This document shows positions 1 through 64,000 of a stretch of 64,000 nt of DNA, piece by piece. Every line of letters starts with the position of its first letter. The stretch's first letter is position 1. The DNA comes from a virus. Lineage: Duplodnaviria; Caudoviricetes. The notes under the pieces are model-generated. The model made no database searches. It worked only from the letters and a program-made list of their open reading frames with translations, and had not been told where the DNA came from. The translations under genes and the position numbers were made by a program. The DNA lies in the IMG/VR virus record IMGVR_UViG_3300049740_002155. One strand, written 5' to 3'.

Positions 1-2
1 AT

Positions 3-1889
3 AAGTGTGACCGTGCGTTCAAGGCCTCACACGTATTGAATACACAAACGGATAATTTTTATTGTAAACTTAATTTTGAAATATCCAATATAAATTATTA
101 TATTGAAAGAACTGCATCCACAAAAAAGAATGGAGATGTTACCGTTGTTGTAGATTTTTGGAAACTAGACGAAGATGGTCAGACCATTTCATTAAACGGT
201 GAACAAAGAGCAGGAACAAACGCACTTATTCGTGATCATGTAGGTTCTTATGATGACTTTGTATTAACTACTTTGAGTTTACAAAATAACAATGCGATTT
301 TCATAGATAAAAGTCAGAGTGAAAGAAAAGACTTGCTTGCTCAATTTATGGGAATTGATATATTTGATCAATTGCACTCTACTGCATCTGAAGATATAAA
401 AGAAATAAATGCATTATTAAAAAGATTTAATCGTGAAAATTTTGATGAAACATTGGTAGAGGTAACAGAAAAACTAAGCAGTATATCAGAACAATATTCA
501 GAGCAGGAAAGTAAAACTAATGTTGCACTACTAGAGCAAAAACGCATTAACAAAATTCTCTCAGATAAAAGTTCTAAATTTAAAAATTGTTCGTTTGATG
601 AAGATAGTTCCGACATAGATAATTTGGAATTTAATAAAAAGAACTTAGAAGATAGACTTGTGGTTGCAGAAGAACAAAGAGATGTAGAATCTGCACGAAA
701 AAAAGAACTTGTAAATAAACGAGGAGACTTATCAAAAAGAATTTCTGAGTTATCTGATGTAGAAGAAAATTATGTAAAGGTTCTTAAAATAAGAGAAGAG
801 GTTGTAATTGTTGATAAAGACTTAGCAGTTTTGAGAACTTCGGTTAATGCAAAACTTGATAAATTAAAACATTATGATGATCACGAATATGATCCGAAAT
901 GTTCATATTGTGTAAACAACTCTAAAAACTTAATTGAAAGTGCAGAGCAAACCAAACAAGAACTTGACAAAGATAAAGCAGCCGCAGACGAACTTGTAAA
1001 ACAAAAAGCAGTATATACAGAACAATTAAGTGAATTTGAGAATGTAGAAGATGAATATGAAGAATTAAAAGATTTGAACAACACTTTCACACAAACTTCA
1101 TTTGAAATCAACGAAGCAGATTCAAAAGTTCTTGCTTTATCTAGTATGATAGAGTCACTTGAAAAGGATATAGTAATTAATAACAAGAACATTGATTCAT
1201 ACCATGAGTGTAAAGACATAATTGAATTTAATAAAAAACTACAAGTCGAGGTAGATGCTCTTCAAGATAAGTTATTGTCTGTAAACAAAATAGCAAATGA
1301 TGAAAGTGAAAAACTTCAAACTCTTTTTGGTGAGGTAAAAATTGTTGAAAAAGAACACGAAGATATTCTTGCATCAATAGAAGAAGCAAAAAGCTACGAA
1401 AGAAAAAAACGAGGATATGAACTTTATCTTGATGCTGTAAAACGAGATGGTATATCATATGAACTTATTTCTAAAACTATTCCAAGTATTGAAAGTGAAG
1501 TAAATAATATACTTTCTCAAATCGTTGATTTCGGTATGAATCTCGAAATGGACGGAAAACATATTTACTCAAAGATTACTTACGAGGATCGTCATTGGCC
1601 ATTAGAAATGTGCAGTGGCATGGAACGATTCATAAGCAGTATTGCTATGCGTGTAGCACTTATCAATGTAAGTAGTCTTCCTCGTTCTAATTTCCTTGTT
1701 ATTGATGAAGGGTGGGGTTCATTAGACGGAGACAATATCAGCAGTGTATTTAATCTATTTACATATCTAAAAGGTCAGTTTGAGTTCATACTTGTTATAA
1801 GTCATTTGGATGTTATGAGAGATATGGTAGACGAAATTGTAGAAATTCAAAAAGAAGGTTCATTTAGTAAGATAAATTACGGAGCATAA
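3..1889 (+). CDS. gp46: Recombination endonuclease ATPase subunit (T4 gp46 / SbcC-Rad50-like), 5'-partial
   Basis: Frame is open back to position 3 (KCDRAFKASHVLNTQ...). Long coiled coil with central CxxC zinc hook (CSYC), ABC-signature variant CSGME, Walker B/D-loop FLVIDEGWGSLD and H-loop VISH. Confidence 0.9.
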   Translation, partial: KCDRAFKASHVLNTQTDNFYCKLNFEISNINYYIERTASTKKNGDVTVVVDFWKLDEDGQTISLNGEQRAGTNALIRDHVGSYDDFVLTTLSLQNNNAIFIDKSQSERKDLLAQFMGIDIFDQLHSTASEDIKEINALLKRFNRENFDETLVEVTEKLSSISEQYSEQESKTNVALLEQKRINKILSDKSSKFKNCSFDEDSSDIDNLEFNKKNLEDRLVVAEEQRDVESARKKELVNKRGDLSKRISELSDVEENYVKVLKIREEVVIVDKDLAVLRTSVNAKLDKLKHYDDHEYDPKCSYCVNNSKNLIESAEQTKQELDKDKAAADELVKQKAVYTEQLSEFENVEDEYEELKDLNNTFTQTSFEINEADSKVLALSSMIESLEKDIVINNKNIDSYHECKDIIEFNKKLQVEVDALQDKLLSVNKIANDESEKLQTLFGEVKIVEKEHEDILASIEEAKSYERKKRGYELYLDAVKRDGISYELISKTIPSIESEVNNILSQIVDFGMNLEMDGKHIYSKITYEDRHWPLEMCSGMERFISSIAMRVALINVSSLPRSNFLVIDEGWGSLDGDNISSVFNLFTYLKGQFEFILVISHLDVMRDMVDEIVEIQKEGSFSKINYGA

Positions 1890-1904
1890 AACATATTTAG
1901 ATAT

Positions 1905-1912
1905 ATATTTAT
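1905..1912 (+). promoter_or_regulatory. ATATTTAT putative phage late-promoter motif (a second TATTTAT at 1928-1934 overlaps the ATG)
   Basis: Recurring intergenic motif upstream of ORF 1933. Confidence 0.55.
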
Positions 1913-1932
1913 TATGTACCTAAAATGTATTT

Positions 1933-2976
1933 ATGGAAAATTCTGAAGAAAATCAAAAAGTCCAAGAAACCCTGATTAAAGCAGGATTGCGTAAAGGATA
2001 CTTTACACTTGTAGAGGGTGTATATGACCCTGGCATTTTAAAAGCAGTATTTCTAGCAGGTGGTCCTGGTTCTGGTAAATCTGCTACTGTTGATACATTA
2101 TTCAATTTTCCACCGGATGCAAGAAACTTATCACCAAGTGGATTAAAGATTGTTAATAGTGATCCTGCATTTGAGATATTACTAAAAAAAGCAGGATACG
2201 ATTTAAATCTTGCTAAAATGGACGACAAAACCTTTAGCAAAGTAACAAGCAATGATCCAAATAGTGTTCGTTCCCGTGCAAAGAAAATAATGCTTAAACA
2301 ATTTGAGTTATTTAAAGATGGTCGTTTGGGTGTTATCGTTGATGGAACTGGTGATGATTATGCTAAAATATCAAAGCAAAAAAAAGAACTTGAAAAACTA
2401 GGATACGATTGTTATATGGTGTTTGTAAACACAACATTAGATGTGGCACAACAAAGAAACGCAATGCGTAAAAGAAAACTTCCACGAAAAATAGTAAAAG
2501 ATATTTGGACAGATGTTCAAAAAAATCTTGGTAAGTTTCAAGGTTTGTTTAAAGCAAATTTTGTTATAGTAGATAATTCAGAAGATACTCGCAGTAAAAC
2601 AAAACCTGGTAGATTAGATTTAGTTCCACGACTTATGAAAGAAGTTGCAAGATTTATATCCAAACCAATTCGTAATCCACTTGGAAAAAAGTGGATTAAA
2701 ATGATGATGGCACATGATAGGGTGAGTAAGAGTGGTGATAAAAGAAATCGTATGAACGAAGAACTGGATATGGTTTCAATGGGAGATGTAGTTCTACCTA
2801 TGGATTTGGAAAGACATTTATCTCGTTCTATATTTGTAATTAAAAAATTTAAATTAAACGAAAGACGGAATCTTGCAATTATATCAAGACTGGTTGAAAG
2901 TTTAGAGTTGGATAGAAACCAACTTAATAAATACTTCCATCAAATTAGAACATTAAAGTTCAGAGGAGAAAAATGA
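1933..2976 (+). CDS. P-loop kinase (zeta-toxin/AAA_33/PNK-kinase-like) with extra C-terminal module
   Basis: Walker A FLAGGPGSGKS, NSD, Walker-B-like VIVDGTG and lid-like RNAMRKR. Confidence 0.75.
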   Translation: MENSEENQKVQETLIKAGLRKGYFTLVEGVYDPGILKAVFLAGGPGSGKSATVDTLFNFPPDARNLSPSGLKIVNSDPAFEILLKKAGYDLNLAKMDDKTFSKVTSNDPNSVRSRAKKIMLKQFELFKDGRLGVIVDGTGDDYAKISKQKKELEKLGYDCYMVFVNTTLDVAQQRNAMRKRKLPRKIVKDIWTDVQKNLGKFQGLFKANFVIVDNSEDTRSKTKPGRLDLVPRLMKEVARFISKPIRNPLGKKWIKMMMAHDRVSKSGDKRNRMNEELDMVSMGDVVLPMDLERHLSRSIFVIKKFKLNERRNLAIISRLVESLELDRNQLNKYFHQIRTLKFRGEK

Positions 2977-3326
2977 TGTTTGACAAAATACTTGATGAAT
3001 TGATACTTGAAGATAAGTTGGGTGAGACATGGAGACTTGAAATGGCTCCAAATCATGCACATTATAGTTTTTCTTCATCAAAAAGTGGAAATGAAAAGTG
3101 GGCAAAACAATTGGCAATGAAACTTTTAAAAAATGAAAAAGATGATTTTAAGTTCATTGGAATTTATAGTGAGGGTGAAACTGATCTTGGTCCAATCGTT
3201 GATGGATATATATTTCATTGCACACCTGAGTACCTTGATAAAGCACCTCATTTGCATCGTGAGAAAAAAAAGGCCTGCAAACAACACATTAAAACAGGAA
3301 AAATTATTGAATATTTTGAGGACTGA
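2973..3326 (+). CDS. Hypothetical protein
   Basis: 117-aa ORF with GAGGAG SD and ATGA overlap with the upstream stop. Confidence 0.65.
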   Translation: MMFDKILDELILEDKLGETWRLEMAPNHAHYSFSSSKSGNEKWAKQLAMKLLKNEKDDFKFIGIYSEGETDLGPIVDGYIFHCTPEYLDKAPHLHREKKKACKQHIKTGKIIEYFED

Positions 3327-3328
3327 TT

Positions 3329-3844
3329 ATGAGCATAAAAGAATACAAACGATACAAAGATGATCCGTTTTGGATGAAGTCAAAATATGATGGAGTTTCG
3401 GGTGAACAAAGACTACCTGTACAACGAAGACTTCGCAAGGGTGGCATTAAGTTTAAGAAAGGTGATGAAATACTTTATTATCCAAAAGGAAAAGTGATTT
3501 TAGTCGGAAAAGAAGCAGAGCAAGCATACCGTGATTTTCAGGCAGCTGCACAGGATGAAGATTTTTATATGTCGATGTACGAGGGCAAAACTATGAATGA
3601 AATTAAAATAACAAGTAAAGAATATAAACAAGCAATTGATTTTATGTCGGATATGCATTCCAGTATATTAAAAGCAAAAGACAAAGTTATAGCATTTCTT
3701 AAAAGAAAAGGATTTGATGAAATGGCAGATGAACTTTCTCCTATGTCTAAAATTGAATTTAAGAAGTTTGTTGAAAAACGAGTGTATGAGCAAAAAATTA
3801 GAAAACAAATTCGTACAATTCTTTCTGAAATATTAAAAAAGTGA
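3329..3844 (+). CDS. Hypothetical protein (probable head-associated)
   Basis: 171-aa ORF tightly coupled to its neighbours; IKE/MNE/LSE motifs. Confidence 0.65.
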   Translation: MSIKEYKRYKDDPFWMKSKYDGVSGEQRLPVQRRLRKGGIKFKKGDEILYYPKGKVILVGKEAEQAYRDFQAAAQDEDFYMSMYEGKTMNEIKITSKEYKQAIDFMSDMHSSILKAKDKVIAFLKRKGFDEMADELSPMSKIEFKKFVEKRVYEQKIRKQIRTILSEILKK

Positions 3845-6348
3845 AAACTGAACTAAGAGAATTGCTTACTCAAAATTTAACTGAGTATGTTGTGAAAGAT
3901 GTATTGCAAGAAAATTCAATACGAAAAGTTATTGGAATATATCCTGGTAGATTTCAACCAGCAGGAGTGCATCACTATAAAACATACAAATGGTTGGATG
4001 GTAAGTTTGATAAAGCATATGTAGCAACTAGTGACAAAACGGATGCCACAAAAAGTCCATTGAATTTCAAGGAAAAGAAAATGGTATGGACAAAGCATGG
4101 AGTCCGGAATGTTACAAAAGTAAAAAATCCATATGTATGTGAAGAAATTTTAAAGAAGTATGATCCAAATACAACGGCAGTCGTTTATATTTTCGGAGAA
4201 AAAGATGCGGGTAGATTAAAAACAACCAAAGCAGATGGTTCTCCTGCGTATTATCAATCATATGAAAAAAATAAAAATGATTTGAAACCATACGGTGAAC
4301 ATGGATATTTTATTGTAGCACCACACGTAAGCATTAAGGTTTTAGGAAAAGAAGTTAGTGGTACTCGTATTCGTGATTTATTAGGAAGTCCTGAACACGA
4401 CAAAATGACAAAAATTCAAGCATTTGAAGAATTGTTTGGTTGGTATGATGAAAAAATATTCAAGTACCTTACAAAGAAATTCAGCACATTGTTTGAAAAT
4501 GAAGAGTTATTTGAAAGTTTTTTGCAGAACTATCCAAACTTTACAAAATCAATTTCAACTATATTGAATGAAGTAAGCACAATAGCCGCATCGGGTATTC
4601 TGTTGGTTGATGACGGTCCGGGTTCTTTTTTCCCAAACAAAGTTTACGAAACTGAAAGTGCGGAAAGAGTTCAGCAACTTGGGTATGATCTTTTAGATTA
4701 TGTAGTGGGTAAAAACGGAGTAGGTAGAAATGCAGATTATAGAATGTGGAAAGAATACGCAGGACCCGTACCGGCAGTATCTTTTTATCCTGCAGGTGTA
4801 ACAGACGAAATAACTGCAAATAATCAAATTTCAATAGAAAAATCAAAATCAGCACACGAACAATGGGTTGAGGTAATAGATTCTGTTGCTCAAACTTCTG
4901 GATATAAATTAGTAGACTTTATAGGTTCAGACGCATCTATACGAAAAGTAGATAGGTCCGGAGAAGAAAATGTAGACGGAAATACACTGGATGTTGATGT
5001 TGATGAAAAAGAAGATAAAATAGAAAAGGGTGTTGAAGGTCAAGTAATCAAAGAAAATCAACTTCTGACGGAAGGAGGTGCAGCGGGACATATGAGCCAT
5101 CCGTTTGATGATCGTGATTTAACGTTTGGTGATTTAAAGGAAATGATTCGTAGATCACTCGCCGGAGAACTAAATGTTGAAAAAGAAGTTACTGAAAAAC
5201 TTGATGGACAAAATTTAATGTTTTCTTGGAAAGATGGTGAGTTAGTGGCTGCAAGAAATCAAGGTCATTTAAAAAATGCAGGAGCAGCCGCACCCAATGT
5301 AAAAGAATTTTCAAGTATATTTGCTGATCGTCCTGAGAATATACGTGATGCATTTGTAAGTGCAGTTGAAGATTTGGAAACTGCTATATCTGGTCTTACG
5401 GATGCTCAGAAGAATAAAGTATTTCGTGAAGGTGAACGTTTTATGAATATAGAGGTAATGACACCTGCTACACAAAATGTTATTCCTCAAAATGCAGATA
5501 TGTTGGTATTCCACGGAACACAGGCATATGATTCCGCAGGAAAACCAGTTAGTGTAGATTCCGAAGGAAATGATATAACAGGTGAACTTAAAGATTCTGC
5601 AAGAATGCTTAAAGGTATGTTGAAACAAATAAATGCAGATGTTCAAAGTCGTTATTCATTGAATGCACCGATTGTGGTGGAACTTCCTAAAAGCAAAACA
5701 TTTGGAGATTCTTATGCAAAGTATTCTGCTAAAATAGATAAACTGAAAAATAAATTTAGATTAAAAGACAACGACAAAGTAATGAAGTATCATGATTCTT
5801 GGTGGAGAGATTTACTGAACAAACAACAAACAAAAACTAAAGAGATATTTCCATCAAACGTATACGAAGCACTTATTGGTCGTTGGGCATATAATGATAA
5901 GTCTAACAAAATTACTACAATTAAAAAAGACTTATCTGATCACCCAAAGTTACTTGCGTGGGTCACTAAGTTTGAAAAAGAAGATATTACAAAACAATTT
6001 GAAGAAAATATGTGGCCATTTCAATTCATCTTTTTGAAATTGGGTGCGGAAGTATTAAAGAATGTAAAAGGATTTGTTGCGGCCGGTGGAAGTGATGATA
6101 TTGCAAAAGCACTAGATGTTCATGTTAAAACATTAGAATCAAAAAAGATTGGTTCTGTTGAATCACCTGATAAGTTTAAGAAAGACATGGAGAAGTTAAA
6201 TAAAAATCTCAATCGTCTTAATTCTATTGGTGGAAGCAACGCAATCGCACCAACAGAAGGTGTTGTATTTCAATATAAAGGTGGAACATATAAACTTACA
6301 GGTACATTTGCTCCTATAAATCAAATTATGGGTATAATGAGATTTTAA
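3841..6348 (+). CDS. Multidomain protein: HIGH-family nucleotidyltransferase-like N-terminal domain, middle domain, ATP-dependent ligase-like C-terminal domain
   Basis: GIYPGRFQPAGVHH (degenerate GRFQPxHxGH) and SGTxxR; C-terminal domain has TEKLDG (motif I KxDG), EGVV (motif IV) and YKLTG (motif V). GTG start overlaps the upstream TGA. Confidence 0.7.
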   Translation: MKTELRELLTQNLTEYVVKDVLQENSIRKVIGIYPGRFQPAGVHHYKTYKWLDGKFDKAYVATSDKTDATKSPLNFKEKKMVWTKHGVRNVTKVKNPYVCEEILKKYDPNTTAVVYIFGEKDAGRLKTTKADGSPAYYQSYEKNKNDLKPYGEHGYFIVAPHVSIKVLGKEVSGTRIRDLLGSPEHDKMTKIQAFEELFGWYDEKIFKYLTKKFSTLFENEELFESFLQNYPNFTKSISTILNEVSTIAASGILLVDDGPGSFFPNKVYETESAERVQQLGYDLLDYVVGKNGVGRNADYRMWKEYAGPVPAVSFYPAGVTDEITANNQISIEKSKSAHEQWVEVIDSVAQTSGYKLVDFIGSDASIRKVDRSGEENVDGNTLDVDVDEKEDKIEKGVEGQVIKENQLLTEGGAAGHMSHPFDDRDLTFGDLKEMIRRSLAGELNVEKEVTEKLDGQNLMFSWKDGELVAARNQGHLKNAGAAAPNVKEFSSIFADRPENIRDAFVSAVEDLETAISGLTDAQKNKVFREGERFMNIEVMTPATQNVIPQNADMLVFHGTQAYDSAGKPVSVDSEGNDITGELKDSARMLKGMLKQINADVQSRYSLNAPIVVELPKSKTFGDSYAKYSAKIDKLKNKFRLKDNDKVMKYHDSWWRDLLNKQQTKTKEIFPSNVYEALIGRWAYNDKSNKITTIKKDLSDHPKLLAWVTKFEKEDITKQFEENMWPFQFIFLKLGAEVLKNVKGFVAAGGSDDIAKALDVHVKTLESKKIGSVESPDKFKKDMEKLNKNLNRLNSIGGSNAIAPTEGVVFQYKGGTYKLTGTFAPINQIMGIMRF

Positions 6349-6350
6349 TC

Positions 6351-7388
6351 ATGGAAGAGAAAAAACTTTCAATTGCAGCCAGAAGAAAACTATCAAGAGC
6401 AGCCAAACGAACTGCTAAAAAACGTTTACTTAAAAAAAAGTTATTGGCAAAACGAATGAAAACACCTGAAAAGTTAAAAGCATCTGCACAAAAGGCTGCC
6501 AAGAATGTTCTTGTAAAAAAAATTACAGGAGGGAAGTCGTATTCAGATTTAAGTATTACTCAAAAACAGACAATTGATAATAAACTAAAACCAGCAATAA
6601 TCGCAAAGGTCGCCAGAAAGATGTTACCAAAAATAAAAGCAAAAGAAAAAGAACGACTCAAACGAGTTAGAGCAAATACAAATACGGTGCAGGAAAATAA
6701 ACACGGAGTTTTGACTTTAAAAGTAAATGGATCACATCCAGAAGTATCTGCACATTATGAAGATGGGAAACTAAAACCATATATCTTTAAAACAAGAGAA
6801 GACGCAAAAAAACATTGTAAGAAAGTTGGAGGAAAACCATTTGAGTCATTTGAAACTGGTAGGTTCTATGTAGAGTTTACAAAAATAGACGGACCAATAA
6901 ATGAAAAATCTGTGTCAAAATCTCAACAAAGATTATTTGGAATGGTTCACGCATATAACAAAGGTGAGTTAAAAAAGTCTGATGTGGATGGTGGTTTATA
7001 TTCTAAGATTAAAAAAATAGCAAACGGAATGACAAAAAAGGATACAAAGAAAATGGCAAAAACTGATCACGATGATTTACCTGAAAAAGTTCCAACGAAT
7101 GAAAGTAAAGAAAACCAAGAAAATTTAAAAGATTTAAAAGCAATACTCGATGTTGCTAAAATGCTAAGTGATAAAAGTCCATATTTTAAAGGTCGTGGTA
7201 GCAAAAAAGAATATATTAAAATGCTTGTTCACAAAATACAAAAGTTGTCCGAGTCAAAAAAGCAAAAGTTATTAACCAAGATGGACGCATATAAAAAAGT
7301 TCGTAAAACAACTATGCCAAAAAGTATTCCTATGAAAAACAAAAAGGCATATGACAGAAAAGACTTTAAACGAGGTAAATATGATTAA
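6351..7388 (+). CDS. Basic modular protein (probable internal head protein) with a DUF3008-like segment
   Basis: Lys/Arg-rich N-terminus; segment KSVSKSQQRLFGMVHAYNKGELKK...MAKTDHDDLPEKV resembles DUF3008 (from recollection). Confidence 0.6.
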   Translation: MEEKKLSIAARRKLSRAAKRTAKKRLLKKKLLAKRMKTPEKLKASAQKAAKNVLVKKITGGKSYSDLSITQKQTIDNKLKPAIIAKVARKMLPKIKAKEKERLKRVRANTNTVQENKHGVLTLKVNGSHPEVSAHYEDGKLKPYIFKTREDAKKHCKKVGGKPFESFETGRFYVEFTKIDGPINEKSVSKSQQRLFGMVHAYNKGELKKSDVDGGLYSKIKKIANGMTKKDTKKMAKTDHDDLPEKVPTNESKENQENLKDLKAILDVAKMLSDKSPYFKGRGSKKEYIKMLVHKIQKLSESKKQKLLTKMDAYKKVRKTTMPKSIPMKNKKAYDRKDFKRGKYD

Positions 7389-7782
7389 GTTAAATGGAAA
7401 CATTTATCTAAAGGCAAACGAATTAGAAAAATATATAAACGAAGTTGCAAAACGATTTAAAACTTCGCACCGTGCAATATTACCCCAACAAATTACATAT
7501 CTTGATAAAGAATTTGTTGATAGTATAAAAGAAGAAGAGAAAAACTTGTGTTTATCTATTGTCTTTTTATATGGGTATGGAGAGGATCATGCTCCTTTAA
7601 AAAAAATAATACAAGGAATACACGACAGATTTAGAAAAGAAAATGAGTGTTGTGAAAAATTATACTTTATGCAATACGACTTAACAGATACTCAACGTAA
7701 GAAATATAGAACTCAATACGAGAACTTTTTAATAAATGTTTTTTTGAATGAGTGTATTAGAAAATTAGAAATACTATCATAG
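7381..7782 (+). CDS. Hypothetical protein
   Basis: The ORF track start is 7351; ATG at 7381 overlapping the upstream stop, with GAGG upstream, is more plausible. Confidence 0.55.
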   Translation: MIKLNGNIYLKANELEKYINEVAKRFKTSHRAILPQQITYLDKEFVDSIKEEEKNLCLSIVFLYGYGEDHAPLKKIIQGIHDRFRKENECCEKLYFMQYDLTDTQRKKYRTQYENFLINVFLNECIRKLEILS

Positions 7783-7822
7783 TATTTGACAAAAAATAAA
7801 AAATATGGAATAATAATAGGTT

Positions 7823-8449
7823 ATGGCAAAAATGGATAAAGATGACTTGAAGTATGTGATAAAAAGATCACGTAAATTGTTTAAAGGTGAAGAACTTCCC
7901 AAAGTACATGGATACGAGGGAGAGGTTGAGGAACTTGTAATCCGACAACCAGGTGAAGTTTGGACAGATAAAGCTGGAAAAGAATGGAAACAAGTTGGTT
8001 CTAATTCAAAGGTTAGAACAGAAACTTTAATGGATAAGGTCCGAAAGTCTTTAAGAGAAGCACCGAATTGTCCTAAGAAAATGTGTACGGTTGATCCAAC
8101 TAAAAACCTAGACAAAAGAATGCTTGCTATGAAAGGTATGTGTTTTGATTGTGTTCAAGAATACGAACAAAAACTAAAGGATGAAGGTAAGTACGAAGCA
8201 TATGAAAAAAAGACTATGCTTGAAAATGAACTTAGTTTTCTGTTAGACACCAAAACAAAATTGGTGGAATCAAAAGAGCATATTACAAACGATCCCGAGT
8301 TTTTAAATGAAGATGGTTCACTTGAGCAGTGGAATCTTCCAAATAAACAGCAAGTTATGGGTGATTTGGAAAAAGATTTAGAAGAACTTGAAAATCGTTT
8401 AAAAGAAGTTGAAGAGAATTTAGAAGAATATGTGGATATGACTTTTTAA
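7823..8449 (+). CDS. Hypothetical protein with Cys motif (CPKKMC...CFDC) and coiled-coil C-terminus, upstream of terminase
   Basis: 208-aa ORF followed by an intrinsic terminator. Confidence 0.7.
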   Translation: MAKMDKDDLKYVIKRSRKLFKGEELPKVHGYEGEVEELVIRQPGEVWTDKAGKEWKQVGSNSKVRTETLMDKVRKSLREAPNCPKKMCTVDPTKNLDKRMLAMKGMCFDCVQEYEQKLKDEGKYEAYEKKTMLENELSFLLDTKTKLVESKEHITNDPEFLNEDGSLEQWNLPNKQQVMGDLEKDLEELENRLKEVEENLEEYVDMTF

Positions 8450-8478
8450 AAGTTTCAAGGTATCCTTGAAACTTTTTT
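8448..8478 (+). terminator. Intrinsic terminator
   Basis: AAAAGTTTCAAGG-TAT-CCTTGAAACTTTT inverted repeat followed by T run. Confidence 0.75.
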
Positions 8479-8503
8479 ATATTATAGAAAATTAAATACA
8501 TAT

Positions 8504-8511
8504 ATATTTAT
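8504..8511 (+). promoter_or_regulatory. ATATTTAT motif 5 nt before terminase ATG
   Basis: Lies between terminator and ATG; no SD. Confidence 0.6.
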
Positions 8512-8516
8512 TCTTA

Positions 8517-10118
8517 ATGGCAGGTAATCAAAAAGTTCCATTAAGGGAAATAATAAAACAGGAGTATACGGAGTGTTTAAAATCACCGTCATACTTCATG
8601 AAAAAATACTGCAAGATTCAGCACCCAACTTTGGGTACGATTCCATTTGCACTGTATGACTTTCAGGCAAAAACTCTTGAAAGTTTTCGTGACGAACAAT
8701 TTAATATTGTTTTAAAAGCAAGACAAATGGGAATATCCACCCTTGTATCAGGATACGCATTGTGGTTGATGACCTTTTTTACAGATAAAAGTATTCTTTG
8801 TATTGCTATCAATCAAGAAACTGCAAAAAACATTGTTACAAAAGTAACTCATATGTCTGAACATCTACCGAGTTGGTTGCGAAGTGAGTGTACAGAAAAA
8901 AACAAACTTAGTATGCGTTTTAAAAACGGAAGTAATATTCGTGCAGCCTCAAGTAGTGTAGATGCTTCTCGTTCGTCATCATTGAGTTTACTTATCGTGG
9001 ACGAGTGTGCGTTTATTACAAACATGGAAGATATATGGACTGCGTCACAATCTACAATTACAACTGGTGGTCGTTCTATTCTGTTATCAACTCCGAATGG
9101 TATCGGTAACTTTTTCCACAAAACTTGGGTTGGTACTATGGATGGATCAAATGACTTTAATCCAATTAATTTGCATTGGTCATTGCATCCTGATCGTGAT
9201 CAAAAGTGGAGAGACCTACAAACCAAAGTTCTTGGTGAAAAAGACGCAGCCCAAGAGTGTGATTGTGACTTTATCAGTAGTGGTCGTTCGGTTGTGGATG
9301 CTAGTTTAATTGAATGGTACAAATCCACAATGATGAAGGAACCTGTTGAAAAACGAGGTGCAAACAAAGAATATTGGATATGGGAATATCCAAATCATAA
9401 CAAAGATTATGTTGTGGCTGCTGATGTTGCAAGAGGAGACGGAAAGGATAAAAGTGCATTTCATGTATTTGATGTAGAAAACGTAAGACAGGTGGCTGAA
9501 TTTAAAGGAGAAATAGAAACAAAAGATTTCGGCAATTTACTTGTTGCAGTAGCAAGTGAATTTAATGGAGCATTGTTGGTGGTAGAAAATGCAAATATTG
9601 GGTGGGCTGTGTTGCAACAAATAATAGATAAAGGATATAATAATCTTTATTACACACAAAGAGATTACCAATATATAGACGAATTTACTCAACATACAAA
9701 CAAATTGAACAGAATGGAAAAGAAGCAGGTTCCTGGTTTCACTACATCGATGAAAACACGTCCACTTATCATTAGTAAAATGGAAACATATGTCCGTGAA
9801 AAAGAACTTGAACTTGTATCAGAAAGAACTATTGAAGAATTATTCACATTTGTTTGGAATGGTCAACGTGCAGAGGCAATGCAAGGATATAATGACGATT
9901 TGGTAATAAGTTTGTGTATTGCTCTGTGGGTTCGTGATACTGCTCTAAGATTTAGATCAGAGAATATTGAAACTCAAAAAAGTTTATTTGACTATATGGG
10001 CAGTACGACAAATATGGATGCAGGACAAGCATTTTTAAATTCTGGTTTAAAGACCAATCCATATGAAATGAAAAATCCCCACGGAGGAAGTGAAAGTTTA
10101 GATTGGCTACTTAAATAA
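8517..10118 (+). CDS. terL: Terminase large subunit (T4 gp17-like)
   Basis: LKARQMGIST (Walker A), LLIVDECAF (Walker B), STPNG (motif III); RNase H-fold nuclease residues AADVARGDGKD and NDDLV. Confidence 0.95.
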   Translation: MAGNQKVPLREIIKQEYTECLKSPSYFMKKYCKIQHPTLGTIPFALYDFQAKTLESFRDEQFNIVLKARQMGISTLVSGYALWLMTFFTDKSILCIAINQETAKNIVTKVTHMSEHLPSWLRSECTEKNKLSMRFKNGSNIRAASSSVDASRSSSLSLLIVDECAFITNMEDIWTASQSTITTGGRSILLSTPNGIGNFFHKTWVGTMDGSNDFNPINLHWSLHPDRDQKWRDLQTKVLGEKDAAQECDCDFISSGRSVVDASLIEWYKSTMMKEPVEKRGANKEYWIWEYPNHNKDYVVAADVARGDGKDKSAFHVFDVENVRQVAEFKGEIETKDFGNLLVAVASEFNGALLVVENANIGWAVLQQIIDKGYNNLYYTQRDYQYIDEFTQHTNKLNRMEKKQVPGFTTSMKTRPLIISKMETYVREKELELVSERTIEELFTFVWNGQRAEAMQGYNDDLVISLCIALWVRDTALRFRSENIETQKSLFDYMGSTTNMDAGQAFLNSGLKTNPYEMKNPHGGSESLDWLLK

Positions 10119-10135
10119 CAAAACGGAGAAAACAA

Positions 10136-10744
10136 ATGAAGATAACGCAAAATATACTCATAACAATATGCTTATTATTTTTTACAGGAGGTTGTGCAAC
10201 TCAATCTTTATTACCAACACAGGGGGTATATACTGAATCATCGTTTGAGACATACACTCAAGTTGAAGGTGTAGTTGAAAAAATAGTTCTAGGTGAAACA
10301 AAGTATTCTGACTTAGTTAAAATGGGACTAGACTTGGAAAATATTCCAAATGTAAAACGACTTACTTATCTCGATGTCATGAGTAAATTTAAATTAGATA
10401 GTCCGTCGAGATATACGTTATTTAATAAGATTGAGTTACCTGCGGGTGTTCTTAAAATGCTGGCTGCACGTGAAGATGGACTTGCATACGAAATTAATTT
10501 AGAAAGGATTAAAAATAAACGAGAAGGAAGTGTCATTTTAGATATACTAAACTTTAGAAAAAATGTACATACAACTGGTTGGAAGATAAGTGTTTTGATA
10601 TTAATTGTAGATGACACAGTAGAATATGTATTGTATTCTGGTGAGAAGAATATTGATACTTTAAAACGAGAACGAAATCCTTTGGGTCCGTTTCAAGGAT
10701 TTGATGGAGGTGACATCATTGGTGCGGCTAGTGATTTAAAGTAA
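10136..10744 (+). CDS. Predicted lipoprotein (moron-like) between terminase and portal
   Basis: Signal peptide MKITQNILITICLLFFTGGC with lipobox-like Cys; GGAG SD. Confidence 0.7.
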   Translation: MKITQNILITICLLFFTGGCATQSLLPTQGVYTESSFETYTQVEGVVEKIVLGETKYSDLVKMGLDLENIPNVKRLTYLDVMSKFKLDSPSRYTLFNKIELPAGVLKMLAAREDGLAYEINLERIKNKREGSVILDILNFRKNVHTTGWKISVLILIVDDTVEYVLYSGEKNIDTLKRERNPLGPFQGFDGGDIIGAASDLK

Positions 10745-10755
10745 TATATATTAGA

Positions 10756-10784
10756 TTGACATATATGTATATATTTAATAGAAT
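10756..10784 (+). promoter_or_regulatory. Sigma70-like promoter upstream of portal
   Basis: TTGACA-N17-TAGAAT; spacer also contains the variant ATATTTAA. Confidence 0.55.
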
Positions 10785-10806
10785 TTATCATTTATAAGGT
10801 TACACA

Positions 10807-12630
10807 ATGGCAGACCCTAAACAGAACAAATTATTTGGAGCATTAAAACGACTTTTTTCAAGTGGAGTTATTGTACGAAATGTCGGTGGAAAAAAACTAA
10901 AAGTAGCAGACACCGATAATTTACAGTATTCAAAAAAAACAAGAGACAAATATGATCGTATGCATACTTTGTATAGTGATTATGCAAACGGATTCAATAA
11001 TATAGGATTTCAGACTGCACGACTTGAATTGTTTAGTGATTATGAAGTAATGGACACCGATCCAATTATTTCAAGTGCATTGGATATTTATGCAGACGAA
11101 TCTACTACACGCAGTGAGTTTGGTGAAATACTAAAAATATCAAGTAATGATTCAAATGTTAAAGGTATTCTTGAAAATTTATTTTACGATATATTAAATG
11201 TAGAGTTTAATTTATGGGGTTGGATTCGTAATATGTGCAAGTATGGTGATTTTTATCTTCATCTTGAAATTGAACCTGAGTATGGTGTGTTAAATGTCAA
11301 ACCTGTTTCAACATATGAAATGACACGAATTGAGGATATGGATCCTGATAATCCACAATTAGTAATGTTTAAACAAGAAGGTCAGTATCGTGCAAATTAC
11401 GAAAACTATGAAATAGCACACTTTAGATTGCTCGGAGATACAAATTATCTTCCTTATGGAAAAAGTATGGTTGAGGCTGCTAGACGAACATGGAAGCAAC
11501 TTCAACTCATGGAAGATGCTATGCTTATTCATAGAATAATGAGAGCACCTGAAAAAAGAATGTTTTATATTGATATCGGTAATATTCCACCAAACGAAGT
11601 TGATAACTTTATGCAAAAGGTTATTAATAAAATGAAAAAAGTTCCGTTTGTTGACGAAAAGACAGGAGATTATAATCTAAAGTTTAATTTGCAAAACATG
11701 ACTGAGGACTTCTTTATGCCTGTTCGTGGTGGTGATAGTGGAACTCGTATTGAAAATTTAGGTGCAATGACCTACGATGGAACGGAAGATATTGAGTATG
11801 TTAAAAATAAGATGATGGCTGCACTTAAAATACCAAAAGCATTTTTAGGATACGAAGAAGGTATAACTGGTAAAGCAACATTGGCTGCCGAAGACATTAG
11901 ATTTGCAAGAACAATTGAGAGATTACAGAGAATCACGATAAGTGAGTTGACAAAGATTGCAATAGTTCATCTTTATTCACAGGGTTACACAGATGCCAAA
12001 TTAGTTGATTTTAATTTAAAATTGACCAACCCTTCTACAATTTTTGAAGAAGAACGTGTAAGAATATTGTCAGAGAAATTATCTACTGCACGTGATATGG
12101 TTGATGCAAAAATGTTTTCAAAAGATTGGGTCTATGATAAAATATTTGGTCTTGCAGAAGACGAGGTTAATGAAATTAGAAGTAACTTTGTGGACGATGC
12201 AAAGGAATTTTTCCGACTTGAAAGTATTCAAAATGAAGGAAATGACCCGGCTGACCCAACTCAAAATCAGACAGATACAGAAGATGATGGGTGGGGTTTT
12301 GGTAAACTTAGTGACGAAGAAAAGCAAGAAAAAATACATCAACGTGAAAAAGACGAAAACAAAAGAAAGAATGACGGAAAAAAATACGATCATCCGGATG
12401 ATAAACCAATGGGCCGTGATAGACTCGGTGCGGATGAAAGACGGAATTCTGGACGAGATTGGGGTGATAGTCCTCTAAAACTTGAAGCAGATTTGCAAAA
12501 GTTAGATTCTTTCTTGAAAACTTCTAAAAAAAGTGAAACAAAAATTGCAAAGTTATTAACAGAAAGTGAAGAAAAATCAAAAGATGATAATAGCAATTTT
12601 TTAGGTGAAGATAATTTAATTGAAAAATAA
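10807..12630 (+). CDS. gp20: Portal protein (T4 gp20-like)
   Basis: ALDIYADES, LMEDAMLIHRIMRAPEKRMFYIDIGNIPP, EDFFMPVRG, MAALKIPKAFL. Confidence 0.95.
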   Translation: MADPKQNKLFGALKRLFSSGVIVRNVGGKKLKVADTDNLQYSKKTRDKYDRMHTLYSDYANGFNNIGFQTARLELFSDYEVMDTDPIISSALDIYADESTTRSEFGEILKISSNDSNVKGILENLFYDILNVEFNLWGWIRNMCKYGDFYLHLEIEPEYGVLNVKPVSTYEMTRIEDMDPDNPQLVMFKQEGQYRANYENYEIAHFRLLGDTNYLPYGKSMVEAARRTWKQLQLMEDAMLIHRIMRAPEKRMFYIDIGNIPPNEVDNFMQKVINKMKKVPFVDEKTGDYNLKFNLQNMTEDFFMPVRGGDSGTRIENLGAMTYDGTEDIEYVKNKMMAALKIPKAFLGYEEGITGKATLAAEDIRFARTIERLQRITISELTKIAIVHLYSQGYTDAKLVDFNLKLTNPSTIFEEERVRILSEKLSTARDMVDAKMFSKDWVYDKIFGLAEDEVNEIRSNFVDDAKEFFRLESIQNEGNDPADPTQNQTDTEDDGWGFGKLSDEEKQEKIHQREKDENKRKNDGKKYDHPDDKPMGRDRLGADERRNSGRDWGDSPLKLEADLQKLDSFLKTSKKSETKIAKLLTESEEKSKDDNSNFLGEDNLIEK

Positions 12631-12648
12631 TTAGGTAAAATCTATTTT

Positions 12649-12662
12649 ATATTTATATTTAT
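12649..12662 (+). promoter_or_regulatory. Two overlapping ATATTTAT motifs
   Basis: ATATTTATATTTAT in the intergenic region after portal. Confidence 0.55.
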
Positions 12663-12693
12663 AGTCATATATATATTAAGACACTACATCGAT

Positions 12694-13563
12694 GTGAAAA
12701 AACTAAAACATAGTAAATACAAAAACACAGGCATTTTGTTCGAACTTTTGGTCAGACAAATAACGGCTGATGTATTGGATGGCAATACAGCATCAGATGC
12801 AAATAAGTTACTAAAAAAGCATTTCGCAGAGAATACTGCATTGGGAAAAGAGCAAAGATTATATCAACTATTGATAGAAGAAACAACCGGTGATTCTTCA
12901 AAGGCAGAGTCTTTGTTGTCGGTGGTTGTTGAAAATCATAAAAAATTAACTCAAAAAGAATTAATAGATGCTCGTTATAATTTGGTAAAAGATATTAAAG
13001 AGTCTTATCCAATTAATGATTTATTTAGATCAAAGATAAGAAACTATAAAACATATGCAAGTATTTACAAGTTATTTGAGAGTCACAATCCATTAGTTTA
13101 TTGTGATCCGAAAGAAATTTATGAATCAAAAAACACCATCTTAAAAAGTTTGTGCTCCCGCACTTCTGAAAAAAATGAAGTAGTTGATGTTAATGATTAT
13201 GAAAAGCAAAATGAAGATTTGCGATTAATTGCATACAAATTACTCGTAGATAATTTTAATAAAAAATATAGTTCACTTGACGAGTCTCAACAAACTTTAC
13301 TTAAAAATTATATAAATAATATATCAAATACAAATAGTTTGCGTGAGTATATAAACAAACAAGTTCCTTCGATAAAAAATAAAATTAACAAATATTCACA
13401 ATCAATTGATGATGATGTAGTTAAAATAAAACTAAAAGAAGTTATTTCTCAACTTGATAAAACAACTGCGGGTAAAGTTGTGAGAGATTCCCAGGTATCA
13501 ACCATTCTTATTAGTTATGAGTTAATTAAAGAATTGAAGAGACACACAGATGAAAAAAAGTGA
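12694..13563 (+). CDS. Hypothetical head-module protein
   Basis: 289-aa ORF, GTG start, KHSKYKNTGILFELLVRQ N-terminus, directly after portal. Confidence 0.7.
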   Translation: MKKLKHSKYKNTGILFELLVRQITADVLDGNTASDANKLLKKHFAENTALGKEQRLYQLLIEETTGDSSKAESLLSVVVENHKKLTQKELIDARYNLVKDIKESYPINDLFRSKIRNYKTYASIYKLFESHNPLVYCDPKEIYESKNTILKSLCSRTSEKNEVVDVNDYEKQNEDLRLIAYKLLVDNFNKKYSSLDESQQTLLKNYINNISNTNSLREYINKQVPSIKNKINKYSQSIDDDVVKIKLKEVISQLDKTTAGKVVRDSQVSTILISYELIKELKRHTDEKK

Positions 13564-14029
13564 ATTAAAAACTTTAATAAAAAAAATTATATGTGAGTTA
13601 CAAGACGAGGATTCCGACATCCACGAAATAAATACTACCGGTAACATTGAAGGTTATCAAACTCCACACGCATTTAGTTCTGATGATGAAGACGAACATA
13701 AAAAAGGAATTAAATCTACTGCTGAAGTATTTGACTATAAATCAACCGAAAATAAAAAAACAAATACGGTAAAGTTGAACGAAGGCAAAAGTTTATTTCA
13801 TACATTTAGAGATCATCCCGATCTGTCACCTGAACAGAAAATGGGAGTTGCGGTTCGTGAGGTCAATAAGTTATTAAGTGAGGTTGAAAAGATAATGAAA
13901 GTTTCTTCTCGTTATAAAACCGAATCAAATATTAATAGTGGTCGTATGTGGAAGACGACCAATAGATATCTACTAAAACTTGAAGAAAGATTAAAACGAA
14001 TATCTATGAAAATCAAAGAAATGAAATGA
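13550..14029 (+). CDS. Hypothetical head-module protein
   Basis: 159-aa ORF overlapping upstream gene; IHE/LNE motifs. Confidence 0.7.
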   Translation: MKKSELKTLIKKIICELQDEDSDIHEINTTGNIEGYQTPHAFSSDDEDEHKKGIKSTAEVFDYKSTENKKTNTVKLNEGKSLFHTFRDHPDLSPEQKMGVAVREVNKLLSEVEKIMKVSSRYKTESNINSGRMWKTTNRYLLKLEERLKRISMKIKEMK

Positions 14030-14039
14030 GGTAATTGTT

Positions 14040-14423
14040 ATGAAAAATTGTCAAAGATTAGATAATGTTGCAACCAACATGATTCCGTTTGAAGAAAAAA
14101 CAGCAAAACTTATTAAGAAAAATAAAACAAGTATAAAATTAACAAGTTCAAATACAGGTAAAACTCTTGCAAAAAAACTTGGTGAAAATTGGACCCCCCA
14201 TGCTAATTTGTGTGAAATATCATCCGAATCAAATGGTATTAAAACTTTTATACGGGTTAACAAAAATTCTAAAACAAATGAATTTGAATATTCATTTAGT
14301 TTTGATACATCTGAACTAAAAAATAATTCATTTAGAGATGTTAATGAGTTGAAGCAATCTGTGAGCAACTCACTTGTTGATGTAGTAAAAACAATTGCAG
14401 AGTGTGGCAATAAATTAGGTTAA
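14040..14423 (+). CDS. Hypothetical protein
   Basis: 127-aa ORF with GAGG SD. Confidence 0.6.
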   Translation: MKNCQRLDNVATNMIPFEEKTAKLIKKNKTSIKLTSSNTGKTLAKKLGENWTPHANLCEISSESNGIKTFIRVNKNSKTNEFEYSFSFDTSELKNNSFRDVNELKQSVSNSLVDVVKTIAECGNKLG

Positions 14424-14426
14424 ATT

Positions 14427-15065
14427 ATGTGTGATTGTGGATGTGGAAGTTGTGAGATAGCAGAGGATTCTTCTCAAAGTGATCCAAGTATGGATGATTT
14501 TAAATCTGCTCTGAAGCATCTTGGTGATTCAATTAAATCAGTACACAAGTCAAGTGAGGGTAAAAAATTATCAACGGAATACTGGTTAGACCTTGTAAAT
14601 CTTTTAAAAAAAGCAAAATTGGGTGTTTCGATGATGGAACTTGGTATTGATGACGAAGAAGAAATTAAAAATACACACGATGCTACAATCAAAAAAGTGA
14701 AACCAACACCTGACGGAGAAAAAGGTGAAGGTGGTCCTAGAGATGGAACTGAACCACAGAAATCTGATACTGATTCTAAGCAAACTGAATCAACCGATGG
14801 CATATATGATAAACTAAACCATTTAACTATTTTATTAACAGAGAACTCTTTTGAAAACATTGAAAGTGACGGAACTGAACTTCATATCTGTAAGAATGAA
14901 AGAAAGTTTACCATAAAATATGATGATTCGTTTTATATGATTTCTGAGAACTACAACTTTGATCTTGGTTGTGATGATTTAAATGATGTAGTAAATATAT
15001 TTATTAAATTGAGTAATCAAACAGAAACTGCATTAAAAGAAGATTATCGTATGTCAGCCCAATAA
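14427..15065 (+). CDS. Hypothetical protein with N-terminal Cys cluster (MCDCGCGSC)
   Basis: 212-aa ORF in the operon. Confidence 0.6.
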   Translation: MCDCGCGSCEIAEDSSQSDPSMDDFKSALKHLGDSIKSVHKSSEGKKLSTEYWLDLVNLLKKAKLGVSMMELGIDDEEEIKNTHDATIKKVKPTPDGEKGEGGPRDGTEPQKSDTDSKQTESTDGIYDKLNHLTILLTENSFENIESDGTELHICKNERKFTIKYDDSFYMISENYNFDLGCDDLNDVVNIFIKLSNQTETALKEDYRMSAQ

Positions 15066-15109
15066 CTTTAATTCTAAAAAAAAATAATTAAATTAAGATA
15101 CATATATAC

Positions 15110-15117
15110 TTATTTAT
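15110..15117 (+). promoter_or_regulatory. TTATTTAT variant motif 4 nt before gp21 ATG
   Basis: Intergenic, no SD. Confidence 0.5.
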
Positions 15118-15121
15118 TAGT

Positions 15122-15751
15122 ATGGCAAAAAAAATAATAGTATCTACAATGCCCTTTGAGTTTAGTCCTGAGCAGATAAGTGAAAGCATAGAAAAAAATT
15201 CAGGTAAACTATTGGTCAGAGGTATTCTGCAAAAAGCAACTGAGCAAAACCAAAACGGAAGAGTTTATAGTCGTGCTTTGCTTGAACGTGAAGCAGGTAA
15301 ATATCAAGAAATGATAAACGACAGACGAGCATTGGGAGAGTTAGATCACCCGGAGAGTAGTGTAGTCAATTTACAAAATGTAAGTCACAATGTTACAAAG
15401 ATGTGGTGGGATGGTGATAATCTTTTGGGTGATGTAGAAATACTTGGAACTCCTGCTGGTAATATTTTAAAAGAACTTTTCAAGGGTGGAATTACACTTG
15501 GAATCAGTTCACGTGGAATGGGAACAACCCGTGAGCACGAAGGAAAGACAATGGTAAACGATGACTTTGAATTGGTCGCATTTGATTTTGTCAGTAATCC
15601 TTCCACCAGAGGTGCATTTTTAGAACCGGTTAAATTAAACGAATCAGTTACACATGAGACTAAAGTTGTAACAGAAGGCCGAGTTTGCACAAAATACTGC
15701 AAACTTGAAGGAATAATCCACGAAATACTTAATGAAGTAGGAGATATGTAA
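15122..15751 (+). CDS. gp21: Prohead core protease (T4 gp21-like)
   Basis: NQNGRVY, ALGELDHP (catalytic His), LGISSRGMG (catalytic Ser), FDFVSNPST. Confidence 0.93.
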   Translation: MAKKIIVSTMPFEFSPEQISESIEKNSGKLLVRGILQKATEQNQNGRVYSRALLEREAGKYQEMINDRRALGELDHPESSVVNLQNVSHNVTKMWWDGDNLLGDVEILGTPAGNILKELFKGGITLGISSRGMGTTREHEGKTMVNDDFELVAFDFVSNPSTRGAFLEPVKLNESVTHETKVVTEGRVCTKYCKLEGIIHEILNEVGDM

Positions 15752-16209
15752 TGGCTACTGATAATAAACTACTAAAAAGTGTAATTCTTGAGGTTCTTCG
15801 TGAGGAAAAGCAAAAACAATTAAATGAGTTTAATCCTGATACCGGTAGATTTGCTGACGAGGGGTTGTCAAGTGAGCAAAAAAAATTAACATCTGAGAAA
15901 ATTTCTAAGTTCGGTAAATATCAAAAATATATTGCACTTGAGGCAAGAGACATGAATGTTGCAGAGGATATATGTAATATTGTAGAAAACGCATCCAAAT
16001 ATATTTTAAATGAAACTGATGACTGGTTTGATGCTATTAGTGTTAAACGGAATTTAAAAGAGATAAAAACTTTAGCAAAAGAATTCTATAAAACTGCAAG
16101 TGAACGACAAGTTTATACACAAAGAATGCAAAGTTTATATGAAGATATGGGAAATATTTTAAACAGATACTTTGAAATCAAAGGAGAATTATCGGATGAA
16201 CAGAGATAA
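15751..16209 (+). CDS. Hypothetical head-module protein
   Basis: 152-aa ORF, TAATG coupling to gp21; QLNE motif. Confidence 0.7.
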   Translation: MATDNKLLKSVILEVLREEKQKQLNEFNPDTGRFADEGLSSEQKKLTSEKISKFGKYQKYIALEARDMNVAEDICNIVENASKYILNETDDWFDAISVKRNLKEIKTLAKEFYKTASERQVYTQRMQSLYEDMGNILNRYFEIKGELSDEQR

Positions 16210-16921
16210 CTTAAAAAACTTTATTACAAAAGTTCTACTAGAAAAGGTAGACACTACACCAAATGTAATCGGCAAACTTGTTAAGAAAACCGTAAGTTTT
16301 CGTGGAATAGACAGACAATGTGTATGCGAAGGAACTATTGAAGATGCAAATCAGTATGCCTTTGAGAATGATCTTTCTTATACATTAGAGTCTTCGTCTC
16401 ACTTTGGGGGGCATTATGTTAGTGAAATGACTTCATACGAATTTCAACCAAATGCTGAATTTTACGGAGACTTAATGGAGACCAATTTGTCTGCAAGAGA
16501 GCAATTTTCTAGAATATGTGGAACAAATGACCAAATTTTAAAAGAAGTAGATGCCCAAGGTTCTGAAAACTTAGTCGAGTTTATCTGCACCGATAAGACT
16601 TTTCGTGAAGATAGAACTGATATGGTATTTGAAAAGATTAAATCTGATGTGAATGGAAGGATGTACGATAAAACTCAGTTTGTTAAATTATTTGAATATC
16701 TCGTAAAACAGGCAAATTTAGTATGTGAAAATAAAAATTTATCAGAGTCAGAACTAGAATATGCAACAAAATTACTTTCACAAAGATTTTTTAAAAATGA
16801 AATTGAGTCTCCGTCTTGGGTAACCGAAGCAGAAACATTATGTGGAAAAAAATCATTTAAAACAGGAAACGCATTGGAAAATATGCAAAGAATAGTATCA
16901 GGACACCAAATGTTCTTATAA
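16196..16921 (+). CDS. Hypothetical protein
   Basis: The ORF track start is 16172; ATG at 16196 follows GGAG. Confidence 0.6.
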   Translation: MNRDNLKNFITKVLLEKVDTTPNVIGKLVKKTVSFRGIDRQCVCEGTIEDANQYAFENDLSYTLESSSHFGGHYVSEMTSYEFQPNAEFYGDLMETNLSAREQFSRICGTNDQILKEVDAQGSENLVEFICTDKTFREDRTDMVFEKIKSDVNGRMYDKTQFVKLFEYLVKQANLVCENKNLSESELEYATKLLSQRFFKNEIESPSWVTEAETLCGKKSFKTGNALENMQRIVSGHQMFL

Positions 16922-16936
16922 GGAATAAAACTTAAA

Positions 16937-17677
16937 ATGAAAATAACAAAATCAGAACTTAGAGAAATTATTCAAGAAGTAGCAGACGAACTTGGTTTGT
17001 TTGAAGGTTTGACCGCTGCCCAAGAAAAACTACCAGAACCATTAAAGAAAGCAATTCTTAAAAAGCAAGGAAAGCAAGAAGAGTCAGATGATTCTGAAGA
17101 AGAAGCAGTTGAAGAAGGTTTGACCGCAGCCCAAGAAAAACTTCCTGAACCATTAAAGAAAGCAATTCTTAAAAAGCAAGGAAAGCAAGAAAAATCTGAT
17201 GATGATTCTGATGAAGAAAAAATTGAAGAAGGTAATGCGTTTGGAGCGGCAGTAAAGGCTGCACGTGACAACGGAGATTCTGAATTTGAAGTAGGTGGAA
17301 AAAAGTATAAGTTAAAAGAGAAAAAAGAAATCACAGAGGACACAGAAGAATTTACTGGTGAAGAAGACGAAGACGATGTAGAAGAAGGAAATGCATTCGG
17401 TGCAGCTGTAACTAAAGCAAAAGAAGATGGAGATTCTGAATTTGAAGTAGACGGAAAAACTTACCAAGTTAAAGAATCATCATGTGACCAACACGAAGAA
17501 GACGAAGATGACGTTGAAGAAGGAAACGCATTCGGAGCAGCCGTTACTAAAGCAAAAGAAGACGATGACACCGAGTTTGAAGTAGATGGTAAAACATACA
17601 AGGTTCGTGAAAATTGGTCTAAGATTACACTTGCAGAAAAACTAAATAGAATGCTTGGAAATCGTAAAGTTTTGTAA
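16937..17677 (+). CDS. Acidic repeat protein (probable internal head protein or polyprotein)
   Basis: Two EGLTAAQEKLPEPLKKAILKKQGKQE repeats and three EEGNAFGAAV...EFEVxGKxYxVKE-type repeats. Confidence 0.75.
   Translation: MKITKSELREIIQEVADELGLFEGLTAAQEKLPEPLKKAILKKQGKQEESDDSEEEAVEEGLTAAQEKLPEPLKKAILKKQGKQEKSDDDSDEEKIEEGNAFGAAVKAARDNGDSEFEVGGKKYKLKEKKEITEDTEEFTGEEDEDDVEEGNAFGAAVTKAKEDGDSEFEVDGKTYQVKESSCDQHEEDEDDVEEGNAFGAAVTKAKEDDDTEFEVDGKTYKVRENWSKITLAEKLNRMLGNRKVL
17003..17191 (+). repeat. Two 78-nt near-identical in-frame repeats (17003-17080, 17114-17191)
   Basis: Direct comparison; differences are at synonymous positions. Confidence 0.9.
17225..17610 (+). repeat. Three in-frame repeats of about 95 nt starting at 17225, 17381 and 17516
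   Basis: Each encodes EEGNAFGAAVxxAxxxxDxEFEVxGKxY. Confidence 0.85.
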
Positions 17678-17706
17678 AATACTACACCAAAAACACTTAA
17701 AAAACT

Positions 17707-17736
17707 AAAAAAGGGAAGAAAATCTTCCCTTTTTTT
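17707..17736 (+). terminator. Intrinsic terminator
   Basis: AAAAAAGGGAAGA-AAA-TCTTCCCTTTTTT followed by T. Confidence 0.8.
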
Positions 17737-17778
17737 ATATATTTTTGTATATTTTTAAATATTTGTTTACATAAGTAT

Positions 17779-17786
17779 ATATTTAT
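17779..17786 (+). promoter_or_regulatory. ATATTTAT motif upstream of scaffold/capsid operon
   Basis: After terminator; downstream gene has an AAGGA SD. Confidence 0.55.
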
Positions 17787-17892
17787 CTTTCAAAATGTTT
17801 TCACTTTATTGAAAACCACAATTAAAGGTTTTAATTATTTGAAGTCCTATTAAAATGACTTTACCAAACTAATCTATAAAGGATAATTAACC

Positions 17893-19230
17893 ATGAGTAA
17901 ATTACTTAAAGAAGCTATTGCTGATGCGAAAGCAGTTCGTGAGACAGCCCTTGCCAACGCAAGACTTGCTCTTGAAGAAGCATTCGCACCACGTTTGCAA
18001 AGTATGCTTACCAAGAAACTCAGAGAAGAAGAATTAGAAGGCGAAGAATCAGAAGTTGAAGTTTCTGATGAAGTTGAAGAAGGTTCTTACTCCGAAGAGG
18101 ACGAGGAAGTTGCAGTTGAAGACGATGAAGTAGAAGAAGGTTCATATGCAGAAGATGACGAAGAGGCACCAGTTGAAGAACCGGCTGCTGAAGAGGCACC
18201 TGTTGAAGAACCAGCTGCTGAAGAAGAACCAGCTGCCGAAGAAGCACCTGCGGACGAAGAAGAAGAAGTCGCTGAAGACGATCTTGAAGCAGAACTATCT
18301 GCTGATGAAGACGAAGAGTCAGTTGAAGAAGACGCATTCGATTTAGATTCCATCATCAAGGAACTTGAAGATGAAATGGCAATCGAAGACGAAAACGAAG
18401 AAGAATTAGAAGAGCAATCCGACTCATCTGAATTAGGTACAGGTGGTGAAGAACACGTCAACGTTGCTGATAGTGACGATGAAGATCTTCCCGATGACAC
18501 CGAAGTTCAATCTGCACCAGTAGGTGAAGAAGACGATGAAATGCCAAAAGTTGCTGACATCGATGAAGATATTGATATCGAAATCGTTGACGAAGAAGCA
18601 CCTGCAGGTGACGAATCTGATGAACCAACTGCAACAGAGTCCGATGAAGAACTTGCTTTTCCAACTAACGAAGCAGAAGGATGCAACCAAGGTGGTGACA
18701 TCGGAGAAGACGATGAAGAAATCAACTTGGAAGAAATTCTCAAAGAACTTGAGGACGAGTCTGCTGAATTGGAATCTGACGAAGAGGAATCTTCAGAAGA
18801 AATCGCAGAATTTAAATCTGCAAACGAAAAGCTTCAAAAAGAAAATGATGAATACCGCAAAGTTTACAAATTTTTGCGAGGTAAGTTAAATGAAGTAAAT
18901 CTTCTTAATGCTAAATTGCTTTATACAAATAAGTTGTTTAAGGCACACGTATTAAATGAAGATCAAAAGTTAAAAGTCGTAGAAAGTTTTGACCTTACGA
19001 AGAATGTTCGTGAAGCAAAACTCGTTTATGCAACACTTGGTGAGAGTTTTCGAACTCAAGCAACACCTCCTGTAAAATCTGCTCCTAAAAAAGCAAAAAT
19101 TCAAAAGAATCCTCTTACAGAAGGAATTGCTTCAAAACCAATTAAATCAACAAAACCTTCCAAGAAGATTTTATCTGAAGGCAATGATCTTGCTGACAGA
19201 TTTAAGAAACTTGCAGGTATACAATCATAA
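17893..19230 (+). CDS. Prohead core/scaffold protein (gp22-like position)
   Basis: Extremely acidic centre; N-terminus LKEAIADAKAVRETA; C-terminal coiled coil LNEVNLLNAKLLY; immediately upstream of the major capsid gene. Confidence 0.8.
   Translation: MSKLLKEAIADAKAVRETALANARLALEEAFAPRLQSMLTKKLREEELEGEESEVEVSDEVEEGSYSEEDEEVAVEDDEVEEGSYAEDDEEAPVEEPAAEEAPVEEPAAEEEPAAEEAPADEEEEVAEDDLEAELSADEDEESVEEDAFDLDSIIKELEDEMAIEDENEEELEEQSDSSELGTGGEEHVNVADSDDEDLPDDTEVQSAPVGEEDDEMPKVADIDEDIDIEIVDEEAPAGDESDEPTATESDEELAFPTNEAEGCNQGGDIGEDDEEINLEEILKELEDESAELESDEEESSEEIAEFKSANEKLQKENDEYRKVYKFLRGKLNEVNLLNAKLLYTNKLFKAHVLNEDQKLKVVESFDLTKNVREAKLVYATLGESFRTQATPPVKSAPKKAKIQKNPLTEGIASKPIKSTKPSKKILSEGNDLADRFKKLAGIQS
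18160..18249 (+). repeat. 30-nt tandem repeat encoding EEAPVEEPAA (two copies plus a degenerate third)
   Basis: gaagaggcaccagttgaagaaccggctgct / gaagaggcacctgttgaagaaccagctgct. Confidence 0.8.
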
Positions 19231-19261
19231 TTAATCATAAAATTCAAAAGGAAATAATATA

Positions 19262-20704
19262 ATGAGCGAAATAGGCAAATTATTACAAGAAAGTCAAAAT
19301 CCTCAAGAACGTCTTATGGCTGAAACCCGTGGTTTGGTATCAAAATGGGAAAAGACAGGACTTCTCGAAGGAATTTCGACTGACACAGAAAAGAGTGGTA
19401 TGTCCATTCTTTTAGAAAACCAAGCAAAGCAGTTGATCGACGAAGCATCACGCACCGGTACAGGTGGAGGTAACGAAGAATGGAGTGGAGTAGCACTTCC
19501 TCTCGTTCGACGTGTGTTCGCAGAAATCGCATCAAAGGAATTCGTTTCCGTCCAACCAATGAATCTTCCATCAGGATTGATTTTCTACTTAGACTTTAAG
19601 TATGGAACAGACCAATCACTTCAAGGTAAAGGTGGAAGTCTTTTCGGTGGATCAGCAGACGCAAAACTCGGTTCAACCGACAAAGCAGAAGGTGGTCTAT
19701 ACGGTGCAGGACGCCATGGTTACTCAATCAATGACAAGCAAGTTACTGTTGAAGTTGGAGACGCACTTCCATCTGATGCAGACTTAGAAAGCATTCGTGC
19801 ATTCCAAGTTGACGGTAATGCACTTGTTCTTGATGCAGATAACAAAATGACACAAGCAGGTACACTTCAGTATCACGCACAAACAACTGCGGACAATCGT
19901 GGTGACTTTGAAGATAATCTTGGAAAGTCAGCAGAAGTTGCAGGTGCTGATCCAGAAGTTCCTTCTGATTCTGGTCTTCAAAAGGACATCGGAATTCCTG
20001 AAGTAAACTTGGAACTCAAAAGTGAACCAATCGTTGCAAAGACACGCAAGTTGAAAGCAGTTTGGACACCAGAGTTGGCACAAGACTTAAACGCATACCA
20101 TAGTATTGACGCAGAAGCAGAATTGACTTCTCTTCTTTCCGAGTACGTTTCAATGGAAATTGATTTGGAAATTCTTGATATGCTTATCGTTAACGCACAC
20201 ACAGACGGTGGTACATTCAATGCGGCTGCTGATCTCCAAGGTGGTGAGACTCAAGGAACATTGTTCCAAAAACTCGGCACAAAGATTCAAAAGGTGAGTA
20301 ACACAATTCATCAATTGACTCTTCGTGGTGGTGCAAACTTCTTGGTTTGTTCCCCACAAGTTGCTACAGTTCTTGAAAGTATCCCAGGATATGCAGCTGA
20401 CACAGACGGAAATCAGTCTCAGTTCGCAATGGGTGTTACCAAGGTTGGTGCATTAAACAATCGTTTCCAAGTCTACAAGAACCCATACATGACAAGTGGT
20501 GACGTTCTTATCGGATTCCGTGGAACAAACTTCCTCGAAACAGGTGCAGTTTATGCTCCGTACATTCCGTTGATCCAAACTCCTTTGGTATACGATCCGG
20601 TCAACTTTACTCCACGTCGTGGTGTAATGACTCGTTATGCTAAGAAGATGGTTCGTCCTGAATTCTACGGAAAAATCTCTGTTACCGGTACAGCAGATCT
20701 TTAA
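19262..20704 (+). CDS. gp23: Major capsid protein (T4 gp23-like)
   Basis: VSVQPMNLPSGLIFY, AKTRKLKAVWTPELAQDLNAYH, EIDLEIL, YAPYIPL, FTPRRGVMTRY; strong bias to C-ending codons. Confidence 0.96.
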   Translation: MSEIGKLLQESQNPQERLMAETRGLVSKWEKTGLLEGISTDTEKSGMSILLENQAKQLIDEASRTGTGGGNEEWSGVALPLVRRVFAEIASKEFVSVQPMNLPSGLIFYLDFKYGTDQSLQGKGGSLFGGSADAKLGSTDKAEGGLYGAGRHGYSINDKQVTVEVGDALPSDADLESIRAFQVDGNALVLDADNKMTQAGTLQYHAQTTADNRGDFEDNLGKSAEVAGADPEVPSDSGLQKDIGIPEVNLELKSEPIVAKTRKLKAVWTPELAQDLNAYHSIDAEAELTSLLSEYVSMEIDLEILDMLIVNAHTDGGTFNAAADLQGGETQGTLFQKLGTKIQKVSNTIHQLTLRGGANFLVCSPQVATVLESIPGYAADTDGNQSQFAMGVTKVGALNNRFQVYKNPYMTSGDVLIGFRGTNFLETGAVYAPYIPLIQTPLVYDPVNFTPRRGVMTRYAKKMVRPEFYGKISVTGTADL

Positions 20705-20729
20705 TTCTGCAAAGGATAACACAAAATTT

Positions 20730-20760
20730 AAGAGGGGTTCTTTTGAACCCCTCTTTTATT
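20730..20760 (+). terminator. Intrinsic terminator after capsid gene
   Basis: AAGAGGGGTTC-TTTT-GAACCCCTCTT followed by T-rich tail. Confidence 0.85.
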
Positions 20761-20785
20761 TTATAACGATTACTATAAGTGATGT

Positions 20786-20793
20786 ATATTTAT
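20786..20793 (+). promoter_or_regulatory. ATATTTAT motif 4 nt before ATG 20798
   Basis: Follows terminator; no SD. Confidence 0.6.
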
Positions 20794-20797
20794 AGAC

Positions 20798-22138
20798 ATG
20801 GATGAAACAGAGAATACTGAATTAGAGAGAATACGGTGGGACGGAGTGGCAACATCACCAGTCGGAAAAACACCATTTGGTTTTTTTGACTCGGATGCTG
20901 AGTTTGTTTCGTTCGCACCAAGAGCAGCCGACTGGGCAGCTAAAAGACTCGGTTATCCAATTGTTGATGTTGAAATGATTGATGTACAATTTTATACCTG
21001 TTTTGAAGAAGCAGTAACTGAATATAGTGCTCAGATAAATCAATTCTCAATCAAACAAAATTTATATAGTTTAAAAGGAACATCAACAAGTGTTAATTTA
21101 ACTACTTCTGTTTTACAAACACAACCTTTGCCATTTTATTTAAAACTTTCAGAGGCATATGGAGCAGAAGTTGGTGTTGGTGGAAACGTAGATTGGAGAA
21201 AACAAAGTTTAGATGTTAAAAAAGGAGTACAAACATACGACTTACAAGGTTTGTTTGATCAATATTACACTTGTCCTAAAACCGGTGAAAAGAAACTTGA
21301 GCAAATTGAAGTAAAAAGAGTATTTCATTTTCCACCACCTGCACTTAATAAAATATATGATCCTATGTCCAACTCGGGTATGAGTCATTCTAATTTATTA
21401 GGTGAATTTAATTGGGCAGGTATGTCACCTGTTGGTACACAATTTCTATTAAGACCTGTAAATGAAGACTTAATGCGATTACAGGCAATAGAATTCAATG
21501 AGCAAATAAGAAGAAGTGCGTATGGTTTTGAGTTAGTAAATAACAAACTAACTATATTTCCGGTTCCTGAAAAAGATTTTACACTTTGGTTTGATTACAT
21601 ATACAAACGTGAAAGAGATATAGCAGCCGTACAAGGTTATGTAGATGCAGATGATTTCAACACAATTCCAAAAACACAAACACAGGTGACCGAAGAAACA
21701 ACACAACAGGTAGTTGCGGATCAAGTGCAAACAGGACTTCCATCTGACCAAAGTGAACATTGCGATACACGTAATATAGCATCATCACCGGATTCGGTAA
21801 CAGATTTTAGTAATGTTCCTTATCAATTTCATAGTTTTTCTACAATTAACGATGTGGGTAAACGATGGATTATGAAATACTATTTATCAACTTGTAAAGA
21901 ATTATTAGGTTCAATTCGTGCAAAATATCAAAGCATACCAATACCTGGTGGAGAAACTTCGTTAGATGGTGATGCTTTGAGAGCAGAGGCACAAACCGAG
22001 AAAGAACAATTAATCACAGAACTTAGAGAAGATTTAGATGTAACAAGTCGTAGTACAACAAGTGAGCAACTTAATCAGGTATCTGATAACCTACAAGAAA
22101 ACCTAAAGAAAGTACCTAACTATTTATATATTGGATGA
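20798..22138 (+). CDS. Neck protein (T4 gp13-like adaptor)
   Basis: RLGYPIVDVEM, CFEEAVTEY, KYQSIPIPGG, LDGDAL; directly after the capsid gene. Confidence 0.75.
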   Translation: MDETENTELERIRWDGVATSPVGKTPFGFFDSDAEFVSFAPRAADWAAKRLGYPIVDVEMIDVQFYTCFEEAVTEYSAQINQFSIKQNLYSLKGTSTSVNLTTSVLQTQPLPFYLKLSEAYGAEVGVGGNVDWRKQSLDVKKGVQTYDLQGLFDQYYTCPKTGEKKLEQIEVKRVFHFPPPALNKIYDPMSNSGMSHSNLLGEFNWAGMSPVGTQFLLRPVNEDLMRLQAIEFNEQIRRSAYGFELVNNKLTIFPVPEKDFTLWFDYIYKRERDIAAVQGYVDADDFNTIPKTQTQVTEETTQQVVADQVQTGLPSDQSEHCDTRNIASSPDSVTDFSNVPYQFHSFSTINDVGKRWIMKYYLSTCKELLGSIRAKYQSIPIPGGETSLDGDALRAEAQTEKEQLITELREDLDVTSRSTTSEQLNQVSDNLQENLKKVPNYLYIG

Positions 22139-22144
22139 TTGGCA

Positions 22145-22606
22145 ATGTCGTATGGTAGATATTTTACAAGAAGAGACGTAAGATTAATGAATAGTCTTAA
22201 TGGTGAATTGCTAAATGATATAATTGAGCAATATGTTATTGTATATAAAATTAATCCAAACGAGACTGAAGCAAATTTATATGGTGAAAGTCTTGATAAA
22301 ATATATTACGAGGGTGTAAAAATAAATTGCTTGGTAGAAAGTGACCCACGAAGCACGAACTATGAAGGATTTGGTCCTGATGTTAAAAAAGGAACACTGT
22401 TTAGATTTCATCAGAAATTGTGTGAAATAAAAAATATATACCCAGAAGTCTCGGATATTATTGAATGGGAGAACGCACATTTTGAAATCAGTAATGTGGT
22501 AGAAAATCAATTCTTGGGTGGCCAACCTGAAAAGAATTATAGTTTAGTGTGCAATGCACATATGAGCAGAAAAAGTAGACTTAACATAACCAACCGAGAA
22601 GTGTAA
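22145..22606 (+). CDS. Head-closure/neck protein (gp14-like)
   Basis: NLYGES motif and synteny. ATG at 22145 preferred over TTG 22139; TATTTATA at 22121-22128 lies in the end of the upstream gene. Confidence 0.6.
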   Translation: MSYGRYFTRRDVRLMNSLNGELLNDIIEQYVIVYKINPNETEANLYGESLDKIYYEGVKINCLVESDPRSTNYEGFGPDVKKGTLFRFHQKLCEIKNIYPEVSDIIEWENAHFEISNVVENQFLGGQPEKNYSLVCNAHMSRKSRLNITNREV

Positions 22607-23832
22607 TGGACTATGGTAATGTAAACAATCCTTTTATTACATTAAGAAAATTATCAGGTGATGATTCCGATACATTTACGGCTAAATTAAATACAAGTCC
22701 ACCAACACTTGCAAATGATAAATATATGTCAAATAAAAAGGTTTCAAAAGATTCCTTATATTCTGATAATCGTTCTGATAAAATGAGAATGGACGATGAT
22801 GGAATATCATTTGAAAATTACTCAATTACATTAATGGATATTGACAATATTTTATACGAATATTTCACTAAAGTAATAAACCCACAGGTTGATGATTCAG
22901 GTGGAACTATTGCATCGGTACCTGTTAGACACGCATCACCTGAAAGATGGAGTGCAATTTTGAATGATGGTGTTTATCGTGATAATAAGGGTCAGATTCA
23001 AAAACCAATGATAGTATTTACACGAACAAGTGTATCTAAGGATGATTCATTTGTTTATTTTAATCGTTATTTGTCCGTTCCTTTTATTAAAAAATTTGAT
23101 AAAAAAAATATGTACGATAAGTTTAGTTCTTTGACAAATTCAAATCGTCAATATGAAGTGCATAATATAACTTTTCCTGATCATGTAATATTGAATTATG
23201 ATTTCACAATGACAACCGAGTATGTACAACAAATGAATGCTCTTGTTGAACGTATAAATTGGGTAAGTAATGATTATTGGGGTGATCCTTCAAGATTTAA
23301 ATTTAGAGCATCGGTTGATTCTTTTTCAAACAGCGTGGAAGTACCTACCGATGATGACCGAGTGGTAAATACAACATTTTCTTTAACTGTTAATGCTTAT
23401 TTATTACCGGAAGTTTTTGATAATACAAAAACAACTAAACGAAACTTAACAAACAGAAAAGTCATATTTGGAACGGAAGTAATTTCTGATAAGGCAGTAA
23501 CAGGATTGGAAAACGCAGGTCAACGAGAAAAATTTGTTTTAAATAGAACCAACCGTGAATTATATATTGAAGGTGATGTTGGAGACGAAACTGAGATAAG
23601 AATATGGAACGACGAAGAATACTATAATATATTCATTGACCAAAATAAATTTGAGATAGCAATTGATGTAGATGACGATGCTAATGACTTTTTAATATGG
23701 AACAGAGATTCGGAGTTTGAATCAAACTTATTTAAAGACGATCACCTACAAATTCAAGTAGGTAATAAAAAAATAGAAATATCTACACACGAACATACTG
23801 TTGAAATAATTAAAATAAAATATATAACTTGA
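22606..23832 (+). CDS. Tail terminator / sheath stabiliser (gp15-like) with C-terminal extension
   Basis: VPVRHASPERW, FPDHVILNYDF, WGDPSRFKF; synteny before the sheath. Confidence 0.6.
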   Translation: MDYGNVNNPFITLRKLSGDDSDTFTAKLNTSPPTLANDKYMSNKKVSKDSLYSDNRSDKMRMDDDGISFENYSITLMDIDNILYEYFTKVINPQVDDSGGTIASVPVRHASPERWSAILNDGVYRDNKGQIQKPMIVFTRTSVSKDDSFVYFNRYLSVPFIKKFDKKNMYDKFSSLTNSNRQYEVHNITFPDHVILNYDFTMTTEYVQQMNALVERINWVSNDYWGDPSRFKFRASVDSFSNSVEVPTDDDRVVNTTFSLTVNAYLLPEVFDNTKTTKRNLTNRKVIFGTEVISDKAVTGLENAGQREKFVLNRTNRELYIEGDVGDETEIRIWNDEEYYNIFIDQNKFEIAIDVDDDANDFLIWNRDSEFESNLFKDDHLQIQVGNKKIEISTHEHTVEIIKIKYIT

Positions 23833-23857
23833 TTTTTTGATTATATTATTGTATTAT
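23829..23857 (+). promoter_or_regulatory. Sigma70-like promoter; predicted start at or near ATG 23865
   Basis: TTGATT-N17-TATTAT; ATG begins 8 nt after the -10 hexamer. Confidence 0.45.
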
Positions 23858-23864
23858 TTTAGCA

Positions 23865-24152
23865 ATGAAAAAAAACCAAGTAAAATTAACTAGTGACGAA
23901 CTAGCTGAGATTTTGGCGTTAAATAATGAGTATCAGGATATTCTAATAGGACTCGGTCAGGTTAGCATCCGTAGAGACTCTCTTAAAAAAGAAGAAGAAT
24001 CTATATCAAAAATGGAAAAAGAATGCTACTCTTCATATGAAGAAACTCAGAAAAAAGAAACTAATTTTAAAGAAAGAATTGCAAGAAAATATGGACAAGG
24101 TGAAATAGACCTTGAAACTGGTGTTTACACTAAATCAGAAAATAATTCATAA
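23865..24152 (+). CDS. Small coiled-coil hypothetical protein
   Basis: 95-aa ORF ending KYGQGEIDLETGVY. Confidence 0.65.
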   Translation: MKKNQVKLTSDELAEILALNNEYQDILIGLGQVSIRRDSLKKEEESISKMEKECYSSYEETQKKETNFKERIARKYGQGEIDLETGVYTKSENNS

Positions 24153-24178
24153 ATATAGGATTTTGAAATTTTCAAAAC

Positions 24179-24186
24179 ATATTTAT
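24179..24186 (+). promoter_or_regulatory. ATATTTAT motif upstream of sheath
   Basis: 60 nt before the ATG; gene has an AAGGAG SD. Confidence 0.55.
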
Positions 24187-24246
24187 CATTAAAAGTAAAA
24201 CATTTCCAAATTTTCAACCCATAACCCATAAAGGAGACTATATAAG

Positions 24247-26898
24247 ATGGCAGAACGAATTGTAAGTCCAGCAGTTTTCACCAACGAAATCGATCAAACG
24301 TTTTTAACGCAAGGCATTTCACAGATTGGTGGTGCGGTTGTAGGTCCATTCTCAAGAGGACCTGCATATGCTCCAACTATCGTGAGAAGTCACGCAGAAT
24401 TAGAAGATTTATTCGGTGTACCAGAAGGAAAATATTATCAACCATTCACAGCACGTGAGTATTTAACACACCAAGGTGTTGTTACTATCGTTCGTGTTGG
24501 TGCATTGGGTGGATACAAACAAGATAACGCACTTGTAATCAAAGCAAAGGTAACAGATGTACCGGCAGACTTAAGTGGATCACTCGGAAGTGGGTCACTC
24601 GGAGTTTCCGTTGGAGACGAAGTAGTTATCGGTGTATTAGCAAATACTCTTTACGAAGGTATAGCAGATACATCTGGTTTTGAAGGTTCAAGTATTGATA
24701 ACGACACATCCGTATTGTACTATGATACAGAGAGTGTCGATCCTGATTCAGGTGAAGTAGTTTCAGTAGGAAACTTAGAAACAACTCTTTACCTCAGAAA
24801 AACAGTTAGAACCGAAGACGAGTTCACAGGTGAAGTTATTGAGAGTGTTCAAAGTTTGAAAGATGAATTTGATTCTGATTATGCTTTTAACATTGATCCA
24901 AAAGAACCAGATAGTCTTCAAAATATCTTTGGTAGAGCAGCCAAGAAGAATTTAGAACCAGCATATTTCTACTCATATTTCCAAAATTCACAAGAAGATG
25001 TTTTCAATAACATCATGTCTGGTGTAAAGTATAAAGTTGAAGTAGATACTTCTGACGATACAATGATATTTGAAACACGTGATAGTGTAACCGGTGAAGT
25101 TGACGATGATCCTTGGAAACCAGGTGAGGCTGCTTTCAGTTGCCGTCCTGCTGAAACTCCTTGGTTCAAGTCACAAGAAATCAGTGGAAGACGATATGAT
25201 CTATTTAAGGTTTGGACAAGAAACATGGGTTCAAGTGCAAATCGTGAAATCAAGATTGCTATCTATAACATCAGAACTCCGGGTTCAATTCAAGATACAG
25301 ATTATGGTTCATTTAGTTTGATGGTTCGTTCATTTAACGATAACGATAAATCACCTGAAATCATTGAGAACTATGATAATTGTACACTTGATCCAATGAG
25401 TCCACGATTCCTTCCACGTGTAATCGGTGATCGTTTTACAACAATTGATTCAAAAGGAAAAATCGTTGATTACGGTGATTACGCAAATTCAAGTAATTGG
25501 ATTCGTATTGAAATGCCTTACGAAAGTACTGCACCTGCAAATGCTATGCCTTATGGTCATGCTCCATATCGTTCACCACTTGGTGGAATTGACATCGGAA
25601 CACCAAAGTATAGTTATGCTTCTCAATACTCAAGAAATGTAGGAAGATACTTCAATGGTGCGGTGTTTAATCAAACATCACCTGACGGAATTCTTGAACT
25701 TCCACGTTCTGCAAGAGATACATCTGAACTTTTCCAACCACTTCCTGCTAACCCAGGTGATGCTGGAAGAGGTTTCTACATGGATAAATCAAAAGATTTA
25801 GAGTGGGTAGGTTCTTATGTAGAAGAAGTTGACGGAACAACTACCGTAACTGAAGTTGATCCAATTCCTGTTAATCCATCTACTGCTGACGAATTGCTTG
25901 TAGCAAAACTTCGTAGATTTGTAGTTGGTTTCCAAGGTGGATTTGACGGACAATCTCCTGCACATCCAATTATGTTAGGAAAAGACATTTCTGAAACAAA
26001 TGTTCAAGGTCTTGATTGTAGTAGAGAATTTAGTTCTGGAACAAAGGGATACAAACGTGCGTTTGCGGCTCTTAGTAACCAAGACGAGTTTGACATCAAT
26101 CTTCTTGTAACACCTGGTTTGACACTTGATCTACATAGATCAGTTATTAATCGTGGTGTTGATTTGTGCGAACAAAGAGAAGATTGCTTCTACATCCTTG
26201 ACTGCGTAAGTGCTCATAATCAACCAGGTCGTGTTGATGATGCGGTACAACAAGTTTCTACAATTGATAGTAACTATGCAGCCACATACTATCCTTGGGT
26301 AAAGATTATTGATCCAGCAACAAATGTTTTACAACCATATCCACCCTCATCACTTATGATGGCTGTGTATGCGGCTAACGACAAAAGTTCTGCTGAGTGG
26401 TTTGCTCCTGCCGGTTTAAATCGTGGTGGAATTGAGCAAGCAGTTGCAGTAATGGATCGTCTTAACTTTGCAGAAAGAGATACACTTTACGAAGGTAAGG
26501 TAAATCCGATTGCGGCGTTTCCTGGTCAAGGTATTGTTGCATTTGGTCAAAAGACCTTACAACGTCGTTCAAGTGCATTAGACAGAGTTAACGTACGTCG
26601 TTTGCTTATTACACTCAAGAAGTTCATTGCAAGTTCCGCAAGATTCTTGCTTTTTGAACAAAATGTTGCATCAACTCGTAACCGTTTTCTTAGTATTGTT
26701 AATCCATACTTGGAAAATGTTCAGCAACGTCATGGTTTGTATGCTTTCCGTGTTATCATGGATGAGTCAAACAATACACCTGACTTGATTGATAGAAACA
26801 TTCTTTATGGTCAAATCTTCTTGCAACCAGCACGTGCAGTTGAGTTCATCATTCTTGATTTCAACTTGACACCAACTGGTGCTAGTTTTGAAGCATAA
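24247..26898 (+). CDS. gp18: Tail sheath protein (T4 gp18-like)
   Basis: IVSPAVFTNEID, SNYAATYYPW, WFAPAGLNRG, NPIAAFPGQG, RVNVRRLLI, FLLFEQN. Confidence 0.95.
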   Translation: MAERIVSPAVFTNEIDQTFLTQGISQIGGAVVGPFSRGPAYAPTIVRSHAELEDLFGVPEGKYYQPFTAREYLTHQGVVTIVRVGALGGYKQDNALVIKAKVTDVPADLSGSLGSGSLGVSVGDEVVIGVLANTLYEGIADTSGFEGSSIDNDTSVLYYDTESVDPDSGEVVSVGNLETTLYLRKTVRTEDEFTGEVIESVQSLKDEFDSDYAFNIDPKEPDSLQNIFGRAAKKNLEPAYFYSYFQNSQEDVFNNIMSGVKYKVEVDTSDDTMIFETRDSVTGEVDDDPWKPGEAAFSCRPAETPWFKSQEISGRRYDLFKVWTRNMGSSANREIKIAIYNIRTPGSIQDTDYGSFSLMVRSFNDNDKSPEIIENYDNCTLDPMSPRFLPRVIGDRFTTIDSKGKIVDYGDYANSSNWIRIEMPYESTAPANAMPYGHAPYRSPLGGIDIGTPKYSYASQYSRNVGRYFNGAVFNQTSPDGILELPRSARDTSELFQPLPANPGDAGRGFYMDKSKDLEWVGSYVEEVDGTTTVTEVDPIPVNPSTADELLVAKLRRFVVGFQGGFDGQSPAHPIMLGKDISETNVQGLDCSREFSSGTKGYKRAFAALSNQDEFDINLLVTPGLTLDLHRSVINRGVDLCEQREDCFYILDCVSAHNQPGRVDDAVQQVSTIDSNYAATYYPWVKIIDPATNVLQPYPPSSLMMAVYAANDKSSAEWFAPAGLNRGGIEQAVAVMDRLNFAERDTLYEGKVNPIAAFPGQGIVAFGQKTLQRRSSALDRVNVRRLLITLKKFIASSARFLLFEQNVASTRNRFLSIVNPYLENVQQRHGLYAFRVIMDESNNTPDLIDRNILYGQIFLQPARAVEFIILDFNLTPTGASFEA

Positions 26899-26921
26899 TA
26901 TAGTGTAAGAAACTAAAATTT

Positions 26922-26954
26922 AAAAACCCCTCTGTTCGCAGAGGGGTTTTTTTT
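26922..26954 (+). terminator. Intrinsic terminator after sheath
   Basis: AAAAACCCCTCTG-TTCG-CAGAGGGGTTTTT followed by T run. Confidence 0.9.
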
Positions 26955-26964
26955 GTGTAGATAT

Positions 26965-26972
26965 ATATTTAT
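26965..26972 (+). promoter_or_regulatory. ATATTTAT motif 5 nt before ATG 26978
   Basis: Follows terminator; no SD. Confidence 0.6.
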
Positions 26973-26977
26973 TAGAA

Positions 26978-27679
26978 ATGGATATGTCATTAACAGAAAT
27001 TCTTCATGAACTTCAATACAAAGAGTTTTGTAAATTTGTAAAAGAAAACAAACTTGATAAAGATGAAGTACAATTAAATGAATTTGCGATTCCTGGTAAA
27101 CTAAAAAAGATTTGGTCTTTTTTGGTGGAACTGAAAAACATAGTAAAAGTCAAAATGAAAGACTTGGTAAAATTGTTTTTGAATAAAGTTGTTTTTAAGT
27201 TCTTCGCAAAAATTAAGTTTAGTATGAAGTATCTGTTTGATCTTGTTAAAAGAGGATTTAAGGCATATAAGCAGATCATAAAGGCAATCGGTGAATATAT
27301 AGCAAACACTAAGGTAGGTCGTTGGACAGAAGACAAATTAAAAGACTTAGACGCATTTTTAGCAAAGCATCCTAAAACTAAAAGAATTGCAGGTTTGGCA
27401 GTTGCTGGTATTCTAATTTATATTTGGTTGAATATGACATTCACCGGTAATGCTGATTATGACTTTGATATGGGTGACATGATTTTGGCACTCGGGGGAG
27501 GATTCACTTTATCTACACTATTTGCTGGACCAGAAGGAATGGCACTTCTTACTTTGTTTGCAACCGGTGTTATAGGTTTATCTTTTCCATGGCCAGGTCC
27601 TCAACATTTTCAATTTATAGGAGCAGTTCTATATGGTTCTGCAAAATTAGTTGGACAGAAATTAACGAAAGATAAATAA
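26978..27679 (+). CDS. Predicted membrane protein between sheath and tube
   Basis: Basic amphipathic N-half; hydrophobic segments IAGLAVAGILIYIWL and MALLTLFATGVIGLSF. Confidence 0.7.
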   Translation: MDMSLTEILHELQYKEFCKFVKENKLDKDEVQLNEFAIPGKLKKIWSFLVELKNIVKVKMKDLVKLFLNKVVFKFFAKIKFSMKYLFDLVKRGFKAYKQIIKAIGEYIANTKVGRWTEDKLKDLDAFLAKHPKTKRIAGLAVAGILIYIWLNMTFTGNADYDFDMGDMILALGGGFTLSTLFAGPEGMALLTLFATGVIGLSFPWPGPQHFQFIGAVLYGSAKLVGQKLTKDK

Positions 27680-27748
27680 ATATATTTTTTAATTTACCAA
27701 CTATTTATATTTGTTGATTGAAAAAATGAACTTTCGGATTTTTAATCA

Positions 27749-27756
27749 ATATTTAT
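27749..27756 (+). promoter_or_regulatory. ATATTTAT motif upstream of tail tube
   Basis: 42 nt before the ATG; GGAG SD present. Confidence 0.55.
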
Positions 27757-27798
27757 ACTAAAAATAATCATTTAACATTAAACTGGAGAATATATAAA

Positions 27799-28290
27799 AT
27801 GGCACAAGTTATTTCAACCGAAGAAATGTTTTTTACGGCATTTGAACCGAAAACAGCAAATCGTTTTATCATGTATATGGACGGAGTACCCGCATACCTT
27901 ATTAAAAGTGTTACTCGTCCTAATCTTAATATCGAAGTACAAACTCTTGATCACATCAACATCAAACGCAAGATTCGTGGTGGTAAAGCAGAATGGCAAG
28001 ATATTACAATGACTCTTTATGATCCAATCGTACCAAGTGGTGCTCAGGTAGCAATGGAATGGGTTCGTCTTTCTCACGAATCTGTAACAGGTAGAAACGG
28101 TTATGCCGACTTCTATAAAAAAGACCTTGTTATCAATACACTCGGTCCTGTTGGTGACCTCGTTGAAGAATGGACAATCAAAGGTGCTTGGTGTCAAGCA
28201 ACTAACATGGGAACATTAGACTGGTCAACAAGTGAATTCATGACTGTTGAACTTACCGTTTCCTACGATTACGCAATTCTTCAATACTAA
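27799..28290 (+). CDS. gp19: Tail tube protein (T4 gp19-like)
   Basis: FEPKTANRF, WQDITMTLYDP, GPVGDLVEEWTIKGAW, SYDYA. Confidence 0.88.
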   Translation: MAQVISTEEMFFTAFEPKTANRFIMYMDGVPAYLIKSVTRPNLNIEVQTLDHINIKRKIRGGKAEWQDITMTLYDPIVPSGAQVAMEWVRLSHESVTGRNGYADFYKKDLVINTLGPVGDLVEEWTIKGAWCQATNMGTLDWSTSEFMTVELTVSYDYAILQY

Positions 28291-28311
28291 TCTAAAATTA
28301 ACCAGTTTAAT

Positions 28312-28342
28312 AAAAAAAACTTCCGAATGGAAGTTTTTTTTT
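28312..28342 (+). terminator. Intrinsic terminator after tube
   Basis: AAAAAAAACTTCC-GAAT-GGAAGTTTTTTTT. Confidence 0.85.
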
Positions 28343-28351
28343 AGCCAATAT

Positions 28352-28359
28352 ATATTTAT
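28352..28359 (+). promoter_or_regulatory. ATATTTAT motif 6 nt before ATG 28366
   Basis: Follows terminator; no SD. Confidence 0.6.
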
Positions 28360-28365
28360 GATAAC

Positions 28366-28707
28366 ATGAAGTCTGATAAATTAAAAAACCAAGTTCTTTC
28401 TATTTTTGAAGAAATTAAACAAGATAAACAAACCGACTTGCAATTAGAAGGTTTAAAAGGTGCGTATGCTAAGTTGGCAAAGTTTTTGTTACAACAAGTA
28501 AAAGCAGGTAAATTTCTTAGAAATTACGACATTGAAGATAATGCAGGTCGTATGGTGTTCCAAACAGGTAGTGGAAAGAAAATTGTATTCAATGATATGA
28601 AACTTGGAGTTACTTTAAACAAAACATGGAAAGGTAAAAAGTCTAACGAGTTTTTTAATTATAATGATCACAAGGGTATTTTAAAATTTGCTCTTGCTGA
28701 CATTTAA
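28366..28707 (+). CDS. Hypothetical protein
   Basis: 113-aa ORF with its own motif. Confidence 0.65.
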   Translation: MKSDKLKNQVLSIFEEIKQDKQTDLQLEGLKGAYAKLAKFLLQQVKAGKFLRNYDIEDNAGRMVFQTGSGKKIVFNDMKLGVTLNKTWKGKKSNEFFNYNDHKGILKFALADI

Positions 28708-28794
28708 TATATATTTTTTTTGAAAAAATTTTTTTCTTGTATATGTATATATATTGGTATATATTATACTTCAATTTAAATAAAGGTTACAATT

Positions 28795-29724
28795 ATGAGT
28801 GATGATAAATCAGTAGAATTACCTCCTGAGGTAAAGCAAGCATTACAACGTGATGCTAATGAACAAAAACAAGCAAATAAGAATTTGCAAGAAACGAATA
28901 TAAATCAACAAACTCAGTCGACACAGACATTTACTCAACAAACAGATTCTCCCAAGAAGTTTGAGTTTCCAAGTGAGGTAGTTGATTTGCCAAGTCAAGG
29001 TTGGTTTTATGATCCAACATCTCCATTGGCAAGTGGAAAAATTGATATTAAATACATGACTGCACGTGAGGAAGATATTCTTACGAGTCAGAATCTTATT
29101 AAGAAGGGTGTTGTTCTTGATAAATTGCTTGAAGCACTTATCGTTACACCGAATGTAAAACTTAATGAAATTTTGGTCGGAGATAAAAATGCTATATTTG
29201 TGGCTGCTCGTATTCTTGCGTATGGAAAAGACTATAAAGTAAAATTTAAAGACCCATCAAATAACGAAGATGTAGAAGACACGATTGATTTATCAAAAAT
29301 CGAACCAAAGGAATTTGATTTTGAACAATATGATCGTGGTTCTAATTTGTTTTCGTTTGAACTTCCATTTAGCAAAAAAAATATTCATTGGAGTTTGTTA
29401 ACACACCAAGACGAACAGAATATTGATGCTGAATTGAAAAGCATGAAAAAGTTTTCAAAGAATAAACACGAAACAACCGAGGTAACTACTCGTTTAAAGT
29501 ATGTTATCAAAGCAATTGACGGAGACGAAGACAAAACTAAAATCAAGCAGTTTGTTGATCGTGACCTTCTTGCACGTGATAGTTTGGCATTTCGTGAGTA
29601 TATTAAAGAAAATACACCTGACTTGGATATGACATTTAACTTTGAATCGGAAGACACCGGATATACTGAAAGGATGACGATCCCACTTGGGGTCGACTTT
29701 TTTTACCCTTCCAGCCGAGTATAA
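28795..29724 (+). CDS. Baseplate hub assembly / tail assembly chaperone (T4 gp26-like; lambda-G analogue)
   Basis: LPSQG, YMTAREEDILTSQNLIKKG, GDKNAIFVAARILAYG, terminal IPLGVDFFYP. Confidence 0.75.
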   Translation: MSDDKSVELPPEVKQALQRDANEQKQANKNLQETNINQQTQSTQTFTQQTDSPKKFEFPSEVVDLPSQGWFYDPTSPLASGKIDIKYMTAREEDILTSQNLIKKGVVLDKLLEALIVTPNVKLNEILVGDKNAIFVAARILAYGKDYKVKFKDPSNNEDVEDTIDLSKIEPKEFDFEQYDRGSNLFSFELPFSKKNIHWSLLTHQDEQNIDAELKSMKKFSKNKHETTEVTTRLKYVIKAIDGDEDKTKIKQFVDRDLLARDSLAFREYIKENTPDLDMTFNFESEDTGYTERMTIPLGVDFFYPSSRV

Positions 29725-29968
29725 GGTTCAACTTCACGAAGAGATTTTTAATCTCTCGTATTATAGTCAAGGTGGATTTACACAAGATGTTGTGTATAAT
29801 CTTCCGATTTATCTTAGAAGATTTTATATCAAGAAATTGGTGGATGTCCGAAAGAAAGAAAATGAAGAAGCAGAAAAAGCACAAGCAAAAGCAAAGTCTG
29901 GTGCAAGAACACCATCTAAACCTTCTACGTCAAGACCAAGTATGCCTAGTCGCAGAACATACAGATAA
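29699..29968 (+). CDS. +1-frame extension of the chaperone (gp51-like / lambda-T analogue), probably reached by frameshift
   Basis: Frame opens across the T7 run (29698-29704): FFTLPAEYK...YNLPIYLRRFYIKKL; only a TTG candidate start at 29687. Confidence 0.65.
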   Translation, partial: FFTLPAEYKVQLHEEIFNLSYYSQGGFTQDVVYNLPIYLRRFYIKKLVDVRKKENEEAEKAQAKAKSGARTPSKPSTSRPSMPSRRTYR

Positions 29969-30002
29969 CCTTTCATAAAGTAACTTAAATTACAGAAGTC
30001 GT

Positions 30003-30010
30003 ATATTTAT
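30003..30010 (+). promoter_or_regulatory. ATATTTAT motif upstream of 30057/tape measure
   Basis: Intergenic; a second TATTTATA at 30030-30037. Confidence 0.5.
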
Positions 30011-30056
30011 CAATATATACGACTTTTTGTATTTATAACCTACACTTAAAAACAAT

Positions 30057-30359
30057 ATGGAAAAGAAACAATTATCAGAAGAGCAACAATTAAATGAATT
30101 TGTTGGAAAAATTGCGGCCGCAATGTTTACTAAAAAAGCAGACAAAATTGTAAAAGCAACAAAAAACAATCCAAAAATTTATAATGCCTTATCACAATAT
30201 AAAAAAGACCTTGAAGATTTTCGTGCGAGAATGAAAAAATTAGGAGTAAGCAGTTCAGAAGATTTAATAGCTGCGGTTAACAAGGACCCGAATGTTCCAA
30301 ACATAGAAGATCCAAGAGATAGACGAAAAAGAATAAGACGTGAACTTGGTCTTGACTAA
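30057..30359 (+). CDS. Hypothetical protein
   Basis: 100-aa ORF before the tape measure; QLNE motif. Confidence 0.6.
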   Translation: MEKKQLSEEQQLNEFVGKIAAAMFTKKADKIVKATKNNPKIYNALSQYKKDLEDFRARMKKLGVSSSEDLIAAVNKDPNVPNIEDPRDRRKRIRRELGLD

Positions 30360-30375
30360 CTAAAGTAATCAAATT

Positions 30376-33300
30376 GTGGCAGATTTAGATGACATCAAGG
30401 ATGATTTAAAGGATGTAGTAGATATATCCAAAATGATTTCTGGTGTCATGGCAGGTGACGTAGAAACTTCCTTGGGTGGAGTTGATGACAAAGTAAAAGA
30501 AATTCAAGGTGCGATATCCGATGCATACGAAACAGGTCAAACGTTTACTATTGAAAATACTACATTTGATACAATGCAAAGAATGCTTGGTAATTCACAA
30601 ACAATACTTGCAAATACAATTCCACTAGCAACTCAATTTACAGAACAATTGATGGGTGCATCGGATACGGCAGAAATGCTTACAAGTATTCAGGATGCAG
30701 GAACTCAGTTTCAACAACAAAAAGTTGATTTACAAAATGAATTAACTACAAATACAGGACTTACGGCAAATAAAGTTGATGAAATACAAGCAAAACTTGC
30801 TCAATTTAGTGAAGTTGAAAAATTCCTTCAATCTTTAGAATCATCGGTGTCTGCAACAAGTAATTTAGATGATGCTATAAATGTTGCGTATGGTTCTATG
30901 GAAACTTTTATAGATACTCAAACTACATCACTCGAAAAAGTAAATGCGTTACAGGATGAATTAAGACGCATAGAATCAGCTGTAACTGATATAAGTTCAA
31001 AAACAATTTCATTTAATCCGGTGGTGGATACAAGTGCATTGACAAATGCTTCGGAAAAAATAAAAGAAATTGAGAGCAATGTAGCAGGTGGTAACATTAT
31101 GGCAAACCTGGAAATAACAGGTGATAATGAAATAGAAAAATTAAAAGGGGATTTGGCAGCCGCACAAAACGGAGCAACAGCACTATCAGACGCCGCAAAC
31201 GATTTTCGTAAAAGTTTAATAGGAGTATCAACAGAAAGTGAAGCACTTGCTAAAATTGAAGATGCTAGAAAAATTGCAAACCAAACAATAAGTGAAATTA
31301 CCTCAGCTATGCCATCACAACAAGCCGCAGTAGATTCCGCAAGCAAAACACTTGAAATTGAAAAAGCAAGACTTAATGCGTTACCTGCAGGAACCTTAGC
31401 ATATGAAACACAAAAAGCACGAATGGAAGAAGTGGAAGTAACCCACATACGAGCAGTTAATGCAGTAAAATCCCAACAAGCAGAATTGGCAGAGGTTCAA
31501 CGATTCGGAAAAGATTATCTTGATCAACAATCCATGTCGTTGGCCAATGCGGAAAATATTGCATCTGGTATTGCAGAAATAAAAGGAAATACATCCGATT
31601 TAATTTCTGAAACGAGTAATTATCAAACCGAACTACAAAAATCTCAAGATAAACTAGATCAATATGGAGAGAAATATCGTAAACTTGTTAAAGAACTAGG
31701 TCCTACATTTGATTCAGCTGCAAAAGGAATAGATTCAGCAAAGGAAAGTATATTGGGTATTGCTGGTAGTATTCCAATATTTGGTGGAATGATAGAAAAC
31801 AATTTAAGAAAACCTTTTGAAGATGCTTCTAAAGAAATAACATTAGGATTGGGAGAAGGATTTAAAGCATTTACACAAGTTATATCAGACAAAGGTTCGG
31901 TGACAGATGCAATGACCGCAGGTTTTGAAAAAATGTCACAGGCAATCAAATCTGCCGGTGCAGCTTTGAAAGCTGCTTTCTCGGGTCCTATGTTATTGAT
32001 TGGAAGTATTTTGTTGTTAATTGGAATGGCAGTAAAACGATTCATGGATTTGGAAGCAAAATCTCTTGAATTTCGTCAAGAACTTGGATTGGCTGCGGAT
32101 TCAACGAAAGATATAGAATCAGCAGCTGCCGATGTCAATCGTGAATTGGCAGGATTCGGTGTAACACTTGATCACGCATACGAAGCCGCAAATGCTTTAA
32201 CCCGTGAACTTGGTTCTACGATGCTCGTTACCAAAGAGCAAATAAAAATGGTTTCAATGATGAACGCAGGATTAGGAATATCTGCGGAAAATGCAGTTGG
32301 TGTTTATGAAGTATTTAAAAATCTAAGTGGTGGTTCATCTGAAGTTGCAAAGAATTTGAGTTTGACAACGGTTGCATTAAGTACGGCTGCGGGTGTACCA
32401 CTTGACGATGTAATGGGTGATATAGCAGGTGCTTCAGAAACAGTTTATGCAATGTCACGTGGAACTGGTGTAGAGTTAGCAGTTGCAGCCATTGAGGCAC
32501 GTCGTTTGGGAACTAACATTGAAAGCATTTCAAGTGCAATGGAACAACAACTTGATTTTGAAAGTAGTATTACCAACGAAATGAAAATGGCAAGTATGCT
32601 TGGTCAGCACATTAGCATGGATGCAATGCGTCAGGCTGCTTTTGCAGGAGATCAAGTAAGATACATGGAAGAACAACAAAAAGTCATGGCACAAATAGGT
32701 GATCTGTCTGAAATGAATATGTATCAAAGAAAATCAATCGCAGCTGCTATGGGCATGGAAGTTGGTGAATTGATGAAAATGCAAACTCAAACCAAAGCAT
32801 TGGCTGCATTAGAGAACGGAACTGCGGAACAAAGAAAAGCACTTGCGGAATACCAAAAACAAAGAAATGCGGCTTTAGCAGGAGAAACAAAAAGTCTTGC
32901 AGAGCAAGGCATGGAAATTTTAAAACAACAACAAGCAGAAAATGTTCGTACACGAATGGCAGCCGCATTCAATGAACTGGTAACAGAACTTGGAAGTGTA
33001 TTATTACCGGTCGTTGAATCTGCAATGAATATTCTCGTTCCAATTGTTTCAACACTTGTAAAAGGATTCGCAAAACTTTTAGTTGTAGTTGAACTACTAA
33101 TGCAACCATTTATTTTTATAGGAAATATTATAAGTGCAATTACAGGTGATACGGAAGGATTGAAAAAACAATTTGATGGTGTGGGGGCAGCCGCATTTGC
33201 TATCGGAGGTATTTTACTGGCCGCATTTACCCCTCTTGGTGGAATGCTAGGAAAATTTCTTGGAAAAATTCCATTAATCGGAGGTGCATTAGAGAAAGTT

Positions 33301-36300
33301 TTCTCAACAGGTTCATCTGCCGGAGAAAAAATGTTTGGAAAATTATCTGATAAAATGAGTTCATTATTTGGTGGTGACGCCGAAGATGCATCTGATGGAT
33401 TTTTCAGTGGAATGAAAAACAAAGTAAAAGGTATGTTTGGTGGAGCAGGACCTGAAGTACCAGGACCTTTAAAGAAAGATGGAACTCCTGATATGCGTTT
33501 CAAAGCAAACAAAGAATCAATGAAACCAAGTATTCCTGATTTATCAGACGATGCAGTACCTGATGTTGATCCCAAAAAGGGAGATAAATTTAAAGAGTTC
33601 ATTGAAAAATTTAATCAAATAGATATGACACAAATTATTAAAGCAGCCGCAGCTTTAGTAATATTATCAGCCGCACTTTATGTAACTGCAAAAGCATTGA
33701 ATGAATTTAATACGGTAGAGTGGTCATCACTGGTAAAAGGAACTCTTGCATTAGGAATATTGATAGGTGGGTTATATGCACTATCACAGGTTTTAGATAA
33801 AGCAAAAAGTTCGTTAATCAAAGGAGCAGCTGCGTTGCTAATTATGGGTGCAGCCTTGATACCAGTTGCATATGCGTTTAATTTAATGGGATCAATTGAT
33901 TTTGTTTCTGTTTTACTTGCAGGAACTGCGATTGCAGGATTTGCAGTAATGGCTGCGGTACTTGGTTATGTTGCACCTTATATAATAGCAGGTTCCATTG
34001 CACTTGCAGTTTTAGGAGTGGCATTGATACCTGCGGCTGTTGCATTTAATTTATTCGGTGCAGTCAATTGGGGAAGTGTGTTCCTTGGTATTCTTGCAAT
34101 CGGTGTTTTAGCAGTTGCGGCTGCTTTCATGGGAAGTGTAGCACCTTTAATTATTGCTGGTGCTATTGCAATAGGTGCATTGGGTCTTGCATTAATTCCA
34201 TTTGGAATTGCAGCCATACTTGCAGGTGCTGGAATGGCATTAATAGGATTTGGAATACAACTGATGGTCACTGGTCTTGATCAATTGAATGCAGGACATA
34301 TATTAATGCTATACGGACTTGCCGGTGCTATATTCATGTTTGCGTTGTTGTCACCTGTTATTTTAATTGCAGGATATAGTATGCTTGTATTCTCGGCAGC
34401 CTTGGCATTGGCAGGAATTGGAGTTATGATTTTTGGGTTTGCCATGAGTCTTGTAGTTGAAACATTAAAAGAATTACCAGCAGCTGCCGGTGGACTTTTT
34501 GTTTTTGCTGTGGCACTTGCAATGCTTGCACCACTTACACCATTAATTTTATTAACTGCCGGTGCGTTGTTATTTTTGGGAGTGGCAATGCTTCCACTTG
34601 CGATGAGTATGGTAATTTTAGGAGCAGGTATTGCTTTACTTGGACTTGGATTTCAAATGCTTAGAGATTCAAATGCAGCCGGAATGTTAGTTGAATTGGG
34701 ATTTGCGATGTCATTTATTGCAATGATGTCACCATTTATTGTAGTAGGTGCGGCTGCGTTGACGATTTTAACTGCGGTATTATTACCATTCAGTATTGCA
34801 GTTGCGGTTGCTGGACTTGGAATGATGTTATTTGGTATAGGTTTGAATTTAACTGCGGAAGCACTTATTAAATTAGGTGATGGAGCAAAATATTTAATTG
34901 GTTTTGCAATAGCAGTAAGCATTGTAGGTGCAATGCTTCCATTAATTATATTAGGTGCAATTGCTATGGTAATATTGGCAACTGCTTTAATACCACTTGG
35001 AGTGGCTGCCATGATTGCAGGTGTGGGTCTTATGGCAGTGGGTGTGGGTATGGATTTGATGGCATCTGCACTTGAAGACTTGGATGTAGGAAAACTTTTA
35101 GGATTAGCATTTACATTTGCAATTATGGGTTCAATGATTCCATTAATATTACTTGGTGCAATCGCAATGGGAATTATGGCAACCGCAATGATACCATTAG
35201 CAGTTGCAGCCGCAGTTGCAGGAATTGGTATGTATATGTTTGCATCAGCATTTGAAATACTTGCGGATTCGTTGTCCAAAGTAACACCTGAATCTGTATT
35301 ATCTTTAATTGGTCTTGGTGTAGCAATGATGTTCTTGGGAGCAATGGCACCGTTTGCAATACTTGCTTCATTAGCACTCGCAGTATTTGCAATTGGTTTG
35401 GGTGCGTTTGGTATAGCAGCCGCAATCGTTGCTCCGTCAATGGATATTTTAGCAAAAGGATTTGCTATCTTAGCACTATCACTTGAGCATATAGCAGCCA
35501 CGGCAATGCCAGCATTGGTAGGATTGACTTTACTTGGACTAATAAGTCCATTATTGTTTGTGGCAGCTGCGGGTATGGCTGCTCTTGCAATTCCTACTTT
35601 ATTATTCGGTGCAATAGCCGGTTTAGTTGCACCTTCGATTTTGTTACTATCTGGTGCATTTTATGTTTTGTGTGAATCATTGAAAAAAATTGGTGAAGAA
35701 GGTACACTTGCATTGGTTTCACTGATGGGTCTTGCATTATTAGCACCACTATTGCTCGTAGCAGCTGCTGGTATAACTGCGGTTGGTGCATCTATGATGG
35801 CACTTGCATTTGGACTATTCTTCTTGGATGAAGATGATGTGGCTGTGCTTGGAATATTAGGTGAAGCAATGGCTAATATAGGCAAAGGAGCAAAAGACCT
35901 TGATATAACTTCATTTACAGAAGCACTTACGACTTTAGTTGATGATTCGTTCTTGTCCGGCATTTATTTATTGGGTGATGCAATAATGTATTTGGGAATG
36001 GCATTAAGTTCATTGCCAACAGAAAAAATGCAATTATTTGTAGATATGACTGCATCTTCCGAAGGAGCAATGAGTGGAGTACCAACGGGAGGTACACCAG
36101 CACCTGCAATGTCCACAACTATTCAACCACCAGTAGAAGAAGAAAGTGGTGGATTCTTGGGAGGGTTGTTCGGTGGATTATTTGGAGAAGAAGCAACCAC
36201 AGAAGCAGCCACAGAAGCATCTACGATTATCCAAACCCAAAAAGCAATTGTAATTTCAGAAGGAACTAGTGGTGATGAGGGTGGTATGGGTACAGAATCA

Positions 36301-36699
36301 ATTGGTGCTTCTGTTACACCACCAACTGGTGAGGGAGGAGGTTTTCTTGGTGGACTATTTGACGGATTATTCGGAGGAGAAGATAAAGCAGCCGAGACTT
36401 CAACGATTATTCAAACACAAAAAGCAATTGTAATTTCAGAAGGTGGTGGGGAATCACCACAAGAACAACTTGATATGCCAACTGGTACAGATGCAGGTGG
36501 TGGAGATTCATCTTTGGCAGAAATTATTGCTCAGATAGTAAATGCACCTGCACAAAACAACGCAGCTACAGGAGGTGGAGATAGTGCTGGTGTAGAAGCA
36601 AAACTTGATGAACTTATAGATTTAATGAAATCTGGCAAAATCGGTGTACATATGGATGGTAGAAAAGTTGAATCTCAACTTGCAAGAGTAGCACCATAA
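30376..36699 (+). CDS. Tape measure protein
   Basis: 2107 aa, GTG start; helical/coiled-coil N-half, long Ala/Gly/Leu hydrophobic repeats, C-terminal VHMDGRKV; follows tube and chaperone genes. Confidence 0.88.
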   Translation: MADLDDIKDDLKDVVDISKMISGVMAGDVETSLGGVDDKVKEIQGAISDAYETGQTFTIENTTFDTMQRMLGNSQTILANTIPLATQFTEQLMGASDTAEMLTSIQDAGTQFQQQKVDLQNELTTNTGLTANKVDEIQAKLAQFSEVEKFLQSLESSVSATSNLDDAINVAYGSMETFIDTQTTSLEKVNALQDELRRIESAVTDISSKTISFNPVVDTSALTNASEKIKEIESNVAGGNIMANLEITGDNEIEKLKGDLAAAQNGATALSDAANDFRKSLIGVSTESEALAKIEDARKIANQTISEITSAMPSQQAAVDSASKTLEIEKARLNALPAGTLAYETQKARMEEVEVTHIRAVNAVKSQQAELAEVQRFGKDYLDQQSMSLANAENIASGIAEIKGNTSDLISETSNYQTELQKSQDKLDQYGEKYRKLVKELGPTFDSAAKGIDSAKESILGIAGSIPIFGGMIENNLRKPFEDASKEITLGLGEGFKAFTQVISDKGSVTDAMTAGFEKMSQAIKSAGAALKAAFSGPMLLIGSILLLIGMAVKRFMDLEAKSLEFRQELGLAADSTKDIESAAADVNRELAGFGVTLDHAYEAANALTRELGSTMLVTKEQIKMVSMMNAGLGISAENAVGVYEVFKNLSGGSSEVAKNLSLTTVALSTAAGVPLDDVMGDIAGASETVYAMSRGTGVELAVAAIEARRLGTNIESISSAMEQQLDFESSITNEMKMASMLGQHISMDAMRQAAFAGDQVRYMEEQQKVMAQIGDLSEMNMYQRKSIAAAMGMEVGELMKMQTQTKALAALENGTAEQRKALAEYQKQRNAALAGETKSLAEQGMEILKQQQAENVRTRMAAAFNELVTELGSVLLPVVESAMNILVPIVSTLVKGFAKLLVVVELLMQPFIFIGNIISAITGDTEGLKKQFDGVGAAAFAIGGILLAAFTPLGGMLGKFLGKIPLIGGALEKVFSTGSSAGEKMFGKLSDKMSSLFGGDAEDASDGFFSGMKNKVKGMFGGAGPEVPGPLKKDGTPDMRFKANKESMKPSIPDLSDDAVPDVDPKKGDKFKEFIEKFNQIDMTQIIKAAAALVILSAALYVTAKALNEFNTVEWSSLVKGTLALGILIGGLYALSQVLDKAKSSLIKGAAALLIMGAALIPVAYAFNLMGSIDFVSVLLAGTAIAGFAVMAAVLGYVAPYIIAGSIALAVLGVALIPAAVAFNLFGAVNWGSVFLGILAIGVLAVAAAFMGSVAPLIIAGAIAIGALGLALIPFGIAAILAGAGMALIGFGIQLMVTGLDQLNAGHILMLYGLAGAIFMFALLSPVILIAGYSMLVFSAALALAGIGVMIFGFAMSLVVETLKELPAAAGGLFVFAVALAMLAPLTPLILLTAGALLFLGVAMLPLAMSMVILGAGIALLGLGFQMLRDSNAAGMLVELGFAMSFIAMMSPFIVVGAAALTILTAVLLPFSIAVAVAGLGMMLFGIGLNLTAEALIKLGDGAKYLIGFAIAVSIVGAMLPLIILGAIAMVILATALIPLGVAAMIAGVGLMAVGVGMDLMASALEDLDVGKLLGLAFTFAIMGSMIPLILLGAIAMGIMATAMIPLAVAAAVAGIGMYMFASAFEILADSLSKVTPESVLSLIGLGVAMMFLGAMAPFAILASLALAVFAIGLGAFGIAAAIVAPSMDILAKGFAILALSLEHIAATAMPALVGLTLLGLISPLLFVAAAGMAALAIPTLLFGAIAGLVAPSILLLSGAFYVLCESLKKIGEEGTLALVSLMGLALLAPLLLVAAAGITAVGASMMALAFGLFFLDEDDVAVLGILGEAMANIGKGAKDLDITSFTEALTTLVDDSFLSGIYLLGDAIMYLGMALSSLPTEKMQLFVDMTASSEGAMSGVPTGGTPAPAMSTTIQPPVEEESGGFLGGLFGGLFGEEATTEAATEASTIIQTQKAIVISEGTSGDEGGMGTESIGASVTPPTGEGGGFLGGLFDGLFGGEDKAAETSTIIQTQKAIVISEGGGESPQEQLDMPTGTDAGGGDSSLAEIIAQIVNAPAQNNAATGGGDSAGVEAKLDELIDLMKSGKIGVHMDGRKVESQLARVAP
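36221..36443 (+). repeat. In-frame duplication at 180-nt spacing (TIIQTQKAIVISEG, each preceded by GGFLGGLF)
   Basis: acgattatccaaacccaaaaagcaattgtaatttcagaagg versus acgattattcaaacacaaaaagcaattgtaatttcagaagg. Confidence 0.85.
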
Positions 36700-36721
36700 C
36701 CTTCAAAAAAAATATATTGTT

Positions 36722-36730
36722 GTATTTATA
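36722..36730 (+). promoter_or_regulatory. GTATTTATA variant motif before ATG 36737
   Basis: Intergenic; no SD. Confidence 0.5.
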
Positions 36731-36736
36731 TATAAC

Positions 36737-39268
36737 ATGGCTAGTTGGATTTCAAAAATGTTTCCTGATCTGTTTGGAGGTAGTTCAAATACACAATCTT
36801 CAAGCGATTTTAGAGAATTTGAAAATTCTAAAAGTAGACCAAGTACAAAATACGGAGGTAGTTTAAACGAACGGCTTGATCGTGGGCAAACTATATATAG
36901 AAGTGGTGTTCCATCTCCTGGTGCAAAATCACCAAGTATAGATGACCAAACAAGAAATTTAGACACCCGTGGAACTGGTAAAGGTGTAAACTTTTTTGGA
37001 TATGGTCAAGATACAAAAGCAAATCCATTGGGAGATGCGGTTAATATTTCAACAAATCCATCTGCAACAGGTCGGGTAAAAATATCTGGATTTACCACAA
37101 AAGCATCTCCAAAAATGATTTCTGATTATGGTGGAGGTGAAAATGACGATTCGGTAAAAATAGCTGCGGACAAAAGTGTTTATAGAAATGATCTAAATCC
37201 ACGAAGTTATGGTCGTGAATTTACAAGTAAGGGAATTAGAACTCAAGGTGAATCTGGATTTGAATCGGCATATATTGATAAAGGAACAGAACCCATTGAT
37301 AATTCACGTGAAGTTCAACGAAAAATGGATTTCGTTTCGTATGGTGAAGCATTAGATGGTCAAGGTGATGGTTATGTATCCTATAAGTTTAGTCAAGAGT
37401 ATACAAACTTAAATACAGGTCCTTATGCTAAACCTACAATGGAAACTTGGGTACCGTACCCAGCATACGGTAATATCAATGAATATAAATATCTACCACG
37501 TTTGCAAGGTTTAACAAATAATGATCTTGGAAAAACTTTGTCAGTCGGTAATATAGGTGGTCCTTTTGATAAATTATCGGCAGGTGGTGGTTCGGATGGG
37601 GGAACTAATCCTGCAAATGAAAAAAGACGCATAGTTTCTGCATTAACAAAGCAATCCGGAGATATAGGTTCGGCTGTGGTGGACACGGGTGGTAGTTTTG
37701 TTGAAGTAGAAAATTCATCAATTTCTAATTCATCCCCTCTTTTGGTAGGGAAAACATGGGGAGCACCTTTATCTGTAAACAAAAACTTCAAAGATCAATA
37801 TGAAATTATAAGTAAACCACCAACGGGTGAAGGAAAAGCAACGGAAGAAATGCAAAGTCGTGGTGATAATCGTGTAAACGGAGTAGTTACACCAGTCCCT
37901 AGTACCAATGCCGAACATTCAAAAATTTTGTCACGGGTCGGTATGAGTCTTACGGACAGAATAAATAATCCTTATCATAAAACTAAAAAATCACCACCTG
38001 GTTCTGCTGAAGAACAACAAGGTAATAACGATAAAGGTGAACAATCATTACCAAGAAGTAAAGCAGTATCTTATGTAGATTTGGGTATAGGTAAAAGTGT
38101 TGAAACTATAAGACTAGATGAGTCATTGAAAAAGTTCGGAACGTCATATACTGATAAATTGCGACAAATAGGACAACTCGGTGATTCTGCTGATTTAAAA
38201 GTATATAACGATATTAAAAGTTTAGTGGATTTAAAGCAATTGGCAGAATCATCATTCAATCGCAGGACTAAAGAAAGTGCAGATTTACAGTCACCTGATT
38301 CGGGTCCTACCAGTAAAACATATAATCAAAGATTTTTAGAAAATCCATATCATTTAAATAAAAGAAATATACCAAATTATACAGGTATAGATAGAAAAGA
38401 CCCATTTAATTTAAAAAGTGTATTAGATGCGGAAGATCATTCAATGAACACAGAACCTGATTTTGCAAGTCAGGATTTTATTTCACTTTATTGGCACGAT
38501 TTAGTAAATAAAAAATATATACCTTTTCGTGCATTTATTACTGGAATGAGTGATCAAGCAGATGCAACTTGGCAAAATGTACAATACTTAGGACGTGCAG
38601 ATTCAGTTCACATATACCAGGGTTTTACACGACAATTATCGTGTGATGTACGGGTAGTTGCTCTTAGTATCGAGGAACTACACCCAATGTGGCAACGAAT
38701 TAATTATATGGTAGGACTAACAAAACCAGCTTCCTATACGGAACATGGATTTATCATTCCACCGTTTGTTAGATTTAATTTAGGAGATATATATCGTAAT
38801 CAACCTGTCTTAGTAACAAGTGTTGCAGTTGAGATACCAGCAGAAGCATCCTGGGAACTCGTAAACAACGAAAAAGCAAATGGTCAAGCAGAACGAGACA
38901 AATACGAATTTGCCGCCGGTGATATTAAAAGGAATAATGTTAAGGTTGCAAAATATCCAACAACGTGTGATTTAAAAGTAAGCATGACTGTACTGGAAAA
39001 ATTTACTCCAGAGACAAAGGAAAATCACTTTGGTAATCATCCACTTCATGCAGGTGTGGGAAATGGTTTTAATCAAACATTGACAAAATACGATAATAAC
39101 ACGCAAGATACACAACAAACAACACAGGCACAACAACAATCGGCACAAAGAGGACTAAATGCAGATCAAAATGCATCAAGACAAAGAACTCAAGAAGAAA
39201 GGCAAAACTCATTGTCATCGAGTTCACGAAGAAGTATTCTTGCTAATGTGGCACGAAACGGAATTTAA
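36737..39268 (+). CDS. Baseplate/tail-tube initiator-like protein (gp48/gp54-like C-terminal domain) with long low-complexity N-terminus
   Basis: IPFRAFITGMSD...WQNVQYLGRAD...YQGFTRQLS...PPFVRFNLGD; synteny after the tape measure. Confidence 0.6.
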   Translation: MASWISKMFPDLFGGSSNTQSSSDFREFENSKSRPSTKYGGSLNERLDRGQTIYRSGVPSPGAKSPSIDDQTRNLDTRGTGKGVNFFGYGQDTKANPLGDAVNISTNPSATGRVKISGFTTKASPKMISDYGGGENDDSVKIAADKSVYRNDLNPRSYGREFTSKGIRTQGESGFESAYIDKGTEPIDNSREVQRKMDFVSYGEALDGQGDGYVSYKFSQEYTNLNTGPYAKPTMETWVPYPAYGNINEYKYLPRLQGLTNNDLGKTLSVGNIGGPFDKLSAGGGSDGGTNPANEKRRIVSALTKQSGDIGSAVVDTGGSFVEVENSSISNSSPLLVGKTWGAPLSVNKNFKDQYEIISKPPTGEGKATEEMQSRGDNRVNGVVTPVPSTNAEHSKILSRVGMSLTDRINNPYHKTKKSPPGSAEEQQGNNDKGEQSLPRSKAVSYVDLGIGKSVETIRLDESLKKFGTSYTDKLRQIGQLGDSADLKVYNDIKSLVDLKQLAESSFNRRTKESADLQSPDSGPTSKTYNQRFLENPYHLNKRNIPNYTGIDRKDPFNLKSVLDAEDHSMNTEPDFASQDFISLYWHDLVNKKYIPFRAFITGMSDQADATWQNVQYLGRADSVHIYQGFTRQLSCDVRVVALSIEELHPMWQRINYMVGLTKPASYTEHGFIIPPFVRFNLGDIYRNQPVLVTSVAVEIPAEASWELVNNEKANGQAERDKYEFAAGDIKRNNVKVAKYPTTCDLKVSMTVLEKFTPETKENHFGNHPLHAGVGNGFNQTLTKYDNNTQDTQQTTQAQQQSAQRGLNADQNASRQRTQEERQNSLSSSSRRSILANVARNGI

Positions 39269-39270
39269 TT

Positions 39271-39564
39271 ATGAGATACTCATTTACAGATACAAAGAAA
39301 TCGGAAAATGGAAAATCAGCATCCGAAACTACATTACTACAAAAATTTAAAAGTAGACCAACGGATATTTTTTTGGTGATAGTAGAAAGAACACGATTAG
39401 ATCACTTGGCATTTAAATTTTATGATAATCCAAGTTATTGGTGGATACTTGCACTTGCAAATGGAATAAAAGGAACAATGTATGTTCAACCAGGAACGAG
39501 AATAAGAATACCCGAGAGTGTAAATGAAGTAATCAACGATCACAGAAAAATCAACAATCGATAA
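39271..39564 (+). CDS. LysM-like baseplate wedge protein (gp53-like)
   Basis: RLDHLAFKFYDNPSYWWILALAN...PGTRIRIP. Confidence 0.75.
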   Translation: MRYSFTDTKKSENGKSASETTLLQKFKSRPTDIFLVIVERTRLDHLAFKFYDNPSYWWILALANGIKGTMYVQPGTRIRIPESVNEVINDHRKINNR

Positions 39565-39566
39565 TT

Positions 39567-42500
39567 ATGTTTCCGAGTAGTATAACTAATTTGCTAAAGA
39601 AAAAAGCATCGGATATGATGCCGGCCGGTTTTGACTTCGGTGAACAGGAGCAAGAAGAAGAAAAAAATATTTCAGATTTCGTAAATGATGAAAGTCTCAA
39701 TCCGTTTGCAAAAACTAATAAACCAAGTAGTCTTGCTGATCAAGGATTGAAAAGTTTATTTGGTGGAGGATCATCCAACACAGATAGTGGTGGAGGATTT
39801 TCTGACATGGTCGGTGGTGCATTAGGTGCATTTGGTCTAGGTGGGGGTGATGGAAAAGATTTTCTTGATAAATTAAGAAGTGATAAAAAATCAGACGGAG
39901 GTGAAAAACCATTATTTGAAAGTAAAGACGCCGCAAAGGCAGAATTGCTTACTAAACAAGCAAAACCACCTCCTACCGGAACTCCAATGGATGAATCATT
40001 TCCATCTGGTAATTCTGCACAATTTGGAACTACACATATACGTCCTTGGGTGCGACATGAATTGATGAGAAGAGAACGAAACACTGGTATGAATTATCCA
40101 GATAACGGTCAATATTCTTCGTATGTAGGAGCACCATTGGCAGGTGAAGATGGAGATTTTTCTGAAAGTTATGAGGATACCTTGTATAGAGGACCAAAAA
40201 CTGCTTGGATGCGAGTAGTATCAAATGCAGTTGCAAAGGATGAAAGTGACCCAACTGGAAATAAAAAGTTTTTCGGATTTGAATTGGGTGGAACTGCAAG
40301 CACAAATAAGTCGGCAACTAAATTGGACGATAGGTACGATTCATTTGAAAGAATGTATGGATTTGATCAAGATACTGGTCAGGGTGTAGGAAAAACATTT
40401 ATGGGGTGGGGATATGATTCCACAGATGGTGGTCAGAAAGTCCCTCACATGGTAGAGGAAATGGATTTTAAACACAGACCGTCACCCGGTATAAATTCAA
40501 TTAAATGTGAAGATAAAGATCCTGGTGCAAATATAAGAGAAACTACTGTTTCTTTCACCGTATTTAGTAGATCACAATTAGATTATATTGATGATTATTT
40601 TTTTAAATTAGGAACGACTGCAATTGTAGAGTGGGGGTGGAATACATATCCAAGAGAAAATGTTGTAGATTATAGTAAACTAGGAGCAATACCTCAATAC
40701 GCAAGAGGAAGTCGTGTAAAAGATGAAAACTTACTTGATAAAGTAAATGCAAGACGATTTGAAATGGGAAAAACTGACCCTCTGTCTAAAAAAGATATTG
40801 ACGATGATGTTGTGTATCAATACGGTGGTGGTAACGGTATACTTGGATTGTGGAATGATAGTGTTTTGGCAAATACTGCTCTTAAAAATGGAAAAGGCAA
40901 CTATGCGTTTGCCATCGGATTTCTATCAAGTTATAGTTTTAATTTGCGTGATGATGGTGGATATGATTGTGAAGTAAAAATAACATCACAAGCAGGTGGT
41001 GCGTGTGCTCTTAGTAACGATTCGTCTGGTAAGAAGGGCAAGAAAAAAGAAGATAAAGAAAAAGATAATAAAGAGGATTTTAAATATTTTATTGAAAACA
41101 AATTGGATGAAATCTTGATGGATGAAGGTGACGGAAATGATTTTTGGGATTGGGGTGATTCTGACGATAACGAAAAACACGCAACTAAAATGGCGGGTAA
41201 GGCATACGGAAGATTCTTTCAATTTGATCAAAGCATAGGTGGAAAAGATGCGTGGCACTCTGACCGTGAAGATTGTTATATAACATTCGGTTATTTTATT
41301 GATATAGTTAATTTCTTTTTCTCAAAAAAAATGAGTAAATCTAAGGCAACGGTATTTGAATTTTCCGTTGGTGGTTGTAGATGTGTTGCACATCCCAATA
41401 TAAAATCAACTGACGGAAAGGTTTTATTGATACCAAATGTAACTTCACCCCGATATAACAAAGCAGATAGTGGTGGCTATAAGTTTGGTGAGGGTGGATA
41501 TAAAAGTGATGTTGAAGGTGCAATTATGGAAGAAAGTTTTGAGGGTAATACAGCCGGAGCAGCCGCAGACGCATTTTTTCAAGTTGTAAATGCAGAAATA
41601 AACGAGGGTGGTGGTGGTGATACACGAATTAAATCTCTCAGTGATGCGTTAGATGCTTCCCCCCGTGATGATTTGTATAGTATGCTATCGGCAGCTGCCA
41701 AACGAGCAGTAGAAAGAGGTGATTTACCGAAAGGTGTTACGGATATAATGGTTCGTCCTTTTCCAGATTATGCAACGATTGATGGACAATCCACAGATGG
41801 ATTCAGTGGAAGAATACAAGATTTATTTATAAACTATAATGTCATTAAAGATTCTGTATCAAACGGACAAGATATAAAACAAATAATTAAAGACATTTTA
41901 AAGAAAGCATCAACGGCTGCAGGTGGGGTATGGGATTTTGATGTAGTTGGAGCAGATACTGCGGTTTCAAACAGCACTACTGCAATAATTGTAGATAGAC
42001 GATATTCTGGTCAAACCAATACATACGATATACAAAAAGATGATCAAACATGGAAATTTAAATCTCATACGAAAAATAGTGTAGTTAGGGGATTGTCCTT
42101 AGACATATCCGTGGCACAAGAAACCTCACAACAAACGATTTTTCCAAAAGAAGATCAGAATTCTCAGGCAGATTTTCATTCAAGAGGTAGAATGGATAGA
42201 GTTCTTGACGGAGAAGCCGAGCAAATTGAGGCACAAAAACTCAATGAAGATACCAAACCAGAAGACGAAGATGAAGACGAAGATGACATTGAGTCGGAAG
42301 AAAAATTTATAGTAGGGCAGATGGTGGGTGCAAAATGGATAGATATTGAGTGTGTTGACCCAGACAGAAATCGTATGTTGGCAGGTATGAAGAAAGATAA
42401 TAACAAAAAAAATAGTGTAAAAAATAATATACCACTTGATGGTTGTAAGGTAACACTTGAACTTGACGGAATAGAGGGCATTCGGTTATTAGATGTATTC

Positions 42501-42638
42501 ACCTGCACAGGTGTACCAACACGATACTTTATGAATGGTCATTGGAGAGCACAATCGGTATCACATGAAATATCCAATAATGAGTGGGTAACCACGGTTG
42601 AGGGTGAGTATTTACCAAGTCCGGATACAAGCACATAA
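39567..42638 (+). CDS. Large baseplate hub-like protein (gp27/gp44-type, tentative)
   Basis: 1023 aa after the LysM gene; IVEWGWN and C-terminal LELDGIEGIRLLDVF...WVTTVEG. Confidence 0.5.
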   Translation: MFPSSITNLLKKKASDMMPAGFDFGEQEQEEEKNISDFVNDESLNPFAKTNKPSSLADQGLKSLFGGGSSNTDSGGGFSDMVGGALGAFGLGGGDGKDFLDKLRSDKKSDGGEKPLFESKDAAKAELLTKQAKPPPTGTPMDESFPSGNSAQFGTTHIRPWVRHELMRRERNTGMNYPDNGQYSSYVGAPLAGEDGDFSESYEDTLYRGPKTAWMRVVSNAVAKDESDPTGNKKFFGFELGGTASTNKSATKLDDRYDSFERMYGFDQDTGQGVGKTFMGWGYDSTDGGQKVPHMVEEMDFKHRPSPGINSIKCEDKDPGANIRETTVSFTVFSRSQLDYIDDYFFKLGTTAIVEWGWNTYPRENVVDYSKLGAIPQYARGSRVKDENLLDKVNARRFEMGKTDPLSKKDIDDDVVYQYGGGNGILGLWNDSVLANTALKNGKGNYAFAIGFLSSYSFNLRDDGGYDCEVKITSQAGGACALSNDSSGKKGKKKEDKEKDNKEDFKYFIENKLDEILMDEGDGNDFWDWGDSDDNEKHATKMAGKAYGRFFQFDQSIGGKDAWHSDREDCYITFGYFIDIVNFFFSKKMSKSKATVFEFSVGGCRCVAHPNIKSTDGKVLLIPNVTSPRYNKADSGGYKFGEGGYKSDVEGAIMEESFEGNTAGAAADAFFQVVNAEINEGGGGDTRIKSLSDALDASPRDDLYSMLSAAAKRAVERGDLPKGVTDIMVRPFPDYATIDGQSTDGFSGRIQDLFINYNVIKDSVSNGQDIKQIIKDILKKASTAAGGVWDFDVVGADTAVSNSTTAIIVDRRYSGQTNTYDIQKDDQTWKFKSHTKNSVVRGLSLDISVAQETSQQTIFPKEDQNSQADFHSRGRMDRVLDGEAEQIEAQKLNEDTKPEDEDEDEDDIESEEKFIVGQMVGAKWIDIECVDPDRNRMLAGMKKDNNKKNSVKNNIPLDGCKVTLELDGIEGIRLLDVFTCTGVPTRYFMNGHWRAQSVSHEISNNEWVTTVEGEYLPSPDTST

Positions 42639-42640
42639 AA

Positions 42641-43069
42641 ATGGAAGAATATACTGAAGATTTAGAAGAAAAAGAAAAGTATTTACTTCTCTTAAATAAA
42701 ACAGGAGCAAGTTTGAAACCAACTTATCTTAGTAACAATCCAACAGATAAAGTTGTAGAACCATCGACAGATGATTATATAAAAGGAATGATGAATAGAT
42801 ATTTTGTAGCAAAAGCAAACGATTTATACTCACAGATATATGAAGTAACTCCTGCTGAATATAAACAATTTAAAAAAAATCCATTTTATGTAACCGCAAC
42901 AATGAGGTGGAAAATAACAGGTCCTTTAAAAAATGTTTATGACAGAGGAATTTTAAAAAATCGTGGAGTAGTTGATTTTAATATGGTGTCATATCAGGAA
43001 ATTCAGGCAGTCATGCCACGAATCGACACTAAGATAAGTGCATTGAATCAATTTCACAAAACTGATTGA
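42641..43069 (+). CDS. Hypothetical protein (end of tail module)
   Basis: 142-aa ORF; PSTDDYIKGMMNRYFV. Confidence 0.6.
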   Translation: MEEYTEDLEEKEKYLLLLNKTGASLKPTYLSNNPTDKVVEPSTDDYIKGMMNRYFVAKANDLYSQIYEVTPAEYKQFKKNPFYVTATMRWKITGPLKNVYDRGILKNRGVVDFNMVSYQEIQAVMPRIDTKISALNQFHKTD

Positions 43070-43094
43070 CATTGTTTTTATATTTTAGTATGAT
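43066..43094 (+). promoter_or_regulatory. Sigma70-like promoter; predicted start at ATG 43101 (leaderless)
   Basis: TTGACA-N17-TATGAT; ATG begins 7 nt after the -10 hexamer. Confidence 0.65.
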
Positions 43095-43100
43095 GGAAAC

Positions 43101-44399
43101 ATGACAATTTATGTCGAGACATTAAATGATTTCCAAGATTTTCAAACTGGCATAGCAAACGGAACTTGCTTTTTTCATTTTATTTATGATGAAAGTGTGC
43201 ATCCGATCAAGGTTCAACCATGTGTTTTATTTGTATATCACTTTGAAACTGACAAAACATTTGTATTTTCATTTAATCATCCAGATGTAGTTTGTATAAA
43301 CTATAACATACTAAAAAATTTAGTAAATGTAAATGCAACAAAATTAATTTATGATAAAAAGAATGTGTCACATTTTTGTAATATGAATAATTTTATCGAT
43401 ATTAAATTTGATAGGTATACAAAAACACTTAATGAAATTTCATGTAAACTCCCTGCGTATAAAGATATCAGGTCCTGTCCAATTATGATACTTAAAAAAA
43501 GTTTCGACGATACCTTGAAACTTTTTAAAAATGAAATTTCCAATATAGATGTAGATGCTTATACATTTGAAAACGAATTCTCAAGACAACTATCTAATAT
43601 AGAAAAAAATGGAATTTATGTGAATAGATCAATGTTCAATATAGGAGATGTATCATTGTTAGATGATGATGATCTAATTTATAGTCAATATAATATCTTA
43701 ACCCCAGCGAATAGACCAAGTAATCGTTTTTCAAAAATAAACTTTGCGGCTTTAAATAAAAAGAAAAATGAACGAGATTCCATTTGTAGTCGGTATGAAG
43801 ATGGTGCTATTGTAATGGTGGATTACGAGAGTTATCATTTAAGATTATTTGCAGACTATGTGAGATTTGAATTACCAAAATCTTCTTTGCATGAATACCT
43901 TGGAAAATTATATCACGATAAAGAAACACTAACCGAGGAAGAGTACGAGTTGTCCAAGAAAATTACTTTTAACATAATGTATGGTGGTGTCTCTGATGAT
44001 ATACGTAATAATATTCCGTTCATGGCAAAAATAGCAGATTATGCGGAGAATATGTATAAAAAATATTTAGAAGATGGTTTTGTTAATACGTGGTATTTTA
44101 ATCGTAAGATGAGATACGAAACCTACGGTAAATTAAATCCCTATAAATTATTTAATTATCTTTTACAAAATGCCGAAACTGAACGAAATTGTTTAATGAT
44201 GAAAAATATTCACTCGGTTATTGAGAATACGGATGTTAAATTAATACTCTATCATTACGATGCATTTATATTTGACATGAAGTCAACCGACTTTATTTTG
44301 ACCAAGAAAATTAAAAGTAAACTACACGAAGATGGTAAATTTCCTGTAAAGTTTTATGCGGGAATAAACTATGGCAATATGAAATTAGTTAATGTTTGA
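43101..44399 (+). CDS. Compact family-A DNA polymerase (Pol I-like polymerase domain)
   Basis: Motif A MVDYESYHLRL, motif B SKKITFNIMYGG, motif C LYHYDAFIFD; PANRPSN upstream. Confidence 0.8.
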   Translation: MTIYVETLNDFQDFQTGIANGTCFFHFIYDESVHPIKVQPCVLFVYHFETDKTFVFSFNHPDVVCINYNILKNLVNVNATKLIYDKKNVSHFCNMNNFIDIKFDRYTKTLNEISCKLPAYKDIRSCPIMILKKSFDDTLKLFKNEISNIDVDAYTFENEFSRQLSNIEKNGIYVNRSMFNIGDVSLLDDDDLIYSQYNILTPANRPSNRFSKINFAALNKKKNERDSICSRYEDGAIVMVDYESYHLRLFADYVRFELPKSSLHEYLGKLYHDKETLTEEEYELSKKITFNIMYGGVSDDIRNNIPFMAKIADYAENMYKKYLEDGFVNTWYFNRKMRYETYGKLNPYKLFNYLLQNAETERNCLMMKNIHSVIENTDVKLILYHYDAFIFDMKSTDFILTKKIKSKLHEDGKFPVKFYAGINYGNMKLVNV

Positions 44400-44410
44400 G
44401 AAAAGAATTG

Positions 44411-44418
44411 ATATTTAT
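44411..44418 (+). promoter_or_regulatory. ATATTTAT motif upstream of 44455 and the PrkA operon
   Basis: Intergenic after the polymerase stop. Confidence 0.5.
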
Positions 44419-44454
44419 ATGTATATTTTAATTTTTAAATGGTTATATAAGTAC

Positions 44455-44853
44455 ATGAAAACTCAATTGTTATGCACCTTCTCTCAGATAAATGATTATC
44501 GTATGGTGATTAACAAAATAACAAACTTTTACAAAATAGTATTTGGAAAAGTTTATGTATTGCAAAACAAAGATGATGTAGATGAATTAATGTTGACATA
44601 TAACATCGACGCAGATGTTTGCACTCAATCTAGTTTTTTTCCAGACACAATAAGTGTGCATAGGAAAAAAGATTCAAATACACTTTACACCATTAACTCA
44701 CTTAATGGGTTGATTAAAAAACTTAATAATGGTGTTTTGGACACTGCTTATTCAATAAATTGGAATGACTATAAAAATACAATATTATTGACAGACTCTG
44801 ACAAGGGTGTAAGATTAGTGCCAACAAAACTTTACGAAATCATAAAAATTTAA
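44455..44853 (+). CDS. Hypothetical protein
   Basis: ATG 44455 (MKTQLLCTF) preferred over 44392; HRKKDSNTLYTINSLN motif. Confidence 0.7.
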   Translation: MKTQLLCTFSQINDYRMVINKITNFYKIVFGKVYVLQNKDDVDELMLTYNIDADVCTQSSFFPDTISVHRKKDSNTLYTINSLNGLIKKLNNGVLDTAYSINWNDYKNTILLTDSDKGVRLVPTKLYEIIKI

Positions 44854-44897
44854 TTTATTATTTGACTCACTCACAAAAAAAATATAAGGTAATGGTT

Positions 44898-47000
44898 ATG
44901 GAAAATAAAAAACGACAAAAAGAAAACAAAGAAGACACTCAAAAGCATCTCGCATCGTTAATTACGGCTGATAACAATGATGCGGTAAGCACATATGAGT
45001 CTTTAAATTGGACAGGTACATTTTGGGATTATGTAGAAATGTTGGAACAAAATCCAAGTATTGCAAAAAATTCGTATCAAAGACTTTACGACATGGTTAT
45101 GTCACATGGTGTAGAAGAATTTACTTATTGTAAACGTAAACACATTAAGTATAAGTTTTTCGAGGGTCTTGGGGACATTTCTATTTATGGTCTTGAAGAA
45201 AATTTGATGGAATTTATGGATATTCTTAAAAGTGCAAGTAGACACTATGGACCAGAACGACGTGTTATTTTATTACACGGTCCGGTAGGAAGTAGTAAGT
45301 CAACTATTGTAACTGCACTTAAAAAGGGTCTTGAGCAATACACACAAACTGAAGAAGGTGCTTTATATTCATTCAGTTGGAAGGTTTCTGATAAAGATGG
45401 AAACGAAGTCATTGTTCCATGCCCAATGAATGAAGAACCTTTGAAACTTTTACCAGACGATGTGCGTAATGAAATTATTTCTAGATTAAATGCACAACGT
45501 AGTGATGATGACTATAAACTTAAATTAGATGGTGCATTGAATCCGGTTAATGAGTTTTACTATAATCAATTAATGGAGATGCACGGAGGAGATTACAGAA
45601 AGGTACTCGATCATATTGTCGTACGTCGTGTTACTCTTTCAGAAAAGAATCGTGTCGGAATCGGTACTTTCCAGCCGAAAGACGAAAAGTCACAAGACGC
45701 AACCGAGTTAACAGGTGATATTAATTATCGCAAGTTGGCAGAATACGGAAGTGAAAGTGATCCACGTGCATTTGATTTTGATGGTGAATTTTTAGTATCA
45801 AATCGTGGACTCATTGAGTTCCAAGAAATTCTTAAACTTCAAACTGAGTTTTTATATGACTTGTTGGGTGCTACTCAAGAACACCGTGTTAAACCACGTC
45901 GTTTTAATCAAGTACCTATTGATGAAGTTATTCTTGGACACACCAATAATGCTGAGTTTGAAAAGTTAACAAACAATAAATTTATGGAAGCACTTCGTGA
46001 TAGAACTATCAAGATTGACATTCCTTATCTTCTTAAAATTGACGAAGAAAAGAAAATCTATGATCACTTCTACAACACGGATACTGTAAATAAACACATT
46101 GCACCTCATACAACTTATTTGGCTGCATTGTTTGCAGTTGTAAGTCGTTTGGAAGAAAGTTCAAAGCAAGACATGAGCATCATTCAAAAAGCAAAACTTT
46201 ACAATGGTCAAAGTGTACATGGATTCACAGATGAACACGTTAAAGAAATGCAAGAAGAATCTCCAAAAGAAGGATTGTATGGTGGAGTATCTGCTCGTTT
46301 CGTTCAGAACCAGTTTTCTAATGCAATCGTTAATCCAAGAATGGGTGCTAAGAGTTTGAATCCTTTCATGTTGTTTGCACAAATCCGTGAAGGACTTAAA
46401 AGTTATAGTGGATTTTCATCGGAAGATGATAAGAAGAACATGATGGAACGGCTTGAATCTGTTGAAAAGGAATACGATAGAATTGTGAAACGAGAAGTAC
46501 AACAAGCACTTAGTAGCAGTGAAGAAGCAATAAAAGCACTTTGTACAAATTACATTGATAATATCGTTGCATACATTCAAGACGAAAAAGTTACCAATCC
46601 AGTTACAGGCAAAGAAGAAGTTGCAAATGAACAACTTATGCGTAGTATCGAAGAAAAGATTGGTATTTCCAATGGTATGAAGGATGACTTCCGTAGAGAA
46701 ATTATGAACTATATGGGTGGACTTGCCGCCAAGGGTAAAGAATTCAAGTATGATTCAAACGAGCAACTTTACAAAGCACTTGAAAAGAAGTTATTTGAAG
46801 ATACTAAAGATAGCATCAAGTTATCTGCTCTTGCACAAGATACTGCAACCGTAGTTGATAAAGAACTTCTTGAAAAGATTGACGCACTTAAGCAACGTCT
46901 TATTACATCCTTCGGATATGATGCAGATAGTGCTTCTGATGTTCTTACATATGTAGGTAGTATTTTTGCAAGAGGTGATGCAGACGAAGACGAAGATTAA
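44898..47000 (+). CDS. prkA: PrkA/YeaG-family AAA+ protein (serine protein kinase annotation)
   Basis: LLHGPVGSSKST Walker A, GIGTFQPKDEKSQDATELTG, NRGLIEFQEILK, HTNNAEF, EALRDR, HIAPHT. Start placed at the ATG after AAGGT. Confidence 0.92.
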   Translation: MENKKRQKENKEDTQKHLASLITADNNDAVSTYESLNWTGTFWDYVEMLEQNPSIAKNSYQRLYDMVMSHGVEEFTYCKRKHIKYKFFEGLGDISIYGLEENLMEFMDILKSASRHYGPERRVILLHGPVGSSKSTIVTALKKGLEQYTQTEEGALYSFSWKVSDKDGNEVIVPCPMNEEPLKLLPDDVRNEIISRLNAQRSDDDYKLKLDGALNPVNEFYYNQLMEMHGGDYRKVLDHIVVRRVTLSEKNRVGIGTFQPKDEKSQDATELTGDINYRKLAEYGSESDPRAFDFDGEFLVSNRGLIEFQEILKLQTEFLYDLLGATQEHRVKPRRFNQVPIDEVILGHTNNAEFEKLTNNKFMEALRDRTIKIDIPYLLKIDEEKKIYDHFYNTDTVNKHIAPHTTYLAALFAVVSRLEESSKQDMSIIQKAKLYNGQSVHGFTDEHVKEMQEESPKEGLYGGVSARFVQNQFSNAIVNPRMGAKSLNPFMLFAQIREGLKSYSGFSSEDDKKNMMERLESVEKEYDRIVKREVQQALSSSEEAIKALCTNYIDNIVAYIQDEKVTNPVTGKEEVANEQLMRSIEEKIGISNGMKDDFRREIMNYMGGLAAKGKEFKYDSNEQLYKALEKKLFEDTKDSIKLSALAQDTATVVDKELLEKIDALKQRLITSFGYDADSASDVLTYVGSIFARGDADEDED

Positions 47001-47020
47001 TAGTCAACTGATACATTATT

Positions 47021-48175
47021 ATGCCATCTCGTAGAATTAGAGAAGACCACGGTGAATACAGAGATATCGTCAAGGGTAATGTTGACGAAAAACTCAAAAA
47101 GCACATAAAGGGTGGTCAAAGAATATCACGAAGAGGAAAAGACTTCGTTGTTGTTCGTGTTCCCCATGTAGAACTTCCAAGTTTTCGTTACGGACAACCT
47201 TCCGATGGAAGTGGAATTGGAAACGGAGAAGCAGATGTTGGTGATGAAGTAGGAGAAGGACCACCCCAAGGTCAGGGGCAAGGTGGTCAACCAGGTGACG
47301 GTGGTGAAGGAGAAGGTGAAGGTCACGAAATTGATGTTGGAATTAGCATGGATGCTTATTTTGATATGATTGGTGAAGAACTCCGTCTCCCGAATCTTCT
47401 TCCAAAAGAAAATGGGGAAATGGTAAAAGAAAAAATCAAATGGAATCGAATTGCCAAGGTGGGTAACAACAGTCTACTGCATAAAAGAAAAACTCTTAAA
47501 AATGCATTCAAACGATTGATTTCAACAGGTGACTACGATGAAAAAGATTTATCTAATTTCTATCCCATTAAAGATGACAAAGAATACAGAAGTTGGAGTT
47601 CAGTTGAAGTACCTGACACAAACGCAGCCATATTTTTTGTATCTGATATTTCTGCAAGTATGGACGAAGAAAAACGAGCACTAATTCGTGAGTTGTGTTG
47701 GTATCTTGATAATTGGGTACAAAGATTTTATCAAGAAACACAAGTAAAATATATCGTTCACGATCACCATGCACAAGAAGTTGACCAAGAAAAATTCTAC
47801 AAATATAAAAGTGGTGGTGGGACACAAATCAGTAGTGCGTTTCATTTGGTGAATGATATTGTAGAAAAAGCATTTCCTTTAAATGAATGGAACATCTATG
47901 TATTTTATTTGAGTGACGGAGAAAACTTTGGTTCTGATAACGATTTGTGCGTTGATTATTTAAAAACAATGCAAAAGTATGCGAACCTAATTGGTATTAC
48001 TGAAGTCAAGGCAGTTAGAAGTTGGGCTACATTTTTACCACACATTCAATCTAAATTATCAAGTGGTGAACTTGATCCTAAAACGATTGTAACTGCATCA
48101 ATGGATTCTCCGTCTGATGTATTCAAAACTCTACAAAAATTATTAACACCTGCCGATGAAGAAGTACCTTTTTAA
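47021..48175 (+). CDS. yeaH: YeaH/YhbH (DUF444) family vWA-domain protein
   Basis: Gly-rich linker, LPNLLPK, LHKRKTLKNA, MIDAS FFVSDISASMD, GGTQISSA, WNIYVFYLSDGEN. Confidence 0.9.
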   Translation: MPSRRIREDHGEYRDIVKGNVDEKLKKHIKGGQRISRRGKDFVVVRVPHVELPSFRYGQPSDGSGIGNGEADVGDEVGEGPPQGQGQGGQPGDGGEGEGEGHEIDVGISMDAYFDMIGEELRLPNLLPKENGEMVKEKIKWNRIAKVGNNSLLHKRKTLKNAFKRLISTGDYDEKDLSNFYPIKDDKEYRSWSSVEVPDTNAAIFFVSDISASMDEEKRALIRELCWYLDNWVQRFYQETQVKYIVHDHHAQEVDQEKFYKYKSGGGTQISSAFHLVNDIVEKAFPLNEWNIYVFYLSDGENFGSDNDLCVDYLKTMQKYANLIGITEVKAVRSWATFLPHIQSKLSSGELDPKTIVTASMDSPSDVFKTLQKLLTPADEEVPF

Positions 48176-48178
48176 GTT

Positions 48179-49744
48179 ATGGGAATTGCATGGGAAGTAG
48201 ATAGTTTAAACGAAGGAGTATGTCCAGAATTGGCTGCTCTTATACCTGAGTGTTTACAGGCTTGTTATGATAATGGACTTGATCCATACCCTTTGGTTAT
48301 TGAAGAATTTGATGCTGACGAAATAGTTGAGATTGCGGCCTATGGTGGTTTTCCTGTTCGTTATCCTCATTTTAATTTCGGACAACAATTTGAACAACTT
48401 CATCATCAGTATCACTCTGGTATGGGTAAGATTTATGAGATGGTTGTAAATACTGATCCGACTTATATGTATCTACAACGAAACAATCCTATTGTTGACA
48501 ATTTAACTGTTGTTGCCCACGCAACTGCACATAGTGATTTCTTTAAGAACAACATTATGTTCAAGCATACGAATCGTAATATGATGAATGTCATGGCAAA
48601 TCATAGTGATAAAATTCGGATGTACATGGACCGTTTTGGTAGAAAGAAAGTAAAAGACTTTTTGAATGCGGCCTTGGCAATTGATGATTTAATTGATCCG
48701 TCTTTATGCTACCGTGAAAGTAGTTTAAAGAAAGCAACGAAGTTTAATTTTGAAGACCGACAGCCACGTGAACACGTATCTCGTCTCGAAACGAAAGAAT
48801 ATATGCAGAAGTATGTCAATCCATCTCATTATATTGAGAGACAAAGAAAAGAACGTGAGGAACGACAAAAGTTGGCAGAAAATAAATTTCCATTGAAACC
48901 TGAACGAGATATTATGTTGATGATAATTAACCATTGTCGTTTAGAACCTTGGCAACAAAATATTCTCAGCATGATTCGTGATGAGTCTATTTATTATCGT
49001 CCACAGGGAATGACAAAAGTTCTCAACGAAGGATGGGCAAGTTATTGGGATTCGTATATAATGGCAACTTGCAACTTTGCTGGTGATGACGGAATATTTG
49101 ATTACGCAAAACATCACGCAGGAGTTCTTGGTGGAAAATACAACATGAACAATCCATATAAACTTGGAAATACTTTATTGCGTGATATTGAAGACCGTTG
49201 GAACAAAGGTAAGTTTGGTAAGGAATATGAAAATTGCGACAATGGGGATGAAAAAAGATATTGGAATAAGCATCTCAATCTTGGTCGTGAAAAAATATAT
49301 GAAGTTCGTGAGATGTATAATGATGTTACTTTCTTAAACGAATTTTTTACAAAAGAGTTTTGTGAAAAACATGAATACTTTGAGTATGCTTTAGATAAGT
49401 CAACAAACAAGTATGTTGTAGTAAGCAAAGACTACAAAAAAATAAAAGAGAAACTTGTTAATCGTCATGTTAATATGGGAAGACCTGTAATTTATATGGA
49501 GAATATGAAATATCAAAATACAGAAATCCTACTAAGACATGATTTTGAAGGTCGTCCACTTGATTTAAAATACGCAACCGGTACTATGGCATATCTGCAT
49601 GAAATTATCAAGAAACCAATCAACCTTTTAACTTATGATGTTGAAACTGAGGGTTATGGTGAGAATAAAGAGACAATAGAAGTTGAAGTTCGTTATCGTT
49701 ACAATAACGGTGAACTCAAACGATACGAAGGAAGCAAGATATAA
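48179..49744 (+). CDS. spoVR: SpoVR/YcgB family protein
   Basis: GFPVRYPHFNFG, KIYEMVVNTDP, VAHATAHSDFFKNN, TKVLNEGWASYW, NPYKLG, YNDVTFL. Confidence 0.93.
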   Translation: MGIAWEVDSLNEGVCPELAALIPECLQACYDNGLDPYPLVIEEFDADEIVEIAAYGGFPVRYPHFNFGQQFEQLHHQYHSGMGKIYEMVVNTDPTYMYLQRNNPIVDNLTVVAHATAHSDFFKNNIMFKHTNRNMMNVMANHSDKIRMYMDRFGRKKVKDFLNAALAIDDLIDPSLCYRESSLKKATKFNFEDRQPREHVSRLETKEYMQKYVNPSHYIERQRKEREERQKLAENKFPLKPERDIMLMIINHCRLEPWQQNILSMIRDESIYYRPQGMTKVLNEGWASYWDSYIMATCNFAGDDGIFDYAKHHAGVLGGKYNMNNPYKLGNTLLRDIEDRWNKGKFGKEYENCDNGDEKRYWNKHLNLGREKIYEVREMYNDVTFLNEFFTKEFCEKHEYFEYALDKSTNKYVVVSKDYKKIKEKLVNRHVNMGRPVIYMENMKYQNTEILLRHDFEGRPLDLKYATGTMAYLHEIIKKPINLLTYDVETEGYGENKETIEVEVRYRYNNGELKRYEGSKI

Positions 49745-49747
49745 TAA

Positions 49748-50506
49748 GTGAAACCTTTGGGTGACCAAGTTCATAATTGTGATAATTTATCACTTTTAAA
49801 AAAACTTGATACAAACTGTATTGATTTAATTTATTGTGACATTTTATACGGAACAGGTAAAAAATTTAAAGATTATCAAGATTTAGAACCTGACCGACAG
49901 ATCATTGATACTCATTATATTCCTCGTTTACACGAAATGAAACGAGTATTAAAAACATCAGGAACAATTTATTTGCAAATGGATTTAAGAATTGTTCATT
50001 GGATACGTATTTTGATGGATAGTGTGTTTGGATATGATAATTTTAGAAATCAAATTGTTGTTAAATTTAATATCGGTGGTCGTGGAAAAAAAGAGTTTGC
50101 AAAAAAGCATGATTATATCATAGTTTACACGAAGTCAGACGAGTTTGTTTTTAATGATATGGATATTCGTATTCCATATAAATCCGTAATCAGTAAAAAA
50201 CAAGATAGACCAAACATCACAGACGAAAAATTAAAAATTGGAACGATACCTACAAATGTTTGGGACGATATTCCTTCCGGCCTGAAGGTAAAAAAGGCAA
50301 CTGATTATTATAGTGAAAAGCATCCTAAAATTTTAGAAAGAATAATCAAAGCAAGCAGTAACGAGGGTAATGTTGTTGCAGACTTTTATTGTGGAAGTGG
50401 AACTACATTGGATGTTGCTAAAAGTTTGAACCGTAAATTTATTGGATGTGACATCAACCCAAATGCAGTCAAAATTTCTAAAGAAAGATTGAGCAAAAAA
50501 AGTTAA
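49748..50506 (+). CDS. N6/N4 DNA methyltransferase (beta-type order) with variant catalytic motif
   Basis: DLIYCDILY at the DPPY position; EKHPKILERII and DFYCGSGTT (SAM-binding motif I) in the C-terminal half. Confidence 0.85.
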   Translation: MKPLGDQVHNCDNLSLLKKLDTNCIDLIYCDILYGTGKKFKDYQDLEPDRQIIDTHYIPRLHEMKRVLKTSGTIYLQMDLRIVHWIRILMDSVFGYDNFRNQIVVKFNIGGRGKKEFAKKHDYIIVYTKSDEFVFNDMDIRIPYKSVISKKQDRPNITDEKLKIGTIPTNVWDDIPSGLKVKKATDYYSEKHPKILERIIKASSNEGNVVADFYCGSGTTLDVAKSLNRKFIGCDINPNAVKISKERLSKKS

Positions 50507-50516
50507 TTTTTTTACC

Positions 50517-50553
50517 TTGAAATGTGTTTAAAATTCAAGTAAAATATATTTAT
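50517..50553 (+). promoter_or_regulatory. Sigma70-like promoter directly followed by ATATTTAT
   Basis: TTGAAA-N17-TAAAAT (50517-50545), then ATATTTAT (50546-50553). Confidence 0.5.
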
Positions 50554-50590
50554 ATATAGTAAATAAAACTGACTAAATAATAATTGAAAA

Positions 50591-50821
50591 ATGGATAATG
50601 AAGATAAAAAATACAATGCCTACGGCATTCGATTAGAAGTGTTAAAAAACGCAAAAGAAATGGTATGGGAAGCATGGCACATGGAAAAAGAAGAGTTGGA
50701 AAGTCGTGCCAGTTTTGAAAATACTCCCTTAGAAATACCACCAATTCCAACTACACACGAAGTATTAGAAATTGCTTCGGACTTTTACAATTTCGTTGAA
50801 AATGGCGGAAAATCTTCTTAA
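50591..50821 (+). CDS. Small hypothetical protein typical of T4-like phages
   Basis: NAYGIRLEVLKNAKEM...PTTHEVLEIASDFYNFV pattern. Confidence 0.7.
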   Translation: MDNEDKKYNAYGIRLEVLKNAKEMVWEAWHMEKEELESRASFENTPLEIPPIPTTHEVLEIASDFYNFVENGGKSS

Positions 50822-50836
50822 TTAATATCATTCTGA

Positions 50837-50865
50837 TTGACGAAATTCAAATCGAGTTGTATTAT
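50837..50865 (+). promoter_or_regulatory. Sigma70-like promoter upstream of ssb
   Basis: TTGACG-N17-TATTAT. Confidence 0.55.
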
Positions 50866-50907
50866 ATTAAGAATAATAATAACAAATACAAAATTAAGGA
50901 ATAAAAA

Positions 50908-51738
50908 ATGGCAATTGACCTAGATAAAATCAAAGCAAAACTTACGAACCTCTCTCAGAGTAACAATCGTAAGAACTATCAATGGAAACCCCAACCTGGA
51001 AAGCAACAGGTTCGTATCGTGCCTTACAAGCATCAACCAGATAATCCGTTTATTGAGTTGTTTTTTCATTACGGAATCAACAATCGGACTTATCTTTCTC
51101 CCAAGTCATTTGGTCGTCCAGACCCTATTGTTGAGTTTGCTGAAAAGTTAACTCGTAGTGGAGATAAAGATGATTATCGCATGGGACGTTCTCTTATGCC
51201 AAAAATGAGAACTTTTGTTCCTGTCATCGTTCGTGGTGAAGAAGCAGAAGGTGTTAGGTTTTGGGGATTTGGTAAAGAAGTTTACCAAGAACTATTAGGA
51301 GTCATTGCAGACCCCGATTACGGAGACATTACCGATGCAACTAATGGAAGAGATATTACAATAGAATTTCTTTCAGCAGAAGAAGCAGGAAGGTCATTTC
51401 CAAAGACTAATATTCGTGTTAAACCAAACACATCACCTATATCTGAAAATAAAAATATAGTTGATGGTGTTGCCAACAATCAAGCAGAAATCACAGAGAT
51501 TTATCAAGAATTAAGTTACGATGAATTGAAAGATGCTCTTGAAAAATGGGTAAGTGGAGAAACTGAAGAAGATGCTCCACCTGCCGAGTCAGTCACAGAC
51601 AACGCAGTTGTCGTTGAAGAAACACAAAAAGAAGTAAAGCAACCAACTGTTGCTAGTGCAACTTCTGAACAAAGCAAACCAAACGCAACTTCTACGGAAG
51701 ATGTAGAGGCTGCTTTTGAAGAGTTGTTCAAGTCTTAA
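50908..51738 (+). CDS. gp32: Single-stranded DNA-binding protein (T4 gp32-like)
   Basis: PFIELFFHY, GRPDPIVEF, GVRFWGFGK, DYGDITD, acidic C-terminal tail. Confidence 0.82.
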   Translation: MAIDLDKIKAKLTNLSQSNNRKNYQWKPQPGKQQVRIVPYKHQPDNPFIELFFHYGINNRTYLSPKSFGRPDPIVEFAEKLTRSGDKDDYRMGRSLMPKMRTFVPVIVRGEEAEGVRFWGFGKEVYQELLGVIADPDYGDITDATNGRDITIEFLSAEEAGRSFPKTNIRVKPNTSPISENKNIVDGVANNQAEITEIYQELSYDELKDALEKWVSGETEEDAPPAESVTDNAVVVEETQKEVKQPTVASATSEQSKPNATSTEDVEAAFEELFKS

Positions 51739-51744
51739 AACTAA

Positions 51745-51774
51745 GAGGGTGGTTGGAAAAATCCAACCACCCTC
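51745..51774. other. Perfect 13-bp hairpin without U-tract between ssb and uvsX
   Basis: GAGGGTGGTTGGA-AAAA-TCCAACCACCCTC. Confidence 0.8.
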
Positions 51775-51791
51775 ATATCAATTTAAAATTT

Positions 51792-52955
51792 ATGGCAAGA
51801 AAAAAAGAAGTAAAATCGACAAGCAAATCAGAAGATTTAGCATCTGTGTTAGCAGAAAGTTTAAACTCAGCATATAAAGATGAAGGTAAAGTAGCATTCT
51901 TTCTCAACGAGGGTGATGATCCATCGTTGATTTCCGACTGGATTCCAACAGGTAGTAGTTTACTTGATCTGGCAATTTCAAATCGTCCGAATGGTGGAAT
52001 TCCTGTGGGACGAATTACCGAAGTAACTGGACTAGAACAAAGTGGTAAAAGTTTGTTGTGTGGTCACATTCTTGCGGAAACTCAAAAGAAGGGAGGTGTT
52101 GCAGTGTATATTGACACGGAAACAAGTGTTAGTATTGAATATTTAACTGCTATTGGTGTTGATACAACTCAGTTGTTGTATGTTCATGTAGATACCGTAG
52201 AAGACATTTTTGCAACGATAGATAATATCATCGCAACAATTCGCAAAAGCAATAAAGATAGACTCGTTACTATTGTAACTGATAGTGTTGCAGCCGCATC
52301 AACAAAAGTAGAAATGTCAGCAGATTATAGCAAAGATGGATTTGCAACGACCAAAGCAATTTTGATTAGTAAAGCAATGCGTAAGTTAACTTCAACAATT
52401 GGACGTCAAAGAATTGCATTAGTATTCACCAACCAACTTCGTCAAAAGATGGGAGTTATGTTTGGTGATCCGTGGACAACAAGTGGTGGTAAAGCATTGG
52501 CATTCCACGCAAGTGTCCGTCTTCGTTTAAAGAATCTTGGACAAATCAAACAAGGTTCTACAACTGATGTAATTGGAAATAAATGCGAAGCAACAATCGT
52601 TAAGAATCGTATGGGTCCTCCCCAAAGAAAAGCAGCCTTTGAAATTTATTTCAATCGTGGTATTGATGATTTAGGGAGTTGGATTACCACACTTAAAACT
52701 CATAAAGTATTTAAGCAAGGTGGTGCATACTACACTTATACTGATTCTAAAGAAAATGAACACAAGTTTATGGCAAAAGAATTTCCAACTTTGTTAGCAG
52801 AAAATCCTGATTTAAAAGAGGAATTGTATACTCAAATATGCGACAAAGTGGTTATGCAGTATGAATCTGCAAATAGTGTCATTGACGAAGACGTTGAATT
52901 TGAAGATAACGATACAATTGCTGAACAAGAATTAGCATCTGTATCCGATGAGTGA
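51792..52955 (+). CDS. uvsX: RecA/UvsX recombinase
   Basis: IPTGSSLLDLAI, GLEQSGKS, YIDTE, VTDSVAA, FTNQLR, TSGGKALAFHASVRL; true start ATG 51792. Confidence 0.93.
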   Translation: MARKKEVKSTSKSEDLASVLAESLNSAYKDEGKVAFFLNEGDDPSLISDWIPTGSSLLDLAISNRPNGGIPVGRITEVTGLEQSGKSLLCGHILAETQKKGGVAVYIDTETSVSIEYLTAIGVDTTQLLYVHVDTVEDIFATIDNIIATIRKSNKDRLVTIVTDSVAAASTKVEMSADYSKDGFATTKAILISKAMRKLTSTIGRQRIALVFTNQLRQKMGVMFGDPWTTSGGKALAFHASVRLRLKNLGQIKQGSTTDVIGNKCEATIVKNRMGPPQRKAAFEIYFNRGIDDLGSWITTLKTHKVFKQGGAYYTYTDSKENEHKFMAKEFPTLLAENPDLKEELYTQICDKVVMQYESANSVIDEDVEFEDNDTIAEQELASVSDE

Positions 52956-54027
52956 TAAACGCAAAATATTCAGTTTATTTCAAGAGTTTTCAAAAGAGCA
53001 GAAAACTGAACTAGAAGTAGATAGAGATATAAATTCCGATGTACTTTTAGTGGATGGAATGAATACATTCATGCGTGTGTGGAGTATGTATCCAACTACA
53101 AATGAAAACGGAGATCATATCGGTGGTTACACCGGATTTCTAAAAAGTATTGGTCATGCTATTCGTTTAAGAAAACCTACACGATGTATTGTTGTGTTTG
53201 ATGGAAAGGGTGGTAGTACACGTAGAAGAAAAATATTTCCAGACTACAAAATGAAAAAGAATGTTCGGTTTAGGGTAAACCGTGCGTTGAGTTTGGATAT
53301 GGATCAAACTGAAGAATCAAGTTCGATGAAGTATCAGATTGTGAAACTCATTGAATATCTTAATATGCTTCCTGTTACAACGATTTGCATGGACAATGTA
53401 GAAGCAGATGATGTCATGGCATTACTTGCTCGTTCTTATTTCAGTGGTCTTGGTAAAAAGTGTACTATAATGAGTACCGATAAAGATTTTCTTCAACTTG
53501 TAGACGAAGATGTTACTGTTTATAGTCCAACTAAAAGAACGGTTTACACTCCTGAAAAAGTATCACTTGAATATGGAATACATCCTAATAACTTTTTATT
53601 GTATAGAACAATAGACGGAGACCGTGGAGATAATATAGATGGAATGAAAGGTGTTGGTGAGAAAAAACTAAAAACTGCATTTCCTGAATTATCAACCGAA
53701 GCAAAATTATCAGTTGATGATTTACTAAAAATTTCCGAAGAAAAGAAAAAAGAAATGCCATTGTATAAAAATTTTCTAAAAGAAGAAAATCAAAGTTTGT
53801 TAAAACGAAATTACGATTTAATGCAATTGGTAGATTCTATTCTTCCTGCAAGTATGCAGACAAAAATATTCGACCACGTCGATTCACCTGTAACAGAATT
53901 AAACAAGTTTGAATTTAGTAAAAAATTTGCTGAAGATCAACTATGGGCTGCGTTTCCAAACCACCACACTTGGTTAATGGAAACGTGGACAATTCTGAAT
54001 AACTATGCGATTTCTTCACAATCGTAA
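52948..54027 (+). CDS. rnh: RNase H / 5'-3' flap exonuclease (T4 Rnh-like)
   Basis: LLVDGMN, VFDGKGGS, YKMKK, EADDVMA, STDKDFLQL, GDRGDNIDG. Confidence 0.88.
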   Translation: MSDKRKIFSLFQEFSKEQKTELEVDRDINSDVLLVDGMNTFMRVWSMYPTTNENGDHIGGYTGFLKSIGHAIRLRKPTRCIVVFDGKGGSTRRRKIFPDYKMKKNVRFRVNRALSLDMDQTEESSSMKYQIVKLIEYLNMLPVTTICMDNVEADDVMALLARSYFSGLGKKCTIMSTDKDFLQLVDEDVTVYSPTKRTVYTPEKVSLEYGIHPNNFLLYRTIDGDRGDNIDGMKGVGEKKLKTAFPELSTEAKLSVDDLLKISEEKKKEMPLYKNFLKEENQSLLKRNYDLMQLVDSILPASMQTKIFDHVDSPVTELNKFEFSKKFAEDQLWAAFPNHHTWLMETWTILNNYAISSQS

Positions 54028-54083
54028 TTTTTTTAAAAAAAGTCTTGATTGGATTCCAATCATTTGATAATCTATTTTAATAT

Positions 54084-55496
54084 ATGACGGAGACAAATAA
54101 TAATGTAGATACTTTACAAAAGTTCGGTACTGCATTTCAAAGTAAAACCATTCGTGCTTTAATTGACGATAAAAAGTTCTTAGAAAGAACTCACGATATT
54201 ATTGAAACTGAATATTGGGAAAGTGAAGCACATAAATGGATTGTAGATGAAATTTTAACGCACTACGATAAGTATAAAAGAACAACTACACTTGATGTAT
54301 TTAAAATTAAGTGCGATGATGTAAACATTGATTCATTAAAGGCTGCAATCATTGATCAACTTAGAAGCATATTCACGCAGGTTGACACAAATGATGCGGA
54401 GTTTGTTAAAAATGAGTTTTTAAACTTTTGTAAAAATCAAAAACTTAAAAATGCAATTATGCAAAGTGTTGACTTTCTTAAAGGTGGTCAATACGACTCT
54501 ATTAAACGAATTGTAGATGATGCACTCAAAGCAGGAACTGAACGTGATATTGGTCACGATTATGCACGTGACATTGATTTAAGAATGTCAGAAACTGCAC
54601 GGGATACCATCAATACAGGTTGGGAAGTAATCGATGATTTGACTAATGGTGGATTGGGACCCGGAGAACTTGGTGTTATTATCAGTAGTGCAGGAGGTGG
54701 TAAAAGTTGGTGTTTGGCATCACTTGGTAAATCAGCAATGCAAAGTGGTAAAAATGTATTGCATTATACTTTAGAACTTAATGAGTGTTATGTTGGACTT
54801 CGTTACGATAGTTGTTTCACAGGAATTCCGTTCCAAGATATTACGGACTACGAAGAAAAAGTTAAGAATGTAGTTTCAACTATTAAAGGAAAACTTCTTA
54901 TTAAAGAATATCCAACAAAAAGTGTAGGAGTTAGTACAATTCTTGCACACGCAAATTTAGCAAATACAATGGGATATCCTGTTGATATGGTGGTAATTGA
55001 TTATGCAGATATTTTATCTCCGGGTAAAGTGTCTAATAATGCAAATACCTATGTAGAACAAGGTGGTATTTATGAGGACTTACGAGGCCTTGCGGGCGAA
55101 CTCGGAGTACCTGTATGGACGGCATCTCAAGCAAGTCGTTCGTCATTGGATGATAATATTATTGAAGCACAAAAAGTTGCGGATAGTTATCGGAAAATAA
55201 TGACGGCAGACTTTGTTATAAGTTTGTCGAGAAAGGCAACTGACAAGGTTAGTAATACAGGAAGATTTCATGTTATCAAAAATCGTTTTGGGGCAGATGG
55301 CATGACTTTTCCAAGTAGAGTAGACACATCTTCGGGTGTTATTGAAATATATGATGAGCAAAGTACAAAGGGTGCGGAAATAATGGTGGAAATGAATGAT
55401 TCCGAGAATGGTGCAAAGAATCTTTTAAAATCCAAGTACGACCAAATGAACAATAAAAATTCATATAATAACGAAGATAGTGTTGATATTGGTTAA
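54084..55496 (+). CDS. gp41: Replicative DNA helicase (DnaB / T4 gp41-like)
   Basis: GELGVIISSAGGGKS, HYTLEL, IDYADIL, WTASQ, KNRFG. Confidence 0.9.
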   Translation: MTETNNNVDTLQKFGTAFQSKTIRALIDDKKFLERTHDIIETEYWESEAHKWIVDEILTHYDKYKRTTTLDVFKIKCDDVNIDSLKAAIIDQLRSIFTQVDTNDAEFVKNEFLNFCKNQKLKNAIMQSVDFLKGGQYDSIKRIVDDALKAGTERDIGHDYARDIDLRMSETARDTINTGWEVIDDLTNGGLGPGELGVIISSAGGGKSWCLASLGKSAMQSGKNVLHYTLELNECYVGLRYDSCFTGIPFQDITDYEEKVKNVVSTIKGKLLIKEYPTKSVGVSTILAHANLANTMGYPVDMVVIDYADILSPGKVSNNANTYVEQGGIYEDLRGLAGELGVPVWTASQASRSSLDDNIIEAQKVADSYRKIMTADFVISLSRKATDKVSNTGRFHVIKNRFGADGMTFPSRVDTSSGVIEIYDEQSTKGAEIMVEMNDSENGAKNLLKSKYDQMNNKNSYNNEDSVDIG

Positions 55497-55543
55497 AAAA
55501 TTCTGTATATATAGTATGTATGTTTACGCAGAAATTCGTAAAT

Positions 55544-55551
55544 ATATTTAT
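55544..55551 (+). promoter_or_regulatory. ATATTTAT motif upstream of nrdA
   Basis: Intergenic. Confidence 0.45.
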
Positions 55552-55598
55552 ATAATTAAATTATAATGTTAATATAAAAATCTAACAAAAGGTTACAA

Positions 55599-58082
55599 GT
55601 GAAAGTAAAAAAAAGAAACGGCAGATTAGAAGACTTCAATGTTGATAAAATCAACAAATGTGCTGAGAGGGCCTCGAAAAATTTAGATAACGTTAGTGCA
55701 AGTGAAGTTTTGATTGATGCCAAAATCAAGTTGTATGATAAAGTTACAACGGTAGAAATAGACAAATCACTTATTATGAGTGCGAGGTCTAAAATTGAGT
55801 TTGAACCGAATTATGCTTATATGGCTGCGAGAATGCTTCTTAATACAATTTACAAAGAAGTTTTTGGTGAGGGAGTAGATAGTGATGCTTTTGAACTTCA
55901 GTATCGTAAAAGTTTTATTACGAATATGCGTAGATTAGTCCGTGAAGAAATTCTCAATGAAGAACTTCTTGAGTGTTTTGATTTACGTGAATTGAGTGAT
56001 AAACTTAATATTGAACGAGAAAAGGATTGGAAGTATCTTGGTATTCAAACGATATACGATAGGTATCTTCTTCACATAAACAATCGTAGAATGGAAACAC
56101 CACAAGCAATGTGGATGCGTATTGCTATGGGTCTTGCGTTGAATGAGAAACCTGAAGAACGTCAAGCATATGCAATTAAGTTTTATGAAACACTTAGTTG
56201 CTTTGACGTAGTAAGTTCCACACCAACTTTATTTAATAGTGGAACAACTCATAGTCAGTTGAGTAGTTGTTATCTAAATACTTTTGATGATTCTATTGAT
56301 GGAATATTTGATGGAATTTGGCAAGAAGCAAGAAAAAGTAAGTTTGCAGGAGGCCTTGGATTTGATATTACCAATTTCCGTGCAAGAGGAAGTTATATCA
56401 AAGGAACAAACGGAATCAACCAAGGACCAGTTTACTTTTGGAAACTTTACAATGATATGCTCGTTGCAGTTAATCAAGGTGGTAAAAGAAAAGGTGCAGG
56501 ATGTGCATATCTTGAAACCTGGCACGCAGATATTGAAGACTTTTTGGCATTAAGAAAAACTGTAGGTGATGACAGAATGCGTTGTCACGATATGAATACT
56601 GCAAATTGGATTCCTGATTTGTTTATGAAGCAAGTTGAATCAGACGGTCCTTGGTATTTGTTTAGTCCAAATGAAACACCTGAGTTGCACGAAATTTTTG
56701 GTGAAAAATTTGAAAAGAAGTATTGGAAGTATGTTAAAAAAGGTCAAGAAGGTGAACTTAGTGTTTTTCGTGAAGTAAAAGCAAAAGACCTTTGGAAGAA
56801 GATGTTGAAAAGTATTTTTGAAACAGGACATCCTTGGGTTACATTCAAAGACCCAAGTAACATTCGTTATAGCAATCAACACGAAGGAACGGTTCATAGT
56901 AGCAATCTGTGTACAGAAATTCTTCTTCACACAAAACCAACTATTCACGACAACGAAGGAACTCGTTCCGTAAAAGAGTATGGAGAAACTGCAACTTGTA
57001 ATTTAGCAAGTGTGAATTTGAAACGACACGTTGATGTAAACAAACACGGAGAAAAATCTATTGATTACAAAAAACTTGAAAGTAGTGTAAAAACTGCAAT
57101 GCGTATGTTGGATAATGTCATTGATCTTAATTATTATCCGACTGAAGAATCACGTAAAAGTAATATGAATCATCGTCCTGTTGGTCTTGGAACAATGGGT
57201 TGGCACGATATGTTTTATGAGTTTAATGTTAATTACGAAAGTGATGATGCGATTCGTATTTCCGATGAAATTTACGAAAACATTTCTTATTTCGCAATTG
57301 AAGCATCTTCTGATATGGCACTTGATCGTGAAACTTATAGTTCATATTCAGGAAGTCTTTGGAGTCAAGGAACATTTCCAATTGATACTTGGAAGCAAGT
57401 GATGAAACTTCGTGGTAATTCCGATGAAGTTGAACTTAGAAAAGATTGGGATGCTCTTAAAAAGAAAGTTGCTAATCAAGGAATGCGTAATTCCAATACA
57501 ATGGCAATCGCACCAACTGCAACAATCAGTTACATCGCAGGATGTTCACAAAGCATTGAACCAAACTTCGGTGTTATTTTCGTATACTCTACATTAAGTG
57601 GTGAATTCACAATGATGAATGAATATTTTGTCAACGATATGAAAGCAGAAGGATTGTGGACAAAAGAACTTGCTAACTTAGTTAAAAGTGTAGATGGAGA
57701 TTTACAGAAACTTAATGGGGCAATTCCACCTTGGATTAAAGACAAGTATAAAACTGCATTTCAACAAGATCAATTTAAACTTATTGATTGTGCAGCCTCT
57801 CGTCAAAAGTGGATTGACCAAGGACAAAGTCTAAATCTTTACAACGACAAAAGTAGTATGAAGTTTCTTAACGATGTTTATTTCCACGCATGGAAAAGTG
57901 GTTTGAAGACAACTTATTATCTTCGTAATCTGGCTGCAAGTGCCGTTGAGAAAAGCACAGGAGTTAATGTAGAAGAGCAAACGACTGAAACTGAAAATGA
58001 AGAATCAGAGGGTGAACCATCTCCATCACTATGTAGTTTAGAAGCAAAAATGCGTGGGGAAGTCTGCGAAAGTTGTCAATAA
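55599..58082 (+). CDS. nrdA: Ribonucleotide reductase class Ia alpha subunit with ATP cone
   Basis: VKKRNG ATP cone, STPTLFNSG, LSSCYL, SSNLCTEI, APTATIS, DQGQSLNLY, LKTTYYLR, C-terminal CESCQ; GTG start. Confidence 0.96.
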   Translation: MKVKKRNGRLEDFNVDKINKCAERASKNLDNVSASEVLIDAKIKLYDKVTTVEIDKSLIMSARSKIEFEPNYAYMAARMLLNTIYKEVFGEGVDSDAFELQYRKSFITNMRRLVREEILNEELLECFDLRELSDKLNIEREKDWKYLGIQTIYDRYLLHINNRRMETPQAMWMRIAMGLALNEKPEERQAYAIKFYETLSCFDVVSSTPTLFNSGTTHSQLSSCYLNTFDDSIDGIFDGIWQEARKSKFAGGLGFDITNFRARGSYIKGTNGINQGPVYFWKLYNDMLVAVNQGGKRKGAGCAYLETWHADIEDFLALRKTVGDDRMRCHDMNTANWIPDLFMKQVESDGPWYLFSPNETPELHEIFGEKFEKKYWKYVKKGQEGELSVFREVKAKDLWKKMLKSIFETGHPWVTFKDPSNIRYSNQHEGTVHSSNLCTEILLHTKPTIHDNEGTRSVKEYGETATCNLASVNLKRHVDVNKHGEKSIDYKKLESSVKTAMRMLDNVIDLNYYPTEESRKSNMNHRPVGLGTMGWHDMFYEFNVNYESDDAIRISDEIYENISYFAIEASSDMALDRETYSSYSGSLWSQGTFPIDTWKQVMKLRGNSDEVELRKDWDALKKKVANQGMRNSNTMAIAPTATISYIAGCSQSIEPNFGVIFVYSTLSGEFTMMNEYFVNDMKAEGLWTKELANLVKSVDGDLQKLNGAIPPWIKDKYKTAFQQDQFKLIDCAASRQKWIDQGQSLNLYNDKSSMKFLNDVYFHAWKSGLKTTYYLRNLAASAVEKSTGVNVEEQTTETENEESEGEPSPSLCSLEAKMRGEVCESCQ

Positions 58083-58092
58083 TTTAATGTAA

Positions 58093-58121
58093 TTGACTTA
58101 AAACCTTTATTGGGGTAATAT
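58093..58121 (+). promoter_or_regulatory. Sigma70-like promoter upstream of the protease
   Basis: TTGACT-N17-TAATAT; AGGAGG SD downstream. Confidence 0.5.
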
Positions 58122-58164
58122 ATATGAATATATTATTAACCAATCAACCCAGGAGGGTAAACCA

Positions 58165-59193
58165 ATGAATTCAAGCAAGATTTTCGCAATCGTGGCCTTT
58201 ATGGCAATCTCCGTCAATGTTATTTTCGGAGCACCAAATCACAAACAATTAAGGGAAGTTGCGGATCACTTGCAAGATGTATCGGTTACAATAAAAGCAA
58301 AAGCACGATATAGTAGTTCAGAAGGTTCTGGTGCAATGATTATCCGTGAAGTTGACGGAAAAAAAGTTACATTTGTTTGGACGGCTGCTCATGTTGTAGA
58401 TAATCTTCGTAAAGTTCGTAGTGTCATTGAAGGTGGTGCTCCTGTAAAGATCGTTGAATTTGATGATGCATCAATTGTAAAAGAACTTGTGGAAAAAGGT
58501 CGTAGAGTTGGTGAAATGAAAATGGATGCTAAGATCATCAAGTATTCAAATGCTGACGATGGACACGATTTGGCACTTCTTATGGTTCGTGCAAAAGACT
58601 ACGCAAAAGACGGAGTTGATTTTTATCTCAAAGAAGATAACGACAGAATAATTCCAATTGGAACTGATTTATTCCACGTTGGTTCATTGCTTGGTCAAAT
58701 GGGTGCTAATTCAATGACAACTGGAATTATTTCACAAGTCGGAAGAACTCTTGATAAATTTGAATACGATCAAACAACCGTTACTGCTTTTCCAGGAAGT
58801 TCTGGAGGTGGAGTTTATTTGCAAAACGGACAATATGTAGGAATGATTGTTCGTGGTGCAGGTGAAGGATTTAATTTGATGGTCCCTGTACGAAGAATGA
58901 TTCGTTGGGCAGAAAAGAATGACATTATGTGGGCAATTGATCCTAAAGTTGAAATGCCACCTATGGACGAAATTCTAAGTATGCAAATTGAAGACACCGG
59001 AGTCATTCGCAAGAATGATGACGAAGACGAAGACGAGTATAGCATAAAGTCTGCGTTTCCATATAGAATTAAAACTGAGTATAAATTTGACAATAAATTA
59101 TTAAATGGATTTGATAAATCTGAAGAGTTTGGAAAAGAATTAAAGATTATGCCATTTGATGGAATGAGTCCTTACAAGATTGAGCATAGATAA
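58165..59193 (+). CDS. Secreted trypsin-like (S1) serine protease
   Basis: Signal peptide; catalytic triad motifs WTAAHVV, DLALL, PGSSGGG. Confidence 0.88.
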   Translation: MNSSKIFAIVAFMAISVNVIFGAPNHKQLREVADHLQDVSVTIKAKARYSSSEGSGAMIIREVDGKKVTFVWTAAHVVDNLRKVRSVIEGGAPVKIVEFDDASIVKELVEKGRRVGEMKMDAKIIKYSNADDGHDLALLMVRAKDYAKDGVDFYLKEDNDRIIPIGTDLFHVGSLLGQMGANSMTTGIISQVGRTLDKFEYDQTTVTAFPGSSGGGVYLQNGQYVGMIVRGAGEGFNLMVPVRRMIRWAEKNDIMWAIDPKVEMPPMDEILSMQIEDTGVIRKNDDEDEDEYSIKSAFPYRIKTEYKFDNKLLNGFDKSEEFGKELKIMPFDGMSPYKIEHR

Positions 59194-59651
59194 TGCGTTT
59201 TTTTGTTAGGTTTTTAATTGTTACATATATTACTTTATTATCACCCTTGGTTACTTCGTGTGCCGAGGGTGATGGGTTTATAAAAGCACCACCTCCGAAA
59301 AACGAATTTAAAGGTTGGCAGACTTTAATTAATCCTGTGCTTCAAAAGTCATATGAGGAATATCAAAAAAATAAATTGTTAAAAGAGCAATTTGAAAAAG
59401 ATATTAGAAGATATGGAACATTAACAAAAGATGATTTAAATCTTGCTATGATGATACATCGTTTTAATTTAAAAAGAGGAGATGTTGACCAGTATACATA
59501 CAATGAATGTACAAAATGGATGAAGATATATGAGACAGAAATCGAAATTGCAAGGAAAAATTACGATGGTCCTGCGTATGTATTCTTTTTTGAAGAGTTT
59601 GTTAAATTAACTTTTATTCGTGCAGGTGTTGATAAACTGGGAACACTTTGA
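59193..59651 (+). CDS. Predicted lipoprotein, hypothetical
   Basis: Hydrophobic N-terminus ending LVTSC; TAATG coupling. Confidence 0.6.
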   Translation: MRFFVRFLIVTYITLLSPLVTSCAEGDGFIKAPPPKNEFKGWQTLINPVLQKSYEEYQKNKLLKEQFEKDIRRYGTLTKDDLNLAMMIHRFNLKRGDVDQYTYNECTKWMKIYETEIEIARKNYDGPAYVFFFEEFVKLTFIRAGVDKLGTL

Positions 59652-59658
59652 TATTTAT
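59651..59658 (+). promoter_or_regulatory. ATATTTAT motif 4 nt before micro-ORF 59663
   Basis: Same geometry as at 8517, 20798 and 26978. Confidence 0.55.
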
Positions 59659-59662
59659 AGAA

Positions 59663-59764
59663 ATGGAAACTTTGAAAAAAATATTATGTAAAATAAAATG
59701 TTTTTTTAGTCCTTGTTGTGATGATGAGAAAAAGTGCGATTGCAAGTGTCATAACAAAAACTAA
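59663..59764 (+). CDS. 33-aa Cys-rich microprotein (not in ORF track)
   Basis: Hand translation METLKKILCKIKCFFSPCCDDEKKCDCKCHNKN*; fills an intergenic gap and is preceded by the motif. Confidence 0.55.
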   Translation: METLKKILCKIKCFFSPCCDDEKKCDCKCHNKN

Positions 59765-59825
59765 TTTAATTACTTTACATCAATAATCATTTGTGGTATA
59801 TTTCTTCTATTAAAGGAGAAATAAT

Positions 59826-60140
59826 ATGAAATACATTATATTCATGGTAACATTACTTGTGTCTTCGTGTGGGATCAAAGAAAAATTAGTAAATTGGAAT
59901 AACTCAGACGCACTTGGAGTACCAAAGCAAAATACATCACTTGATAAAAGTGACCATACATCTGTAGACGGAATGCATACTTTAGACAATCAAAAAATAA
60001 TTGAAACTACATATACAGAACAATCAACTGATGTTGATGATGAAACTAATTATTATTTTTATTTGATTCCGTTTGTTATTTTGAGTATACTTGCGTTTTT
60101 AGTATTTCGTTTAAAAAAACAAAATATGAATTCATTATAA
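59826..60140 (+). CDS. Lipoprotein with C-terminal transmembrane helix
   Basis: MKYIIFMVTLLVSSC lipobox; YFYLIPFVILSILAFLVF followed by RLKK; AAGGAG SD. Confidence 0.65.
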   Translation: MKYIIFMVTLLVSSCGIKEKLVNWNNSDALGVPKQNTSLDKSDHTSVDGMHTLDNQKIIETTYTEQSTDVDDETNYYFYLIPFVILSILAFLVFRLKKQNMNSL

Positions 60141-60175
60141 ACTTTATTTGAAATTAAATCGTTATATATATTGAT

Positions 60176-61183
60176 ATGAAAACTGGAAAATTACTAGGTA
60201 AAGAAACAGAGGGAGTAAATCAAATACTTCCTCATAAACATAAATGGGCGTGGGATCTGTATGAACAGGGTGTGAAAAATAACTGGGTTCCTACTGATGT
60301 ACCGATGACAAAAGATGTGCAGAATTGGAAATCTGCTCCTGAAGCATCTTTGAGTGAAGATGAACGATTGGTGATCAAGAGATGTCTTGGTTTCTTTGCA
60401 GGTAGTGAAAGTTTGGTAGCAAATAATTTGATGACATTATCAAAGTACATTACTGATCCTGAGTGCCGTCAATATATGGCAAGGCAGATGTATGAAGAGT
60501 GTTTACACAATCATACTGTAGTTTACATTTGCGATAGTCTCGATTTAGATATTGGTGAGGTATACGAAGCATATCAAACCGTGCCTTCTATTAAAGCAAA
60601 AGATGATTTTCTTATGAAGGTAACTGGTGGACTCAATGATGCTGAAATTGATACATCAACAAAACAAGGACGAAGAGAATTATACAAGGCCGCATTTACA
60701 TATTGGGTTGTGTGCGAAGGAACATTCTTTTTCAGTGGATTTGCAATGCTTCTTGCTTTGAGTGATAAAATACCTGGAATTGCGGAACAGATTCAATATA
60801 CACTTCGTGATGAAAGTATTCATATTAAGTTTGGAACAACTCTTCTTAATAAACTAAGAGAGCAATATACAGATATAATGGATCAATCATTTGAGCAAGA
60901 ATTGACTGATGTGTTAAAACAAGCAGTTGAACTTGAAATTCAATATGCACAGGATGTGCTTCCACGTGGGATTCTTGGTTTGAACTCAAGTATGTTCGTT
61001 GAGTATATGCAGTTTATTGCTAATCGTAGATTGGAAAATCTGAATATGAATTTCAGATACGACAGTGACAATAATCCGTTTCCCTGGTTAAGTGAGGTTA
61101 TTGATATTCGCAAACAAAAGAACTTTTTTGAAACTAGAGTCATTGATTATCAGGATGAATCTGCATTAGTTGACGATTTTTGA
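60176..61183 (+). CDS. nrdB: Ribonucleotide reductase class Ia beta subunit
   Basis: NNWVP, QMYEECLH, CEGTFFFSGF, RDESIH, NFFETRV. Confidence 0.95.
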   Translation: MKTGKLLGKETEGVNQILPHKHKWAWDLYEQGVKNNWVPTDVPMTKDVQNWKSAPEASLSEDERLVIKRCLGFFAGSESLVANNLMTLSKYITDPECRQYMARQMYEECLHNHTVVYICDSLDLDIGEVYEAYQTVPSIKAKDDFLMKVTGGLNDAEIDTSTKQGRRELYKAAFTYWVVCEGTFFFSGFAMLLALSDKIPGIAEQIQYTLRDESIHIKFGTTLLNKLREQYTDIMDQSFEQELTDVLKQAVELEIQYAQDVLPRGILGLNSSMFVEYMQFIANRRLENLNMNFRYDSDNNPFPWLSEVIDIRKQKNFFETRVIDYQDESALVDDF

Positions 61184-61199
61184 TAATAGACACATATAT

Positions 61200-61418
61200 A
61201 TGTATGTGGACTACGATAAAGAATTATACGAAAAAAGTTTATATTATCGTCATGTAGTAGACGAACATAAAGAGATATATGTTCATAAATGGCTTGAATC
61301 TGAAAAAGAAGGTCAAGACATTGGAGTTGATAAAGCAAGACGTTCGTGGATCATAAATCATAAGAATCAATGGCATTCTTATTGGATTAAACAAAATTTA
61401 GATAATTTAGAAAAATAA
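61200..61418 (+). CDS. Small protein resembling DUF4032-like HKWxESEKxGxDIG proteins
   Basis: SLYYRHVVDEHKEIYVHKWLESEKEGQDIGVDKARRSWI; ATG 61200 preferred over 61170. Confidence 0.6.
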   Translation: MYVDYDKELYEKSLYYRHVVDEHKEIYVHKWLESEKEGQDIGVDKARRSWIINHKNQWHSYWIKQNLDNLEK

Positions 61419-61433
61419 AATAAAATAGTTTTT

Positions 61434-61441
61434 ATATTTAT
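61434..61441 (+). promoter_or_regulatory. ATATTTAT motif 5 nt before ATG 61447
   Basis: Intergenic; no SD. Confidence 0.55.
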
Positions 61442-61446
61442 TTTAT

Positions 61447-61848
61447 ATGGATCAAACGGAAAAAATAACAGAACCTTCAGACGAAAAAAGGTTTCTAAAG
61501 TTTTTACCTACAAATCCTTTGAAACATTTAAAACTGCTTATAGTTGTTTTATTGCATTGGGCAGTTGTGATTGGTAATTTTTGTGCATTCTTTATTTTAG
61601 CATTTCAAGGATTTACTCCCTATGGATTTCCGTGGTATGTATGTTTGCCATTATGTTCTTTTATTGCTTTAATTTCATTTTCGAGAGTTCTGGATTGCCC
61701 AATGACTCGGTATGAAAATAAAATGAGAGTGAAACTTGGAAAACCAACAATCAAAGGATTCATAGGTCATTATTTTCTGAAACCGTATGTTCGTAGAAAA
61801 GTGAGAAAAGCAAGAGAGAAACGAGAAGCATCGGGAAAAACAAAATGA
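61447..61848 (+). CDS. DUF2784-like membrane protein
   Basis: Two TM segments (with HW), then CPMTRYENKMR...GFIGHY. Confidence 0.65.
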   Translation: MDQTEKITEPSDEKRFLKFLPTNPLKHLKLLIVVLLHWAVVIGNFCAFFILAFQGFTPYGFPWYVCLPLCSFIALISFSRVLDCPMTRYENKMRVKLGKPTIKGFIGHYFLKPYVRRKVRKAREKREASGKTK

Positions 61849-62924
61849 ATATTAAATTTAAAGAAGCATTTGAGTTTGCGAAGTGGGTATTTGAAAAAAA
61901 TGGTGTACCTGTAAAATACTCAAATATTTGTGCAGATGTATTGTTAAGTGGAGATGAATTGGGTTTCACTACCCACGGACTGAGTAGACTTGGTTATTAC
62001 ATAAAAAGAATTAAAGATAACGTAATTGACGTAAATGCAACACCAGAAATAGTTCGTGACAATAAATCTTGTGTTACTATTGATGGTCATAATGCGTTGG
62101 GTCAAATTGTCGGTAAGTATGCAATGAACCAAGCAATTGCAAAAACACAGCAACATGGAATTAGTTGTGTTGCAGTAAAAAATTCTTCTCACTATGGAAT
62201 TGCGAGTTATTATTCAAGATATGCAACTACGCAAAATTTAGTAGGAATGAGTTTTACGAATGCTCGTCCCGCAGTTGCCCCATATGGTGGATGTGAACCT
62301 AAAATGGGAACAAATCCTTATGCAGTTGCATTTCCATCAGATATGAAATTTCCGTTTAGCATAGATTGTGCTACATCTTCTTATCAACGAGGTGATTTGG
62401 AAGTGATGGCACGGAAAAATCCAAATAGTTATGTTCCTAATTGTGCAATTGTATCTGATAATCAAAATCTTACATTTGAACGTTCTCTTAGGTGGTTAAA
62501 GAAAGGTATAGCCGCATTAACACCAATCGGTGGACACAAGGGTTCTGGATTATCAATTGCGATTGAATTAATGTGTTCTGCTTTTCAAAGTGGTGCCTGT
62601 ATGAGTCAATTAAGTGGTTTATACGAAGGTGATACACAGAATCCTAATTATGACATTGGACATTTCTTTATTTGTATTGACCCTGAAAACTTTACAGACA
62701 TTGATACTTTCAAGAAAAATGTTGGGGATGTAATGCGTGAAATCAAAGCAAGCAAAACTGCTAAAGATACAAATGAAATTTTAGTGCCAGGTGAATTGGA
62801 GTATAATACTTCATTGAAAGTTCACAAAAACGGAATAGAAGTATCTGATGAGTTGCTTGTGGAACTAAATACTCTTGAATTTTCTAAATGGCAAAAGACA
62901 AACACAACAAAAAATTCGAAATAG
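61845..62924 (+). CDS. Ldh_2 family NAD(P)-dependent oxidoreductase (malate/L-sulfolactate/ureidoglycolate dehydrogenase-like)
   Basis: GFTTHGLSRL, IDGHNALGQ, NSSHYG, GTNPYAVAFP, DCATS, GGHKGSGL, VPGELE. Confidence 0.9.
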   Translation: MNIKFKEAFEFAKWVFEKNGVPVKYSNICADVLLSGDELGFTTHGLSRLGYYIKRIKDNVIDVNATPEIVRDNKSCVTIDGHNALGQIVGKYAMNQAIAKTQQHGISCVAVKNSSHYGIASYYSRYATTQNLVGMSFTNARPAVAPYGGCEPKMGTNPYAVAFPSDMKFPFSIDCATSSYQRGDLEVMARKNPNSYVPNCAIVSDNQNLTFERSLRWLKKGIAALTPIGGHKGSGLSIAIELMCSAFQSGACMSQLSGLYEGDTQNPNYDIGHFFICIDPENFTDIDTFKKNVGDVMREIKASKTAKDTNEILVPGELEYNTSLKVHKNGIEVSDELLVELNTLEFSKWQKTNTTKNSK

Positions 62925-63136
62925 CAATAGCAGTATTGGGAATGATGGGAGGTGCAATTCTTCCTTTTCCTGATTTAATCGGTTGGGGATTTGTTGTATT
63001 TACGATTGTAAATTTATTGAGTATGATATTTTTTATTCGTCAAAAAATGTATTGGTTATGTGCATTATCCTTTTATTTTGTTGTGGTAGACGCAATTGGT
63101 GTTTGGATAAATTTAATCGATAAACATTTCTTATAA
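62888..63136 (+). CDS. Small membrane protein
   Basis: 82 aa, mostly hydrophobic, three predicted TM segments. Confidence 0.6.
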   Translation: MAKDKHNKKFEIAIAVLGMMGGAILPFPDLIGWGFVVFTIVNLLSMIFFIRQKMYWLCALSFYFVVVDAIGVWINLIDKHFL

Positions 63137-63218
63137 AAATCATTGAACCAAATGTATATTTTATTCGTTATATTGTTGACGGTATGTGTAAAACTATGAT
63201 ATATATAAAGAAACGGTT

Positions 63219-64000
63219 ATGAATAAAAATATATATCTTGTAGAAGGTACACGAACTCCATTTTGTAAGATGGGTTCGGATTTCGCAAACACATCTGCAT
63301 CTGAGTTGGGAGTCTCTGCAACAAAGGCATTATTTGCGAAGATGGATTTAGATCCAAGTTTAATTGATGAAAGTGTAATGGGATGTGTTTGTCAACCGGC
63401 AGATACTGCAAACATTACACGTGTAATAGCATTGAAAGCAGGAGTACCAAAAAAAGTTCCTGCTTATACGGTACATCGTAATTGTGCAAGTGGATTTGAA
63501 TCTATTACACAAGCATTTGATAAAATCAATGCAGGTAGAGGAAGTGTGTATTTAAGTGGTGGAACAGAGAATATGACTCAAGCACCTTTTTTGTATCGCA
63601 AAAGTGCAGTTGATAAATTTACTCAACTTAGTAAATGCAGAACATTTCGTGATCGTCTTCATACGATTTTAAGTTTCCGTCCGAAAGACTTTGCACCCAT
63701 TGTAAGTTTACGATTGGGTTTGAGTGATATTACTGTTGGAATGAACATGGGTGAAACTGCCGAACTTATAGGTCGTGAAAACAAAGTAACTCGTTATCAC
63801 CAAGATACATTTGCACTAGAATCACATTTAAAAGCACACGTTGCTCAAGAAAAATTAGCACAAGAAATATCTCCTTTTTATTTTGCAGATGGAAAATTTG
63901 TGAATGTTGATAATGGAGTTCGTGGTGAGCAAAGTATGGGTGCTTTGGAAAAATTGCGACCGGTGTTTGATAAACAAGGAACCGTAACTGCCGGTAATGC
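63219..64000 (+). CDS. Thiolase (acetyl-CoA C-acyltransferase), 3'-partial; not in ORF track
   Basis: Hand translation is open to the window end: GTRTPF, HRNCASG (catalytic Cys at 63483), GGTENMTQAP, MGETAE, LRPVF...GTVTAGNA. Confidence 0.93.
   Translation, partial: MNKNIYLVEGTRTPFCKMGSDFANTSASELGVSATKALFAKMDLDPSLIDESVMGCVCQPADTANITRVIALKAGVPKKVPAYTVHRNCASGFESITQAFDKINAGRGSVYLSGGTENMTQAPFLYRKSAVDKFTQLSKCRTFRDRLHTILSFRPKDFAPIVSLRLGLSDITVGMNMGETAELIGRENKVTRYHQDTFALESHLKAHVAQEKLAQEISPFYFADGKFVNVDNGVRGEQSMGALEKLRPVFDKQGTVTAGN

Follow-up and report, generated by a model that had tools for sequence, protein, structure and literature searches.

The window, by which we mean the whole stretch of 64,000 nucleotides analysed here, comes from a marine jumbo phage and holds prkA, yeaH/yhbH and spoVR/ycgB next to each other, on one strand and in canonical order (Table 1). 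All three genes of this trio are full length and uninterrupted, with gaps of 20 nt between prkA and yeaH and of 3 nt between yeaH and spoVR. On these points, the ORF coordinates and the Pfam matches agree with an earlier, sequence-only reading of the same DNA.

Table 1. Features at the prkA-yeaH-spoVR locus and directly around it
Feature	Position	Strand	Description
Nearest upstream ATATTTAT motif	44411..44418	+	Before, or within the start of, the small ORF
Small conserved ORF	44455..44853	+	Just 5' of prkA; longest frame from 44392; in-frame ATGs at 44419 and 44455
Intergenic element TTGACT-N17-TAAGGT	44862..44890	+	8 nt 5' of the prkA ATG
prkA	44898..47000	+	Uninterrupted ORF, 700 aa; AAA+ ATPase with PrkA C-terminal domain; PF08298, PF06798, phrog_22605
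yeaH/yhbH (DUF444)	47021..48175	+	384 aa; N-terminal tail, Gly-rich linker, vWA with intact MIDAS; PF04285, phrog_19072
spoVR/ycgB	48179..49744	+	521 aa; N-terminal zincin-like domain in the model (~1-400), C-terminal alpha/beta domain; PF04293, phrog_35217
N6/N4 DNA methyltransferase	49748..50506	+	3 nt 3' of spoVR; PF01555, phrog_67

The window genome is that of a myovirus. Terminase, portal, major head protein, sheath and tape measure genes lie upstream of the trio, and genes for a gp32-like SSB, UvsX/RecA, an exonuclease, a DnaB helicase and an RNR lie downstream. In the manner of auxiliary genes, the trio thus lies between hallmark genes of a genuine phage genome and is kept in related phages. 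It had been placed between a polymerase and ssb/uvsX, which stood only in part. SSB and UvsX do follow, with the methyltransferase gene separating spoVR from ssb, but the supposed polymerase (39567-42638) has no match in Pfam, PHROG or PDB. The ESM Atlas groups its product with viral hypothetical proteins, and it is more likely a tail or baseplate protein, because it comes after the tape measure and evolves fast. The methyltransferase gene, found at the same position in every clade A locus with a long enough flank, is probably co-transcribed with the trio and does not belong to the cellular module. As had been noticed earlier, there is no compositional break: the trio has a GC of 0.35-0.37 and a GC3 of 0.23-0.27, and its RSCU values correlate with those of the other genes at 0.85-0.91, all of which is typical of the genome. 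Its codon usage is native to the phage.

The small ORF in front of prkA has no match in Pfam or PHROG, and precedes prkA in all clade A relatives with 53-72% identity (96% in the nearest). We compared it with the Zn-ribbon gene found in front of prkA in huge phages; the two are unrelated. The ATATTTAT motif occurs 22 times in the window, against 9.1 expected, with 18 of the 22 matches on the + strand and several only 4-5 nt 5' of the start codons of structural genes. The proposed promoter link of this motif to prkA did not hold up, as the nearest copy is 480 nt away and fronts the small ORF rather than prkA. Directly before prkA, the 24 distinct clade A upstream sequences all retain TTGAC and TAAGGT at the same spacing, while the flanking coding sequence diverges. 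This element may act as a promoter of the sigma-70-like kind, or else its TAAGGT part may merely contain the ribosome-binding site. Over the whole region, there is no enrichment of sigma-70-like sites.

Conservation and occurrence in other phages

The same genes flank the trio in about 30 independent clade A viral contigs from different metagenomes, and DNA of the window stretch was found in runs from at least 12 studies. Identities of the trio among relatives (84-96%) are comparable with those of replication genes (75-99%), whereas its tail-side neighbours are only 30-50% identical in most relatives. The dN/dS values were 0.061 for prkA, 0.054 for yeaH and 0.047 for spoVR, which indicates strong purifying rather than relaxed selection. 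An assembly chimera or a decaying passenger could also be imagined, and one relative (L021) does carry many frameshifts in yeaH and spoVR. These frameshifts look like noisy assembly, because alignment with a close relative shows 38 gaps in 3 kb. With synteny shared by about 30 contigs, runs from at least 12 studies, native codons and a dN/dS of about 0.05, we rejected this explanation, to which we give practically no weight. Furthermore, contigs with the prkA, yeaH and spoVR of relatives were present in four metatranscriptome studies, which is consistent with transcription, short of proof.

In the tree of each of the three genes, clades A and B join into a single clade (support 100) that excludes the 62 nearest bacteria. 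The phage copies have their own clade on a long stem, with the closest cellular copy about 57% identical, and the YeaH and SpoVR trees unite the huge-phage clade with that of the window (support 93 and 96). The nearest cellular relatives belong to Myxococcota, Planctomycetota, Bdellovibrionota and Chloroflexota. Phylogeny had been suggested earlier as a way to find the donor and any phage clade; a phage-only clade was recovered, but no donor can be named, the nearest bacterial PrkA being 52-57% identical to that of the window.

PHROG families cover all three proteins, and relatives of PrkA occur on at least 168 IMG/VR contigs. Nearly all of the fetched IMG/VR loci with enough room have the trio in canonical order, in clade B together with PhoH, PTPS and GCHY-1. 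Like the window, a clade of huge phages (LR756511 and IMG/VR contigs up to 572 kb) has the complete trio, at 47-50% identity to ours. There, a Zn-ribbon gene lies upstream in 42 of the 47 loci, Pol III alpha is also among the neighbours, and some SpoVR genes contain inteins, unlike the window copy. In 24 of these 47 loci, ClpP is encoded downstream of spoVR, which we count as context for proteolysis. The Thermus phages phiYS40, TMA, MN1, phiLo and Lalka also carry a complete trio, yet in the permuted order yhbH-spoVR-(X)-prkA and with about 32% identity to the window; phiYS40 and MN1 have been annotated with a serine kinase and SpoVR. The Ralstonia phage RsoM2USA, in whose publication PrkA and SpoVR are named, has a complete trio as well, but of the YeaG type and with 26% identity, and this trio is, judging by sequence, a separate acquisition. 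In ocean viromes, spoVR reportedly ranks as the most abundant “sporulation” auxiliary gene (Jurgensen et al.).

The occurrence of the trio in phages is therefore already known and common. The earlier caveat that the triad might be a common phage module on record largely applies at the sequence level, given the PHROG families, the Thermus phages, RsoM2USA, the ocean viromes and the at least 168 IMG/VR contigs. The remark that no phage version has been characterised still stands: our literature search turned up no functional work on a phage copy.

The three proteins and their cellular counterparts

PrkA scored 287.4 bits with PF08298 and 239.6 bits with PF06798 (cut-off 25 each). Its Walker A motif GPVGSSKS (G128-S135), which had been recognised earlier, is intact and invariant among relatives. 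Across 13 sequences from phages and bacteria, residues E307, E310, D342, the candidate sensor N350 and the arginines R367 and R369 do not vary. The protein fails the enterobacterial YeaG equivalog NF011999 of NCBIfam (212.8 bits, cut-off 576) and, by its sequence, is of the “long PrkA” subtype, not of the YeaG subtype. A full-length homologue with solved structures exists in the 692 aa “Serine protein kinase” of PDB 9xip/9xiq/9xir, which is cellular, unlike the phage PrkA (717 bits against 9xip_A, over residues 17-692).

YeaH matched PF04285 (DUF444) with 226.5 bits (gathering cut-off 27), and stayed below the cut-offs of its best NCBIfam equivalog, NF003711 (331.8, cut-off 388), and of TIGR02877 for YhbH (220, cut-off 468). 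The intact DISAS MIDAS that had been claimed for the vWA protein was borne out, as none of the five residues (D209, S211 and S213 of DISAS, T268 and D299) varies among 50 homologues.

SpoVR matched PF04293 with 360.8 bits (gathering cut-off 27), but not the equivalog NF008737 (148.7, cut-off 679). With SpoVR_C (PF24755) it scored 12.6 bits against 27.6, and with a relaxed E-value this domain is matched by 52 of the 54 relatives; the structural models (pLDDT 84.6 and 82.6) have a C-terminal alpha/beta domain. In a VIA-align search of solved structures with the SpoVR model, nearly all of the top 50 were zinc metallopeptidases (families M1, M4, M9, M30, M32 and M3) or zincin-fold proteins (DUF885, YbeY). 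The best matches were gluzincin catalytic domains (3o0y, Z 10.8, rmsd 3.9 A, 185 aligned; 4fgm, Z 10.1), and thermolysin gave a Z of 7.9; such values of 8-11 are moderate given a largely helical domain. In the AlphaFold DB, residues 14-170 gave weak SprT-like, DA1 and M48-like matches after the SpoVR family itself.

H114 is kept in 53 and H118 in all of the 54 SpoVR sequences, and N283-E284-G-W-A, 166 residues downstream, is near-invariant. The latter resembles the NEGFA motif of M1 peptidases. H114, H118 and E284 form a putative metal site. The motif reads H114-[VA]-x-[GA]-H118, and the Glu expected in second position for HExxH occurs in none of the 54 sequences; nor did any of them match peptidase Pfam families, even at an E-value of 10. 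Since the catalytic Glu is missing, we do not class SpoVR as a zincin peptidase; as modelled, it is zincin-like in fold only.

The N-terminus of YeaH is predicted to bind SpoVR. The complex scored 0.80 (best control 0.01), with YeaH residues 2-16, 44-83 and 104-107 at the interface, at least 90% of contacts shared by three runs and partner pLDDT values of at least 73. Of 80 solved complexes, 58 came up to this mark, as did 2 of 110 mismatched pairs; these counts apply here only roughly, because our own alignments served as input. Our PDB search returned no SpoVR-like chain, and therefore the prediction is unlikely to have been memorised; nor did it return a YeaH or SpoVR partner chain for the solved PrkA homologue.

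Among bacteria, the closest counterparts are the “long PrkA” operons of Myxococcota such as Kofleriaceae, Haliangium and Myxococcus, and of Planctomycetota, Bdellovibrionota, Chloroflexota and Calditrichota. They mostly have the same order and tight spacing, and their PrkA, 52-57% identical over its full length, has all motifs in common with the phage protein. Unlike these operons, the phage trio lies between tail and replication genes and is followed by a DNA methyltransferase.

The best functional model is the trio of E. coli, YeaG(SpdA)-YeaH and YcgB, which belongs to the same three Pfam families, is controlled by RpoS and NtrC, and is linked to bulk proteolysis in starvation and by cofitness. 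However, its YeaG is of another subfamily, which in trees groups with RsoM2USA and LR745206 and not with the window clade, and ycgB is unlinked, unlike the phage spoVR. In E. coli, the largely non-specific degradation of cytoplasmic proteins induced by starvation needs yeaG and supplies stress-protein synthesis; the study deleted yeaG alone and leaves yeaH and ycgB unmentioned (PMC13684143, 2026). Cofitness of yeaG, yeaH and ycgB (r > 0.7) is conserved in six bacteria, with phenotypes that are linked to amino-acid use and vary among bacteria (bioRxiv 10.1101/072470).

PrkA-YhbH and SpoVR of B. subtilis and B. anthracis are of the same families too, but there they are sporulation-specific genes of the sigma-E/K regulon, and their protease activity is disputed. 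Bacillus PrkA requires its Walker A for function and oligomerises with ATP (PMC9512850, PMC13001217). For B. subtilis PrkA, ATP-dependent hydrolysis of casein has been reported (PMC9512850), whereas pure B. anthracis PrkA showed neither protease nor kinase activity, and its authors suspect a contaminant behind the B. subtilis activity (PMC13001217).

A possible role in infected cells

We propose, with a probability of roughly 0.45, that the phage module helps to turn over cytoplasmic proteins of the host at the expense of ATP, like YeaG/SpdA in starved E. coli. The trio would be a phage-adapted PrkA(YeaG/SpdA)-YeaH-SpoVR(YcgB) starvation module that works as one ATP-driven machine. PrkA would be its AAA+ motor, and YeaH an adaptor, whose N-terminal tail would hold SpoVR and leave the vWA/MIDAS free for PrkA or for substrates. 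SpoVR would be the zincin-fold subunit, cutting or clamping polypeptides. In the infected cell, the module would trigger or substitute the bulk turnover of cytoplasmic proteins that the host starts in starvation. The amino acids set free, and the energy and nitrogen from their catabolism, would then feed phage production in nutrient-poor seawater. The complex with PrkA, its protein degradation and the host proteins as substrate are what we infer here. The zincin-like fold modelled for SpoVR and its predicted binding to YeaH lend support to a machine over a kinase pathway.

FtsH/Yme1 and Lon, in which an AAA+ motor is coupled to a peptidase, and MoxR/RavA-vWA pairs may serve as working analogues of the proposed machine, in which an AAA+ ring would feed or position substrates for a zincin-fold domain, with a vWA/MIDAS adaptor. 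B. anthracis PrkA has been placed in AAA+ clade III, beside Yme1 (PMC13001217). Unlike FtsH/Yme1 and Lon, the trio consists of three separate polypeptides and its SpoVR has no HExxH, and we do not claim membership.

It is possible, though we consider it rather unlikely, that the trio is a regulatory switch, in which PrkA, as a kinase or as an AAA+ remodeller with few, specific targets, locks the host in or out of a starvation or dormancy programme and lets the infection finish. The original description of PrkA/YeaG was that of a Ser protein kinase whose C-terminal domain is kinase-like, and Price et al. interpret the trio as a signalling pathway that is conserved but has outputs specific to each species (bioRxiv 10.1101/072470). 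B. anthracis PrkA changes the transcription of sporulation genes, with undetectable protease activity and also negligible kinase activity, the latter speaking against a switch (PMC13001217). B. subtilis PrkA reportedly shows no autophosphorylation and does not act as a kinase (PMC9512850), and the effect of E. coli yeaG is bulk and largely non-specific (PMC13684143). SpoVR lacks the catalytic Glu and could therefore be a binding-only pseudo-peptidase; yet the zincin fold, both His in 53-54 of the 54 sequences and the adjacency of ClpP in huge phages rather suggest proteolysis. The trio might also remodel virion, baseplate or replication proteins of the phage itself and spare those of the host, for which its position between the tail/baseplate and replication blocks would speak. 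AAA+/vWA pairs such as MoxR-vWA are maturation chaperones. We regard this as improbable, since the varied contexts of the trio in clade B, huge phages and Thermus phages show that it is not bound to one structural module, and PrkA remains 52-57% identical to cellular forms that act without any phage, which points to a conserved substrate of cellular type.

Jumbo phages frequently carry anti-defence genes, and an ATP-dependent degradation machine could target defence proteins of the host or disable a co-infecting phage. This is very improbable for the trio: PADLOC had no match for PrkA or YeaH, and for SpoVR only a chance-level one to REase_II (E 0.0056, 14 bits). The extreme conservation (dN/dS about 0.05) is unlike that of arms-race genes, and the cellular homologues are housekeeping stress genes. 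A manipulation of sporulation is suggested by the gene names, which come from Bacillus, and viral spoVR has been read in this way (Jurgensen et al.). We think that it hardly applies here, as the nearest cellular relatives are not endospore formers and, in bacteria that do not sporulate, the trio serves as a general starvation module. The sequence-only reading had offered a reprogramming of host starvation or dormancy, or a protein-remodelling machine. Starvation and the machine fit our results, while dormancy and sporulation give a weaker frame than the proteolysis dependent on E. coli YeaG.

Returning to host protein turnover, a bolder and rather doubtful version of it is that SpoVR is the missing hydrolytic or clamping subunit of the PrkA/SpdA proteolysis machine. 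It would act through a non-canonical HxxxH...NEGWA metal site, tethered by the N-terminal tail of YeaH and powered by the AAA+ ring of PrkA, and at least two old, large phage lineages would dismantle the host proteome with versions of their own. If true, marine jumbo phages and huge phages would gain building blocks and energy from a viral analogue of starvation-induced autophagy.

Gene content and phage carriers of the trio

The window carries complete genes for PrkA, an AAA+ ATPase known as YeaG (SpdA) in Escherichia coli, YeaH, a DUF444 protein with a vWA domain (YhbH in Bacillus subtilis), and SpoVR (YcgB in E. coli). ORF calls and Pfam scores, read against cut-offs of 25-27 bits for these families, agree with the sequence-only reading of three full-length genes in canonical order. 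The ORFs are uninterrupted and separated by 20 nt (prkA-yeaH) and 3 nt (yeaH-spoVR). The most likely start of prkA is the ATG at 44898, since an AAGG lies 9 nt upstream and relatives use the same ATG; the longest frame opens at a TTG at 44862. The Walker A motif GPVGSSKS in PrkA and the intact MIDAS in YeaH, both noted before, were recovered, and the residues of the metal site (D209-x-S211-x-S213, T268 and D299) are invariant in 50 phage and bacterial homologues. A usable template for the phage PrkA would be offered by PDB entries 9xip, 9xiq and 9xir (30 chains), in which a 692-aa "Serine protein kinase" is a full-length PrkA homologue (717 bits). Literature searches found no paper for these entries, and nothing relevant on PrkA cryo-EM or on YeaG with bacteriophage.

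Features of the window and of the fetched phage loci (L-numbers)
Feature	Position	Strand	Details
ATATTTAT motif sites	1905, 8504, 12649, 20786, 26965, 59651, 61434 and others		22 in total, 18 on the + strand
Three large ORFs	36737-44399		843, 1023 and 432 aa; after the tape measure gene
1023-codon ORF	39567-42638
prkA	44898-47000	+	700 codons; Pfam AAA_PrkA 287 bits, PrkA 240 bits
yeaH	47021-48175	+	384 codons; Pfam DUF444 226 bits
spoVR	48179-49744	+	521 codons; Pfam SpoVR 361 bits
gp32-like SSB	50908-51738	+
ORF	61845-62924
Open frame	63219-63998		leaves the window end
Frameshifted yeaH and spoVR	L021:10121-12940		clade A contig
Trio in clade B	L084:1-18061		TARA scaffold, 238 kb
Conserved block in clade C	L086:9511-18220; L088:9563-18732
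Long huge-phage spoVR	L046:11272-14058; L054:11274-14087; L057:11318-14134		928-938 aa
Gene between spoVR and prkA in phiYS40	L001:4040-5890		616 aa, hypothetical

The trio is real and biologically interesting, yet it is already in public phage data, and the window holds a further case of a known, recurrent phage gene set. At the sequence level the triad is largely documented as a common phage module already, which the sequence-only reading had listed as grounds for refutation: PHROG families exist for PrkA, YeaH and SpoVR alike, named phages carry the genes, and at least 168 IMG/VR contigs, of which 80 were fetched, contain a PrkA relative. PrkA is carried by the Thermus phages phiYS40, TMA, MN1, phiLo and the Lalka phages. 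Inspection of phiYS40 and MN1 showed yhbH-spoVR-(X)-prkA, with annotations of serine kinase and SpoVR on two of the genes; the extra hypothetical gene of phiYS40 is absent from MN1. The Ralstonia jumbo phage RsoM2USA has the trio in canonical order, and its paper lists PrkA and SpoVR without commenting on the trio. Huge-phage genomes, for example LR756511, also have it. In a virome study, spoVR was the most abundant "sporulation" auxiliary gene of an ocean oxygen-minimum zone. More than 80 clusters in a 5.8-billion-protein collection are 73-94% identical to the window PrkA, with the next ones at 57% or less. Megablast of the trio region against 50,697 phage records gave no match, and the record closest to the window is a 36-kb fragment that lacks the trio.

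Three groups were distinguished among the phage copies. In clade A, the nearest relatives (about 30 of the 80 fetched contigs), PrkA is 84-96% identical and the kinds of neighbour on either side are shared, with three ORFs and a small ORF upstream, and a DNA methyltransferase, gp32, uvsX, exonuclease and dnaB downstream. An assembly chimera is excluded, as the neighbours on both sides are common to these contigs. Clade B (contigs of 222-238 kb) is 75-77% identical in PrkA, 51-55% in YeaH and 58-66% in SpoVR, and its trio lies in a context other than that of the window, adjoining PhoH, PTPS and GTP cyclohydrolase genes. On a TARA scaffold of this clade the neighbours are PhoH, PTPS and GTP cyclohydrolase I (7-deazaguanine-type genes), accompanied by an Hc1 histone-like gene. 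Clade C, the huge phages (contigs up to 572 kb, 47-50% identity), has a block of an FmdB-type Zn-ribbon gene, prkA, yeaH, spoVR, often ClpP, and then Pol III alpha. The Zn-ribbon homologue was present in 42 and ClpP in 24 of the 47 loci, and neither was found in clades A and B or in 80 bacterial loci. The Pol III alpha has a PHP domain and sometimes an intein, and in some loci prkA and yeaH, or yeaH and spoVR, are set apart by 1.3-4.7 kb of additional ORFs. Some huge-phage SpoVR proteins are far longer than the usual ~530 aa, and only their first ~300 residues align in one piece to the window SpoVR. An intein inserted in these spoVR genes is likely, because a separate member of the SpoVR alignment matches Intein_splicing and LAGLIDADG_3.

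Each of the FastTree trees, one per gene, unites clades A and B with a support of 100 and separates them from every bacterium sampled. This clade is joined to clade C in the YeaH (93) and SpoVR (96) trees, and stands instead beside bacteria in the PrkA tree, at a weak support of 87. Thermus phages, RsoM2USA and LR745206 represent separate acquisitions. The cellular PrkA proteins that come nearest, at 52-56% identity, belong to Myxococcota, Planctomycetota, Bdellovibrionota, Chloroflexota and others, and a donor cannot be named. The copies in phages are old, and the three genes are inherited together.

Genomic setting, selection and transcription

All on the + strand, the window codes for terminase, portal, major head protein, tail sheath and tape measure, as well as a gp32-like SSB, UvsX, exonuclease, DnaB and ribonucleotide reductase. 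The two frames near its end, the first of them of Ldh_2 size, had no PHROG match. The lack of a compositional break at the trio was borne out by GC (0.35-0.37), GC3 (0.23-0.27) and codon usage (RSCU correlation of 0.85-0.91 with the other genes), all typical of the genome. Sequencing runs from at least 12 studies, most of them on seawater, contain DNA of the trio stretch.

Within clade A, the trio and the replication genes are conserved to the same degree. With usable pairs taken at dS 0.05-2.5 (median about 1), pairwise dN/dS was 0.061 for prkA, 0.054 for yeaH and 0.047 for spoVR; these values near 0.05 indicate strong purifying selection on all three genes and no relaxation. Clade B gave no usable pairs in this dS range. 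In one contig of clade A, yeaH and spoVR are frameshifted repeatedly, and alignment to a close relative needs 38 gaps in 3 kb; this probably reflects a noisy assembly rather than gene decay.

The placement of the trio between a phage polymerase and ssb/uvsX was half right. The downstream ssb and uvsX are there, and the 1023-codon ORF taken for the polymerase has no match in Pfam, PHROG or PDB. This ORF, grouped by Atlas with viral hypothetical proteins, is more likely a baseplate or fibre protein, because it comes after the tape measure gene and evolves fast. The three large ORFs had no Pfam, PHROG or PADLOC match and are only 30-50% identical in most relatives in which the flanking genes reach 85-99%. 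They probably encode hypervariable baseplate or receptor-binding proteins. The small ORF before prkA is not homologous to the huge-phage Zn-ribbon gene.

The ATATTTAT motif that the sequence-only reading placed upstream of the trio is not adjacent to it: the nearest copy lies 480 nt upstream and precedes the small ORF, not prkA. The motif shows enrichment in the window (22 matches where 9.1 were expected) and often precedes a structural-gene start codon by only 4-5 nt (terminase at 8517, also 20798 and 26978), which makes a promoter role uncertain. Such a spacing would suit an ordinary -10 element only with leaderless mRNAs, and the motif may be a translation-initiation or late-promoter signal. 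The element TTGAC(T/G)-N17-TAAGGT, directly before prkA, recurs in each of the 24 distinct upstream sequences from clade A, and may be a sigma-70-like promoter or just hold the ribosome-binding site. Scans for sigma-70-like promoters and terminators gave no more sites than shuffled sequence, and TTGAC-N14-18-TATAA was not enriched in the window.

Metatranscriptome contigs from four libraries of four studies include pieces 85-95% identical to prkA, yeaH, spoVR and gp32. They are consistent with transcription of the relatives' trio copies, with the reservation that RNA libraries may carry DNA and that contigs give no levels, ends or strand. There was little or no cover of 43000-44500 and of the methyltransferase stretch, but these diverged genes would not map at 85% likeness, which makes the gap uninformative. 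In the same runs, word depth reached ~220 over the gp32-like SSB against ~3-60 over the trio, though contig depths cannot rank genes. This uneven cover suggests an RNA signal, not carried-over DNA.

Predicted SpoVR fold and contact with YeaH

The AlphaFold model of the window SpoVR (pLDDT 84.6, pTM 0.82) found nothing in the PDB with Foldseek at E <= 0.001, and the SpoVR profile hit PDB sequences only by a chance match to a designed helical protein. In an exhaustive VIA-align search almost all matches were catalytic domains of zinc metallopeptidases, including DUF885 (3o0y, Z 10.4), an M1 aminopeptidase (4fgm, Z 9.8), the M30 peptidase lugdulysin, leukotriene A4 hydrolase, thermolysin, LasB, collagenases, M32 and M3 peptidases, ACE and YbeY. 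Residues 1-400 refolded alone (pLDDT 82.6) reproduced this zincin series, with 18 matches at Z >= 8 and the best at Z 10.8 (rmsd 3.9 A over 185 residues). Beyond the SpoVR family, AlphaFold DB clusters gave weak SprT-like, DA1 and M48-like matches over residues 14-170.

The model's topology, with strands 39-44, 87-91 and 95-100 followed by helix 105-124, fits a zincin. This helix bears H114 (53 of 54 sequences) and H118 (all 54) at the i, i+4 spacing of HExxH, with V or A, and in no sequence Glu, following the first histidine. The near-invariant N283-E284-G-W-A of a later helix is put forward as candidate third ligand. The modelled fold is thus zincin-like. With no peptidase family in a relaxed Pfam scan of the 54 members, and with Z values that are only moderate for a helical domain, SpoVR is not classed as a peptidase. 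No paper linking SpoVR to metallopeptidases was among the literature matches listed.

Controlled complex prediction of SpoVR with YeaH scored 0.80, and the best of three controls 0.01; among solved complexes 58 of 80 reach the mark, and among mismatched pairs 2 of 110, a rough guide since our own alignments were used. Three runs share at least 90% of the contacts, with a partner pLDDT of at least 73. The predicted interface involves the N-terminal tail of YeaH (2-16, 44-83 and 104-107), not its vWA domain, and SpoVR residues 51-76, 163-171, 320-325, 398-417 and 434-472, of which 51-76 include a conserved loop poorly ordered in the monomer model. As the PDB contains no SpoVR-like chain, recall of a solved complex is an unlikely source of the prediction, which supports, without demonstrating, binding of YeaH to SpoVR.

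A possible role in host protein turnover

In starved E. coli, yeaG is needed for a largely non-specific degradation of cytoplasmic proteins, which supplies amino acids and ATP for stress-protein synthesis; this 2026 result shows that the bulk degradation keeping starved cells alive requires YeaG (PMC13684143). The motor of the cellular module is established. Furthermore, the cofitness of yeaG, yeaH and ycgB is conserved across six bacteria; the phenotypes are linked to amino-acid use, one of them being an advantage in growth for E. coli mutants given arginine as nitrogen source (bioRxiv 10.1101/072470). As the best-supported reading we propose, at a probability of roughly 0.45, that the phage uses its own PrkA-YeaH-SpoVR machine, which would promote the turnover of cytoplasmic host proteins while nutrient-limited cells are infected. 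This reading agrees with what the module does in E. coli, with the zincin-like partner, with the ClpP linkage seen in huge phages and with the long infection cycle of a jumbo carrier, RsoM2USA, for which a latent period of 270 min is reported.

The main rival is a regulatory role of the trio without bulk proteolysis, which we regard as possible but rather unlikely. The biochemistry of PrkA itself is divided: the B. subtilis protein was reported to be an ATP-dependent protease and not a kinase (PMC9512850), and highly purified B. anthracis PrkA had neither protease nor kinase activity (PMC13001217). A role in phage assembly is improbable, and one in counter-defence much more so, while a sporulation role can hardly be credited.

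Few bacterial stress modules of unexplained biochemistry are as widespread as PrkA/YeaG-YeaH-SpoVR. The phage copies are compact, highly conserved proteins suited to reconstitution. The zincin-like SpoVR fold and the predicted contact between YeaH and SpoVR offer specific targets for mutation with which to ask if the trio is a three-part protease, a question that bears on the disputed source of PrkA proteolytic activity. Because phage lineages have kept their own trio under strong selection, in hundreds of environmental genomes, our results suggest that recycling of the host proteome may be a general viral strategy in nutrient-poor waters.
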